Part shown: piece after piece, positions 1 to 64,000 of the stretch | How the letters are laid out: every line of letters starts with the position of its first letter | Numbering within the stretch: position 1 is the first letter of the stretch | Assembly (NCBI GenBank): GCA_023213395.1 | Contig: CM041465.1 | Span: forward strand, 229,593,741-229,657,740 | DNA length: 64,000 bases | Reading direction: 5' to 3' | Source of the DNA: Cycas panzhihuaensis | Lineage: Eukaryota > Plantae > Cycadophyta | Made by a program: the position numbers and the translations under genes | The notes under the pieces: model-generated | What the model saw: only the letters and a program-made list of their open reading frames with translations | Database searches by the model: none | Told to the model about the DNA's origin: nothing

Positions 1-7
1 CACAAAC

Positions 8-39
<32 letters not shown>
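8..39. repeat. (TA)n microsatellite
   Basis: ATATAT... tract with one CA interruption. Confidence 0.95.
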
Positions 40-652
40 CCCTATGCATATGTTGCTTCGGGAAGACCCCTAGATAGATTACTTGTTCTACATGTGTTGC
101 TTACGATGGATCCCTGGGTATTAAAAATTTAATATATAACTTCTCCCATTTATTGCTTGAATAAGAAGTATTGATGAAACTTCCCAACCAATACATGGGC
201 ATGGATTTACTCATGATCTCTTTCTTGTACAAGATTGGGAGGGGTATAACTGTGATCATCAATAAAATTATCCTATGAACAAGGGATGGAGTGAGAATGT
301 CATTTATGTGGATTAACTAGGAGACAGGATGTTATAAACCCTCTTGACTTGTGGTACCAAGAGGAAGACCCCTGGATACCTCCAAGAGAATGGATGGGAA
401 TTGGGGTATATGTTTTTTAGTGGGACATGTCTCTTAGGCAAAATTATGATTAACGTTGCATCCTTAAGGAATAGGCCCTCTAAACTTTGATAATAGATTA
501 TCCATAAAGTAATTGTACTTATGTACCAGAAAAACAAATAAATATAAAAAATGTCCCCTTAATGAGAGAGTGGCCTCTTCTTAGAGAAAACAATTGCCCT
601 ATATATCCTAAGGGAAGGATGTGGATTGTTGTATGCAGTTAGCTTAGTGCAA

Positions 653-780
653 CATTTGGTGTCTAAAAATGAGAGGGAGTACGTGCAAGGCATGGTTCTA
701 GCCTAGGACTAAGGGCAATGCATATAGGAATGCCATATGGTGAGTCATGATACTAAATGACTTTTCATTCCAAACCTAAA
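653..780. repeat. Diverged dispersed repeat, second copy about 4141-4325; probably old TE debris
   Basis: Shared blocks CATTTG..GTCTAAAAATGAGA, GCATGGTTCTAGCCT, GGAATGCC and TTCCAAACC in the same order. Confidence 0.6.
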
Positions 781-858
781 TAACAAGCCAAACCGTTCCA
801 TGATAAATCTAAAATACTTACTACTTTTCATAAAAGTGTCCTTTGGAAAGGGTGGACT

Positions 859-1348
859 TGTTACAGTATCTTTTGGTCTGTATATTGTAAAATTGCTCAC
901 ATTTGTTTTGCAGCCATGTCCTAACCTTCAGTAAACTCCAACATAGTCTAATCAACATTCTACAAAGAAAACTCAACTTTGGGTGCTCGTACTTGGCTTT
1001 TTACAAGCCTAGGCTCCATTCTAGTTTGAAAAACTACATTTTTTATGCATTGGAACACTTATCTAATAGTAGAACATAATCGAGGAACAATTTCAAAATG
1101 CCTTCAACATGAGAACAACTCTTAGAACACTCGAAATGGTTACAAACAAGAATGGTTTTGGAATGGTCAAAATGACTTGCATAGTCAAGAATGATTAGAC
1201 AAAAACAACTATAGTAGAGAAGAAACAATTGCCAAAATAGTTCCTCCAAAAGGACTGACTTCGTGCAATTTTTCTCTATTTTCTCACACCTTTCTCTTAG
1301 AATTTTCTAGTTTCCCATTCCCAATTACATATTAATTGGTATCTAAGC
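859..1348 (+). mobile_element. Possible very old LTR remnant
   Basis: Purine run GGAAAGGGTGG before TGTTACA (859) and a tRNA-Met PBS-like TGGTATCTAAGC at 1337-1348; no partner LTR seen. Confidence 0.3.
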
Positions 1349-4300
1349 TCCATTCCTTTCCTAAGGCCCACATCAATTGCTTTTAGGACTATTATACACC
1401 CTACTTCATTTTTAGTTGATACCATAATACTCATTATCTCTCATACTTTCATTGACAAAAAATATCTGACCACCTCACCATCTCGCTCCTTACACATTAG
1501 AAAGCATCCAAGCAAGTTGGCCTGGGCAACTTCATACCACGATCATTGTAAAAGAGTCATCATATTTTGTACCTAGATAGCAGAATACTAGTATTTTTAT
1601 ATAATTTGTTCCTATAGTTTTCTGTTAACAAATATTTCGTCACAAGAGGAAAAATTGAACCTCAAATTAACACTCAATGAGTAAAACCCTCATTAATTAG
1701 AAGAGAAAATTTTAGAATCATTAATCGAAAAGTCAATGGTCATTGTTAAAAGCCTTGGAGAGGTGTTGCACAGTTGTTAATAGAACCTCCCACTAAAGAG
1801 TAAAGTCATAAAGTCCACTCTTAAAAGTGGTGTGCAAAGGAGGTGGCTTCTTATTAGATAGTTATGAGGCAAGCTTTTCATTGAAGATTCCCTCTAAGAC
1901 AAAAGCTCTCCTATATAACCACATACTGGACAAGGCAAAACATCATGTTATTGTTAAACCGTGGAAATACTATAGGGCCAAGAAGCCAAGAAATGGAGAG
2001 AAGGAGCCAAGTCATATTGTCTTCACCAACCTTCTTCACCATTCTTCATCAATGAAGGTACAATCAAATTCTACACAAAGAGGGCCAAGGAACCCATCAT
2101 ACTTTTAGAATTTCTGTGGCATTCTTCCAAAAAATGAACAAAATAAACATGTTTAATTTTTGTGTGAAGGTTAAAAGAGAAACCTCAATTCAATTGTTGA
2201 ACTTGGAGGTTGAGTGGGCCCCAAGATTATTGTGCTGCAAGAGTATGGTCTTGATATAGTCATGTGACAAATAACAGAGCCATACAGTTTGTAGTACTGT
2301 GATATGGGCCTGCATAGAACTCAAGAGCAGTAATTATGGCTGTATGGCTGTAACAGTAAATATGGCTATATGGCCTGTAACTCAATTCCAAAACCATTCT
2401 TGTCTAGCTCCATAACAAAACTTATTCTGACATATAACAGAAATTGGCTCTCAATAAATGAAGTACAAACCTTATATCTCAAAATCATATGGAACTGAGA
2501 TGCATAGGTCGTAGGCCCCACTTGATTTATAGAAACACAAAAAAAGAAATCTTAAGATGAATATGAGTGTGAAAACTGATTTTCAATATTAGTTCTATGG
2601 GCAGTTGGAATTCATCCTCCAAACTTTGAAATAATTAATGATTAAAAAAGGAAAATTTAAAATGGTACTATGTGGACGGTAGGCAAACCAGATTGCTGCA
2701 CTTTCATGTAAACTATTGGAAATCATCATCAGAATGTTGATTATGCATGGTAAGTAAATGAGACAAAGAAAACAACTAAAGGCATGCATCATTAGAGGCC
2801 ACAGACATAATATTGGCATTTTTGACCATTAGGAAAGGCAATAAAGTCTAATTTCTATTTCAGGCCTGGAACAAAACTCATATGCACTTCACTGTTATGA
2901 CAAGATGATAAAACCTGCATTAATGGAGTCATGAAAGTATTATAAGATATTGATATTTATGATGACAATTTCACTCCTACACTTCCAGCAAAAAATGACA
3001 TTACGAATAGCTAGTGGACATATGTGATGTGAATTTAGAAGTGCAACATTGTGAATACAAGTTCCATATCCACATTCACTGAATAAGAGATTCATCGTGC
3101 ATGATAGATTATCATAGTCATAACGCTATTAGATGAGTATTGATGATCATAACAATAATTGCATACACCCGAGAATCCAGTTGAAAAGTAGACAATAGAT
3201 AAATAAGATAAATAGCATGCACTTTATAGAATTCTGTATGCATGAGGATAAGATAGATTGTTGAGTTCAATCATATACTTAAGGATTCTATTACAAAAAA
3301 AGGAAAAAAGAAAGATTCCAGATTTATGTTTGAATAGCAGCAATGATATTGTGGCTTGTATATTTCTTGATGTACTTGCAAATTTTGGCACAATATGAAA
3401 TGATGTAGTTGCAAGTTTGAACTTATTTTATTTTTATTTACTTGCAAAATAATGATCACCATGGTTGAAATTCTAATATGATCATATAGGGCATGAAATA
3501 ATACAATTTAACAAACTTGAAACAAAATGACAAACTTCAAACTACAAAACCATGGCATAGAACCTGACTACTCAGTGATTATTCCTCATGCTTTATGGAT
3601 AAGACACCCTGTATGAGAAATGCTTGGGAAGGAGTAGCCCACAAGGCAATTGTCATGTGATCTTTCGAGCATGGTTGCCTTGAGATGGGTAGCCATCTTG
3701 GAATAGAATGACAATGCATCTGTGAGATAAACATGGACTAAGGATGACCTTTGCGAAGATTGCATGATGACTTTTGCCTCATGATTTGTGGTTTCCATAG
3801 AGGATGCATAGTTCACAGTGGGGGACCCACACCCACTTCACATCGGTGGAGGAGCGTTAAGGAACCCTTGAGATATATTGGTCTCAAAATTACGATAATC
3901 AGTTATTTGCCATAAAGGTGACTCTATTGCATAGCATATGCCACAAGTTACCTTTGATAAATACCATGTGATAAAGTTGCTCACCTTGTGAAAAAACTTA
4001 TAATATGTTTGATGAAAGCAAGGGTCTAGTGAGTTCACATTGGTGGACCTATGTGTAGGTGATTGAGCTCACATTAGTGGGCTTAAGTATGAAAGGATCC
4101 TAGAGCACCTAAGGAGGACAGTCATCATTCATCAAGGTTGCATTTGTGTCTAAAAATGAGACTTGGACACCATTCCTATACTTGGGGTGTAGAAGCACCA
4201 CCATGTGGATGTGCATTACAAAGGGAGGATGTGCATGGCATGGTTCTAGCCTTGGGCCAGGGGAAATGAGTATGGGAATGCCTCACAATGGGTTGTCACG

Positions 4301-5794
4301 TGGTGACTCCTTATTCCAAACCAACTCATGATAGATAGATACTTTTCCCCCTTTGAAAATACAATCAATAACTTCTAACTTGATATTATTATTAAATTTG
4401 GCTCAACTCTTTGCAATATGCATGATGTTCTCGTGGTGATCAAACCTACTAATACCCATTGGACTACTTTAATGCTCTATGCTAGAAAGTTATGTAAAAC
4501 GATTATAGCTAATCAACATGCCATTGATATATAAACATAATGCACAAATTTCATGAAGCAAATGTGTTATCAAACTAGATGAATGGAATGCTTTTGTGAT
4601 CCAACCATTGTCAATACATTCACTCCCCAATATGCCATACCACTTTCAGACCAAACATTAAAAACACCTCAACGCCATGTGTAGATTGAACCAATCATGC
4701 TAGGGACAGACCTCACCATGCTTGCCTTTTCTCTAGAAGAATTGACTATGTACTTCCTAGTCTTATACATATGTTATGTCAATAAAATCTCACTATATAA
4801 GAATATATCTAAGTATTTTATGTTTCAAATTACTTTTTACAACACTTTACCTATCCAATTCAACGTTTTCTAACCCAGAAATATTCAAATTATTTGCACT
4901 CTCCAAGGCCAAAAGATAAGCAACCCCAACCTGCCACGTACAAAAACAAAAATGAGAATGGTTGAGTTAGGTGTATTACTTTCTTGTTTATGCCAAGAGA
5001 AATGCTAACAATGTACTCTCTACTTCTTAAGGTTCTTTTACTTAATTTTTCGATTGATAGATTTTACCAAAAAGGGAATAGAAAATGCTTTATCGAATCA
5101 TAGCTAAGGTTCCAATACAATCCAGAGACTAGGCCAAAACTTCTTAAAGAAATTAAAGCCCATAATCTAAGCATATAGTCTCACATGTTTCTTTAATCAT
5201 TTGTAATGTTTATTCTTCATATCCCCACTTGCCATTTTTATTACAAGGTTGGCATAGCGTACTTGATAGATAGCAAGGGAAGCAAGAAGTGAGACTATCT
5301 ACACTTAGGAGGAAAATTGCTCATGCAAATTACCTAAGATTTGAGGACGTTATTAAGTAGTTAGTCAAGCATGAAGCAAGTGGAGCATCTTATTATCATA
5401 CAACTAATGGTGATAATTGTGGGCAATAACAACATTTAGCCTAAAATGGATATTTAGGCCATAACTAAGGCAAATGTTCAAAAATACTTCAATAAATCCA
5501 AATATTTAGTCAATGCTCAAGAGATGAGTAGAGTAGAGTTCGAGGAACATAAGGTTGCCATCAAGTTCCTCCAATAGGAACAAGATGATCAAAGATGGTG
5601 CCATGAAGAAAAAATGACTAAACTTAGAGGGGCCCAAAAGGTGTTTGTCATGACACTAGAACAGCAATTGGATGAAGAGTGAGAAAAGAGGGCTAGATTT
5701 ATATAACCAACTCAAAAAGTAACTAAGCAAAATGTGGTCTAACGAGGATGATTAAGATAACAAGTAAGAATAGTTCAGTTTTATGATCACATGT

Positions 5795-5991
5795 TGTTAG
5801 AGTAGTAATGTTTTATCTTGATCTTTTCTAAAGTAAGTTGAGGGTTACGTGTCCAACCCCTCTTTCATTTTGTCTTGACACTTGGCCTACATGCATAGGC
5901 TCACTTGTATACATGTATGTATTTATACAAGAGTATTTCTCTCTAGCATTAATGCAAGGAAGTAACTTCTTTTGTTCTTATTGTTTTGACA
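5795..5991 (+). repeat. 5' LTR of A
   Basis: Matches 48542-48743; followed by an eroded PBS (TCATATTAAAGTAGG). Confidence 0.9.
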
Positions 5992-6073
5992 TCATATTAA
6001 AGTAGGTCTGTTAAGAGTCTGGAAGAGATCTGGTTGAGAAGTTCTTTTAAAGAAATTAAGAAGTTTAAACCAT

Positions 6074-6078
<5 letters not shown>

Positions 6079-6108
<30 letters not shown>
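6079..6108. repeat. (AG)15 microsatellite in the leader of A
   Basis: Direct reading. Confidence 0.95.
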
Positions 6109-6113
<5 letters not shown>

Positions 6114-6677
6114 TTATGCAGGCGTATTAATTGTTGTATGGAACTATATGGACATGGAATTTTTAAGTGCTCAGAATCAAACAAAATTTCATCTATAGAC
6201 TCATCCTAGTGAGGAGAATCTATTGTTCCAAAGAATCATCTCCAAATTTTGTTTCATTCAATGGGAAATCATGAATTTGTAAGGGTGAGGGTTTAGCATT
6301 TCAAACTCAAATTTCTTTCATTTTACTTCATAAAATTTGTCCTAAAATCTCTGTCTGGACATTACCTTTCATTTGAATGTGAGTTTGTTGGATTTAATTA
6401 AGTGTTTGAAGAGACACGAGCATTTTTTGCTTTCAAACCCTAGTCGATCATATAATTTTCAAGGTATTTTCTGAGCAAACCAGAAGTCAGATCAATTTTT
6501 TCTTTAAGATCAAAATAGAGAAAGCCACAAGCTTTATTTTGGGCATTTTTTTGTTGAAATTTGTACAACTATATTTTTTTTGTACTATTTCGTACAATTG
6601 TATGACCATATAGCTAGTTACTACTATTCTCTTTGTATTTGACATTCCCTTTCAATTCACTCTTCAAAATTTCAAAA

Positions 6678-7331
6678 ATGGCCTTAGTTTTTTCTCTCAA
6701 TGGCTCTAATAAACTCATTGGACAAAACTATGGTGCCTGGAAGTTAAGAATGCAAGGTCTTTTAATAGCTAAAAATTCATGGAATCTTGTCATTGGAAAG
6801 GAAACCAAACCAACTGATATAGTAGATTTAATCAGTTGGGAGGAAAGGGATAGGATTGCACATGTTTCCATTATGTTGTTTGTTGGAGATTCATTATTAA
6901 GTCACATTAGTAAAGTTGTCACATCTGTTGAAGCCTAGAGAATTCTAATCTCTCTCTATAGCTAGAAGAATGAAACTCGTATAATTTCTCTTAGAGAACA
7001 ACTGTACAAACTTCAATTAAAGGAAGGAGAATTTGTCTCACATTTTATTACCAAAATAGTAGAAGTTAAGGACAATTTGGCCTCTACAAGAGAAACCATG
7101 TCTGATTTTGAAATTGTTTGTCTTACACTCAATAAACTTCTAAAATACTATGATACTTGGTAAATACTCTTACCATTGGTGGACATGCTACTAATATGTC
7201 TTTTGAAACTTTAACAGGACATATGTTACAACAAGAACAAAGAATTAAAAGATATGAAAAAGAGGCTGAAGTTGAAGAAGCCTTCATTTCAAAGCTAAGA
7301 ATAGATGGTCGAGGTCATTCCAAAAGCATTC
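6678..7331 (+). pseudogene. gag: Copia gag of A, 5' part (stops and frameshifts)
   Basis: KLIGQNYGAWKLRMQGLL..SWNLVIG N-terminal motif; cut by B at the CATTC TSD. Confidence 0.88.
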
Positions 7332-7815
7332 TGTAGCGACAAGATTCACTTGGGTCCGAATTATCTGTTGGAAAGGACTCTGAATAAAAATAATACATAG
7401 CAAATGATAACAAAATATGATAACAATGCATCAATAAATGAATGAGAAAGAGGGCTGCCCAAGTTGCTAAGTAAATGAGGAATGAATGAGCAAAATATCA
7501 TCAAATATAGGGTAATGAAATCTCAGTTAAGCATAGTATTGGAGTCAAAATAATGCTCCCTCTTTGAGGTGGGGTAGCCTCGAAATACTACTGCCCAAAG
7601 GGCTGAAGTACTATTGCCTTAAAGGCTGAAAATATCTTGCCAAACCAAAGCTAACTTTGATGGGAATGAAGCCCCTGGATCCCTTATATAGTTGGATTTT
7701 GCCTCCATATAGAGGTCGTCTAAGATAGGATGAAATCCTAGCTTGAACAACACATGTAAGTCAGCCAGAACAATGCTTCTAAGTCAACCAAGACTGAGTA
7801 ATTTGGTTTACTACA
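7332..7815 (-). repeat. 3' LTR of B
   Basis: TGTAGCGAC...TACTACA; homologous to 39723-40207 and 49982-50465. Confidence 0.92.
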
Positions 7816-7829
7816 TGTCCCGCCCCTCG

Positions 7830-8515
7830 AAAACATGCTTTGCCCTCAAAGCATGTGTAAATTGGATGTTGTTGCATCCATGCTTCAGATTCCCAAGGGG
7901 CATCCTCTGTATCTAGAGTCGAGGAACTTCTAGATTCTTCTAGAGCATAGTTCTTTCATCCTTGTTCGTAAAATCCCTTCGGGTTTGATAGTCATCTTCC
8001 CCTCTTCATCTAATTCTGGAATTGTTGTCTGAGGAGTTATCTTCTCACCTATCTTCTTTTTCAAACAGGACACGTGGAAGACATGAATTTTACTTTCTGG
8101 GTACTTCCTCGATCTTCTCTCTAACTTAGTATGGTCTGTAAAACTGTAGTGCTAATTTATGTTTGTTCGTCTACTGCATAGATACTTATTTATAGGGTTG
8201 AAGTCTAAGAAAGACCCAATCCCCTACTTCAAAACTCCTCTTCATTCATCTGCTTATTGTTTCATCTTATTCCTTGTAGTATTTAGATTATCTTTTAATA
8301 TTTGTATTGTTCTCTCTACCTGCTTCTATCATTCACAGACTGATTGAACATATGATACTTTTGTCTAGGTAAGTATACATGGAGGTTCATATTCGTATAA
8401 TGCTTGGAATGACATCAATTTAGCTGACATATGGTATGTGGTATTGTACCACCATTCTGCTAAGTGGAGCCACTTGTGCCATTGATTTGTTTATTTGAGG
8501 AGAAGTTGTGCAGGT
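7830..8515 (-). pseudogene. B integrase C-terminus / chromodomain remnant
   Basis: Minus strand reads WLHLAEWWYNTTYH, FHVSCLKK and EDAPW; continues after D at about 16100. Confidence 0.8.
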
Positions 8516-9052
8516 TGTTAAACCTTATGTTTATATCCTAAGCCCATGTACTTTATTTTTCATGTATTATTTGTACTTTTGTACTTTATAGGGTGACTTA
8601 TCACTTAAGTGATAAAGTGCACACCCACATTCTTTCCTAGTGATACAACATTGTCACTAAAGGGTCAAATGGACCCCCAGGCACTTTTGCTCATTTGAGA
8701 GCCCAAAAGGACACATGACCTACATGCAAGGCATGTACCTTGGATGTTTGACACCAATGCCTTAGGTCTCTTCTATCACTCTATATATTGAGACCTCTGC
8801 TCATAGTTCATATATAGAGTTGGAGTTGTATTGTTATGCTGCTAGTTTGCTAATCAAACTGCTATTCATTTAGAGATTGGACCAATTCCAACTCCTCACA
8901 TTTGGTATCATTTTGCTCTCACTCTTTATGCTTTGATCTTGCTTATGTTGATCTCATACTTTCATTGTTAGTCTAGATTATTTGCTTTTTAGAACTAGAG
9001 TGAATCTATCTCCTAGATCTTGGGTTTCAAAGGCCTTTTGGCCATTTCAACA
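8516..9052 (+). repeat. 5' LTR of D
   Basis: Near-identical to 15551-16099 apart from a 12-bp indel and scattered substitutions. Confidence 0.95.
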
Positions 9053-11371
9053 TTTGGTATCAAAGCTAGAGGAGACTAGTTCTCTATATTCTAATTTTTT
9101 CTTGCTTAAAGGAGATTCAAAGTGGGTTCTACAACCACTTGATGACGACCTTCGCTCTCTGAAGGCAATCCAAGGCGTGTTTTAGGCTTACAACTATAGA
9201 TCAAGCTTTTTGAAGCAGTGTTGAAGGCTGAAGTAGACATATTTCACAGATCTAAAATTTTTTCAGACCACCAGCTGAGGTTTTGAGCTGGTTTACTCAC
9301 TTTTCCTTGTGTTTTTTTTGTCAAAAACTAGTTTTCCCTGCTAATTTTTCATGTAGATCAAGGTGTTGGACTGCTATGAGGGCTATGGAACCTCACTGAC
9401 TGAGTTAATCTCAAGATTCAGTCACTCTGCAGGTTGTTTGTCAGTTCAGGGTAGTTTACAGCCCTGAAACCCCACTTGAAAAACACAAATTCACCCGTGC
9501 ACTGTTGCTGAAGACTCTTGCTCACCTGAGAACTTCTGCACAGCCTTTAGAGGGCCCCACGGACATTCTACAAAAAAGAAACGAAGCTAGAGACGGCCAT
9601 ACTGCTGATTTCTTGTCACTTGGCTTGGGAGCCCTTCTAAAACCCTCTCTGCTCCGTTCTCACTCCACGGTGAGTCAATTCGCGTAAACTTCAAGGGAAC
9701 TACTGTCTGGGGTACACGACCCTCCTCCAAAGATTTCTTGGTGATCTGAGCTCTCTAGAGAGAGTTGTATCCACCTGAAGCTCCACGGGGATGCGCAGCC
9801 CGCGCAGTTGTGAAAACAGATTTTTGTTTTTTCTTTTCAAAAATTTCAAAGCTTTTTAATGTTTAAAACTTTAGTTTATGTCTTTTAGAATATTCCTGTG
9901 AATATTCTCACTTATATAATCCCTTTTATCCTAAGGTTCATATTTAGTCACTTTGAAATCACTAAAATCACCTTTTTTTAAAGTCAAATTAAGGCTTTTC
10001 TTAGTGATTTTTTCACTTTTTGACTACATTGACCCCAAAAGGACTTAATCAAGTTTTTTTTCAGTAATTCTTCATTAGGAAGTGATATTTTTTCCCTCCT
10101 TTTAAGCCTTTTTTGTTGTTCAAGACTTTTTGGCTTAGTTTTCTTAAGGAAAAAATTAACTTTTTTTCATTTTTTGAAGCTAAAAATCATCCTTGGACTT
10201 AGTGATCTCACTAAATTTCTGATGCTAAGTCATTCTCTCATCTTTGGAGATTAAAAATAATTGATTAAAGTACTTACTAAGGCTCCCTGTGTGGTGTCCT
10301 TGCTGCTCAAAGTTGCAAAGAATTTGGATTTCAGCCTTTGCTTTTTGGCATTTTAAGCCTTATTTAAACACTTATTTCATGTTTACAAGTGTTAAAAGGC
10401 ATTGTTAGAAGTGATTTTTAAGTGATGACACCTTGTCAAAGTGATCTTTATCACTAATTCAACACTTTTATTGAGACACCTTGCATGGTGACCTATTTCC
10501 CTTAGTCACAAAAAGGGCTCAAGGAGACAAATTACTTAATAAAATAACTTATTTTGTTGATTGTTGGGACTATTTTGAAGTCCCAACACTTGCTGCTTGG
10601 AGTCTTCATTTTGCAAGTGATCTTCCTCACTTCATCTTCAACATTAAAAGGAACCCACTTGTATTTTCAACACAAAGGCTTCGTTTATTTTCATTGAGTA
10701 CTTAGCATCTTCTTCAAGTGCTTACTTTTTCAACATCTTTCATTGTACTCGAGCACTCTTTTACTTGGATTTGATAGCACTACTTCACTCCATAAAGTGC
10801 TCTTGTAAAACACTCAAAGTTTTCATTTTGATGTACTTATTTGCTTCTTTTTTGAAGCTCTTTTCATTGTAAGTTTAATCAAGCATCTACATCATCCAAG
10901 TAAAATAAACTCTAAAGTCCACTTTAATCTTCTAGAAAGTGACTTTAAAATCAAGTAGGAGAGGCACGAAAAAGGTTCAAGCCTTGCCTCTAAAATAACC
11001 TTAAGTTTGGTGCATTCCCTAGGGGACCAACCGACCGTACGGCCAGTGCATGACAATTAAGGTTGCTTGTGGGAAAGGAGGTTCGAAAAGGGTGTTATTG
11101 GGGCTATGAATCCCAAGGAAAGCATCATACGTCCATGTAAATCAACCCTACCTACCTTGTCCTAGATTTAACTTGGCCAATTGTTGAATCTCTTCTATAG
11201 ATCAGGGTTGGACCAACTATTTAGCCTAGTCCTCCACCCCTCATCACTCCATTCAGTTGTTGGATCTTCTAGTAAGATTAGAACTGTTGGTTTTGTTAGA
11301 AGGTGGAATTTAAGCAACGAAAGTTTTGAGTTTCCAAGTTATCTACTAGCTTCAAGCCTTACAACTTTAAT

Positions 11372-14300
11372 ATGGTTGCAATAAATATGCTAAATGCATG
11401 TACCATCAAATTAACAGGACAAGACAACTATCAAGAATGGAAAAGGATCACACAAAACCTCTTGATAATGAACGAATTTTGGGGTTATGTTTCTAGAAGA
11501 ATACCTCAACCTATACCTGTTGAAGATGATGGTGTAATTGTTCATCCTCATGCTGCTTGTGTTGCTGCTTGGGAAGCCAAAGATGAAATTGCTTTGGCAT
11601 TCTTACATATGATTATTGATGTTCATGTTGACCAAAATATTATGTGTGCAAAAACTTCCAAGGAAGCATGGGATATTTTGTCATCTTTGTATAAAAGGCG
11701 AGATGAAGCTCGTATTTTGATGGTAAAAGCCAAGTTGCATTCTTTAAAATTTGTCAAAGCTTATGTCGGCTTTTCTTTCCTCCATCAAGGAGGTATGTAA
11801 TGAATTGAATACATTGGATAGTCCTACTTCCAGAGATGAGCTTGTAACTACAATTGTCAAAGCATTACCTAAGGATTATAATGGATTTATTTCATCCACT
11901 ACATGAGATGGTTCACTTGGAAGAATGTCTTTTACTGAACTTGAAAGCTTGTTACTTCAAGAGGAGAATATTTACATCAACGACAATGATGATGAACCAT
12001 CCACTTCAGGGGCATCCACAACCAAATCAAAGGCCAAGCAAAATACCAAACTTGCACTTTCAAAACAGTTTGGAAATATGAACATTGGTTCCTCAAAGAC
12101 CAATGTTATTTGTCATTACTGTGGCAAAGTGGGCCACATAGCTCCTGATTGTATGAAGCAACAAGCTGATCTCCAGCACACACGATAGCAACAACAACCA
12201 TGTCGAGAATTCCGGTAATTTGTTTCAAAGAACAACAACAACAACAACAACCCCCTTGACCAAATCGACGTGCCTATCGAGGAGGTCAAAGAGGAAGGGG
12301 GGGTTGAGAGGTGGCAATCAACACCACTTCAATCAGTTTGTAGATGAGGACAAATTATTTTATGCTTGTCATAGATCCAAGGTTGATCAAACTTGGATCA
12401 TTGACTCAGGGGCTACTCAACACATGACTAGGAGTGAAGAACTCCTTTGTGACATCAAGGAAGGGAACGGTCAATCAGTGACCTTCAGCAACAATGAATG
12501 AATCAAGATTTCTGGCATAGGCACAATTGCCCCATTTCATTCTCCTTCCAATCCTTCCTCCACATTTCCCAATGGCAATGCCTATTTCATACCTTCCATG
12601 GAGAAGAGCTTGCTATCTGTTAGCAAATTGGACAAGTAACAGATGAGCATTTTGTTCAAGAATGGAAATGTGTAATAAGTGACAAAAATGACTAGGTAGT
12701 AGCTATTGGATATGAAGATCATGGCCTTTACAAGTTGGATGCTAATAATATAATACTTGATTCTGCTTACTCTGGTTCCATTGTCACTAAATCCTTGTCC
12801 AAGATGCAACTTTGGCATCAATGCCTAGGCCACTTGAACTTAATCAATCTCAAGCAGATGGTGAACAAAAATATGGTGCATGGGCTTCCAAAGATGTATG
12901 GTTCAAAATGTCTTTGTGAAGCATGCATAATGGGGACACAACATCGCTTGTCTTTCCCTAAAGGCAAAGCTTGGCGTGCATCGTATCCTTTGCAGTTGAT
13001 ACATTCGGATTTGTGTGGACCCATGTCCAACGCATCCTTTGGAGAAGCTTTGTATTACATCTCCTTCATTAACGATTTCTCCCATAAAGTTTGGGTTTAC
13101 TTCATCAAACATAAGTCTGAACCATTTCAAAAGTTTAAGGAATTCAAGCTTGAAGTGGAGAACAGGTCTGGCCAATCAATCAAATTACTAAGGACAGACA
13201 ATGAAGGTGAATTCACTTCAAAGGAATTCACCTAATTCTACAAGGATAACAGCATTCAGAGACAACTTACTATTCCTCATATTCCTCAACAAAATGGAGT
13301 CTCCGCAAGAATGAATAGAACTTTGGCTAACAAAGTCAAAGCAATGATGCATGCAAAGGGACTCACTCGAGCTTATTGGGCAAAGGCATTCCACATAGCT
13401 GCCTATGTGGCAAATCAGAGTCCAACATCAACAATCACCAACATCACACCAGAGGAGGCATGGTCTAGCAAAAAGCCAACTGTCAGCCATTTGGAGGACA
13501 TTTGGGTGCACTACTTATATGCACATCCCCAATCAGCAAAGAACTAAATTAGACAAGCATAGTCTAAAATGCATCTTTGTGGGTTATGCCATTCATAACA
13601 AAGCCTACAAGTTGTATGATCCTATTGAGAAGAAAATACATCTCTCAAGAGATGTAATCTTTGCTGAAAATGAACATAAGGAGTTGGATTCGGCATCCAT
13701 CCAACCTCCTATTGACAAAGGCAAAAAGATTGTTGAGGCTTTCCTTCCCTCTCAATCTTCAGCGCCAGGCACATCATCTGCACCTACTGGACTGTCCACA
13801 TCATCAAAATCAGCTCCACTTGATCCTAGTACATCTTCTATTGATCAACCACTTAGATCAAAAGATATTGAGGTTCAAGTTACATCAATCAAAAGCTGCC
13901 CAAATGGTATACTCAAATAGTTCAAGATGGCCAAATTGTTGAAGGAAAACGTCCATCAAAATACAAACATCAAACCAATTTTGCACTTATGACTGAAGTG
14001 CTTTGTGTTGATGAGCCTTCCACTTTTGAGGAGGCTTCTAAAAATGAAGATTGGAAGACCACCATGGATGAAGGAATCCATTCTATTAAGAAGAATGGAA
14101 CTTGGGATTTGGTTGAATTGCCTTAATACAAACAGGCAATCAATTGCAAATGGGTCTACAAGACCAAATTCCATTCTGATGGTACACTTAAGTTCCAGAA
14201 AGCCCGCCTTGTTGTAAAAGGCTTCAAACAAAAGAAAGGTATAGATTATGAGGAAACTTTTGCACCTGTTGCTAACATGAATACCATTAGACTCATCTTG

Positions 14301-15540
14301 GCCTTAGCAGTTCAATGTGAATGGCCAGATTTTTAAATGGACGTGAAGAGCACCTTTCTCAATGGCGATCTTCAAGAGGAGGTATACTTGGAGCAACCTC
14401 CTGGTTACAAAGTACAAGGCAAGAAGCACTTAGTTTGTCACCTAAAAAAGGCATTATATGGTTTGAAACAAGCTCCAAGAGCATGGTATTCAAAGATTGA
14501 TGATTATTTTTTAAGACATGGGTATCATCGATCTACTTCAGATCCTAACTTGTACATCAAAGTTGGGAAAGAACATGTTATTTTCATTGTCTTGTATATT
14601 GATGACTTAGTGATCACTGGCAATGACACTAAGATGGTACAGATTCTCCAGGATGACTTGAAGAGGAGTTTCGAGATGACAGATCTTGGACTTCTCCATT
14701 ATTTCTTAGGTTTTGAGGTATGGCAACAGCCAAGCTATATCTTCATCTCCCAAGCTAAATATTCTTGGGACATTTTGCAGTGGTTCAGGATGCATGACTG
14801 CAAACCAATGCCTACACCCATGGAGAATGGCACAGAGCTTACTCTCATTGAGGAAGTTGAACTAGTAGATCCCACTCTTTATCAGTAATTGATTGAAATC
14901 CTCATCTATTTCACCAACACTCGCCCTGATATCTCATTTGTAGTTGGGATCTGCTCCAGATACATGTCTCAACCCAATCAGAAGCATTGGAATGCAGCCA
15001 AACACATACTCAAATACATCAAAGGCATATTACACCATGGCCTTGAGTATGCACATGATGAGAACTTCACTCTGGAAGGGTTCTCAGATTCTAATTGGGC
15101 AGGTTGCCAGGATAGCAGGAGATCAACCTTGGGTTACTATTTTACCCTTGGTTCAACAGTTGTTTTGTGGAGTTGCAAGAAGAAACGCAATGTCACCTTG
15201 TCCTCCACCGAAGCAGAGTATAAATCTACAGTCAGCGCAGCATGTGAAGCTATCTAGCTACGACGGATTCTTCGGGAACTTGGACTTGAGCAGAATCACC
15301 CCACCAGGATATATTGTGACAATCAAAGTATCCTCAAGTTTGCCAAGAATCATGTTTTTCATGCAAGGACCAAACACATTGAGGTTCATCATCACTTCAT
15401 CAGAGAACATGTGCAGAGTGGTGAGATCAAACTTTAGTATAGACCTACAGAGCAGCAAATATCTTTACCAAGCCACTTGGTAGAGAAAAATTTGTAAAAT
15501 TTAGAGATGGTCTAGGGGTCTGACTTAACATTGTAAACAG
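11372..15540 (+). pseudogene. gag-pol: Copia gag-pol of D (many stops and frameshifts)
   Basis: KLTGQDNYQEWK, CHYCGKVGHIAPDC knuckle, WIIDSGATQHM protease, LIHSDLCGP integrase, LYIDDL RT, FSDSNWAG RNase H. Confidence 0.95.
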
Positions 15541-15550
15541 TAAGGGGGGG

Positions 15551-16099
15551 TGTTAAACCTTATGTTTACATGTTAAGCCCATGTGTTTTATTTTTCATGT
15601 ATTATTTGTACTTTTGTATTTTATGGGGTGACTTATCACTTAAGTGATAAAGTGCACACCCACATTCTTTCCTAGTGACACAACATTGTCACTAAAGGGT
15701 CAAATAGACCCCCATGCACTTTTTCTCACTTGAGAGCCCAAAAGGACACATGTCCTACATGCAAGGCATGTACCTTGGATGTTTGACACTTGTCAAACAT
15801 CCAATGCCTTAGGTCTTTTCTTTCACTCTATATATTGAGACCTTTTCTCATGGTTCTCATATAGAGTTGGAGTTGTATTATTATGCTGCCAGGTTGCTAA
15901 TCAAACTACTATTCATTTGGAGGTTGGACCAATTCCAACTTCTCACATTTGGTATCATTTTGCTCTCACTCTTTATGCTTTGATCTTGCTTATGTTGATC
16001 TCATAATTTCATTGTTAGTCTAGATTATTTGCTTTCTAGAACTAGAGTGAATCTATCTCCCAGATCTTGGATTTCAAAGGCCTTTTGGCCATTTCAACA
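15551..16099 (+). repeat. 3' LTR of D
   Basis: TGTTAAACC...TTTCAACA after the PPT. Confidence 0.95.
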
Positions 16100-16105
16100 A
16101 CAGAT

Positions 16106-18702
16106 ATCCTTCCAGACGCTTGTTTACCACCTCAGTTTGGCCATTCGTTTATGGGTGATAAACAGTACTCATATGTAATTTTGTTCCTGTCAACTTGAAT
16201 AAATCCTACCAAAAATGGTTGGTAAATTTTGGGTCTTTATCGCTAACTATGATCTTTGGAAACCTGTGCAATCAATGTATTTCTTTTATGTATACTTCTG
16301 CAATCTGACCCCCCTTCACCATAGTTTGCATCCTCCTATAGTGCACATATTTTGTATGTTTGTCCACTACTACAAAAATAGCATCCTTTCCTTCTAATCG
16401 TGGGACCCCTGTAATGAAATCCATAGAAATTTCTTGGTTGTAACAGTCCCAAGCTTTTCACACATTCGCCTTTGTTACATTGACAAATGTCACATTCTGA
16501 TACCCTTTTTAGGATATCTGCGTTCAACCCCTTCCAATAGAAAGAATTCCTTATTTTTTGGTATGGTTTATCAATTCTTGTGTGTCCTCTTGTAGGCACT
16601 GAATGAACCTCATCTACTAAGACCTTCTTTACATTGCACTTTGTTGGGACAAATATCTTTCCTTTCTGTAGAATTGAATCTCCATGCAGATCAAACTTCA
16701 ACATCTTTCAGATATGTATCTCTTCTAACACTTTCTGTGAGAATGCATTGGCCTTGTATTCTGTAATCAATTATCGAGTCCAATTAGGGGTTGCTACTAT
16801 TACTGCCTTGAGAGATATTTCTCCATTGTTCTCCTCTGGTAGCCTTGACAGGGTGTCTGTTATGATATTCTCTTTTCCCTTTTTGTATTCGATACTGAAA
16901 TCAAATTTTTGCAGCTTACTCACCCATTTTTGTTGTTCATCCGATAATGTTTTCTTATTCAAGAAGTATTTTAGGCTATTGTGATTTGTTCAAACTATGA
17001 ATTTGTTTCTGAGCGCCTCCACTACTAAATCGCATGCATAATTGCCAACATCTCTTTGTCATATATTGGTTTTGACTTCTCTCTATTGTTCAGCTTCCTG
17101 CTTGCATATGCCATCAGCCGACCCTCTTGTATTAGAATGGCTCCAATCCTGAATCTAGAAGCATAGCATTCTAAGAGAAATGGTTGAGAAAAGTCTGGTA
17201 TTGCTAGAACCAATGCCGTAACCATTGCTCTCTTGAGGTATTCGAAGGCTTTCTCTGCTAACAGGTTCCATCCAAATGGATACTTCTTCATAAAATCTAT
17301 TAATGGTGTTGCAATATGGGCATATCCCTTAATAAACCTCCGAAGGAACCTTGTTGCTCCTAAAAAGCTTCTTATCCCCCTCACATTCTTTGGTGTTGGC
17401 CAATTGACGATAACTTGTGTCTTCTTTGGATCTATCTTGATCCCTTCCCTAGTAATGATGTGCCCTAGATATTCCAACTCTTCTTTTGCAAAGGTGCATT
17501 TTCCCATGTTTGCATATAATTGGTGTTTTTCAAAGATCACCAAAACTTCCCTAATATGGTCTAGGTATTCTTCCCAAGTTTTGTTATATATCAAGATATC
17601 ATCAAAAAAGACTAGTACAAATTTCCGTAATAGCGGTTTGAGTATTGCATTCATGGCAATTTGGAATGTAGTTGGGGCATTCGTCAATCCAAACAACATA
17701 ACTTTGAACTCAAACAACCCCTTATGGGTGCAGAAAGTTGTTTTGTAAACGTCCTCTTCTTTGACACGGATTTGATAGTACCTAGATCTAAGATCGATCT
17801 TCGTGAAGTATCTTGCTTCGTGAATCTAGTCAAGCAAATCGTCTATCCTAGGGATGGGATAATGATTCTTTACTGTCAATTTGTTTAATCCTCGATAGTC
17901 TACACACATTCTGTAGGATCCATCCTTTTTAGGGTTCACCATCACTGGTGACGCAAAAAGGCTTGTATTATTCACTATTTGTTCCTGCACTAGGAGTTCC
18001 CTTGTGATATTTTCAATCTCTTTTCTCAAGTGATACGGGTGTCTATATGGCCATATGTTTATTGGTGCTACTCATGGTACCAGCTCAATAGCGTGCTAAT
18101 GTTCACATTGGGGAGGAAGCCCTTGAGGTTCCTTAAATACCGAGAAGTGCTCATTTAAGATTTCTTGTACTTCGGGTGGCCCATCTTCTATTGATATTTT
18201 ATAGCATGTTAATATGTATGTTGAGGAGTTTTTCTCCAATATTTTCTCCATTTGGTGCGAAGATACCAACTATACACGTGGTGTAGTGGGTGCTTGAAGC
18301 TTGTACTTTCATCCTTTTTGTTAGAAGCACATGAATCACATCATATCGGTTGTCACTATATTCCCCAATGTTTGCAACCACTAAATGCCTAAGATTGCAT
18401 CCACGTCTCTAATCGGCATCACACACATGCATGTGGTTACTGAATAATCCCTAATTTGTAAATTTATGGACTTGTAATACCCTCCACATGGGGTTATTTT
18501 TTCATTTGCAATGGACACTTGGAATGTATTTAATGGTTGGATTGCTAATCCCAACTTTTTTGATGTGGCTCGATTGATAAAGTTATGGTTACTACCACTA
18601 TCTACTAGAATTGCCACTGGAGCTCCTTTAATCATCCCTTCCAACTTGAGGGTTTGAGGAGTGACTTGTTGCCCTGTAATGGCTTGTAAGGAAATTTACA
18701 CG
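16106..18702 (-). pseudogene. pol: B pol: protease, RT, RNase H, integrase
   Basis: [55 protein letters not shown]...CDIC. Confidence 0.93.
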
Positions 18703-19660
18703 TGTGTGTCGACTAATCTACCCTTGACAATTCATGGAAAGTTACAACAGAATAGATAGCATAGAATCACATTAAGCATGAAAACCAATCTTCAGTATGA
18801 GATGGCCTTGTGTCTAGTCCTCTCACAACTAGACGCAAGCCGAAGCAGGGTACAGCAAAAGAGCCACAATATAGATGGCTAGAAAAGAGAAACAACGACA
18901 CATGCACACACAATACATTTTCTAGAATATGCCCAATTTATTTAACCTTTTCAATTACATTCAATATATACAGTTATAACCATAACAATTTAGCCTTAAA
19001 CGACTAATTTGTACCATTGGATTACAATCCAATTGGATCTAATCAAAACTTATTACACCAATCATTGAAGTTGGTCGCACTTATAATCGTTCCTGGTCGC
19101 ACTTGTAGTCGCATTTGGTCGTACCTGAAAGACTAATGGAGAAGATACAAGCACCAGAATATCTTGAGGAACTAGATAGGGCATCGAAATATGAAGGACT
19201 AAACACTTTAAATTAATGAAAAGATGTAGTACAACACATAAAGATAATAGGAGGAGTATTGAACTTCAACTCAACCTATCATGAACATAAGTATGAAGGA
19301 GAATTCATCTCAACACTACACCTACAAGAGATACTTATAGCAGCATAACTCTAACTCCAATACTACATGCCAAAACATGAAAATAGGACTCCTTATAAAG
19401 GAGTTTGGATGATCAGGATCTTACCACATGTCACTGATCAACACTAAAAGACAAATCTGATTATGACTCTTCTTTCCTCAAGGATAAGGATAGAGCCCTC
19501 CAAAGTTGACTTCTCATAAGCACATGTGAGAAAAGCCACAACAAGACAAAAGATAATTTTATAATCAAACAAATGAACACTTTAGGATAAAGGCCTAAAG
19601 TGACAAAAATACTAATACCCTTGGTCAAGACTTAATGCTTAGGAAATGAAGGTTTTAACA

Positions 19661-22600
19661 CCCCACCTGAATGGATACAACATTAAGTCGAATGTTGAGG
19701 CCGTTTCTGAAATGCTCGAACTTCTCTTTCCCAAGTGGCTTGGTGAAGATGTCGGCTAACTGTTGATCAGTAGGCGACGAGGTCGATTTCACCTTGCTGC
19801 ACATGTTCTCTGATAAAATGGTGATGGACCTCAATATGCTTGGTACGTGCATGAAACACCAGATTCTTGGCAATCTTGATAACACTCTGATTGTCACAAT
19901 ACAATGGTGTCGAAAGTGTTTGCTCAAGTCCAAGTTCTTCAAGAATCCGTTTGAGCCAAATAACCTTACATGCTTTGTATTCTGCTTCAATGGAGAAAAG
20001 CATAACATTTGGTTGAATTTTGCAACTCCATAAAACAATAGTAGACCCAAGGTTGAAACAATAACCTGAAGTGGATTTCTAGCTATCTTGGAATTCAGCC
20101 TAATCTGAATCTGAGAACCCTTCCAGTGTGAAGTTCTCATTATGTGTGTACTGGAGACCATACTACAAAGTACCTTTGAGGTATCTGAGGATGCGTTTTG
20201 CAGTATTCTAGTGTCGTTGATTGGGGTTGATCATGTATCTGGAACATATTCCAACCACATAAGAAATGTCAAGTCTAGTGTTAGTCAAGTAGATAAGACT
20301 ACCCACTAGTTGCCTAAAAAGGGTGGAATAAACAGGTTTCCCTTCTTCATTCATCGACAATTTAGCACCTGTCTCCATGGGTGTTGGTGAAGGTTTACAG
20401 TCTTCCATTGTGAATCGTTGTAAAATATTCCACGTATATTTGGCTTGAGAAATGAAAATGTGACCTGGTTGGTGCCACACTTCCATGCCAAGAAAATAGT
20501 GAAGAAGTCTAAGATCTGTCATCTCAAAACTTCTTTTCAAATCCCTTTAGAGACGCTCAATCAGATCTACATCATTGCATGTGATAATCAAATCATCAAC
20601 ATAAAGAACAAGTGTGATGTGCTGGTTTTGAACCTTGATATGTAGGTTCAAATCAGATGTGGATCGATAAAAGTTGTGCTTAAGAAAGTAGTCATCAATC
20701 TTTGAATACCATGCACATGGCGCCTGTTTTAGACCATACAAGGCCTTTTTAAGGCGACAGACAAGATGTTCATTGCCGACAGAAATATATCCAGGAGGTT
20801 GTTCCAGGTAGACCTCCTCAGTCAAATCGTCGTTGAGAAAGGCGCTTTTGACATCCATCTGATACAATGGCCACTTGCATTGTGTAGCTAAGGCCATAAC
20901 AATTATGATGGTATTCATATTGGCCACTGGTGCAAATGTCTCAGTGTAGTCGATGCCTTCTTGCTATTTGAAACCTTTGGCAACAAGGCGAGCCTTATGT
21001 CACTCAATAGTACCATCAGACTTATACTTTATTTTGTAGATCCACTTACAACTAATGGCTTGGTTGCCAGGTGGTAACTCAACCAAGTTCCATGTGTCAT
21101 TTTGATAGATGGAGTGGATCTCTTCATCCATGGCAGCCTGCCACTTTTCGTTAATACATGCCTCCTCAAAAGTGGAAGACCTCAGAAGGAGTAAGCACTT
21201 CAGCCATAAGTGCGTAATTAACAGTGGGTGATGGCCGCATTTTGGATGGACGTTTGCCTTTAACAATTTGTGAATCTGTAATAGTTTGCATGTACCATTT
21301 TGGCAGCTTCTTTGTCGATGTGGCTTCATGGTCCTATGATGGAGGTGATTGTTGATCCTCAAAAGAAGAAGAAGAAGAAGAAGGACACAATGAAGGAACT
21401 GAGGAAGATGAGGAGGAAGAAGAAGCAGTAGGTGCAGATGAAGAACAAGGAGTTGAGGAAGCTGAAGGGACAAATTTTTCAATAATGGCTTTGCCTTTAT
21501 CAAGGGAGAGAGGAAGAGTGCTGATGTTGATCTCCCGATTGTCCTCTACAAAGACGACGTCTCTTGAAGTATGCATCTTTTTAGTAATGGGATCAAACAA
21601 TCGATATGCTTTACTGCCAAGAGCATATCCAACAAAGATGCATTTGAGACTTTTGTTGTCAAATTTCTGTCTTTGCTCGTGAGGAATGTTCATGTAGGTC
21701 ATGCATCCAAAAGTTCGTAAGTGGCTAACTGTTGGTTTCTGGCCAGTCCAGGCCTCCTCGGGTGTCATGCCCGAAAGTGCAGAAGTTGAGCTACAGTTTG
21801 AAAGATATGCAGCAGTAAGAAGTGCTTCTGCCCAATATGCTAATGAGAGACCTTTGTCATGCATCATATCTTTTGCCCTATTGACCAAGGTTATGTTCAT
21901 CCTTTCTGCCACACCATTTTGCTTCGGTGTGTATGGAACAGAAAATTGGCATTTGATGCCATTTTGAATACAGAATTGATTGAAGTCCTTGGACATATAC
22001 TCACCACCATTATCTGATCTAAGTATTTTGATGCGCATGCCTGATTCATTTTCGACCACAAGTTTAAATTCCTTAAACTAGTTCAAAGCTTTTGACTTAT
22101 GCTTAAGAAAGTAGATCCACACTTTATGTGAGAAATCATCAATGAATGTCATGAAGAATGATGATCCTCCATGAGATTGAGTGGTCATGGGACCACAAAT
22201 GTCAGAATGTACAAGCTATAACGGATATTGTGCTCTCCAAGCCTTACCTTTCTCAAAAGGTTCGCAATGCTGCTTCCCCAAAAGGCATGATTCACAAAGG
22301 TAATTACCCCCCAGAGATTTTGGGTAAGCCATAAACCATGTTTTGTTTGAACATCTGCCTAATACTGTCAAGATTAAGATGTCCAAGTTGTTCATGCCAG
22401 AGTTGAGTCTTGTTTACAGAATGGGAGACATAAGCATGAGATGATCCAGATGTCGTATCTAATTTGTAGAGGCCATGATCTTCATGACCAATTGCAACTA
22501 TCTGGTCGTCTTTGTTCCTGATTACACACTTTTTGTCTTTAATCAACACACTCATCTGTTGCTTATCAAGCTGACTAACAGAGAGTAAATTTTTTGGCAT

Positions 22601-23054
22601 TCCAAGAACTAAGAAAACATTCCCACTAGGAAATGTAGAATGCTGATCATGAGGTGTGATTTGATCTACACCTGATATTTCTACAGTGGCATTGTCCCCA
22701 ATTGTCACTGTTTTTCCCTTACATTCTTGAAAATTTGATAATATGTTTGCATCACTTGTCATGTGGCATGATGCACCAGAGTGAATGATCCAAGTGTTAT
22801 CATTATGACTACCACTTTATGCAAAAAAGGTCATGTCACTTGGATCATGTTGAGTTGTGTGGCCTTGAAGCCACCACGATTTGTCCTTCTCAAAATGCAC
22901 TTTGAGTTGGTCCTTGTTGCTACTAACGTTGTTACTGCTACTGACATTGATCTTGTTGTCATTGAATTTGTTGTTGTTGTGGTTGTTGCAAGTCATGTTG
23001 ACATTTTCTGCACTCAGGCTGAATGTGGCCAACTTTGCCACAATAATGATAGAT
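19661..23054 (-). pseudogene. pol: G pol plus gag zinc knuckle (rest of gag missing)
   Basis: HYCGKVGHIQPEC, LRSDNGGEY, LYVDDL, PLYCDNQS, QLADIFTK. Confidence 0.93.
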
Positions 23055-23457
23055 GACAGTCTTTGAAAAGAAGCCGAGGAGTTTTCTCTGAAGATAGAAG
23101 GATTTGCAGGCACTTCAATTGATTTGACGAGTAACAAATATGCAGTCTGCCTTATGCAGAGTGCTATAGAGGCCATCAATTTGGAATGTGGGTTGGTCAG
23201 CTTGGTGATGGTTGAGCTATAACACTTGGAGAAATCATAAATAGGAAAGGTGAGAGATGGGAGCTTCAACTAAAAAATGTCGGTAAAACTCCATACAGTC
23301 ATTTTGCCGATGGCCATGCAGTTATTCGTAGCAGCATTCGAGAACTCTTTTGTAGCAAAGTAATGGAATGCCTTGGCATTCTAGTAATTCGTGCTCTTTG
23401 CTTTGTGACCACTGGCAAAGGCGTCGTACAAGATATGATTTATGACAATAATCCAAA
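23055..23457 (+). pseudogene. SELENOO: Captured fragment of host selenoprotein O / protein adenylyltransferase (SelO, YdiU/UPF0061 family), permuted order, antisense to G
   Basis: 23147-23457 reads [102 protein letters not shown] (SelO signature GHQFG..GQLGDGRA, ELQLKG.G.TPYSR, RSS.RE); 23055-23145 reads DSL*KEAEEFSLKIEGFAGTSIDLTSNKYA. Confidence 0.93.
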
Positions 23458-24189
23458 CTCTAACTCCAATACTACATGCCAAAACATGAAAATAGGACTC
23501 CTTATAAAGGAGTTTAGATGATCAGGATCTTACCACATGTCACTGATCAACACTAAAAGACAAATCTGATTAGGACTCTTCTTTCCTCAAGGATAAGGAT
23601 AGAGCCCTCCAAAGTTGGCTTTTCACAAGCACATGTGAGAAAAGCCACTACAAGATAAAAGACAATTTTATAATCAAACAAATGAACACTTTAGGATAGA
23701 GGCCTAAAGTAACGAAAATACTAATACCCTTGGTCAAGACTTAATGCTTAGGAAATGAAGGTTCTAACAATACCTGGTCGCGCCTGCGGTCCACTTAGTC
23801 GCACCCAGTCACACCTACAGTCGCATCTGGTCGCACATGGTTGCACCCACAATCCATCTGGTCACACTCGTTGCACCAGCAATCGCATCTAGTCATACCT
23901 GGTTGCACCTATAGTCATGTTTGGTCGCACCCAGTTGCACCAACAAACCTATTACTACAAAATTCTAAATTATTTAATGTGCCTATTTTCTCTGCACACA
24001 TCTCTCTCGCGGCTTGTTTAATGAATGACCTCACTCGTTCCAAAATTTTCAAAATTTTTCCTCCATCTTTCTACCTTCCCTCCAAAATCTTTGAAATTTT
24101 TAGTCTGCTCATCCTTGTCGCGACTTCCTTTGTGCTTCTTTTATTTTTATCTTTTCATGTCTAATATATTCTAAATCCAGTCAAGCAAT

Positions 24190-25794
24190 TTGTGGTGGCA
24201 GACTTAAACCTTTCTGTTTTAAGTATTCACATAAGAGTGCTATATCCCGAAGAGCCTCCAACTGTGGCAATGTTGGCATTTCCCCGGTCTGTAATTGTTC
24301 TATCTCTTGTGCTAATTCCTTGTTCATCATTTGAGTACTTTCTAATTCTGGCTAGTATGCTCATACTTGCTTCCATAATTCCATGCAGCGTTGGGTTTCT
24401 TCATCATTTTTAAGGATCCAGGCACCGAGGTGGTGAAACACAAGCTGGAGACCTTTTGAAATATATTGATTAAAATTTTCTTTGAATCTTTCTAACTGCG
24501 GCGTAACCTCATCTATATCGTCCACCCATTGAAGTATAAATGTCTTCAAAGCGTCTAGTTTTGTTTCTGTCTCTTGTAACTTCTGTTCCAACTAGATTAT
24601 TTGATCTATATTCAGAGGTGGTCACCTAATTCAATGCTCTAGCTCTGTGACTAATTGTCTCGTCACCTGTGCTAAAAATGAAGTTTTCCAGTTTGATACA
24701 TTCAGTGGATAACATTCCATAGGATTTAATTCTTCTTCCAAAATTCATTTATCTATCGAATACTCAACCTCTCATGGATAATTATTTAATTGCTCAATAA
24801 TTTCTTGTCACTACTTCTCCTAAGCTCTTTTTATCCATTATTGTCTTTCATAACCATTTTCAACAAGTTCTTCCTTGCATGGCTCTATAGGTTTTCCTTG
24901 TTCTGGTCCATTCTCTTGTTCATTTACTTTCCTTCTTCCTAATCTAAATTGTTCCTTACTTTCTTCAACTTTGACTTCTTCTTCATGTCTTCCTTTCTCC
25001 TACGAGATCTCTTCTTCTCATAATTCTATTACATTCTTTTCTATCTTTGGACTAATTATTTGGTAGCATATCAAGAGCCTTTTTTCTACCTTTGTTTGTA
25101 CTTTCGCCCATTTTTTATTATTTCCCTTGATGAATGCATCAGTCCAGCAGGCCGGAGATGCTTGATCTTTAGTAGGAGTCGGTAGCTATAATTCTGCACA
25201 CACTGCAAAAAGCAATCCTTGGAGCAAGGTGACATGGCAAAATGTTACGAACTTTGTTGTCTCTCGGATTGTCTCCAAACTTTTGAGAAGACGTTGTGTC
25301 ATAAACTCTGCCATTAAATTAAGCATGGTCCTCAAATTTGATGGCATATATAACTTCTTTTGGGTTAAAATAACTCTGGTAAATATGAAGTGTGCCACCC
25401 ATCTTTTTTTTGGCGACTGAATTCCCGCAATTCTAATTGTTGAGCTTATAATATCCTTTTCATCTGCTCCTATTTGTTTTATCGCCTTTTCCCTTGGCAT
25501 TTGCTTATCCTGAGTTATCTGTTCTCTTGTATTGGGTAATCCAGTCAGGGCTGCGATGGCTTCAATAGATATATCAAGAATTTTCGGCTGCTTGGACAGA
25601 ATTGAAGTTATAGTAAACAAAAATTTTGAAGAGAATGGAAATGTTCTAACATAGACGTATTTCCTGAATCCTGCATCCATCATTATTTTTCTTCTTTTAT
25701 CGTCATCTTTCATCTATAGCCACTCAGCTCGAATTCGTAGATCATCATTTTCTCTAACGATAATGTTCTTCTCCATTTTTCTCGTCTTTGCCAT
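24190..25794 (-). pseudogene. Extra 3' ORF of F between integrase and PPT (plant-mobile-domain-like N-part, charged/coiled C-part)
   Basis: ATG at 25794 in frame with ORF 25713-25186 (ISIEAIAALTGLP); E/K-rich and coiled segments continue to about 24190; same strand as pol. Confidence 0.6.
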
Positions 25795-25949
25795 TGTACA
25801 ACCCAGATCGTCTCCACTGATTATAAAGGATCTTCATTGCTTTACACTGTAGATTTCAGTTGCACATTATCATGTCAAAATATGGTATGTGTTGATTGGT
25901 CCTATCAAGAGTCTTCATCACGTTGCTTTTATGATGGTCACACCTTTTG

Positions 25950-28860
25950 TCATAATGGTCGCACATCCCATGTTGGTTGAGTCGTTATAATAACGGTCGT
26001 GCTTCTGACTTGTACCTTAATCTGATTTGATAACCTACTCCTTAGGTTTCTATGCTCTTTTCTTTTTTTTTTATATTTATAAAGCTTCAATCTATTGCCA
26101 TTGACGAGTTTGGTCAATGGCTTACCGTCTAATTGTTCCAATTTCACTGCTCCATTTTCGTAAATGCGATTGACCTTATAAGGTCCCAGCCATCTTATTT
26201 TCATTTTTCCTAGTTTTATTCTAAATTTACTATCGTATAATAAAACCAAGTCATTTACCTTATACTATGGAACCTTCAAGTGTTAGTCGTGCCAGGCTTT
26301 TCTCCTTGCTCTTTTGGCCTATAATTCCCATAAAGCTCTGGCTCATTCCTCGTCCAATTTCAGCAATTGGATTAATTGTTGATTGTAGGAATCTCCTTCT
26401 CTGAGCTTGACTTGTTGTGCCACCTAAAAACTTTCAGCTTGAAACTCCAGGGGGACACTGCTTATACAAGTTGAAAAGGTGTACGCTTATGAGGTCGTTT
26501 CCTCATTGTCCTATTTGCCCACAAGACCGAATGCAGTCTATTCGCCCAGTCTGTACGATCAACATTGCAAATCTTCATTAAGGCAGTCTTTAAAATTTTA
26601 TTAGTACTTTCCACTTGCTTGATTGCTTTCGGATAGTATGGTGAAGTTTTTCCATGCTGAATCAGAAATTCCGTTGTAAGATACTTGATGGTTTGATTTA
26701 GGAAACTACCTCCTTGGTCGGATACTATTTCTAGTGGACAACCAAACCGTAATATAATTACTTCATATAAGAATTAGGCGGTGCTTCTGGCATCGCATTG
26801 CTTTATGTGTTTTGCCTCGGTCCATTTAGTGACAAAATCTGTGGCTGCCAAGATATACCGGGCATTAGTTCTTCTACTTGGGGGACTAATTGGTCCCACA
26901 AACTCCAGTCCCCATTTCTCGAATGGAGCTCTAGCTAAAATCGGATGCAAAGGTAAGTAATTATCCATGGAAGGCTTACTTGTTCACTAACATATATCGC
27001 AGGTTTTTACCTATTTTTTTGAGTCTTCAAACAAGGTTGGCCACCATAAGGCTGCCAATAGCACTTTTCTTGTAGTTGCCTCACTCCTGTGATGGGCAGA
27101 TGTCCTTCATCAGCTTCCCTAAGTACGGCCTGCGCTTCATGTTCCATAATGCATCTTCTTAGTACCTCATCAAGTCCTAATTTGTAAAGCATCCCCCTTA
27201 CTAGCTAAAATGGAAATGCTTTTCTAATAAAACGTTTTCTTTCAACTCTGTCTAATCCCTTCGGTGTTTGTCTTGCTACCAAATATTCGGCAATACCTTC
27301 ATACCAGGAGGGAATGGCTTCAATTGCAAATAATTTGTGATCCGAAAAGTCATCTGCTACCCCTGCTTCCGCTTCTTCTTCTTTAATTCTGGAAAGTTGA
27401 TTTGGTACAATATGTTTTTCGCCTTTCTTAACTATAATCTAAAACATGAATTCCTAGAAAAATAAAAGCCAACGATCGATCCTTCCTTGTAGAATTGGCT
27501 TATTGATCAAATATTGCAGGCCTGATGATCTAGAAAGAACACAAAGGGATAAGCTAATAGGTAATGCCTGAATTTCTACAGGGCATATACTATCCCTAAT
27601 CCCTCTCTTTCTATAACAGTATAATTCCCTTCAGTTGGAGTCAGTTTCCTACTTGCAAATGCAATAGGAAGGTCCACTTTTCTTTCTATTGGTTGAGCCA
27701 AAACACATCCAATGGCATACAACGAGGCATCTACAAGAACATGGAAGGGCTTATTCCAATATGGAAATCTCAATACAGGTGCTTCAGCTATTTTCCTTTT
27801 TAAGAGGTCAAGCTAATTTCAGTGTCCAATTCCAGGCCATTGTTTTCTTCAATAACATCTCGATGGGCGATATGAGCATACCCCCATACGAACTTACAAT
27901 AGTATCCAGTCATTCTCGAAATCCCTTCAAAATTTTTGTGTTTTGTGGTACAGGAAAATTTAAGATTACTGCAACTTTTGTTGGATCTATGAGCATTCCT
28001 TCTTTCACAACTATATGACCCACTAGCAATCCAAAGGGTACTATAAAGGTAAAATTTTCTGGATTCAGGCATAGCTTGCTTTTCTTGTAGATTTCTAGCA
28101 TCAATCTTAAATTATTCAGATGGTTCTTCAGTAAGCCATAAAGAGTCCAATCATCCAAAAAAACCTCTATTGTTTTTCCTATCATATTTCAAAAGATATT
28201 CAAAATAACTTTGAAATATAGCAGGTGTGTTTGTAAGCCCAAATGGCATTACTCTATATACATACGTTCCCCACTCTGTTACAAAAGTGGTCTTCAGCTA
28301 GTCCTCAGGTGCTATTTGAACCTGATTATAGCCACCGAATCCATCTGTAAAGAAGAAAATTTTATGTCCAACAACTTATTCAAGCACGTCTTTTGCGAAC
28401 AATATGGGGAAGGAGTCCCTTTTCGTGGCTTTGTTCAAAGCCCTATAATCTACACAAACTCTTAACTTCCCATTCTTTTTTGGCACAACCACAACCAGGC
28501 TAACTCATTTGTTGTTTTCTACCTCAAAAATATATCCCGCATCTAAAAGCTTATCCAATTTAGCTTTTACCTGTTCTTTATATTTCGAATTCATCTGATA
28601 GGGTCTCTGTCTAACTGGTTTAGTGTTTTCCATCAGCTCGATCTTATGCTCCCCGAGTTCTAGGGGAATTCCTTTTTAAGTCCTTATAGGACCATGCAAT
28701 ACACAATAAAGAGTATTGTTGCTTGCTGGATTATATCTTGTTGCCAGTAATCTCCTATAGTGATTAATTTGGATTCCTCTTCTAATCCAATATTGATTTT
28801 TTTCAACTTGAGATCCTTCCCTTATACTGCTTTTCTATCAGATTTTAGCTCATACGCAGG
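25950..28860 (-). pseudogene. pol: F RT, RNase H and integrase
   Basis: EVFLDDW, FHVLVDASLYAIG, EREGLG, FEKWGLEFVGP, RWLGPY...VNGNRLKLY. Confidence 0.92.
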
Positions 28861-29029
28861 GGTTTAACAAATTTCCCTTTGTTCATATTCCAAACTAGAA
28901 TAAGTTGAGGGAAAGTTCCTTATTTCTTCCTCCTCCTGCAGTTGAATTTCTTGTTTCTGTACTTGATAACAAACTCTCATTGGATCTATGACTATTTCTT
29001 TCATGGTTGTCAATACTCTATGAATTGAC

Positions 29030-29400
29030 TCAGTGGGACTACCAAATGAGAAAGTATGTACAAAATTTTTAACTGCTTCTTCCCAGTCCCAACTTCCTTC
29101 GTGCCTTCTTTCTTCCATTAGGTACCAAACAAGACTAGTTCTTGTCAGGGTTATGGGTAGTTGGTGTACCCATTCCCTTTTTGGTCTTTGTTCTTATTTC
29201 CAAATCACCATACAATTTTGAATGTGTTTTCCTAGATCAACATTAAATAGAGGTAGCCTTTTATCTTGTTTTCAGAAGCGGATTAAAAATAAATTCATCA
29301 TTTCTTTCCAGTTAGAAAACTAGTTTTTATGTGCTTTAAACCAATTCCAAGCTTGTCCATTTAAATTTAAAGGAAACAAATACAAGCAATCAACTTTTTT
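29030..29400 (-). other. Two tandem Gag-capsid-like motifs between protease and RT of F
   Basis: LFPLNLNGQAWNWF..NWKEMMNLFLIRF and QLPITLTRTSLVWYL..WDWEEAVKNFVHTF resemble the Retrotrans_gag L.G.A..W.....W..L...F...F pattern. Confidence 0.6.
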
Positions 29401-29659
29401 TATTTTTAAAAAATTCAGCAAAATTTTTTACATGTCCTTCTGCTTTTCCCCTTATTTTCCAAAATTGAGGTAAAACCCCGAATCCCTCTGAATTACCTGG
29501 ACATTCTTCAATCCTTTTGATCTTAACTTCACTTGCTTTGTTTGAATCATCTTTATTTGTTGTCGAGCATTCTATTTTTGCTTCTTCTTCTTAACTGTCT
29601 TGGCACAGTTCCAATCAATAACAGCATGTTGTTTCTTCTCTCGTTCCTTCCCAAGCTGT

Positions 29660-31927
29660 CTACAACCAATCCAGCATATATGTTGACGAAGCTTCATTGG
29701 GAATGTGTGACAGGGTTCTTAGGGCTTGAAATGTTGTTTCCGAACAGGCGCTTGTTGTAGTTGTCGGTGATGCAGTTGTAACTGAAGTCGTATCCATGTC
29801 TTCTACTTTTTCAATCTGCGGTCCGTCTGAACAAAGTGGAAGTACTACTCTTTTACCTGTTGCATATAATGTAAACGTCAATTTCCCCCAATCTTGTAGG
29901 GCTTTAGTTGCCAGCAACCATGGCCTCCCTAGGAGTGTTGGATATGTTTTTCTATGATTCTGCATCTTTACCACTATGAAATCCAAGCATACCATGATGC
30001 CTGCAACTGCCACTAGTACACTTAATAATGTACCCATTGGTTGGACTTGCAATTGAATTGCCAGCCTTATAGAATAATCTGGGGAAACCATGTCAGGCCA
30101 TCCCAGAGAAATCCAAGTTGTCTTAGGGAGAACATTTACTCCTGAGCTGCCGTCCATAATTGTTTTACAAATTGTTGTTCCAAAAATAGTCATTGGAACT
30201 CTTGGATCAATGGCATTAGTCCTCAAAGCCCACAATACTAGTTTTTCAATCTAGTCTAGTACTGCTTCCTGGAAATATCCAACCTCCCACCATTTGAAAA
30301 TGACAGCAATGGGAATTGAAATTCCCAATTCCAGTAAGAGGTCCTTCATTGCCTACAATCTTTGCTAGGGATTTGGCTATGACTACTCTCCTTGAAATGT
30401 CAATCTCCTCTTATACACTCACCCTTTAAATCCATTTGCATGATTCATTTCTTTTTGCTAGTTAATCTTCATAGCTTCTTGAAGGGCTTGTACTGCTTCC
30501 TAGAGCCTCTTTTTCTCTACTGCAAGGTCTGGGAAACTGTCTGTTATCGGTGTAGAATTTGTCTTACCACTTCTTGTTTGCACATATACTGGTTGTTCTA
30601 CGTCTGGTATTCGTGTCGCAAGGTTGGAAGTCTATACCTTTGAGTTGGGATTCTTCAGACAATTATTCCATTCGTGGTCTCCTAGAGCACATTCTTCACA
30701 AACATACTCCCTTTCTTGTTTTTGCAACAGCCAATCTGCCCAATAATGACCCCATTTAGAACATAGATGACACCACACAGGCTTCGTTTTCCCCTTATAT
30801 TGCTTAAAAGAATTTCATTCTAGCTTCTAATAAAATGAATCTCGTACCTCATTCTGTGGTGTCTTATAGTAACATTCTCGGGTATTATGATTACCTCGCC
30901 TACAAATTTCACACCATCTCTTTTCCAGAACATTTTGATGTTCATTCCTTATATGTCTAGCTTGACCACAAGGTAGGGCACACCACACAGTCTCCTGCTT
31001 CTTTTCCAATTTTAATTTAGCCAATTTTGATCTTAATTGCTCGATTTCTTGGCTTCATTGCATTGCCAAAGGAAGAGATACTAGAGGCTATTGTTTTAAA
31101 GCTTCGATCTCTCTTTTTAAAGCTTCCAATTCTAGGTTCATCCCCATTTGTGGTAAAGAATTTACTGTTGTTTGTCCCAGTATTTGAAACTTTGATCCCC
31201 TTTGAAATTCTAGCTGCAAATACCCCATTTTCATTTGATTTTCAAATTTTAAAGCTAATTCCTTTACTTGTCCATAACTATTCATCGGATGTAAAATTAC
31301 CTTCTCTTTCAATTGAGGCAAACGTCCTGAAACAAAGTATTTTAGAGACAGCATAGGATTTATTGGGGTTGAGGGATCCATTTTATACATAATTATTCTC
31401 AATCTACCATCAAAATCATTTACTGACTCACTTGGAACTTGTTGAATTTCTCTAAGGCTTGAAATATTGCCATTGAATTTCGTAGCCTTTGAAATCTATC
31501 CAGAAACTGTCTGGATTATATCCCATGTTGGGTTTGCAGCCGAAATGTACTGGTACCAAGCGATTACAACTCCTCTTAGTGTTGAAAACAATCGAGCCTT
31601 GATTTCTTCTAGGTCTCGAATTCTTTTTATTTTTAACATGTTAGAAAAGACTGCCAAATGGTCTCCTGGATCGCTTGAACTGTCAAACTGCAAATGTCCA
31701 AATGCAACATCATTTTGAATAATAACATATGGGGGATTCAATTGATTTCCTCCTATCACATTGCTTTGTGTTGAATTCATTGAACCAATTGGGATTGATC
31801 CACTCTGTGATGCCAGAATTGGTCCACTCTGCAAATTTTTATTTGCATTTCCTATGGGAATCGTTGAACTCGTTCCTCCTCCGGAGAGAATTCCCACATT
31901 AGCGGGAGGTCCATTTGTGCTCTCCAT
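29660..31927 (-). pseudogene. gag: F gag and aspartic protease
   Basis: FSTLRGVVIAWY...TWDII gag core, CEICRRGNHNTREC knuckle, IMDGSSGVNVL...LLGRPWL protease. Confidence 0.85.
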
Positions 31928-32502
31928 TTGCCCTGGGCTACCTCATGAAAATATGGAGTTATTTAATATTTCAGCCATCTTATTAAACAAGGGGTTTACA
32001 ACACGAGAATTGGAGTCTTTGATTTCCAAGATATGGCAATCCCACCCTGTAGTGGTGCTACTGTATATATCAAATTTTGTTGCTTTGCCTCCTCTTCTAT
32101 CTTCCTAATTTTCTTGACAATCTTTTTCTTTTCTTAAGTCTTTGTCCTTTGCACACCTTTGACGCGTTTTTGCTTCATCTTCCTCAACTTCTAGTTGGGT
32201 CTCGACTGGTTGTTCTTCCACTGCTTCATCTTCCTTTAACCCACTTTCTTCATCTCGTTTCCCCAAGGTCAAACTTTTCTCCTATTCACGCTTTGCAAGC
32301 TATCTTCTCTTCCCCTGCTTCTTCTCTACGGATTCCTTTGGTTTGTAGATTTCGTCTTGAAGCCTTTCAATCTCCCAATGTTGACCTCACTCCTGTCTTG
32401 TCTCTGTTTTCCTTCCAAAATTAACTCTCGGTGGCATGGACAGGTCACTCCTATGCCCTTATTCTTGGACACTCATTCCTTCACCTCCCAAGATTCAATA
32501 AT

Positions 32503-32516
32503 CGGCAACGAAACCA
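32503..32516 (-). promoter_or_regulatory. PBS of F, best fit tRNA-Glu
   Basis: Minus strand TGGTTTCGTTGCCG vs complement of the plant tRNA-Glu 3' end TGGTTCCGTTGCCG (recalled; 1 wobble). Confidence 0.6.
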
Positions 32517-32693
32517 ATGTGTGTCGGCTAATCTATCCTTGATAGTTCATGAAAAGTTACAACAGAATAGACAGCATAGAATCATCATTGAGCATGAAAA
32601 CCAATCTTCATTATGAGAGGGCCCTACATCTGATCCTCTCACAACCAGACATAGGCCGAGGCAGGGTATAGGAAAAAAGCCACAATATAGACA

Positions 32694-35600
32694 TGTAACG
32701 GTTCTCTCACCCAAAAACCAGAAATAAGGCAGAACTGAGCTCAATTTCACAAATAATAGAACACAAACTAGCAACTATGTATACAAGAGTACAATACAGA
32801 TGAATATCTCCAGATATAAATCAATTACAAGCGCCAAATATGATGCCAAATAGATATTAAAAATACAAATAGGAGTTCCAGAATTACCAACACAACCTAG
32901 AATAATCACCAAGCCCTTCGAGGCAGAAATCCTCCTCAAAAATGCAGCCCTAAGGCCAAAAATCTACAACAGCCTTAAAGCTGAAATTGAGAAGGAATAC
33001 TTCACAAAATGATGATAGGAAGAACCCCCAAAGAGCCCTATTTATAGGCACTCAAACTGGGACTTAATGAGATCAACCAGAACATGAAGAGTTGTGCCCT
33101 AAATAGCCTCAAGAAGTCGGCCACCGCAAGTATATAGAGGTTGGCCAAACTCTTAATGGGGTTGCTTCACATCCCCCCCCCCTTGAGACTGTGCTTTGCC
33201 CTCAAAGCACTGGTAGGTTCAAAAATTGCTTTATCCATTCATTGTTTTCCCATGTGGCATCTTCGTCGTCTAGGTTTTTCCATTTGATCAAGTGTTCTAT
33301 GATTTGTCTGGACTTGAGAGATGCAGTGCGGTTTCTGAGTTCATCGGTTCCAACGTCATTTTTCCTTGTTCGTTGAGCTCCGAGATGTTGGACTGAGGTA
33401 CTATTTTATCTCCAACCTTCTTTTTTAGATAGGTAACATGAAAGATGTTATGAATTTTTGCACCTTCTGGGAGCCTTGACCGATATGCGACTTCACCTAT
33501 TTTAGCAGTGACTTCGTATGGCTCAAAATACCTAGGTGCAAGTTTTTGGTTGCTTATTTTCTATAAGGAAACCTATTTGTATGGTTGTAGACGCAAAAAA
33601 AACCAGTCGCTTGCTTCGAATTGTCTTTCAGAGCACTTCAAATCAGATTGTTGCTTCATCCTATTTTATGCCATCACTAAATTATCTTTCAATCTGCTAA
33701 TGGTTTCCTCTACTTGCTTCTAATATTCTTGAACCGCCTGGACCCATGACGGTCTATTCCAAGTTAATAAGGATGGTGGTTGGTATCCATATAGGGCTTA
33801 GAAAGGCGTCATCTTTGTTGAGGAGTGGTAGGTGGTGTTGTACCACCATTCTTCTAAGTGCAACCATCGATGCCATTGTTTTTGTCTATCTAAGCAGAAG
33901 TTCCTCAAGTATCCTTCTAAGCATTTATTCACAATTTCCATTTACCCATTTGTTTGTGGGTGATATGCTGTGCTCATCTTGAGTTTTGTACTGGTGAATT
34001 TAAAAAGATCTTGCCAAAATTTGTTGGTAAACTTTGGATCACGGTCACTTACAATTGCACTTGGAAAACCATGTAGACAATGGATCTCCTTCATGTATAA
34101 TTTTGTGACTTCACTGGCTTTAGCTATAGATTTCAACCCTCTGAAGTGGCCATATTTAGTAAGACGATCTACCATGACTAGAATTGCATCCTTCCCTTCT
34201 CAACAAGGTAATCCTATTATGAAGTCCATAGATATCTCGTCCCATTTTTGTTCCAGAATTGGTAATGGTTGGAGTAACCCTCGCGTTTTTATGCATTCGA
34301 TCTTGTTCCTTTGATAAGTATCTCATTCTGCCACAAACTTCTGAACATCTGTTTTTAATCCTTTCCAATAAAAAGGAGCTCTTACCTTTCTATATGTCTT
34401 GTCGATCCTCGTGTGGCCTGCTATAGGTGTAGAGTGAGCTTGCTATAATACTATCTCTTTCAGCGAAGATTTTCTTGGAATGCAAATATTTCCCTTCCTA
34501 AGTATTATTCTTTGTTGTATTTCATACAGGTCAGGTTTGTCCTTGCTTGTTTTATCTATCAACTGCTTGTATCTTGGATCGTTGTTATACTCCTTTCTTA
34601 GTGTCTTATGCCATGCAGGGGTAGCCACTGAGATTGTCTGTAATGCTAGTTGCTTGTGAGGTTACTCTAGGATCCTTGAGAGGGCATCTACTATGACATT
34701 TTCTTTACTCTTTTTGTATACAATAGTAAAGTCAAATCACTGTAATTTTCTCAACCACTTTTGTTGTTTGTCTAACAGTGTCTTTTGACTTGAGAAATAC
34801 TTGAGGCTATCGTGATCCGTTCGTACCTGAAATGGGCTCCCGAGCAAATATTGTCTTCACTGATGGATTGTGTGCATTAAGCTAGAATCTCCTTGTCGTA
34901 AGTGGGTTTTAACTTTTCTCTGTTGTTCATCTTCCTACTTTCGTATGCTATAGGTCTTTCATCTTGTAATAAGATGGCTCCTATGAGAAACCCTAATGCA
35001 TCGCACTCCAAAATGAATGGTTTTGAAAAATCTAGAATTTCTAGGACTAGAGCTCTTACCAGTGCGCCCTTTAGTACTTCAAAAGCATTGTTGGCCATTG
35101 AATTCCATTGAAATGCATCCTTCTTGGTTAGGTCCGTAAGTAGGGCCGCTATGTTGGCGTATCCTTTTATGAATTTCCTGAGGTATCCTGCTATTACCAA
35201 GAAACTGCGAACTCTCGTGACATTCTTTGGTGTAGGCCAATTTACGATAGCTTGGACCTTCTTGGGATCAACTTTGGTTCCTTCTAGGGTAATTATATGA
35301 CCGAGGTATTCTAGTTCCTATTGGCCAAAAGAGCTTTTTTCTTGTTTGCAAAGAATAATCTATTTGCTAAAATTTCCAAGACTAATCGAAGATGCACCAA
35401 ATGCTCGCTCCAGGTTTTGTTGTAAATCAGAATGTCATAAAAAAAGATTAGTATAAATTTCCTTAAGAGTTCCTTGATTGTCGAGTTCAGGGTGGCCTGG
35501 AATGTTGCCGGAGCGTTGGTCAGTCCAAAAGGCATCAGTTTGAATTCGAATAGCCCTTCATGCATTCAGAAGTTTGTTTTGTGAACATCTTCTTCTTTTA

Positions 35601-37998
35601 TTTGAATCTGATGGTAGCCTGACCAGAGGTCGATCTTGGAGAAATATTTTGCCCCATGTATCTCGTCTAACAAGTCGTCGATCCTGGGGATAGGATATCT
35701 ATTCTTTATAGTTAACTTATTTAGTCCTCTGTAATCCACGCACATCTTGATTGTTCCATCCTTCTTGGGGCTGATTACAACTGGGGATGCAAATAGACTT
35801 ATACTACTCTGAATGTGGCCCTGTGAAAGTAAATCTCTTGTTATGTTTTCAATCTCCTTCCTCATGTGGTACGGATGCCTGTATGGCCTTATGTTCACTG
35901 ATGTGGCTCTTAGGACTAAATCAATAGCATGCCGAGTTTCTCTCAATGGGGTAAATCCCTTCGGCTCTTCAAATACTTATTTGTAGTCATCCAAAATGTG
36001 TTGGATCTCCGTTGATATTTCTTGGATTTCGACTTTGTGGCATGAGACTATGTATGTAGGAGCTTTCTTTCGCATGATCTTCTCCATTCTATGGGAAGAC
36101 GCTAGTTGCATTAGTGGATTTTTTGGTCCACATAATATGTATTTTGTGCCATTTATTCGGAAGCACATAACCCTATTCATATAGTTGGTGACTATATTCC
36201 CTAATGTTTGCAACCACTGTACCCCTAGAACTACATCGACTCCACCTATCTGCATTGCAAACATATTAGAATTCAAAGGGTATTCACCGATTTTCAAGTT
36301 GATGTTTCTGCAAAACTCTCCGTAAGGCATTGTTTTTCTGTTAGAAATTGATACTTAGAAGGTTTTCAATGGCTCCACCTTTAATCCTAGCTTCTAGGCT
36401 ATTGGGTTGTTAATAAAGTTGTGGGTGCTCCCACTATCCACCATTATTGCTATTAGAGCTCCTTCCAGCATCCCTTCGAATCATAATGTCTAAGGCACAG
36501 TACTTTATCCCGTTATGGCTTGCAAAGAGATCTGAACATTCTTTGTATCGACTTCAAGTAATTCATCCAGCTTGGCTTTGATTTGTTCATTGTTATCTTC
36601 CTGATATGGGACTACGTCTTCTTCCACTTGTTTTGGTATCTCTAATTCTTCATTACTTAGCATGAATACCTTTTTTCCCGGACACTGGTGCTCCTGATTC
36701 CACTTTCCTCCGCATTTGAAACAAGTACCTTTCTTCATGTGTTCTTCTCACGTAAGATTTTCCATCGTACTCTTGATTGCAAGAGGGGCATCTGACTTAA
36801 CTCCTGACCTATTCTAGTTCATGTTAGGTGGTGGTGCAAATTTTGTTCTGTGTACATAGGTTGAACTGGTTTCTTTGAGTTCATCTTCGACACATCTGGC
36901 ATGCTTTATGATTTCTTCCAATGCTTTGTGTTGTTGTACTAATACACGAAATCTAATGGGTTCCTTAAGACTGCTTATATAGGTCTTCATGAGACATTCC
37001 TGGGGGATGCTTGATGTAATCATGCATTGTAGCCTCTGAAATTGTTCCATATATTCTCAGACTAATTCGGTCTGTTGTAGCCTTGTCAGTTAAGTGAAAT
37101 AATCCATGGCCCATGAATCTTCATATTAGTTGATAATAACCATTCGGAAGTTTCTCCATTCTTGTTCCTATGGTCCTTGCATCTTTTTCGACCAATAATA
37201 CCAATTTAAGGCTCGTCCATAAAGATGTAGAGAGGCGATGGGAACCATATCTGTCTCTGGTGTCTAGTTTGTTGTAAAATATGTTTCCATCTAGAGTATC
37301 CATACTCTTATGTCACATGTCTTTTCCGGATCAAACTTTTCCAGTGCGATCTTCATGTTTGTTGGAATTCCTTGTGATTTTATGTTCCTTTGTTGAAATA
37401 TGAATCCTTCTTTAGACCTACCTCCCTGGTTCCTTTGGTCTAAGTCTTGATCTGAATCCTGATTTTGTTCTATTTTAGGATGGGTTATCTCTTGCTTTTC
37501 TAACCTCACATTAGAACAAAGCTTTGATACCACTTGTAATGGTTCTCTCATCCAAAAACTAGAAATAAGACAAATCTGAGCTCAATTTCACAAATAATAG
37601 AACACAAACTGGCAACTCTGTATACAAAAGTACAATATAGATGAATATCTCCAAATATAAATCAAATACAAGTGCCAAATAGATACAAAAAATACAAATA
37701 GGAGTTCCTAAATTACCAACACAACTTGCAATAATCACCAAGCCCTTCGAGGCGGGGATCCTCCTCAGAAATGCAGCCCTAGGGCCAAAAAATTATAGTA
37801 ACCTTAAAGCCGAAATTGAGAAAGAATACTTCACAAAATGATGATAGGCGGAACCCCCAAAGATCCCTATTTATAGGCGCTCAAACTGGGACTTAAGGAG
37901 GTCAACCAAAACATGAAGAGTTGTGCCTCGAATAGCTTCAAGAAGTCGGCCATAGCAAGTATATAGAGGTTAGCCAAGCTCTTAATGGGGTCGCTTCA
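32694..37998 (-). mobile_element. Ty3/gypsy chromovirus H (Reina-like, 5.3 kb) inserted in F's 5' LTR
   Basis: LTRs 32694-33169 and 37535-37998, perfect TSD AGACA, tRNA-Met PBS 37521-37532, G-run PPT, chromodomain HLIKWKNLDDEDATWE reaching the PPT. Confidence 0.95.
33185..37500 (-). pseudogene. gag-pol: H gag-pol (decayed)
   Basis: LEKFDPEK gag, [47 protein letters not shown]. Confidence 0.93.
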
Positions 37999-38200
37999 AG
38001 ACAGCTAGAAAAGAGGAACGACAACACACACGCACATATACTACATTTTACAGAATACAGCTAATTTATTTAGCCTTTTCAGTTACATTCGGTATATACA
38101 GTTATAACAATAACGATTCAACCTTAACCGACTAATTTGTGTTGTTGGATTACAACTCGATTAGATCTAATCAAAACTAATTACACCAATCATTGAAGTT

Positions 38201-38436
38201 GGTCGCACTTATAACTGTTCTTGGTCGCACTTGTAGTCGCGTCTGGTCGTACCCGGTCGCACCTGCGGTCCATCTAGTCATACCTGGCCGCACTTGATCA
38301 CACCTACAATTGCATATGGTCGCACCTGGTTGCACCTACAATCCATCTGGTGGCACCCGGTTGCACCTGCAATAGCATCTAGTCGTAATTGGTTGCACCT
38401 GCAGTCACGTATGGTCGCATTTGGTTGTGCCTGCAC
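38201..38436. repeat. Degenerate array of about 10-bp units (GGTCGCACCT-like) in the F LTR; sister array 19073-19125 plus 23775-23942 split by G
   Basis: Many GGTCGCAC/GTTGCACC units in both LTRs. Confidence 0.85.
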
Positions 38437-38495
38437 ACCTATTACTACAAAATTCTGAATTATTGAGTGTGCTTATTTTCTCTACACACAACACG

Positions 38496-39600
38496 TTCTC
38501 GGTATCCACTTCCAAAAGTTGGTCTACTTCAACTTCTTCTTTTAGCGCTTGCTCAATCTCTTCTTCTTCTGGAATATCCTCGTCTTTGTTGTTAATCATG
38601 AGAACCTTTTTTGCTGGGCACTAGTGTTCTTGATTCCATTATCCCCTGGACGTGAAGCATGTCCACTTTTTGAGATGTCCAACTCTCAGTATTCCATTCA
38701 TATCATTCTAATGGTGGGCCCTCCTTTGTACCTGACTTTATCCAATTTGGGTTTGACCCTTGGTGTTTATATGTATTTGGCTCATATTTGTGTGTAAATG
38801 TTGGTTGGCTCTCCTTGAATTCTACTTCGATGTTTTTGACCAATTTAATCATGTGTTGAATATTTATTGGACTCATGGACTTGATGTGGAACCTAATTGG
38901 TCCCTTTAAGTCACTGATATAAGTTTTCCTGATACATTTCGCCAGTATTGTCTCTGAAATAAGACATTGAAGTCCTTGAAATTGCTCTGTGTATTCCTAT
39001 ACTGATCCTATTTGCTATAGCCATGTTAGTTAGGCGAAGTAGTTTGTGTTCCATGAGTCTTCGTACTGATTAATCAATCCCCTTTTTAAATAGTCCCAAG
39101 ATCCTTGGACCCCTGCGTTCATCTTCTTCCACCAATAGAACCATTGTAATGCCCTTCCATATAAGTGAAGTGTTGTTGTTGAGATCTTATCCTTGTCTAA
39201 TCCATAAACCTGAAATATGTCTCCATCTGTAATAACCAACATCTGATGTCCCTCGATCTATCTGGATCGAACTTTTCTAATGAATGTTTGGTTCCTTTGA
39301 GTCCATGATCCGTCTTTGTGTTTTTCGATCCTCTTCTCTCAAATGTTATCCCTTTGTATTTGTTGGGATTTTCTTGGTTGATGGGTTCATCCTGGGTGTC
39401 ATATTCACCAAGCTTCTCTATGCCCAATGAATCTCCTTCTTCCATGGTTATCTCATATCTATGAAACTGAGGAGTCTCTCTGAAGGTTTTCATCCACTCT
39501 GTTATTTGCTTTGCAAAACTTTATGTTGTTGTTCAATTCATCTAGCTTCTCGTTTGTCCCCTTAGTCTGATTTGGCACCTGATTCACCATCTTGTTCGTT
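38496..39600 (-). pseudogene. gag: B gag
   Basis: HSLEKFDPDRSRDIR, LHLYGRALQWFYWW; same family as 50582-51061. Confidence 0.88.
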
Positions 39601-39722
39601 AGGCTTTTTCTTGACCTAGGTTCCGTTTCAAAAAGGGGGGGGAGGGGGGCAAGGAAATTTGATTACTAATTTTTACCGCTTCCCTCTGAATTCTCGCTTT
39701 GAAATGAAGCTTTGATACCACT

Positions 39723-40207
39723 TGTAGCGACAAGATTTGCTTGGATCTAAATTGTCTGCTAGAAAGGACTTTGAATAAAAATGATACATAGCAAATGATA
39801 ACAAAATATGATAACAATGCAAAATATCACCAAGTATAAGGTAATGAGGAATGAATGAGTAAAATATCACCAAATATAAGGTAATGAAACCTCAATTAAG
39901 CATAGTATTGGAGCTGAAATAATGCTCCCCCTTCGAGGTGAGGTAGCCTCCAAATATTGTTGCCCAAAGGGCCAAAGTATTGTTGCCCAAAGGACCAAAG
40001 TATTGTTGCCTTAAAAGCCAAAAATATCTTGCCAAATCAATGCTACCTTGGTTGGGAATGAAGCCCCTAGGTCCCTTATATAGTTCGATTATGCCTCCAT
40101 ATAGAGGTTGACCAAGACAGGGTGAAATATTGGCTTGAATAATGCATGTAAGTTGGCCAGAACAATGCTTCTAAGTCAGCCAAGACTAAGTAATTTGGTT
40201 TACTACA
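39723..40207 (-). repeat. 5' LTR of B
   Basis: Adjacent to the PBS; followed by the TSD CATTC. Confidence 0.92.
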
Positions 40208-40212
40208 CATTC

Positions 40213-42408
40213 TAAGAGGAAGAGGTAGGATTGCTAAAGAAGGACATCTGAAGGTTGAAGTAGGACTATATGGTCATCGAAAAGACGAGGCAAGTCTATA
40301 GCAACAGATTCCAAGCCATGCTATCATTGTTGTAGATATGGACATTTTTCCAGTGACTGTAGATTCTATAATCTACCAACTTGCTATCACTGTGGTTGAG
40401 TAGGACATCTTGTTAACCATTGTCCTCAAAAGGTATGTAGAAATTTAGAGAGGAAAAAGAGTTGAAAGCAACTACAACAATGAACAAACCAGAAAAAATG
40501 AAGATGAAATCGCCTATATCACAACCTTGGCCACATTCACTTGCAGTAACAAAGATTGATATATAGATTTTAGAGCATTCAATCACATGTCAGGAAAAGG
40601 CGACTGGTTTGAGACACTCCAACCATACCTTCTCAACAAAACAATTGAACATGGTGATGAATTTCCTTTACACATAGAAGGAAAGGGAACAATTGCAATC
40701 CTAATTAAGGACAATATTAAAAAAATTGATTATGTGTTGTATATTCCAAGATTGAAGAAAAATCTCCTATCTGTATCTCAACTAAGAAAAAAAAGGCTTT
40801 GTGTTGTCTTTGATGGAGATGGAAGATGGTACATTTGTGATATGAAGAAACATGGTGTTGTAATAGAAAAAGGAATAGAGACTGACAACCTCTATAAGTT
40901 AGTCTTTACTCCTCTCCTACCTCCTGTTGTAAAATGTTTTTGTTGTTAACAGCTCTATTAATGAAATGTGGCATTCAAAATACAAACATATTGCAAATAG
41001 GTAATTATAATGGTTAAAAAAATTAAATATGGTAGATGGTCTTCCTAATATGTCTTTTAATCCATTCATATGCAAAAGTTGCATGATTGGGAAACAATAT
41101 CGAACCTCATTTTAAGAAAGTACATAGAGAGTGCAAAAGAAGTTAGAGTTAATTCATACAGATTTGTGTGGTCCAATCACACCAAACTCAATTAAAGGTA
41201 CACGGTATTGTTTTACTTTTATTGATGACTTCTTTAAAAAAACTTGGGTATATTTCTTCTTCAGCAAAGAGATCTTAGATCATTTTAAAGAATTCAAAGC
41301 TCAAGTGGAGTTAGAAAGTGAATGCAAAATTAAAATTCTCCAGTCAGATGGAGGGGGAAAATATATTTCAAATGATTTCTATCCTTTTTATAAACTGGAT
41401 GGAATACAAGGCAAGTCACTAGCCTTTATACACCTCAATCAGATGGGGTAGTTGAACAGATGAATAGAACAATAATGGAGACGGCTCACTACAAGATGAA
41501 TGAAAAAACAGTGACAAAAGTTTATTTGGCTAAAGCAATCGACACAGTTGCATATCTTATCAACAAGAGTCCTACTCAAGTCCTTGATGAAATCATTCCC
41601 GAAGAAGCCTGGATGGGAAGAAAGCCAAATGTAAGTCATCTCAAAATCTTTGGAAGTAAAGCTTATATTCATATTCCTTACAAAAAAAGAACCAAGCTAG
41701 ATGACAAAAGTATAGAATGCATTATGATTAAATACAGTAATAAATCTAAAGCATATAGGTTACATAAACCCAAAAACAAATAGGGTTTATGTTAGTAGAA
41801 ATGTAACATTTGATGAAAATGTATCCAAAGAAGATCAACAAGGGAAAATTATTCAAAGACAGATTGAAAAAAATGCAAAAATGCTCACTCCAATAGAGGA
41901 AATATCTAAAGTGACTATTGCAAAAGGAGATACCTCAAAAAGCAAGCTCCCAGGAGAAAATGAGTGTGATATTTTTGAAAGCAAGCTCCAAGGAGAAAAT
42001 GAGCAAGATATTTCTAAAGAAGAGTAAGATACATTCGAGACAGAATACAGTCCACAAGAAGAAAGAGTCATTGCAATTAATCACAAAAATTACTAAAATG
42101 GTATATAAAAATAGGTGAAGAATCAAAAGGTAATGTTTTTTAAAATAGAATTCAATCTAAGAAACATTAGAATTTAATATGTTCTGTTGAACCACAAAGC
42201 TATGCAGAAGCATGTATTCATCTAGAGTGGCAAACAACCATTGGATACAAAAATCAATGCTATCAACAAAAATAAGACTTGGTAATTAGTCATTGCACCT
42301 AATGATAAACCCATTGTTGGATGTAAATGGGCATACAAAGTCAGAAAAATTTGATGGTAGCATTGAAAAATGCAAGGCCAGACTTGTAGCAAAAGGCTAT
42401 ACTGAGAC
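40213..42408 (+). pseudogene. pol: A gag knuckles, protease, integrase, start of RT
   Basis: CYHCCRYGHFSSDC, NHMSGKGDWF, LIHTDLCGP, KARLVAKGY. Confidence 0.9.
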
Positions 42409-43472
42409 TGTTAGAAATAATGTTTAATGTGTAATATGTGTGGGTCCTAGGATAATAAGTGATAGTCCTAAGTCTTAGGGTCAAAAGGTCATTATAATAC
42501 TATGTAAAAGGATATAAGTTTATTGGTCAAGTTAGTGGTGTAATGCTATTGGTCACGACAAAGGTATTTGTCCCACATGCATTACTTGGGATGTATAGTC
42601 TCCCAACTCTTTGGTATATAAAGGTGGTTGAGGTAGTATGTAATGACATCACATCATCAAGGCTCATATCGAGTCTTTGGTGCTTTTGGTATGTTAATAC
42701 ATTCTGATTATATTGTGTTAATCATTGATATTATTGATCTTGTTGATGAGTGTTCTCCATGTTAAAAACTTAACATGGTATCGAAAGGTGTTGTGTGTTG
42801 AGGACATTGAAGTGTTGGGTCAGCTGACAGATTGAAGATTTAAGAGGTCCTTCTGGCTGTCTGAGAGAAGGTTCACCACTTGTTGATCTGCATGGAGGAG
42901 GCTCTATTAAAACGTTTGACAGTTTGTGGTTCTACTTGCAAAGGGTGAATCTACAAGGCCATTATTGTTGCATACTGTGCCACGCAATGATCGATAGAAT
43001 CTTACCGGGTAATATCACTCTTTACTTTGTTAGCCCTGTGAAGAAATTTGTTCAGCTTGTACAGTATAAGTGAGATTTTGCACAATAAATATTTGTTAGG
43101 GTCTGTACTGAAAATCACTAAGGCTCTGGACGGTGGAGATTGAAAAAAGTTGCCCAATTCTGATTCTATATGAATAAAATTTATGAATGAACCCTGCTCA
43201 CTTGCATAGCAACACTACTAATTGTTGCATCACCAGTCAGAGATTGTGTTGTAGTTGTTATCCCCTGCTAGTTGAGTGTTTCATGCAAACGGGTGAATCA
43301 TTGAAAGACTGAATCAAAATTGTAGAAGGCTCAAGCATGATTCACTGTGGAATACACAGTAACAAAAGAATGATGGAATGACGATGGTGAAACCTTGACT
43401 GTAACTGTAAAGCTGGTTACTCATCTATCCTATAGAGCCAAATCCCAACTCTGTGATAAAGAAAGTCCGCTA

Positions 43473-43841
43473 CTATGCAGACTCAATCGACTTATGGGCA
43501 CAGCGTCGGACCCTCCTGTTGTATGCCTGAATATCATTCTGATACAATTGAGCTGCTTCAGGATTTGCAGGACTAGCCGGATTAGGGTCCGTAAGTAGAG
43601 ACTGAATTGATGTTAGTATGGTACAAACATTATGGCAGGGTGACCAGGCATCTTGAATTATGTCCATACACAGAGTTCCATCATGGTATACTTCCCACGG
43701 AGTCTCATAGGGTCCAAAGATAGTGGCGCCCCAAACGAATAGATTTTCTTCCGCATGCGGGCTAGCGCTACACCCCTCAGGAGGCTCGTTCCTAATTGCC
43801 TTCAGATCAGACATCAGCCGAAGCTACTCAGAGGACGACAT
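43473..43841 (-). pseudogene. Processed, internally deleted RAD6/UBC2-like E2 ubiquitin-conjugating enzyme copy, antisense to C
   Basis: MSSSE*LRLMSDLKAIRNEPPEGCSASP..LFVWGATIFGPYETPWE|VYHDGTLCMDIIQDAWSP..ILTSIQSLLTDPNPASPANPEAA; no introns; lacks the GG..YP..PP.VRF..FHPN segment; TAG at 43826-43824. Confidence 0.92.
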
Positions 43842-45345
43842 TCTAATCGCCAGAACGAGGGTTTCAATTAAGACTCCGTTAAAAGGTGGGATTCCCGAGC
43901 ACAAGTAGCACTAGGTTACCCACCGTGAAAATCCACGAGATGTTGAAACTAGTTTTGTTGGCAGAAGCCTGTCAGATCTTTAAAAGTTCACTTGTATGCC
44001 TTTGCCGTTTCGAGGGTCTTTGAAATACGTGCAGAACCCCTCAACAAAACGCAAATACAAGGACTCATACGAATCGAACCTCTCCTCCTCCCCACTGCAA
44101 ACACGATTTTCAGAAGAACAACGCGAGGACGACCACAGAGCAGAGCTTCCCTGTCTGTGAGATGGATCGCCCGATCTGTGTTTAGTTGAGCCAGCGAGAA
44201 GTCTACATGCAGGAGTCTCACTAGAGGATAAATTTCGATTCATTGCAGGTTCTTTTGTGTGCTTAAGAGTGAGTTACCTATTCAGAACCACCATTTTTCT
44301 GTATGTGTGAAGATTTACCTGTGCAGGATCACCATTTTTCTGTATGTGTGAAGATGGTTCCATAGAGCCAAGCGCAAGTTGTGGATCCATTTACAGAGAT
44401 TCCAGCCAGGATCATAATTAATGCAAAATAGATCATTACTAGTTGCAGCCTCCAGTTGCCAAACAAAGATCTGTAGACACACCTGTGTGTGATTGAGGAA
44501 GATGCACTATCGTCCAGCCATGCAAACGAAGGAGACACCAAACCCTATCACTGTCACATGATCGCAAAGAACCTGTAGACATGGAATAATTTTCAGCTGT
44601 CAAGGTTGAGCTTGCAGCCGTGGAGATTGAGTAGGTGCAGCCTCTGTTGCTCATTAGGTGCACTAGCAAGTTGTGAATAAATGTAGCAGTCAAAACTGTT
44701 GAATCTGTAGCGTGAAGAAGGACACCGGATAGGGCAATGGTTGAAGTTACAGTGTTTTAAAATGTCGAGTTAATCTGCCTCGGTGGAGACCAAGTTGCAA
44801 CTGGTGATTGCGCCTCATTTTGAGTTTACAGAGTTACCATGAATGGAGTGAAACCAGACGTCTAGCGAAGGCATAAATAGAAGGAAATTGCAGATCACCT
44901 CGTTGTTAAATCGCCACTCGCAGAGTCATTGATATGTTCGGCCTTATTTCATACGAGTTCAGAGGTATTTCTTAATAATACTTCGCCTTCCTTGAGTCGT
45001 TTGTGCAGGCTACATCAATCTTGGACCCTGAGAGTTCTAGCCAGAAGTGGACAGCCACCTTGAGATGCCGTAGAGAGCCTAAGCAAAAAGGTGAGATCAA
45101 AAGACCACCTTCTTGCTGCACGCACCTTTTCCTCTGCTGAGGCACAGATCCTGGAGACAATCATAAGTGGCATTCATGGAGAAAGCAATCATAACCACCC
45201 TCCTGACTTATAAGTAGAAATGCGTTGGGTGACAAATCAGAGAATGAAACATTACCCAGTATTCAGGTTTTAGTATTTTCTCCGTTGATTTGATAGATCT
45301 TCTTTTGGCCGAAGTGGATACATTTTTCTGATCCTCTCATACATC

Positions 45346-46837
45346 ATGGAGTTGAGTGACGCCATAGTCTTTCTGCCTGAAAGAAATGAATATTGGCTAT
45401 CAGATCTTTGTTTTCCTCTGCCCAAATACACTGGAACTAATTTTCGTTTTTGGAAAATTAGGATGGAAAGTCTATTTGTAGTGAAGAAACTTTGGAAAAT
45501 AGTCATGGGGACTGAAATGGCTCACGAAGAAGGGGAGGTAATCTTCAAAAGGAAAATGTAATTGTTATTGACGTGATACTTGCGACCATTGATAAAGATA
45601 ACCTCCCATCCGCCTATCACTTCATTATTCAGTTCTACGTAATATGGACTCTACCGAGGATGCTTGGAAACTCGATGTAAGTGAATGAAAAAGGACCTGA
45701 AGAAATACAGCAGCAGAGAATCAAAAGGGCAAAGAATCAGAGGAAGAAGTTGAAGAGGAAAGGAAAAGGGGAAAAGCAACGTGACAAAGCCACAAGTCTC
45801 ATCAAGGAACCAGTTCTGGAGGTTGAGGATTTCAGGCATCAATCTTTACCGATAACAGTTCGTGGTGACATGAGTTGCCCAACGAAAGGTATGGATAATG
45901 TTATCCTAGTTTGTGTTGATAGGATGGTAGGAAGAATTCAATTGGTGACAGGTCATACAGTGATTTGCGTGTATTAGAAAATATCCATGATCTCCCTCAA
46001 CTCAGTTACATTCTCCACTCTCATCCTTGAGAAGATCAAGATTATAACAGCATATCCTAGAGCGACACTAGAAAGTTGTTCTCAAAGGAACATAAGGAGG
46101 ATATCATGTCACCAGAATCTTGCTTATCGAATTCATATTCCCTTTTGGATAGGTTACCTGATTATGAAAGTCAATCAGATTGAAATAATGTTCCATGTAT
46201 GCATATCCATAATCAGGAAGCATATGCATGAGAGTATCATAGAAATACTCATTATACTTAGTTCATGGAACCCTTTGAGTGAGACAGAGAAAGCAAGGTA
46301 CATCACACGGATTACAGGAACTCGACTCAATAAATCCATTGCTTGTGGGAGGATAATGATGTCTTACGGTTGGTAACTCATTCTTTGCATTTGGATAATG
46401 ATGATATTGCTAACATCTACTTTGGTCACTCACATACTGAAGAAGAGAGAAGCAAACAGGTGATAGAAGACATATTTGAAAGACACCTTGAAGATATCAT
46501 TGATAAATATATGCAGGATCATTTTGAATTATCCATGTTTCACTACTTGCTTTGCATGTCCAAGGATTCTCAATTATGTATGAAGTTGAAAGAAGCAAAG
46601 CTCGAATATCGTCAGTTAAAACGACAGCTTCAAAAAGGACACCACAAGGTTGAAGACCAAGACCATGCCCAAAACATGGTGTTCAAGACCCTTCCAAGAT
46701 CAAGGCGGTGGAGATTCAAAAGAGACAAAGTGCATCGTAGTCCTGCTGATCATATTGTCTTTAATGTCTCAAATTCATGTCAAGTGTCAATGTATGTCAA
46801 ATTGTCCTTAGTTCAAACATTAAACATTAAGGGGAGG
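45346..46837 (+). pseudogene. Family ORF of C: copia Gag N-terminus fused to an unknown domain (stops and frameshifts)
   Basis: KYTGTNFRFWKIRMESL..KLWKIVMG motif; collinear similarity to 59200-60886. Confidence 0.8.
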
Positions 46838-47215
46838 TGTTAGAAATAATGTTTAATGTGTAATATGTGTGGGTCCTAGGATAATAAGTGATAGTCCTAA
46901 GTCTTAGGCTCAAAAGGTCATTATAATACTATGTAAAAGGATATAAGTTTATTGGTCAAGTTAGTGGTGTAATGCTATTGGTCAGGACAAAGGTATTTGT
47001 CCCACATGCATTACTTGGGATGTATAGTCTCCCACCTCTTTGGTATATAAAGGTGGTTGAGGCAGTATGTAATGACATCACATCATCAAGGCTCATATTG
47101 AGTCTTTGGTGCTTTTGGTATGTTAATGCATTCTGATTATATTGTGTTAATCTCTGTTGATATTATTGATCTTGCTATTGATGAGTGTTCTCCATGTTAA
47201 AAACTTAACAGAGAC

Positions 47216-48520
47216 TACAAGAATAGACTATGAAGAAACCTTCTCTCTAGTAGCACAATTGATAACTATAAGAACAATTATCGCCATGGCAACATAATTT
47301 GGATGGAACATCATATAGCTTGATCTAAAAAGCACATGTCTAAATGGAGATCTAAATGAAGAAGTGTATATGGAATAACCCTTTGAATACATAGAGAAAG
47401 TTAAAGAACATTTTACCTATAGGCTCAAAAAGGTTCTGTATGGATTAAAATAGGCATCCAAAGTTTGGTACACAAAATTCGATCAACATCTCAAACAAAA
47501 AGGCTTCAGTTGGTGCAAATCTGATCATAGCCTCTATGTCAAAACAAATAAAAGTGGTCTAATCATTGTTATAGTAGTTTATATAGATGATATGATAGTT
47601 ACTAGAAATGATGATAACACAATTTGTCAAGTAAAAATCCAAATGGAAAATATGCTAGAAATGACAGACATGGGATTACTTCAATACTATCTAGGTATTG
47701 AATTAGATCAAAGAAAAGATTCTTTGTGTTCCATACAAAATATACAAAAAATCTCCTTAAAAAATTCAAAATGGAAGATTGCAATGCTTGTATAACCCCA
47801 ATGGAAACAGGGTGTATTTTGACTGCAAACGAAGGTGAACAAAAAGTTGATAAAACTTTGTATAGACAATTGGTAGGCAGTCTCATTTATCTTACAGCCA
47901 CTAGGCCAAACATTTCGTACTAAGTTGGAATAATCTCTAAGTACATGCAATCTTCAAAAGTTTGTCATTGGAATGTTGCCAAAAGAATATTGAGGTATAT
48001 CAAAGGAACTTCAACACTGGGACTTAGTTATACCAAGGCATCAAACTTTGAGCTAACAAGTTATAGAGATTAAAACTAGGTTGAAGATCAACAAAAGAGA
48101 AAATCCACATCTAGATATTACTTCACTCTTGGGTCTATTGTTACATCATGGGGTAGCAAAAAACAATCCATTGTAGTTTTATTGTCAACAAAAACAGAAT
48201 ACAAGGCAGTTGTAAGTGCCACATATGAAACAGTGTGGATAAGACAATTGCTCAAAGACTTAAGATAGGAATAGAATCAAGCTACCTCTATTTTTTGCAG
48301 AAATTAAAGTGTTATCAAGATGACTATGAATCTTGTATTTCATATTAGAACAAAACACATTGAAGAAGTACATCATCATTTTATTATAGAAAAAGTATAA
48401 GCAAAGCAAGTGGACTTACAATGTTGTACTAGTGAAGAACAACTTGCAGACATATTCACGAAGCCCTTATCAAAGGACAAATTTCAATATTTCAAAGAGA
48501 TGATTTGTATTAAAAATAAA
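47216..48520 (+). pseudogene. pol: A RT and RNase H (resumes after C)
   Basis: IDYEETFS, VYIDDM, LYRQLVGSLIYLTATRP, EEQLADIFTKPL. Confidence 0.92.
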
Positions 48521-48541
48521 AGATAAAACATTAAGAGAGGG

Positions 48542-48743
48542 TGTTAGAGCAGTAATGTTTTATCTTGGTCTTTTCTAAAGTTAAGTTGAGGGTTGTGTGT
48601 CCAACCTCTCTTTCATTCTGTCTTGACACTTAGCCTACATGCATAGGTTCATTTGTATATATTGTATGTATTTATTCAAGAGTATTTCTCTCTCTCATTA
48701 AAACAAGGAAGTAACTTCTTTTTCTATTCTTATTGTTTTAACA
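48542..48743 (+). repeat. 3' LTR of A
   Basis: After the PPT; matches 5795-5991. Confidence 0.9.
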
Positions 48744-49205
48744 CATGCCACATACAACTACATTTTCTACATCTTGATATATGAGTAGTTAGCTTAGGAA
48801 TAAAATACATGTTAGGTGCTAGCCCACATGTGTTATATGATTACATATAAATGTTTATAACGAGGCTTCGATTGTGCATGTTAATATGGAATTGTTTGGT
48901 TGTGTACAAATGGCCGTTGTGTAATTGAGTAATTATGCCACCTCCAATAGTTAGTTGTGAACGGTTATTAACTCTCCAATAATGAAAGAAGATGCTCCTT
49001 ATGGCTATAAAGGCCCCAATTCAAACTTTGTAGTGTCATCTTCAAGAGTGTAACATGATCTTTCTTATCATTTTGTTTTAATAATCTCCACCCATCATGA
49101 CACTTGCACATTGATGATCATCAACTCATAAATACATACCATATTGTGTATATCATCTTGTCTACATTTTTTGCACATGAACCATCTTGTCTATGGTTGT
49201 ACTTA

Positions 49206-49981
49206 ATTTGATTTGATAGGTGTAATAATTATTGATACTTGCACCTAGTTATTTCGATGCTTCTACCATGGATTTGATGCACATAACAACAATTACCCCA
49301 ATCTCAATGTTCACATAGATCTTGTACCATGGAAATTGTATTCAACCCCCATCAGATTTTTATGAAAAGAAAAAGGGGTTAGGGATGAAAAAAGACTTTT
49401 ACATCATATAGTTATTTGAGGGGAAAAAAGCATCATTGCCTCTAGTACATTAAGAGAAATCAATAAAGAAGAGAAACTGAAAACTATTATCACACCATTG
49501 ATACCATTTACACATAGTGTTCCTCTTAAGCCTTGGGAATATACTATCCCCATGTCCATCAATGGCTCTTCATAATTCAAAATATTGTAATGATCATTGT
49601 CGGTAACCATAGAAAATAATGAAAATCTATATGGCCACCTAATCAAACCACCCTTATAATGTCCCCAGTGGGTAGTCTATAGCCTTTGAGGAGCCTTAAG
49701 TCATTAAAATAATACACACACGCACATACATATATGATCTGATTTAATGGGTGTAATAATTATTGATGCTTGTACCTAGTTATTTTGATGCTTATGCCAT
49801 GGATCTGATGCACATACCAACAATTACCCCAATCTCAATGTTCATATAGATCTTGTACCATGGAAATTGTACCCAACCCCCATCAGATTTTATAAAAAGG
49901 AAAGGGGGTTAGAGATGAAAAAAGACTTCTAAATACATACATGATCTGATTTGATGGGTGTAATAATTATTGATGCTTGTA
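49206..49981. repeat. About 195-bp direct repeat: copies at about 49206-49400 and 49734-49929, third copy from about 49941 cut by J
   Basis: GGTGTAATAATTATTGAT...CAATTACCCCAATCTCAATGTTC...GATGAAAAAAGACTT repeated. Confidence 0.88.
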
Positions 49982-51061
49982 TGTAGTGAACCAAACTACT
50001 CGGTCTTAGCTAACTTAGAAGCAGTGTTCTAGCTGACTTACATGGGTTATTCAAGCCAATATCTCACCCTATCTTGGCTGACTTCTATATGGAGGCAGAA
50101 TCCAACTATATAAGGGAACCAGGGGCTTGATCCCCATTCATCCTAGTGCTGTTTTGGCAAGAGATTTTTGGCTTTTAAGGCAGCAGTCCTTCGACCCTTT
50201 GGGTAGCAGTATTCAGAGGCTACCTCACCTCGAAGAGGGAGCATTATCTTGGCTCCAACACTATATTTAATTAATATTTAATTACTCTATATCTAATAAT
50301 ATTTTGCTTATCCATTTCTCATTTACTTTTGCGACTTGCGCAACCTTCTTTTCATTTATTTATTATTGCATTTCAGACATATTTTGTTATCACTTGCTAT
50401 GTACTATTTGTATTTGAAGTCTTTTCTAGTAGATACTTGGGACCCAAGTGAATCTTGTCGCTACAAGTGGTATCAGAGCTTCACTTCAAAGCGGTAATTC
50501 AGAGGGAAAACAGAAAAATCAGTAGTCAAATTCCCCGCCACACGAGATAGAACCTAGGTTGTGAAAAAGCCTCACCAACAAGATGGTGAACTAGGTCGCA
50601 AATCAGATCAAGGGGATAGACAAGAAGTTAGACGAATTAAACAACAGTATAAAAAGACTTGCAACGCAAATAAGAGAGTTGATGAAAACCTTCTGAGAGA
50701 CTTCTCAGTTCTGTAGATACGAGATAACTGTGGAAGAAGAAGAATCACCAGGGATAGAGAAGCTGGGGGAATATGACACCTAGGATGAACACATCAATCA
50801 AGAAAATCCCAACAAATACAAAGGGATGACATTCGAGAGAAGAGAACCGTGAAATACATAGGCAGATCATGGAACCAAACATTCATTGGAAAAATTCGAT
50901 CTAGATAGATCAAGGGACATTAGAGGCTAGCTACTACACATGGCGACATATTTCGAGGATTATGGATTAAACGACAAGGATAAGATCTCAATAGCTGCAC
51001 TTCACTTATATGGAAAGGCATTACAATGGTTCTATTGGTGGAAAAAGATCAACGCAGGGGT
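49982..51061 (+). mobile_element. Truncated B-family chromovirus J (5' LTR 49982-50465, PBS, start of gag)
   Basis: LTR is the reverse-complement homologue of B's LTRs; TGGTATCAGAGC 50468-50479; gag ends at WFYWWKKINAG. Confidence 0.9.
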
Positions 51062-54000
51062 TTTTCAAGTGATTTTTCAGTCATTTATGTACTAATTGTG
51101 AAAAATTCACATTGTACTCAATTTTATAAGGCTCTCTACAAGGTGACCTTTATGCCCTAAGTCTTAAAAAAGGGCTCAAAATCACTCGTTTTAATAAAAA
51201 ATCATTTTATTTGGGGTTGGTTAGGACTATTTTAAAATCCTAAAATTGTGGTTGTGGATTGATCTCTTGGTGCACTTCATTAAAATTTGCATTTTGTTGT
51301 CGTTTATTTGCATTAAAACAAAACCGGTCAAGGCACAACATGTAAGCAAGCATATCTTCAAATGACACTAAACACCTTTTTGCTCTTTTAAAGTTTTTGT
51401 TTTTTTTTGGAACACTTTGTGTTATTTTATGTACTCAAATTACTTCAACTGAAACCTTTTATTGAGTTTTTATCAGCATTATAAAATAGCATTTTATCAC
51501 TTACTTAAGCAAATTACTCTAAGTCCACTTAAATCATTAAAAATTGCTTTAAAAATTTTGTTAGAGAGACCCAAAAAAGGTTAAAACCTTGCCTCTAGAA
51601 ATATCAAGCTTGGTGTATTCCCTAGGAAACCAACCAACCGTACAATCAGTGCATGATAATTGAGATTCTTTTGGAGAAAAGGGAGATCAAAAAGACTATT
51701 ATTGGGGTTGTGAATCCCAAGGAAAACATGGTATAGCCATGCAGATCAACCTTACCTAGCCTTGTCCTAAATTTGACTTGGCTAACTATTATCTAGAAAG
51801 ATTAGGGTTAGACCAACTCTTTGCCTAGTCCTCGACCCCTTATCACTCTATTTAGTTGTTGGATCTTCTTTGTAAAATTAGGGTTGTTGGTGTGTTAGAA
51901 GGTGGAACTTAAATGACGAAAGCTTTGAGTTTCTAAGTTATCTGCTAGCTTCAAGAACCTTAAACAACTTTAACATTATGGCTACTCTTAATATGCTTAA
52001 TGCATGCACTATAAAGTTGAATGAAAAAGATAATTTTGAAGAATGGAAAAGACAAACACAAAATCTGTTGATCATGAATGAGTTTTGGGCATTTGTATTG
52101 GGGAAGAATCCCAAATCTATTCCAACTACAAGCCCAATTAATAACATTGTAATCATTCGGCTTAATCCTCCTTTAGTTGCTGCTTGGGAAGCTAAGGATG
52201 AAAAAGCCTTAGCATTTCTTCATATGGTAGTTGATGTAAATGTTGATTAGAACATTTGTTGTGCTCGTATTTCAAAGGAAGCTTGAAACCCCTTAATTTC
52301 ATTGTATGAAAGGTGAGATGATGCTCGCATTATTATAACAAAAACTAAGATGTATACTTTGAGGTATATTGAGCCTATGTCGACATTTGTGTCTTCTATC
52401 AAAGAAATTAGTAATGAGCTAAATACTTTTGGGAAACCAACTTCGAAGAATGAACTTGTAACTGCCACATTGCATGCATTACCAAAGGAGTACAACGGTT
52501 TCATCTCTTCAATTACAAGAGACGGCACACTTAGCACTTTAACTTTCATTGAACTTGAAAGTCATTTACTTTGAGAGAAGTAAATCTATTCTGGACATGA
52601 TGAACCATTAACATTAGGTGCATTCACAGCCAAGTATAAGGCCAAGTAAAATCCCAAACAATCTCTTTACAAACAGCTTCGGAATATGAACATTGGCACA
52701 TCAAAAGCCAATGTCACATGTCATTATTATGGCAAGATGGGTCGCATTGCACCTAAATGTCGGAAGAAGCAATCTAACATATAGCAACAATAGTAGTTCC
52801 AACAACTACAACAACTGTAAATGCAACAACAACCACGTCAGCAACAGAATTAGCAGCAACAACAACCCCCTAAACCAAATCGACGTGGATTTCGAGGAGG
52901 TCAAAGAGGAAGGGGCAGCTTTAGAGGTGGCAACCAATGCCATACAAATTAGTTTCCTAATAAGAAAAAATTGTTTTGTACTTATCACAACTCTCAAAGT
53001 GATAGCACATGGATCATTAACTTGAGAGCATCTAGACACATGACAGGTAATGAAAACTTGCTCTATAATATCAAAGGAGGAGGACAAACAATTACGCTTG
53101 GCAATAATGAATCAGTTGAGATATCTGTAGTAGGAAAAATTGTTTCTTTTCATTCTCCAAATCACCCTACTCCCACATTTCCCAATAGAGATGCCTACTT
53201 GATACCTTCAATGCATAAAAGTCTCTTATCTGTTAGGCAACTAGATAAACAACAGATGAGTATATTGTTTAAAGGTGGAAAATGTATCATTAGTGACAAA
53301 TATGATTAAGTGGTTGCCATTGGTCATGAAGACCATGGCCTTTAAAAATTGGATGTATCAAATATTACACTTGATACTGCTCTAGCTTATTCTGTCATAC
53401 AAACCATGATCAAAGAACAACTTTAGCGTAATAGACTACGCCACTTAAGCCTAGATAATATCAAAATGATATTTAACAAAAACATGGTGTATGGGCTTCC
53501 AAAAATATCAACATCAAAATGTCTTTGTGAAGCATGTATTATGGGGACACAACATAGAGGACCTTTTTCTGAAGACAACGCATGGCATGGATCACAACCC
53601 TTATAGTTGGTTCACATAGATCTATGTGGACCTATATCCACATCATCTCTTGGAGAAGCCTTGTACTATATCACCTTCATTGATGATTTTTTGCATAAGG
53701 TTTGGATATACTTCATCAAACACAAATCAAAGGCATTAGAAAAGTTCAAAGAATTCAAACTTGAGGTGGAAAATGAGTCAAAATCTTCAATCAAAATGTT
53801 GAGATTCAATAATGGAGGTGAATTTACCTTAAGGGAGCTTAATCAATTCTACAAAGCCCATGGAATCAAAAGACAACTCACTGCTCTGCATACACCTCAA
53901 CAGAATGGAGTATCCAAGCAGATGAATAGGACTTAGGCCAACAAAGCCAAAGCGATGATGCATACAAAAAGGCTACATCTTTCCTATTGGGTACAAGCAT

Positions 54001-54952
54001 TCCGCATAACAACTTATGTGGCCAATAGGAGTCCAACTACAACAGTCATTGATATCATACCAGAGGAGGCTTGGTCTAACAAAAAGTCAACTATTAGCCA
54101 TTTGAGGACCTTTAGGTGCACTACTTATATGCACATTCCCCAACAACAAAGAAAGAAGTTGGATCATAATAGTCTCAAATATATTTTTCTTGGTTACTCT
54201 CTTAATAGAAAAGCTTATAAAGTATATGATCCCATTTCCAAGAAAATGCATATATCTAGAGATGTAATCTTTGCTGAGGATAATGAGGAGTTGGAACTAG
54301 CATCTATCCATCCTCCTCTTGAAAAAAGCAAGAAGATTGTTGAGGATTTTCTTCCCTCACAATCTTCCACACCATGTTCATCATCTGCTCTCGTTGCTTC
54401 TTCGTCTAATTCAAATACAACTCCACTTGATCCTAGTACTTCTTCTGTTGATCAACCATTATAGCCCCAGGATATTGATGTTCAAGTTATATCCATGAAG
54501 AAGCTACCCGAATGGTATACTTAAATGGTAAAGGACAATCAAGTCATTGAAGGAAAAAGTTCATCTAAAATGAGGCAGCAAACAGTTAACTATGCACTTA
54601 TGGCTGAGGTGCTTTGTGTAGACAAGCCTTCCACTTTTGAGGATGCATGTGAAAGTGAACAGTGGAAAGTTTCCATGGATAAAGAAATCCATTCTATTGA
54701 AAGGAATGGAACTCGGGATTTGGTAATTGCCTAAGAACAAACAGGGAATCAGTTGTAAATGGATATATAAAACCAAATTCCACTCTGATGATTCAATCAA
54801 GCATCATAAGGCTCAACTTGTTGCAAAGGGATTTAAACAAAAAGAAGACATTGACTACGAGGAGACCTTTGCACCTATGGCGAATATGGACACCATCAAA
54901 CTTATATTGGCCTTAGCTACTCAATACAAATGGCCAATCTATCAGATAGACG
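51062..54952 (+). mobile_element. Truncated D-family copia E (part of leader, gag from 51978, PR, INT, start of RT); no LTRs seen
   Basis: MLNACTIKL gag start shared with D; VHIDLCGP; ends at YQIDVK. Confidence 0.88.
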
Positions 54953-57900
54953 TGAAGAGAACATATCCAATTTTATCTAAGACATTAAGTTAGAGGTTAA
55001 TGAGGGCTATGTGCCATTCCCTCTTCTTTGTAATAGTGACAAGTGGTAGACAAATGGCTTACATGTAGCAAGTGGTTACAAAACATTTCATGTATTTAAA
55101 GAGAGATACTCTCTCACATAATCAACAATCTTTCTTCAGTCAAGTCTACTTTCTTTCATGGTATCAGAGTAGGGCAAATAGCTTGTCCAATAAAATTTTG
55201 TAAAAAGCCTATTTATGAAATAACTGAGTGTGTCTGAGACAGATAGCAAGCCATTCATTAAATCCAAGATCAGTGAGTAAACCAAATGAAGTACAGAAAA
55301 GAATCTTCATGTATAGACCTTTATGGAATTGTATGGCATTGTACTGACGTGGTATGAACCAGAAAACTCAAAGTGCTCAGAATCTCGCAAATTTTCACCA
55401 AGAGGTGCATTTTGATAAGGTCGTCATTTCCTCCAACAGGATCGAGCCCATTTGAGCTCTCTTTTACGTAGTTTTGGCCCACTTTAGTGTGCACGGTTTG
55501 GAGGTTCCTCTGTATTTTTTACTCAAATCGCTCAAATTTTCCTGGTAATACCAAACAAAATCTGTTCTCCTATTTTGTCTACCTCATTTGAATCCACTTT
55601 CAAGTTTTTTGATTGAGTTTTTGAAAAATATGAGCATTTAAAAAAAAAAAAACCCTAACTGTAGTTTGTCTTTTTCGAGTCAGATTCAAAGCGAACAAAG
55701 ACTTTGCAAGATTTTTACATATCTAAAATCCTCACATTGTAATCTCTCTTTTGCACCCCTTTTCATTGTCATCTGTACAACTATACTTTCGTACAAAATT
55801 TCATACAATTGTACGATTAGTCAGCTTGGAGTCCAGAAAATTAGCCTGATAACTTCTGTTTGTTTCTCAAAATGGCCTCCTCCATTCTTGCTTTGAATGA
55901 CCAAGATAAAATGACTAAAACGAACTATTTTGTCTAGAAAATTAAGGTAGAAACCTTGTTGAGAGAAAAAATGTCTGGAACATAGCTAAAAGATTAGAAA
56001 AAAGGTCAACTAATGCTCCTAATTAGCCTAACTGGGATGAGAGAAATAACTCAAGAATAATTATGAAATTGTCCATCTCAAATCCTCTTTTGGTGTATGT
56101 TGAAAGATTGAACTCATGTCAAGATATTTAGAAAGCGTTTTTCAATCATTATAACCAAAAAAGTCAGGCCAAGATCGTAGCCTTAAAAGAGGAATTGTTC
56201 AAATTACACATAAAAGAAAAAAGAGCATTTTAAAATTTATTCATAAAGTGACTTCAATCAGGAATGATTTAATTAGTGTAAGAGCCAATCTACTTGAACA
56301 TGAGATTGTCGAAATGATTGTAAATAAGCTCACAAAATCCTTTGATAACATGGTAAACTCCATAACCAATAATGATGAGACTGCTACCATGTCTTTTGAA
56401 ACTTTGACAAGACTTCTTCTCGGGCAAGAACAAAGGAATAGGAGATACGAAGAGGAGACATAAATTGAAGAGGCTTTCTTATCCAAACTTAACCTCGGTT
56501 CCAGAGGATGAGGACAGTCAGTCTCAAAAGGTCGAGGAAGGACTCCTGATACCAGAAGTCAATTTAGATGAAGATGGCAAGAAAATAAAGGTAAAGGACA
56601 ATCAATTCTATGTAGAGATACTAGAGTCTACTTCACATGTGGTAATCCTGAGCACTTCTCTAGCAGTTGCAGAGCATTGGTGTTAGAGTATAATGTCTAA
56701 TGTTGTGTATGGTTAAGTAAAGTGTGTCCTAGGATTTATAGTCATAGTCCTAAGTCTTAGAGTCCAAGAGTCATTATAATATTGTGTGAGAAGATAGAAG
56801 CTTGTTGGTCAAGTTAGTTGATATAATGTCATTGGTCATGATAAAGGTATTTGTCCCACATGCATTACTTGTATTGTATGTCCTCCCACCTATTTTGTAT
56901 ATAAAGGTGGTTGAGGTAGTATATGTCATCAAGTCATCATGGAGACTCATGTTGAGTCTATGATGCATTAGTGTTATGCTTATGTTAATGGAATGCAGGC
57001 TATGCTTTGGTTATCGATCTTGTGATTGTATTTGGAGTTGGATGCTTTCCATGTTAAAACCTAACATGGTATCAGAGCAGGTTGCTTGTTGAGGGCATTG
57101 TGGTGCTAGGTCACCAAATTTTAGCCAAGGAAGGAAGTAGCTTTGTTGAGTCAGCTGCTAGATTGAGGATTCGGATTGTGAAGGTGAGATCCCAAGGTCA
57201 TTAATATTGCAAGGTGTGGATTGTGGTGATGCAAGGCAAAATTTTACCAGCTGATTAAGAATTGTTGTAAGAAGGAGATCGACTGAGGAGGTGTCTTAAA
57301 GCATTTTACCAGGTAATACTATTATTCTATATTGTTATGTGAAGCAAGCTTTGTGTCGGGTTTATCATGTGAAGAAATTAGTTGATGTGATGAAATCTAA
57401 AATTGATGATGCTAAGAGAATTTGATTGGAATATTGATTCTACACCTTCAAGGGTTTGTGTTGGAAATAACTAAGAGTTAGATTGGTGAACTTGGAGTCA
57501 GTTTTCTGTCAGTCACATGAAAATTTATTGTTAATAAAGGAAAGAGAATAACTTACATAAAGTTGTGATTGATAAATTTGTGAAGCTTGTTGTGATAGAA
57601 TTATAAGTTGCTCACAGAAAAATAAAAGTCATGGTGTGGTGTTAAAAACTGTGTACGACTTATGACAAAACCCTAGCAAGAGTTGAGCAGTAATAGATCA
57701 AATAGCCATGAGAGCATCTGGACTCAGCCATGGAAGACTCCATGTATGAGAAGTATTCAGTCCTGCATAATAAAGGAGATAGTTCTGTCTTGCATGTAGT
57801 AAAGAAATTGTATTGCCCAATCGAAAGAGCCAACTCTTGACAAAAAAAGGGAGTTGTAGAAACCTGCAATAGTAGCCGTGGAAAGAGGAAACAAGAATCG

Positions 57901-58404
57901 CCATTGATCAAAGCTGTTAAGGGCTCATCCAATAGTCGTCTACATACAACTATCAAGAGTAGGTTTAATCCTTTATTCTATTGAGATTATGATGAATAAT
58001 GACCTTTTGTGAAACTATGCCTATGCAGTCTACTATTTGTGCATATTGTTGTGTCTCCTGTGCACAAATACAGTAGAAATCCATACCGATGCAACATGAA
58101 GAGATAATCAACCATCTCTAGATTTCATTATATAAAGGCGGAGCTGAGTACCTTCCAACCATGAATGTCAGTCGTTAGAGCAGGGAGTCGAAGACAGCTG
58201 CCCAGTACAAACACTGCGCGGAAACTCCTATTCTCTATGTAGATGGCAGCTTGTGGATGGCAATAGTCCCAGCTGTACCAATCAATCGGATCCGTTAACT
58301 GCCTCAAACTATGTCAAGGCTGCAGTAGATGATGCAGACATCTTTCTATGAATAGGAGTTCGATCACAAGAAGAGATGGCTACCATCTAACGATCTGTAG
58401 AGAG

Positions 58405-58426
58405 AGGGAGCTCCCTTTCAGCCCAT
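58405..58426 (+). promoter_or_regulatory. Candidate miR319-complementary site with a 1-nt central bulge
   Basis: AGGGAGCTCCC-T-TTCAGCCCAT vs miR319 complement AGGGAGCTCCCTTCAGTCCAA. Confidence 0.35.
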
Positions 58427-59199
58427 AGGGAGATTTGAGAAAAGGCATGTAGAGATGGAGGCATGCTGTTAGACTTTATGGCCGAGTGCTATCTGCGCTC
58501 ATTTGCCTATTTCTTGGTCTAAGGTGGTTGTTGGCCAAAGGGTGCATTAGAGTCAACCTTCAGGTTTAGGGCGTATCGACTCTTAAAAGGACTTTTATTG
58601 AACGCCTTAGGACTATTACTGGCAGCAGTTAACGTCTATCATTATTCATTCTCTCACCCAGAGGTTAATCATTGTTCATCTGTGGTTAGTCCAGACTGAC
58701 ATTTGATATCAAGTTCTTGAAGGTCCCTGTTTTGGTAAGGGAAATCTAGCTGATCGAATTCTAGAAGAGTATGTTTTCATAGCAGATTGTAGACCTGAGT
58801 GAGCACAGTCGACTAAGATGTAAGGAAGGACAACAACATCATAAGATGGGCTTACGAATACTCAAGTTGTTTAGGTGGAGCCAGAGTTAGGTGGAGGCAT
58901 AGATGCCTTTGAGTTGGAATCGCCAGGGGCAAAGGAAAGTTCGTTGATTGTAAGGCAACTAACACTTGTCAAGAGACATTCCAGTGGAGTCAGATTGGAC
59001 AGTTTAAAGAAACTTCAGTGGTTGAACTGAATTGTTCCCTAAAAACAAGGTGATAAAATCCTCACTCTTAAATATCTTGATTGTGGACTATTAGTCTGAA
59101 GCTAATGTAGTGCCCAATGAACATTTCTCATCACATTTAATTGGTGAGTTTCTAATTTCAAGTACACAATAAGCAGTTTGATTGTAAGGTTATCAAAAT

Positions 59200-60886
59200 A
59201 GGTCATGCTCATCTTCTATTAACAGAAGACAACTGTTTAGAATGGTCAGAAAACATGAAGTCCTGGCTCCTCTCCCTTGGCTTATGGGAGATTGTTTTAG
59301 AAGGATACAATGATGCTTCACCAGTGCTGGAACAAAAGGACACATCTGCATTTCAATAGATTTCTTTCATGTCCACACAAGGAGGCTGCATAAAATTTAG
59401 TGATATTTTTTGCCTCACCCAAAATACTACTTGTAGGGCACACAAAACATGGAACTTCATAAAAGAGAAATTTGACTCCAAGCTGACAAACCAACAACCA
59501 ATGAATGAAGGTGAAGACATAAAAAATGCAACTAGTCTAAAGGAAGAAGTGCAAGTTACGCAGAGTAACCTGACAAAGAATCAAAAAAAGAAATTGAAGA
59601 GGAAAATCAAAAAGGATAATGCATGTAATCAGGTAAGTTTCCCTAAGAGTGAATCTCTTATAAATTCATTTGATGATAAGGAAGGTGAAAAGGTATGTGA
59701 ACTTATTTTTGAAAATAGGTTCTTTGTTGATGAAGAAATAAAAGAATATAATTGTTGTGACAAAGTGATCTTTGCAAATGAACGTATTGGTGATTTAACC
59801 TTAGATCATTGCTTAGGATGAGAGGAAGAAGATGAAAATAAAGAACTAAAGGTTGAGAAGAGAATTATCCCATCAAATATCTTGAGTTTCAACACGTTAG
59901 CAGGAAAGAGTGAAAGGATGGATGTTGAAAATTCTGAAATTGATCTATTATAGGTGGTTCAATATGGAAACTCAACTGACTTAGTGGAAAGTGTGGATTA
60001 TATGACTTTAATCTATGTTGATAAATTTGTTGCCAGGTTCCAAACAATGTCAGGTTACATTGTTGTATGCATATGCACAGGACTTTGTATGATCACATTT
60101 AACATGGCAGCTTTTTCTATGCTTATCCTTGAAAGAATTCAAACTGTGTTAACATATCCTACATTGGGTCTAGAAGATTCATTCAAAAGAAGGAAGAACA
60201 CAATTGGAGTATCATTTGATCAAAGTCTTGTCTACCAAGATTGTTGTATGTCATGGGCAGGGTACTTGGTCAAGAGAGGCAATCATGTTAAGATATTACA
60301 CTATTCTTATGTTGGGAGGTACATACACGTGATCGTAACAGAAATCGTCATCATATTTGGTACGACAAAAGATCTCTTGGGTGATGAAGATAAAGCAAAA
60401 TATTTTATTGATTCAGAACAAGTACCTGCACAAGTGGAGATAGAAAAGAAATCATCATCTCTTCTCTCCTTTCAAGAGAGCACTTATTGGCTTGAGAAGT
60501 TGATCATACATGCTAAAGAAAGTGGAAGCAAACAGGTGGTATCCAAAATTCTGATGGAAGACATATTTGGTGTACACCTTGAAGACACCTTTGATAAGTA
60601 CATGCAGAAACACTTGACAAGTCCTCACCAAGCACAAGTAAGCTCAAGCTTGATCTACTACGCATTTTGTGTAACAAAGGGTTCCCAATTGCACATGAAG
60701 ACAAAGTTCAAGAACTGTCACTCAAAAGGACTACTCCAAAGGCGACATTGTAGGAGTAAAGACCAAGATCAAGTCCAAGACATTGTGTTCAAGACCTTTC
60801 CAAGATCAAGACGTTGTAAATTCGAAGAAGGCAAAATACATGTTGATCAAATTAGAGTCCATTGGAGGGCATGTTTAATGTCCTAA
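59200..60886 (+). pseudogene. Family ORF of I: about 560 codons in one frame with two stops (59357, 59819)
   Basis: LTEDNCLEWSENMKSWL..LGLWEIVLEG Gag N-terminus, KNQKKKLKRK, then 310 open codons homologous to C's ORF. Confidence 0.82.
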
Positions 60887-61356
60887 GTCCATTGTCAAGT
60901 GTCATGTTAGTCTTTAGTATTCAGTCACTTTTTGTAGTCTTGACATTAAACATTAAGGGGAGGTGTTAGAGTATAATGTTTAATGTTGTGTATGGTTAAG
61001 TAAAGTGTGTCCTAGGATTAATAGTCATAGTCCTAAGTCTTAAGAGTCCAAGAGTCATTGTAATATTGTGTGAGAAGATAGAAGCTTATTGGTCAAGTTA
61101 GATGGTGTAATGTCATTGGTCAGGATAAAGGTATTTGTCCCACATGCATTACTTGTATTGTATGTCCTCCCACCTATTTTGTATATAAAGGTGGTTGAGG
61201 TAGTATATGTCATCAAGTCATCATGGAAACTCATGTTGAGTCTATGATGCATTAGTGTTATGCTTATGTTAATGAAATGCAAGTTATGCTTTGGTTATCA
61301 ATTTTGTGATTGTATTTGGAGTTGGATGCTTTCCATGTTAAAACCTAACACATTTG

Positions 61357-63799
61357 ACGTTTGTTATCATTGTAGGCAAAGAGGCCACTTTTTCTATTAG
61401 TGCTCCCAGAGAAAATTTGATATTTAGAGAGGGAAAAGACCCGCTGAAAATTATAGTAAAGAATAGAATAATTTCGAAGAATATGAAGAAGAAACTGCAT
61501 CATAATTGCACTTACTGCCAATTTTAAAGATGAAGATGTTTGATATATCAGCTCAGGAGCATCCAGTCACATGATAGGTCGCAAAGAATAGTTTGAATCT
61601 CTGAAACCCTACTCTTTAAATAAATCCGTAGAGATAGGGAATAAATATCCACTCAATATTCAAGGGATTGGAACAACAGCAATTGAGATGAAAGGTAAAA
61701 TACAGAAAATTAGGAATGTTCTCTTTGTTCTAGGACTGAAGAAAAATCTTCTCTTAATCTCTCAACTCGGAATGAAAAAGCTAAGGACCATTTTCGATGA
61801 GGATAGACACTATCATATTTTAGACATGAAAAGGGAAGGAATTCTGATTACTAAGAGTATAGAAAGCAATTATCTCTATAAATTGCTTTCTAATCCTATC
61901 ATTACAAAAAATGACGTAAAAGCTTTTGTTGTTGCAAACATTGATAATAATAAACTATGGCATTTGAAGTATGTACACATCTCCATTGATAGATTAGAAT
62001 TGTCGAGAAATTCAAATAAGGTTAATGGACTTCCAAACATAACATTTCACTCATTTGTTTGCAAAGGATGTTTTCTTGGTAAACAACATCGTTTTCCTTT
62101 CCAAAGAAGTGAATGGCGAGAAAAAAACAAATTAGAATTAGTGCACTCTGATCTCTGTGGACCCATTCCTCCAAGCTCAATCAATGGAGCTAGATATTTC
62201 CTTATATTCATTGATGATTTTTCTAGGAAGTTTAGATATATTTTCTCTATAGTAAATCTGAAACTTTTGATAAATTTAAAGAATTCAAGGCTGAAGCAGA
62301 ATTGGAATGTGGAAATAAGATAAAATGCATTAGATCTGACAGAGGAGGTAAGTATACTTCAAAAGAGTTCTAGTTCTTTTGCAAAAATCATGGGATATGT
62401 CGGCAGATCACAACTTCTTACACACCTCAATCCAACGGTGTGGCTGAACAGATGAACAGAACCATCATGGAAATGGCACGAAATATGATTCATGGTAGGC
62501 AGATTTCAAAAACTTATTGGGCAGAAGCTGTAAATACAACAATTTATCTGATAAATCGAAATCCAACTTATGCCTCGAATAAGATAACTCTAGAAGAAGC
62601 ATGGACGGGTCACAAACCTGATGTAAGTAATCTAAAAATCTTTGGCTATTAATTTTTTGCTCATATTCCTGATAAGAAAAGATCAAAACTTGATTGTAAA
62701 AGTATAGAGTGCATAATGATAAGCTATAGTAAAAATTTAAAAGCCTATAGATGCATAGACCCAAAAACAAACAAGGTCTATGTAAGTAGAGATGTTATTT
62801 TTAATGAACAAAACATTGTCGCAAGTCCAATAATATGTCAGGAAATTGAAGTGGCTGCAATGGAAACTCCCATTGAAATCCCTCCACTTGAAGACATATC
62901 AGGAATCACTTTTGAAGATATAACAACATAGGAAGAAGAGCAATTTGAAAGAGGTCCTTTGCTCCCTAAGGAAACAAGCACCGAGGAAGATGAGGAAAGA
63001 TGCACATCCTCCAGAAAGATACCTAAACGGTATCTCAAAATAGTTGAAGAAGCTAAAGGCAACATATTTGATCACAGGACCAGGTCCTAGAAACATCAAA
63101 CCCTTATGTGTTTAATTGAACCTCAGTCATATGAAAAAGCCATCCAGCATGTTGAGTGGAAATTAGCAATGGATACAGAAATGGAATCCATCTCCAAAAA
63201 CAAAACTTGGAAACTAGTTGAACCACCTACAGGCAAACCAATTGTTAACTATAAGTGGATGTATAAAATAAAAGAGAATTTTGATGGGAATATAAAAAAA
63301 ATACAAGGCTAGATTAGTAATTAAGGGCTACACTCAAACCGCAAGGATAGATTATGGCAAAACCTTCTCTCCAGTAGCAAAACTAAATACTATGAGGATG
63401 GTAGTCACCTTAGATGCATAGTACAATTAGAAGGTTTATCAACTAGATGTAAAGAGTGCCTTCCTAAATGGAGACATTGAAGAAGAAGCTTACATGCATC
63501 AATCAGAGGGATACATTCAAAATGGTCAAGAACATCTTGTATGTAGGCTAAAAAAGACCCTATATGGGCTAAAACAAACTCCAAGGGTTTGGTATGCCAA
63601 GTTGGACAAGTTTCTCATTCAAAATAGTTTTCAAAGATGTGAATCAAATCCTAGTTTATATGAGAAGAAATACAAAGGATTGATTATAATAATCGTTGTA
63701 CATATAGATGACATGTCTATTACAGGTAGCGACACAGAGTCTATCACAACTATAAAGATTCAACTAGAAAAAGGTTTTGAAATGATTGATCTAGGACTT
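61357..63799 (+). pseudogene. pol: K second knuckle, protease, integrase, partial RT
   Basis: CYHCRQRGH, SGASSHM, LVHSDLCGP, VHIDDM. Confidence 0.9.
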
Positions 63800-64000
63800 T
63801 CTAAATCAATCAGGACATTCAATTAGAGCTTAATGAGGGTCATGTGTCATTCTCTTCTCTGTAATAGTGACAAGCGGCTTACATGTAGTAAGTAGTTACA
63901 AAACATTTCATGTATTTATAGAGAGATACTCTCTCACATAATTAACGATCTTTCTTCATTCAAATCTATTTTCTTTCAGCAACTGGGATAGCTTGCATGT

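What the first reader, a model, noticed from the sequence alone, without database searches (positions are those of the whole stretch)
23055..23457. Genomic fossil of a probable circular RNA: SelO segments joined in back-spliced order inside a copia element
Seen: two SelO-like segments abut. 23055-23145 encodes ...SIDLTSNKYA plus one G, and from 23146 one T is followed by [13 protein letters not shown]...DMIYDNNP. Known: in plant SelO proteins DLTSNKYA lies roughly 70 residues downstream of DMFYDGNPK, so the order here is permuted. The junction reads TATGCAG|TCTGCCTTAT, where the left part ends in a typical exon-end CAG and the reading frame changes across the join, which normal splicing would not do. 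Inference: this is a back-splice junction, and about 400 nt of a roughly 0.5-kb SelO circRNA was reverse-transcribed and fixed in the genome. CircRNA-derived pseudogenes are described in mammals; I am not aware of a plant case captured by an LTR element. The ORF track misses it because of the stops at 23064 and 23213.
Basis: partly seen in the sequence, partly recalled or inferred. Interest (0 to 1): 0.93.

Follow-up and report, generated by a model that had tools for sequence, protein, structure and literature searches.

The report
Permuted SelO exon copy inside copia
A decayed 391-base copy of two exons of a plant SelO gene, joined end-to-start exactly at their splice borders as in a circular RNA, sits backwards inside a broken copia retrotransposon; this would be a plant example of a circular-RNA-derived pseudogene, so far described in mammals.

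Summary
Window 23146-23445 is one complete SelO exon ("X", 300 nt, no indel). It is preceded at ~23067-23145 by the last 76-79 nt of the next exon ("X+1") and followed at 23446-23457 by the first 12 nt of X+1.

The parental gene could not be fetched. Exon borders come instead from an intron-bearing plant-type SelO contig (L002) and about 20 raw ORFs that read into introns. The join 23145|23146 is, to the nucleotide, the donor end of X+1 joined to the acceptor start of X. The X/X+1 intron is absent. The pieces form one 391-nt arc of a 548-nt two-exon circle.

A back-spliced SelO RNA is the best source (about 0.6). A linear RNA with repeated exons is not excluded, but it would be frameshifted.

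- The insert is antisense in a copia element (19126-23769, 5-bp target duplication).
- It replaces the last 221 bp of the 5' LTR, the primer site and the gag capsid domain.
- It looks several-fold more decayed than the LTR pair, so direct capture by this copy is doubtful.

First-stage notes list other back-splice-like fragments in this genome; I could not test them. Interest is moderate to high.

The parts
19121..19125 (.). Target-site duplication, left copy (GTACC)
   Evidence: Both flanks are collinear with an uninterrupted paralogous site at 38004-38490.
19126..19660 (-). Complete 3' LTR of the copia element (535 bp, TG...CA ends)
   Evidence: Bases 19347-19660 are 96.2% identical to 23456-23769. 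The ends were read.
19661..19668 (-). Polypurine tract (aggtgggg) directly upstream of the 3' LTR
   Evidence: Read directly.
19669..22762 (-). Broken copia pol, in the copia order GAG-pre-integrase/protease barrel, integrase, reverse transcriptase, RNase H end
   Evidence: Pfam gag_pre-integrs and Pol_BBD at 22304-22762, rve and SH3_retrovirus at 21334-22059, RVT_2 at 20547-20927. The ORFs are fragmented.
22800..23066 (-). Remnant of the gag C-terminus with the zinc knuckle (first Cys now Tyr). The gag capsid domain upstream of it is missing.
   Evidence: Alignment to another copia at 12040-12200. That copia has Retrotran_gag_2 upstream of its knuckle; this element has none.
23067..23145 (+). 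Piece A: the last 76-79 nt of SelO exon X+1, ending on the exon's final G
   Evidence: The exon end ...NKYA + G followed by a GT intron is seen in L002 and in 14 raw ORFs.
23145..23146 (+). Permuted join: last base of exon X+1 next to the first base of exon X. It shifts the reading frame.
23146..23445 (+). Piece B: the whole of SelO exon X (300 nt, no indel, TGA at 23213). It is 70.3% identical in DNA to exon X of L002.
23446..23457 (+). Piece C: the first 12 nt of exon X+1 (10 of 12 match L002), so the X/X+1 intron is absent. The last two bases (AA) are shared with the LTR.
23456..23769 (-). Truncated 5' LTR. The first 314 bp are kept; the last 221 bp and the primer-binding site are missing.
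23770..23774 (.). Target-site duplication, right copy (ATACC, one mismatch to the left copy)

Best explanation
The 391-bp insert (about 23067-23457, + strand) is a decayed DNA copy of one continuous arc of a 548-nt circular RNA made by back-splicing two adjacent SelO exons (X, 300 nt; X+1, 248 nt).

Shown:
- The arc runs from position ~170 of X+1 to that exon's end, across an exact donor-to-upstream-acceptor join, through all of X, and across the normal X/X+1 splice into 12 nt of X+1.
- Nothing outside these two exons is present, and there is no poly(A).
- The copy lies antisense inside a Ty1/copia element that integrated normally (TG...CA ends, 5-bp target duplication).
- It replaces about 1 kb of the element: the last 221 bp of the 5' LTR, the primer-binding site and leader, and the gag capsid domain. 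The LTR junction shows a 2-nt overlap and the gag junction at most 2 nt.

Inferred:
- The template was circular, rather than a linear RNA with repeated exons.
- Because the element's sense strand carries the first-strand cDNA of SelO, there are two candidate routes. A polymerase extending the element's plus strand may have switched onto the SelO RNA and back. Alternatively, a free cDNA or an older DNA copy was used as filler when a deletion was repaired.
- The SelO part is about 5 times more decayed than the LTR pair. The reverse-transcription event therefore probably predates this copy's integration. The cargo was either inherited from a progenitor element or copied from an older pseudogene.

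The fragment has no coding function now.
For: Exon borders:
- L002 is an intron-bearing plant-type SelO contig. It gives exon X as ag|A-TTG-CCA...TAT-GA|gtatgt and exon X+1 as ag|C-GGT-AAT-CCA...GCA-G|gtaaac.
- Six raw ORFs read into the introns at the X borders, and 14 do so at both X+1 borders.

The window against these borders:
- It aligns exon by exon with no gap, and the join falls exactly at 23145|23146.
- In L002, exon X-1 ends in ...TC, not ...CAG, so shared bases do not hide a nearby template switch.
- Only exons X and X+1 are present in the window.

Other support:
- 548 mod 3 = 2, so a linear repeat of the two exons would be out of frame.
- AT5G13030, which I take from my own knowledge to be the Arabidopsis SelO gene, is in a pool of candidate single-copy nuclear genes (PMC4491267).
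- Element anatomy.
- Mammalian precedent with LTR-rich flanks: PMC4897178.
Against: - This genome's own SelO gene was not seen. The exon borders are inferred from other plants.
- The arc is shorter than one lap, so it cannot separate a circle from a linear RNA carrying X, X+1, X, X+1.
- Evidence for the missing intron rests on 12 nt, of which 10 match and 2 are shared with the LTR.
- Piece A is strongly SelO-like only in its last ~30 nt.
- Age mismatch: 13 of 56 near-invariant SelO columns are changed (about 0.11 substitutions per site, CI 0.06-0.20), against 0.020 per lineage for the LTRs (CI 0.010-0.034). This argues against a simple capture by this copy.
- A search with the chimeric ORF found no second copy (this is a weak negative).
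Confidence: 0.6

Rival explanations
1. The template was a linear SelO transcript with repeated exons (X, X+1, X, X+1). It came either from a genomic tandem duplication of the two exons in the parent gene or a paralog, or from trans-splicing between two pre-mRNAs. The fragment then reached the element in the same way as in the main explanation.
For: It gives the same exact exon-end to exon-start join and the same intron loss. The heavy decay of the insert would fit a source that was already a non-functional paralog. Assembled SelO proteins with internal repeats of this region exist in other organisms (P0001, P0008).
Against: The repeat unit is 548 nt, so such an mRNA is frameshifted and stops 24 codons after the join. 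That would inactivate a gene that sits in a pool of candidate single-copy nuclear genes (AT5G13030). A random 391-nt sample of a roughly 2-kb mRNA would often include other exons, and none is present. From general knowledge, exon repetition by trans-splicing is rare.
Confidence: 0.2
2. The order is a patchwork with no permuted RNA behind it. Two separate pieces of ordinary spliced SelO cDNA were joined by template switching or end joining, and the breakpoints fall on exon borders by chance.
For: Patchwork filler and RT template switches are common (general knowledge; PMC13317346). The outer junctions of the insert are of this kind, with 0-2 nt of overlap.
Against: Both breakpoints would have to hit an exon end and an exon start to the nucleotide, with no lost or added base. 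My rough estimate for two independent hits in an mRNA of about 12 exons and 2 kb is 1e-4 to 1e-5. In L002, exon X-1 ends differently from exon X+1, so shared bases cannot mask a nearby switch.
Confidence: 0.05
3. The permuted SelO copy is real, but this copia element did not capture it. After integration the element suffered a deletion of about 1 kb. Repair copied 391 bp from an older SelO pseudogene, or from the cargo of another element, elsewhere in the genome. This is a rival only for the route into the element; it overlaps the main explanation on the origin of the join.
For: The insert is several-fold more decayed than the LTR pair. C-to-T loss alone does not explain this. The 5' LTR is cut and there is no primer site, so this structure could not have been copied by retrotransposition. 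Both outer junctions show only 0-2 nt of overlap.
Against: No donor copy is known (searches were blank, but those blanks are weak). A second copia-type element in this window also carries an antisense intronless host gene piece in its leader. First-stage notes list more such cases. Together these hint at a replication-linked route.
Confidence: 0.35

Closest known systems
CircRNA-derived pseudogenes of mouse and human (Dong et al. 2016, Cell Res, PMC4897178)
   Same: A processed gene copy with an exon-exon junction in reversed order. Sequence is confined to the exons of the circle. There is no poly(A) tail. In mouse, LTR sequences are enriched in the flanks.
   Different: This case is in a plant. 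There is a single known copy. It lies inside a copia element, antisense, replacing the LTR end, primer site and gag, rather than merely near LTRs. No parental circRNA has been observed. Full-text searches found no plant case, but the library is incomplete.
Host-gene capture by plant LTR retrotransposons (abnormal template switching; rice and sorghum surveys reviewed in PMC13317346; maize Bs1 from my own knowledge)
   Same: An intronless host gene fragment lies between the LTRs of a retrotransposon. Co-packaged RNA and RT template switching are the usual explanation.
   Different: The captured RNA shows a permuted splice junction. The element kept pol but lost part of its 5' LTR and its primer site, so it cannot have multiplied in this form. 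Amplification as a family has not been shown.
Filler DNA at repaired double-strand breaks in plants
   Same: A deletion of about 1 kb is replaced by about 0.4 kb of foreign sequence, with 0-2 nt of overlap at both junctions.
   Different: Filler is usually copied from nearby or ectopic genomic DNA. Here the sequence ultimately derives from a spliced, permuted RNA.
Retrozymes (plant non-autonomous retroelements that propagate through circular RNAs; PMC4918200, listed)
   Same: They involve a circular RNA that is reverse-transcribed with the help of LTR-retrotransposon enzymes in plants.
   Different: By that paper's title and abstract, retrozymes carry hammerhead ribozymes. The insert here consists of host protein-coding exons. 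I ran no ribozyme scan.

Membership tests
circRNA-derived pseudogene | A non-colinear junction that joins the 3' end of a downstream exon to the 5' start of an upstream exon, exactly at the exon borders | tested here: met
   23145|23146 matches the donor end of exon X+1 and the acceptor start of exon X, as seen in L002 and about 20 intron-reading ORFs. The borders come from other plants, not from this genome's own gene.
circRNA-derived pseudogene | Internal introns absent (a processed copy) | tested here: met
   Exon X is followed directly by 12 nt of exon X+1, 10 of which match. L002 has a 294-nt intron at this point. This is short evidence.
circRNA-derived pseudogene | Sequence confined to the exons of the circle, with no poly(A) tail | tested here: met
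   Only exons X and X+1 are present. Both ends abut copia sequence with no A-run.
circRNA-derived pseudogene | The parental gene makes the corresponding circRNA | not testable with these tools
The literature search on AT5G13030 gave no circRNA report.
circRNA-derived pseudogene | The parental gene has no tandem duplication of the exons concerned | not testable with these tools
Indirect argument: the repeat would shift the frame (548 nt).
Ty1/copia LTR retrotransposon (the host element) | Two LTRs with TG...CA ends, a 5-bp target-site duplication, and a polypurine tract | tested here: met
   The 5' LTR is truncated to 314 of 535 bp.
Ty1/copia LTR retrotransposon (the host element) | Integrase upstream of reverse transcriptase, with copia-type domains | tested here: met
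   gag_pre-integrs, rve and RVT_2 occur in that order on the minus strand.
Ty1/copia LTR retrotransposon (the host element) | A primer-binding site next to the 5' LTR and a gag capsid domain | tested here: not met
   Both are replaced by the SelO insert. The element is defective and cannot replicate in this form.
SelO / UPF0061 protein family (origin of the insert) | A significant match to PF02696 with conserved residues intact | tested here: inconclusive
   The Pfam match is clear. However, there is a stop codon and 13 of 56 near-invariant columns are changed. The insert is SelO-derived, not a functional SelO.

The most novel reading that the evidence does not exclude
In this plant genome, copia-type particles repeatedly copy host RNAs, including exonic circular RNAs, onto the element's plus strand near the 5' LTR and leader. 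This leaves antisense cargo in that position. Retrotransposon leaders would then be a readable archive of past circular RNAs, and the SelO fragment would be one of several such fossils. Unverified first-stage notes report FtsH7/9, VAC14, CDKB and APC1 fragments as further cases.
Probability: 0.25. Interest if true: 0.8.

Novelty: new member of a known kind. Interest (0 to 1): 0.6.

Why it matters
CircRNA-derived pseudogenes show that circular RNAs can be reverse-transcribed and inherited. They are documented in mouse and human, where the route is unknown but LTR elements are suspected. A plant case lying physically inside a copia element ties the event to an LTR-retrotransposon setting. It also offers a concrete handle on the route: the antisense orientation, the junctions in the LTR and gag, and the short overlaps. 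If the other candidates noted in this genome hold up, a genome-wide count of permuted exon junctions inside and outside LTR elements, with their orientation, would test whether retrotransposon particles package and copy circRNAs. It would also show that back-splicing of conserved genes in plants goes back a long way. The fragment itself has no coding function.

Tried and rejected
Tools that gave nothing:
- The single metagenome scan returned 79 intronless loci that look bacterial (continuous alignments) and one useful plant-type contig, L002.
- A protein search with piece B found nothing closer than 65% identity. The representative search topped out near 70%. The parent and the species remain unknown.
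- A search with the chimeric minus-strand ORF (22820-23269) was blank, and so was the findings search by sequence. Neither blank means much.
- Literature searches found no plant circRNA-derived pseudogene and no circRNA report for AT5G13030.

Ideas rejected:
- Cytosine deamination in a methylated element explains the excess decay. A/T sites at codon positions 1-2 changed as often as CHH cytosines, so it does not.
- The LTR breakpoint marks the transcription start. A TATA-like box lies at 19397-19392, which puts the expected start roughly 20-25 nt before the breakpoint. That is close but not exact, and it was not tested.
- A SelO RNA served as the minus-strand primer. This would not leave the complete 3' LTR that is observed.
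- The true LTR is only 314 bp. The TG...CA ends and the empty paralogous site require 535 bp.

Full report
**What is in the sequence.**
On the + strand, the frame ending at 23144 reads ...SIDLTSNKYA, followed by a single G at 23145. From 23146 a single T is followed by [13 protein letters not shown]...DMIYDNNP, with a TGA at 23213. Pfam SelO (PF02696) matches 23216-23458 at E=2e-17 and 23147-23212 at E=6.5e-5, covering profile positions 67-161. tblastn with plant and bacterial SelO proteins aligns 23147-23446 as 100 residues without a gap, at 60-71% identity. No other SelO-like stretch exists in the 64 kb. In plant SelO proteins DLTSNKYA lies about 78 residues after DMFYDGNP (P0151).

**Exon borders.**
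Two indirect sources gave the borders.
- Raw ORFs from plant assemblies read into introns. Six ORFs begin their SelO homology at (M/L)PYAQCYGG, after a residue encoded by the acceptor AG plus one exon base. They leave homology at DMFY|EYV, which is TATGA|GTATGT. Fourteen ORFs begin at ...S|GNPK and leave at ...DLTSNKYA|G, which is GCAG|GTAA.
- One locus from the metagenome scan, L002, is an intron-bearing plant-type SelO fragment. Exon X is L002:526-825 (300 nt). An intron occupies 826-1119. Exon X+1 is 1120-1367 (248 nt). Exons X-2 and X-1 lie upstream, and X-1 ends in ...GGATC before gtaagt.

**Exon-by-exon comparison.**
- 23146-23445 aligns to exon X over all 300 columns without a gap, at 70.3% identity.
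- 23446-23457 matches the first 12 nt of exon X+1 at 10 of 12 positions. There is no GT where the intron would start, so the intron is absent.
- The stretch up to 23145 matches the 3' end of exon X+1, with 21 of the last 27 nt identical. A weaker match to the variable linker runs back to about 23067.

The join 23145|23146 is therefore the last base of exon X+1 next to the first base of exon X, with no base lost or added. Exon X-1 ends differently from exon X+1 in L002, so shared bases cannot hide a nearby template switch. My rough estimate for two random breakpoints both hitting exon borders exactly is 1e-4 to 1e-5. I conclude that splicing made the join. The three pieces form one continuous 391-nt arc of a 548-nt two-exon circle. 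The missing arc is about 157 nt from the middle of exon X+1.

**Circle or linear repeat.**
The arc is shorter than one lap, so the sequence alone cannot tell a circle from a linear RNA carrying X, X+1, X, X+1. The linear form could come from a tandem exon duplication or from trans-splicing. Three points argue against it.
- The unit is 548 nt (mod 3 = 2). The join shifts the frame and a stop follows 24 codons later.
- AT5G13030, which I take from my own knowledge to be the Arabidopsis SelO gene, is in a pool of candidate single-copy nuclear genes.
- No exon outside the unit is present.

I put the circular origin at about 0.6, the linear repeat at about 0.2, and a chance patchwork at about 0.05.

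**Context.**
The insert lies in a Ty1/copia element on the minus strand, at 19126-23769.
- Its flanks (18878-19125 and 23771-24000) are collinear with an uninterrupted paralogous site at 38004-38490.
- The ends are TG...CA and a 5-bp duplication flanks the element: GTACC on the left and ATACC on the right.
- The 3' LTR is complete (535 bp) and is preceded by a polypurine tract.
- The 5' LTR keeps only its first 314 bp, 23456-23769, which are 96.2% identical to the 3' LTR.
- Gag homology to another copia reaches about 23066, just past the zinc knuckle. That other copia has the Retrotran_gag_2 capsid domain upstream of its knuckle; this element has none.

The SelO arc thus replaces about 1 kb: 221 bp of the LTR, the primer-binding site and leader, and the gag capsid domain. 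The overlap is 2 nt (AA) at the LTR junction and at most 2 nt at the gag junction.

SelO is antisense to the element, so the element's sense strand carries the first-strand cDNA of SelO. This fits two routes. In one, plus-strand synthesis switched onto a SelO RNA and back. In the other, a cDNA or an older DNA copy was inserted during repair of a deletion. A switch during minus-strand synthesis onto the RNA would give the opposite orientation.

**Age mismatch (unexplained).**
In 56 columns that are at least 95% conserved across 48 SelO sequences, the window has 13 changes, including a stop. This implies about 0.11 substitutions per site (CI 0.06-0.20). The LTR pair differs at 12 of 314 sites, or 0.020 per lineage (CI 0.010-0.034). 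The excess is not confined to C-to-T changes. The insert therefore looks roughly 2-6 times older than this copy's integration. Three explanations remain open:
- The cargo was inherited from a progenitor element that still had a full LTR and primer site, and this copy was truncated later.
- The 391 bp were copied from an older pseudogene.
- The source RNA came from an already decayed paralog.

A search with the chimeric ORF found no second copy, but that blank is weak.

**Comparison with what is known.**
CircRNA-derived pseudogenes are defined by a reversed exon-exon junction, by sequence limited to the exons of the circle, and by lack of poly(A). They are described in mouse and human, and in mouse LTR sequences are enriched in their flanks (PMC4897178). 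All the sequence-level criteria are met here. The criteria that need the parent gene or RNA data could not be tested. Plant LTR retrotransposons are known to capture host gene fragments by template switching (PMC13317346). I found no plant report of a circRNA-derived copy, but the library is incomplete.

In the same window, a second copia-type element carries an antisense, intronless UQ_con (RAD6-like) fragment between its primer site and gag. First-stage notes list further permuted fragments in LTR elements of this genome. I could not reach those windows, so they remain leads and are not counted as support.

**Verdict.**
The join is a genuine splice-type, permuted exon junction in a processed copy. 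A back-spliced SelO RNA is the best explanation. How and when the copy entered this copia element is open, and direct capture by this copy is doubtful. This is a new member, in plants, of a kind known from mammals. Interest is moderate to high. It would rise if the other candidates in this genome are verified.

Noticed in passing
window 42409-47210 (element C); cargo at 43476-43814 (-): This is a second copia-type LTR element. Its LTRs are 42409-42775 and 46838-47210 (96.5% identical). A PBS-like tggtatcgaaag follows the 5' LTR, and a gag DUF4219 domain lies on the + strand at 45346-45558. Between primer site and gag it carries an antisense, intronless UQ_con (RAD6-like E2) ORF (Pfam E=6e-26, matched in two stretches, with part of the domain missing in the middle). 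So antisense host-gene cargo in a copia leader recurs within this window.
   Followed up: partly
window 56679-61350 (element I): This is a sister of element C. It has a perfect initiator-Met-type primer site (tggtatcagagc) right after the LTR at 57067. It shares the LTR and about 47 bp of leader with C (about 73-78% identity), and then the leaders differ. That fits a variable cargo position downstream of the primer site.
   Followed up: partly
window 18878-19125 with 23771-24000, against 38004-38490: The SelO-bearing copia inserted into a repeat rich in GGTCGCAC-like units. An uninterrupted paralogous copy of that repeat lies 14 kb away in the same window. This allowed the insertion borders and the target duplication to be read.
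   Followed up: yes
proteins P0001 and P0008: These two assembled SelO proteins, which by their sequences look non-plant (my reading; no taxonomy was available), carry an internal tandem repeat of the same conserved region (the ...[11 protein letters not shown]... segment). The cause could be a real duplication or an assembly artefact. I did not look further.
   Followed up: no
window 12093-15561 and 52994-54959: Two further copia-type elements lie here, about 66-68% identical in pol to the SelO-bearing one. The one around 11372-15561 keeps its gag capsid domain (Retrotran_gag_2) and an intact zinc knuckle.
   Followed up: partly
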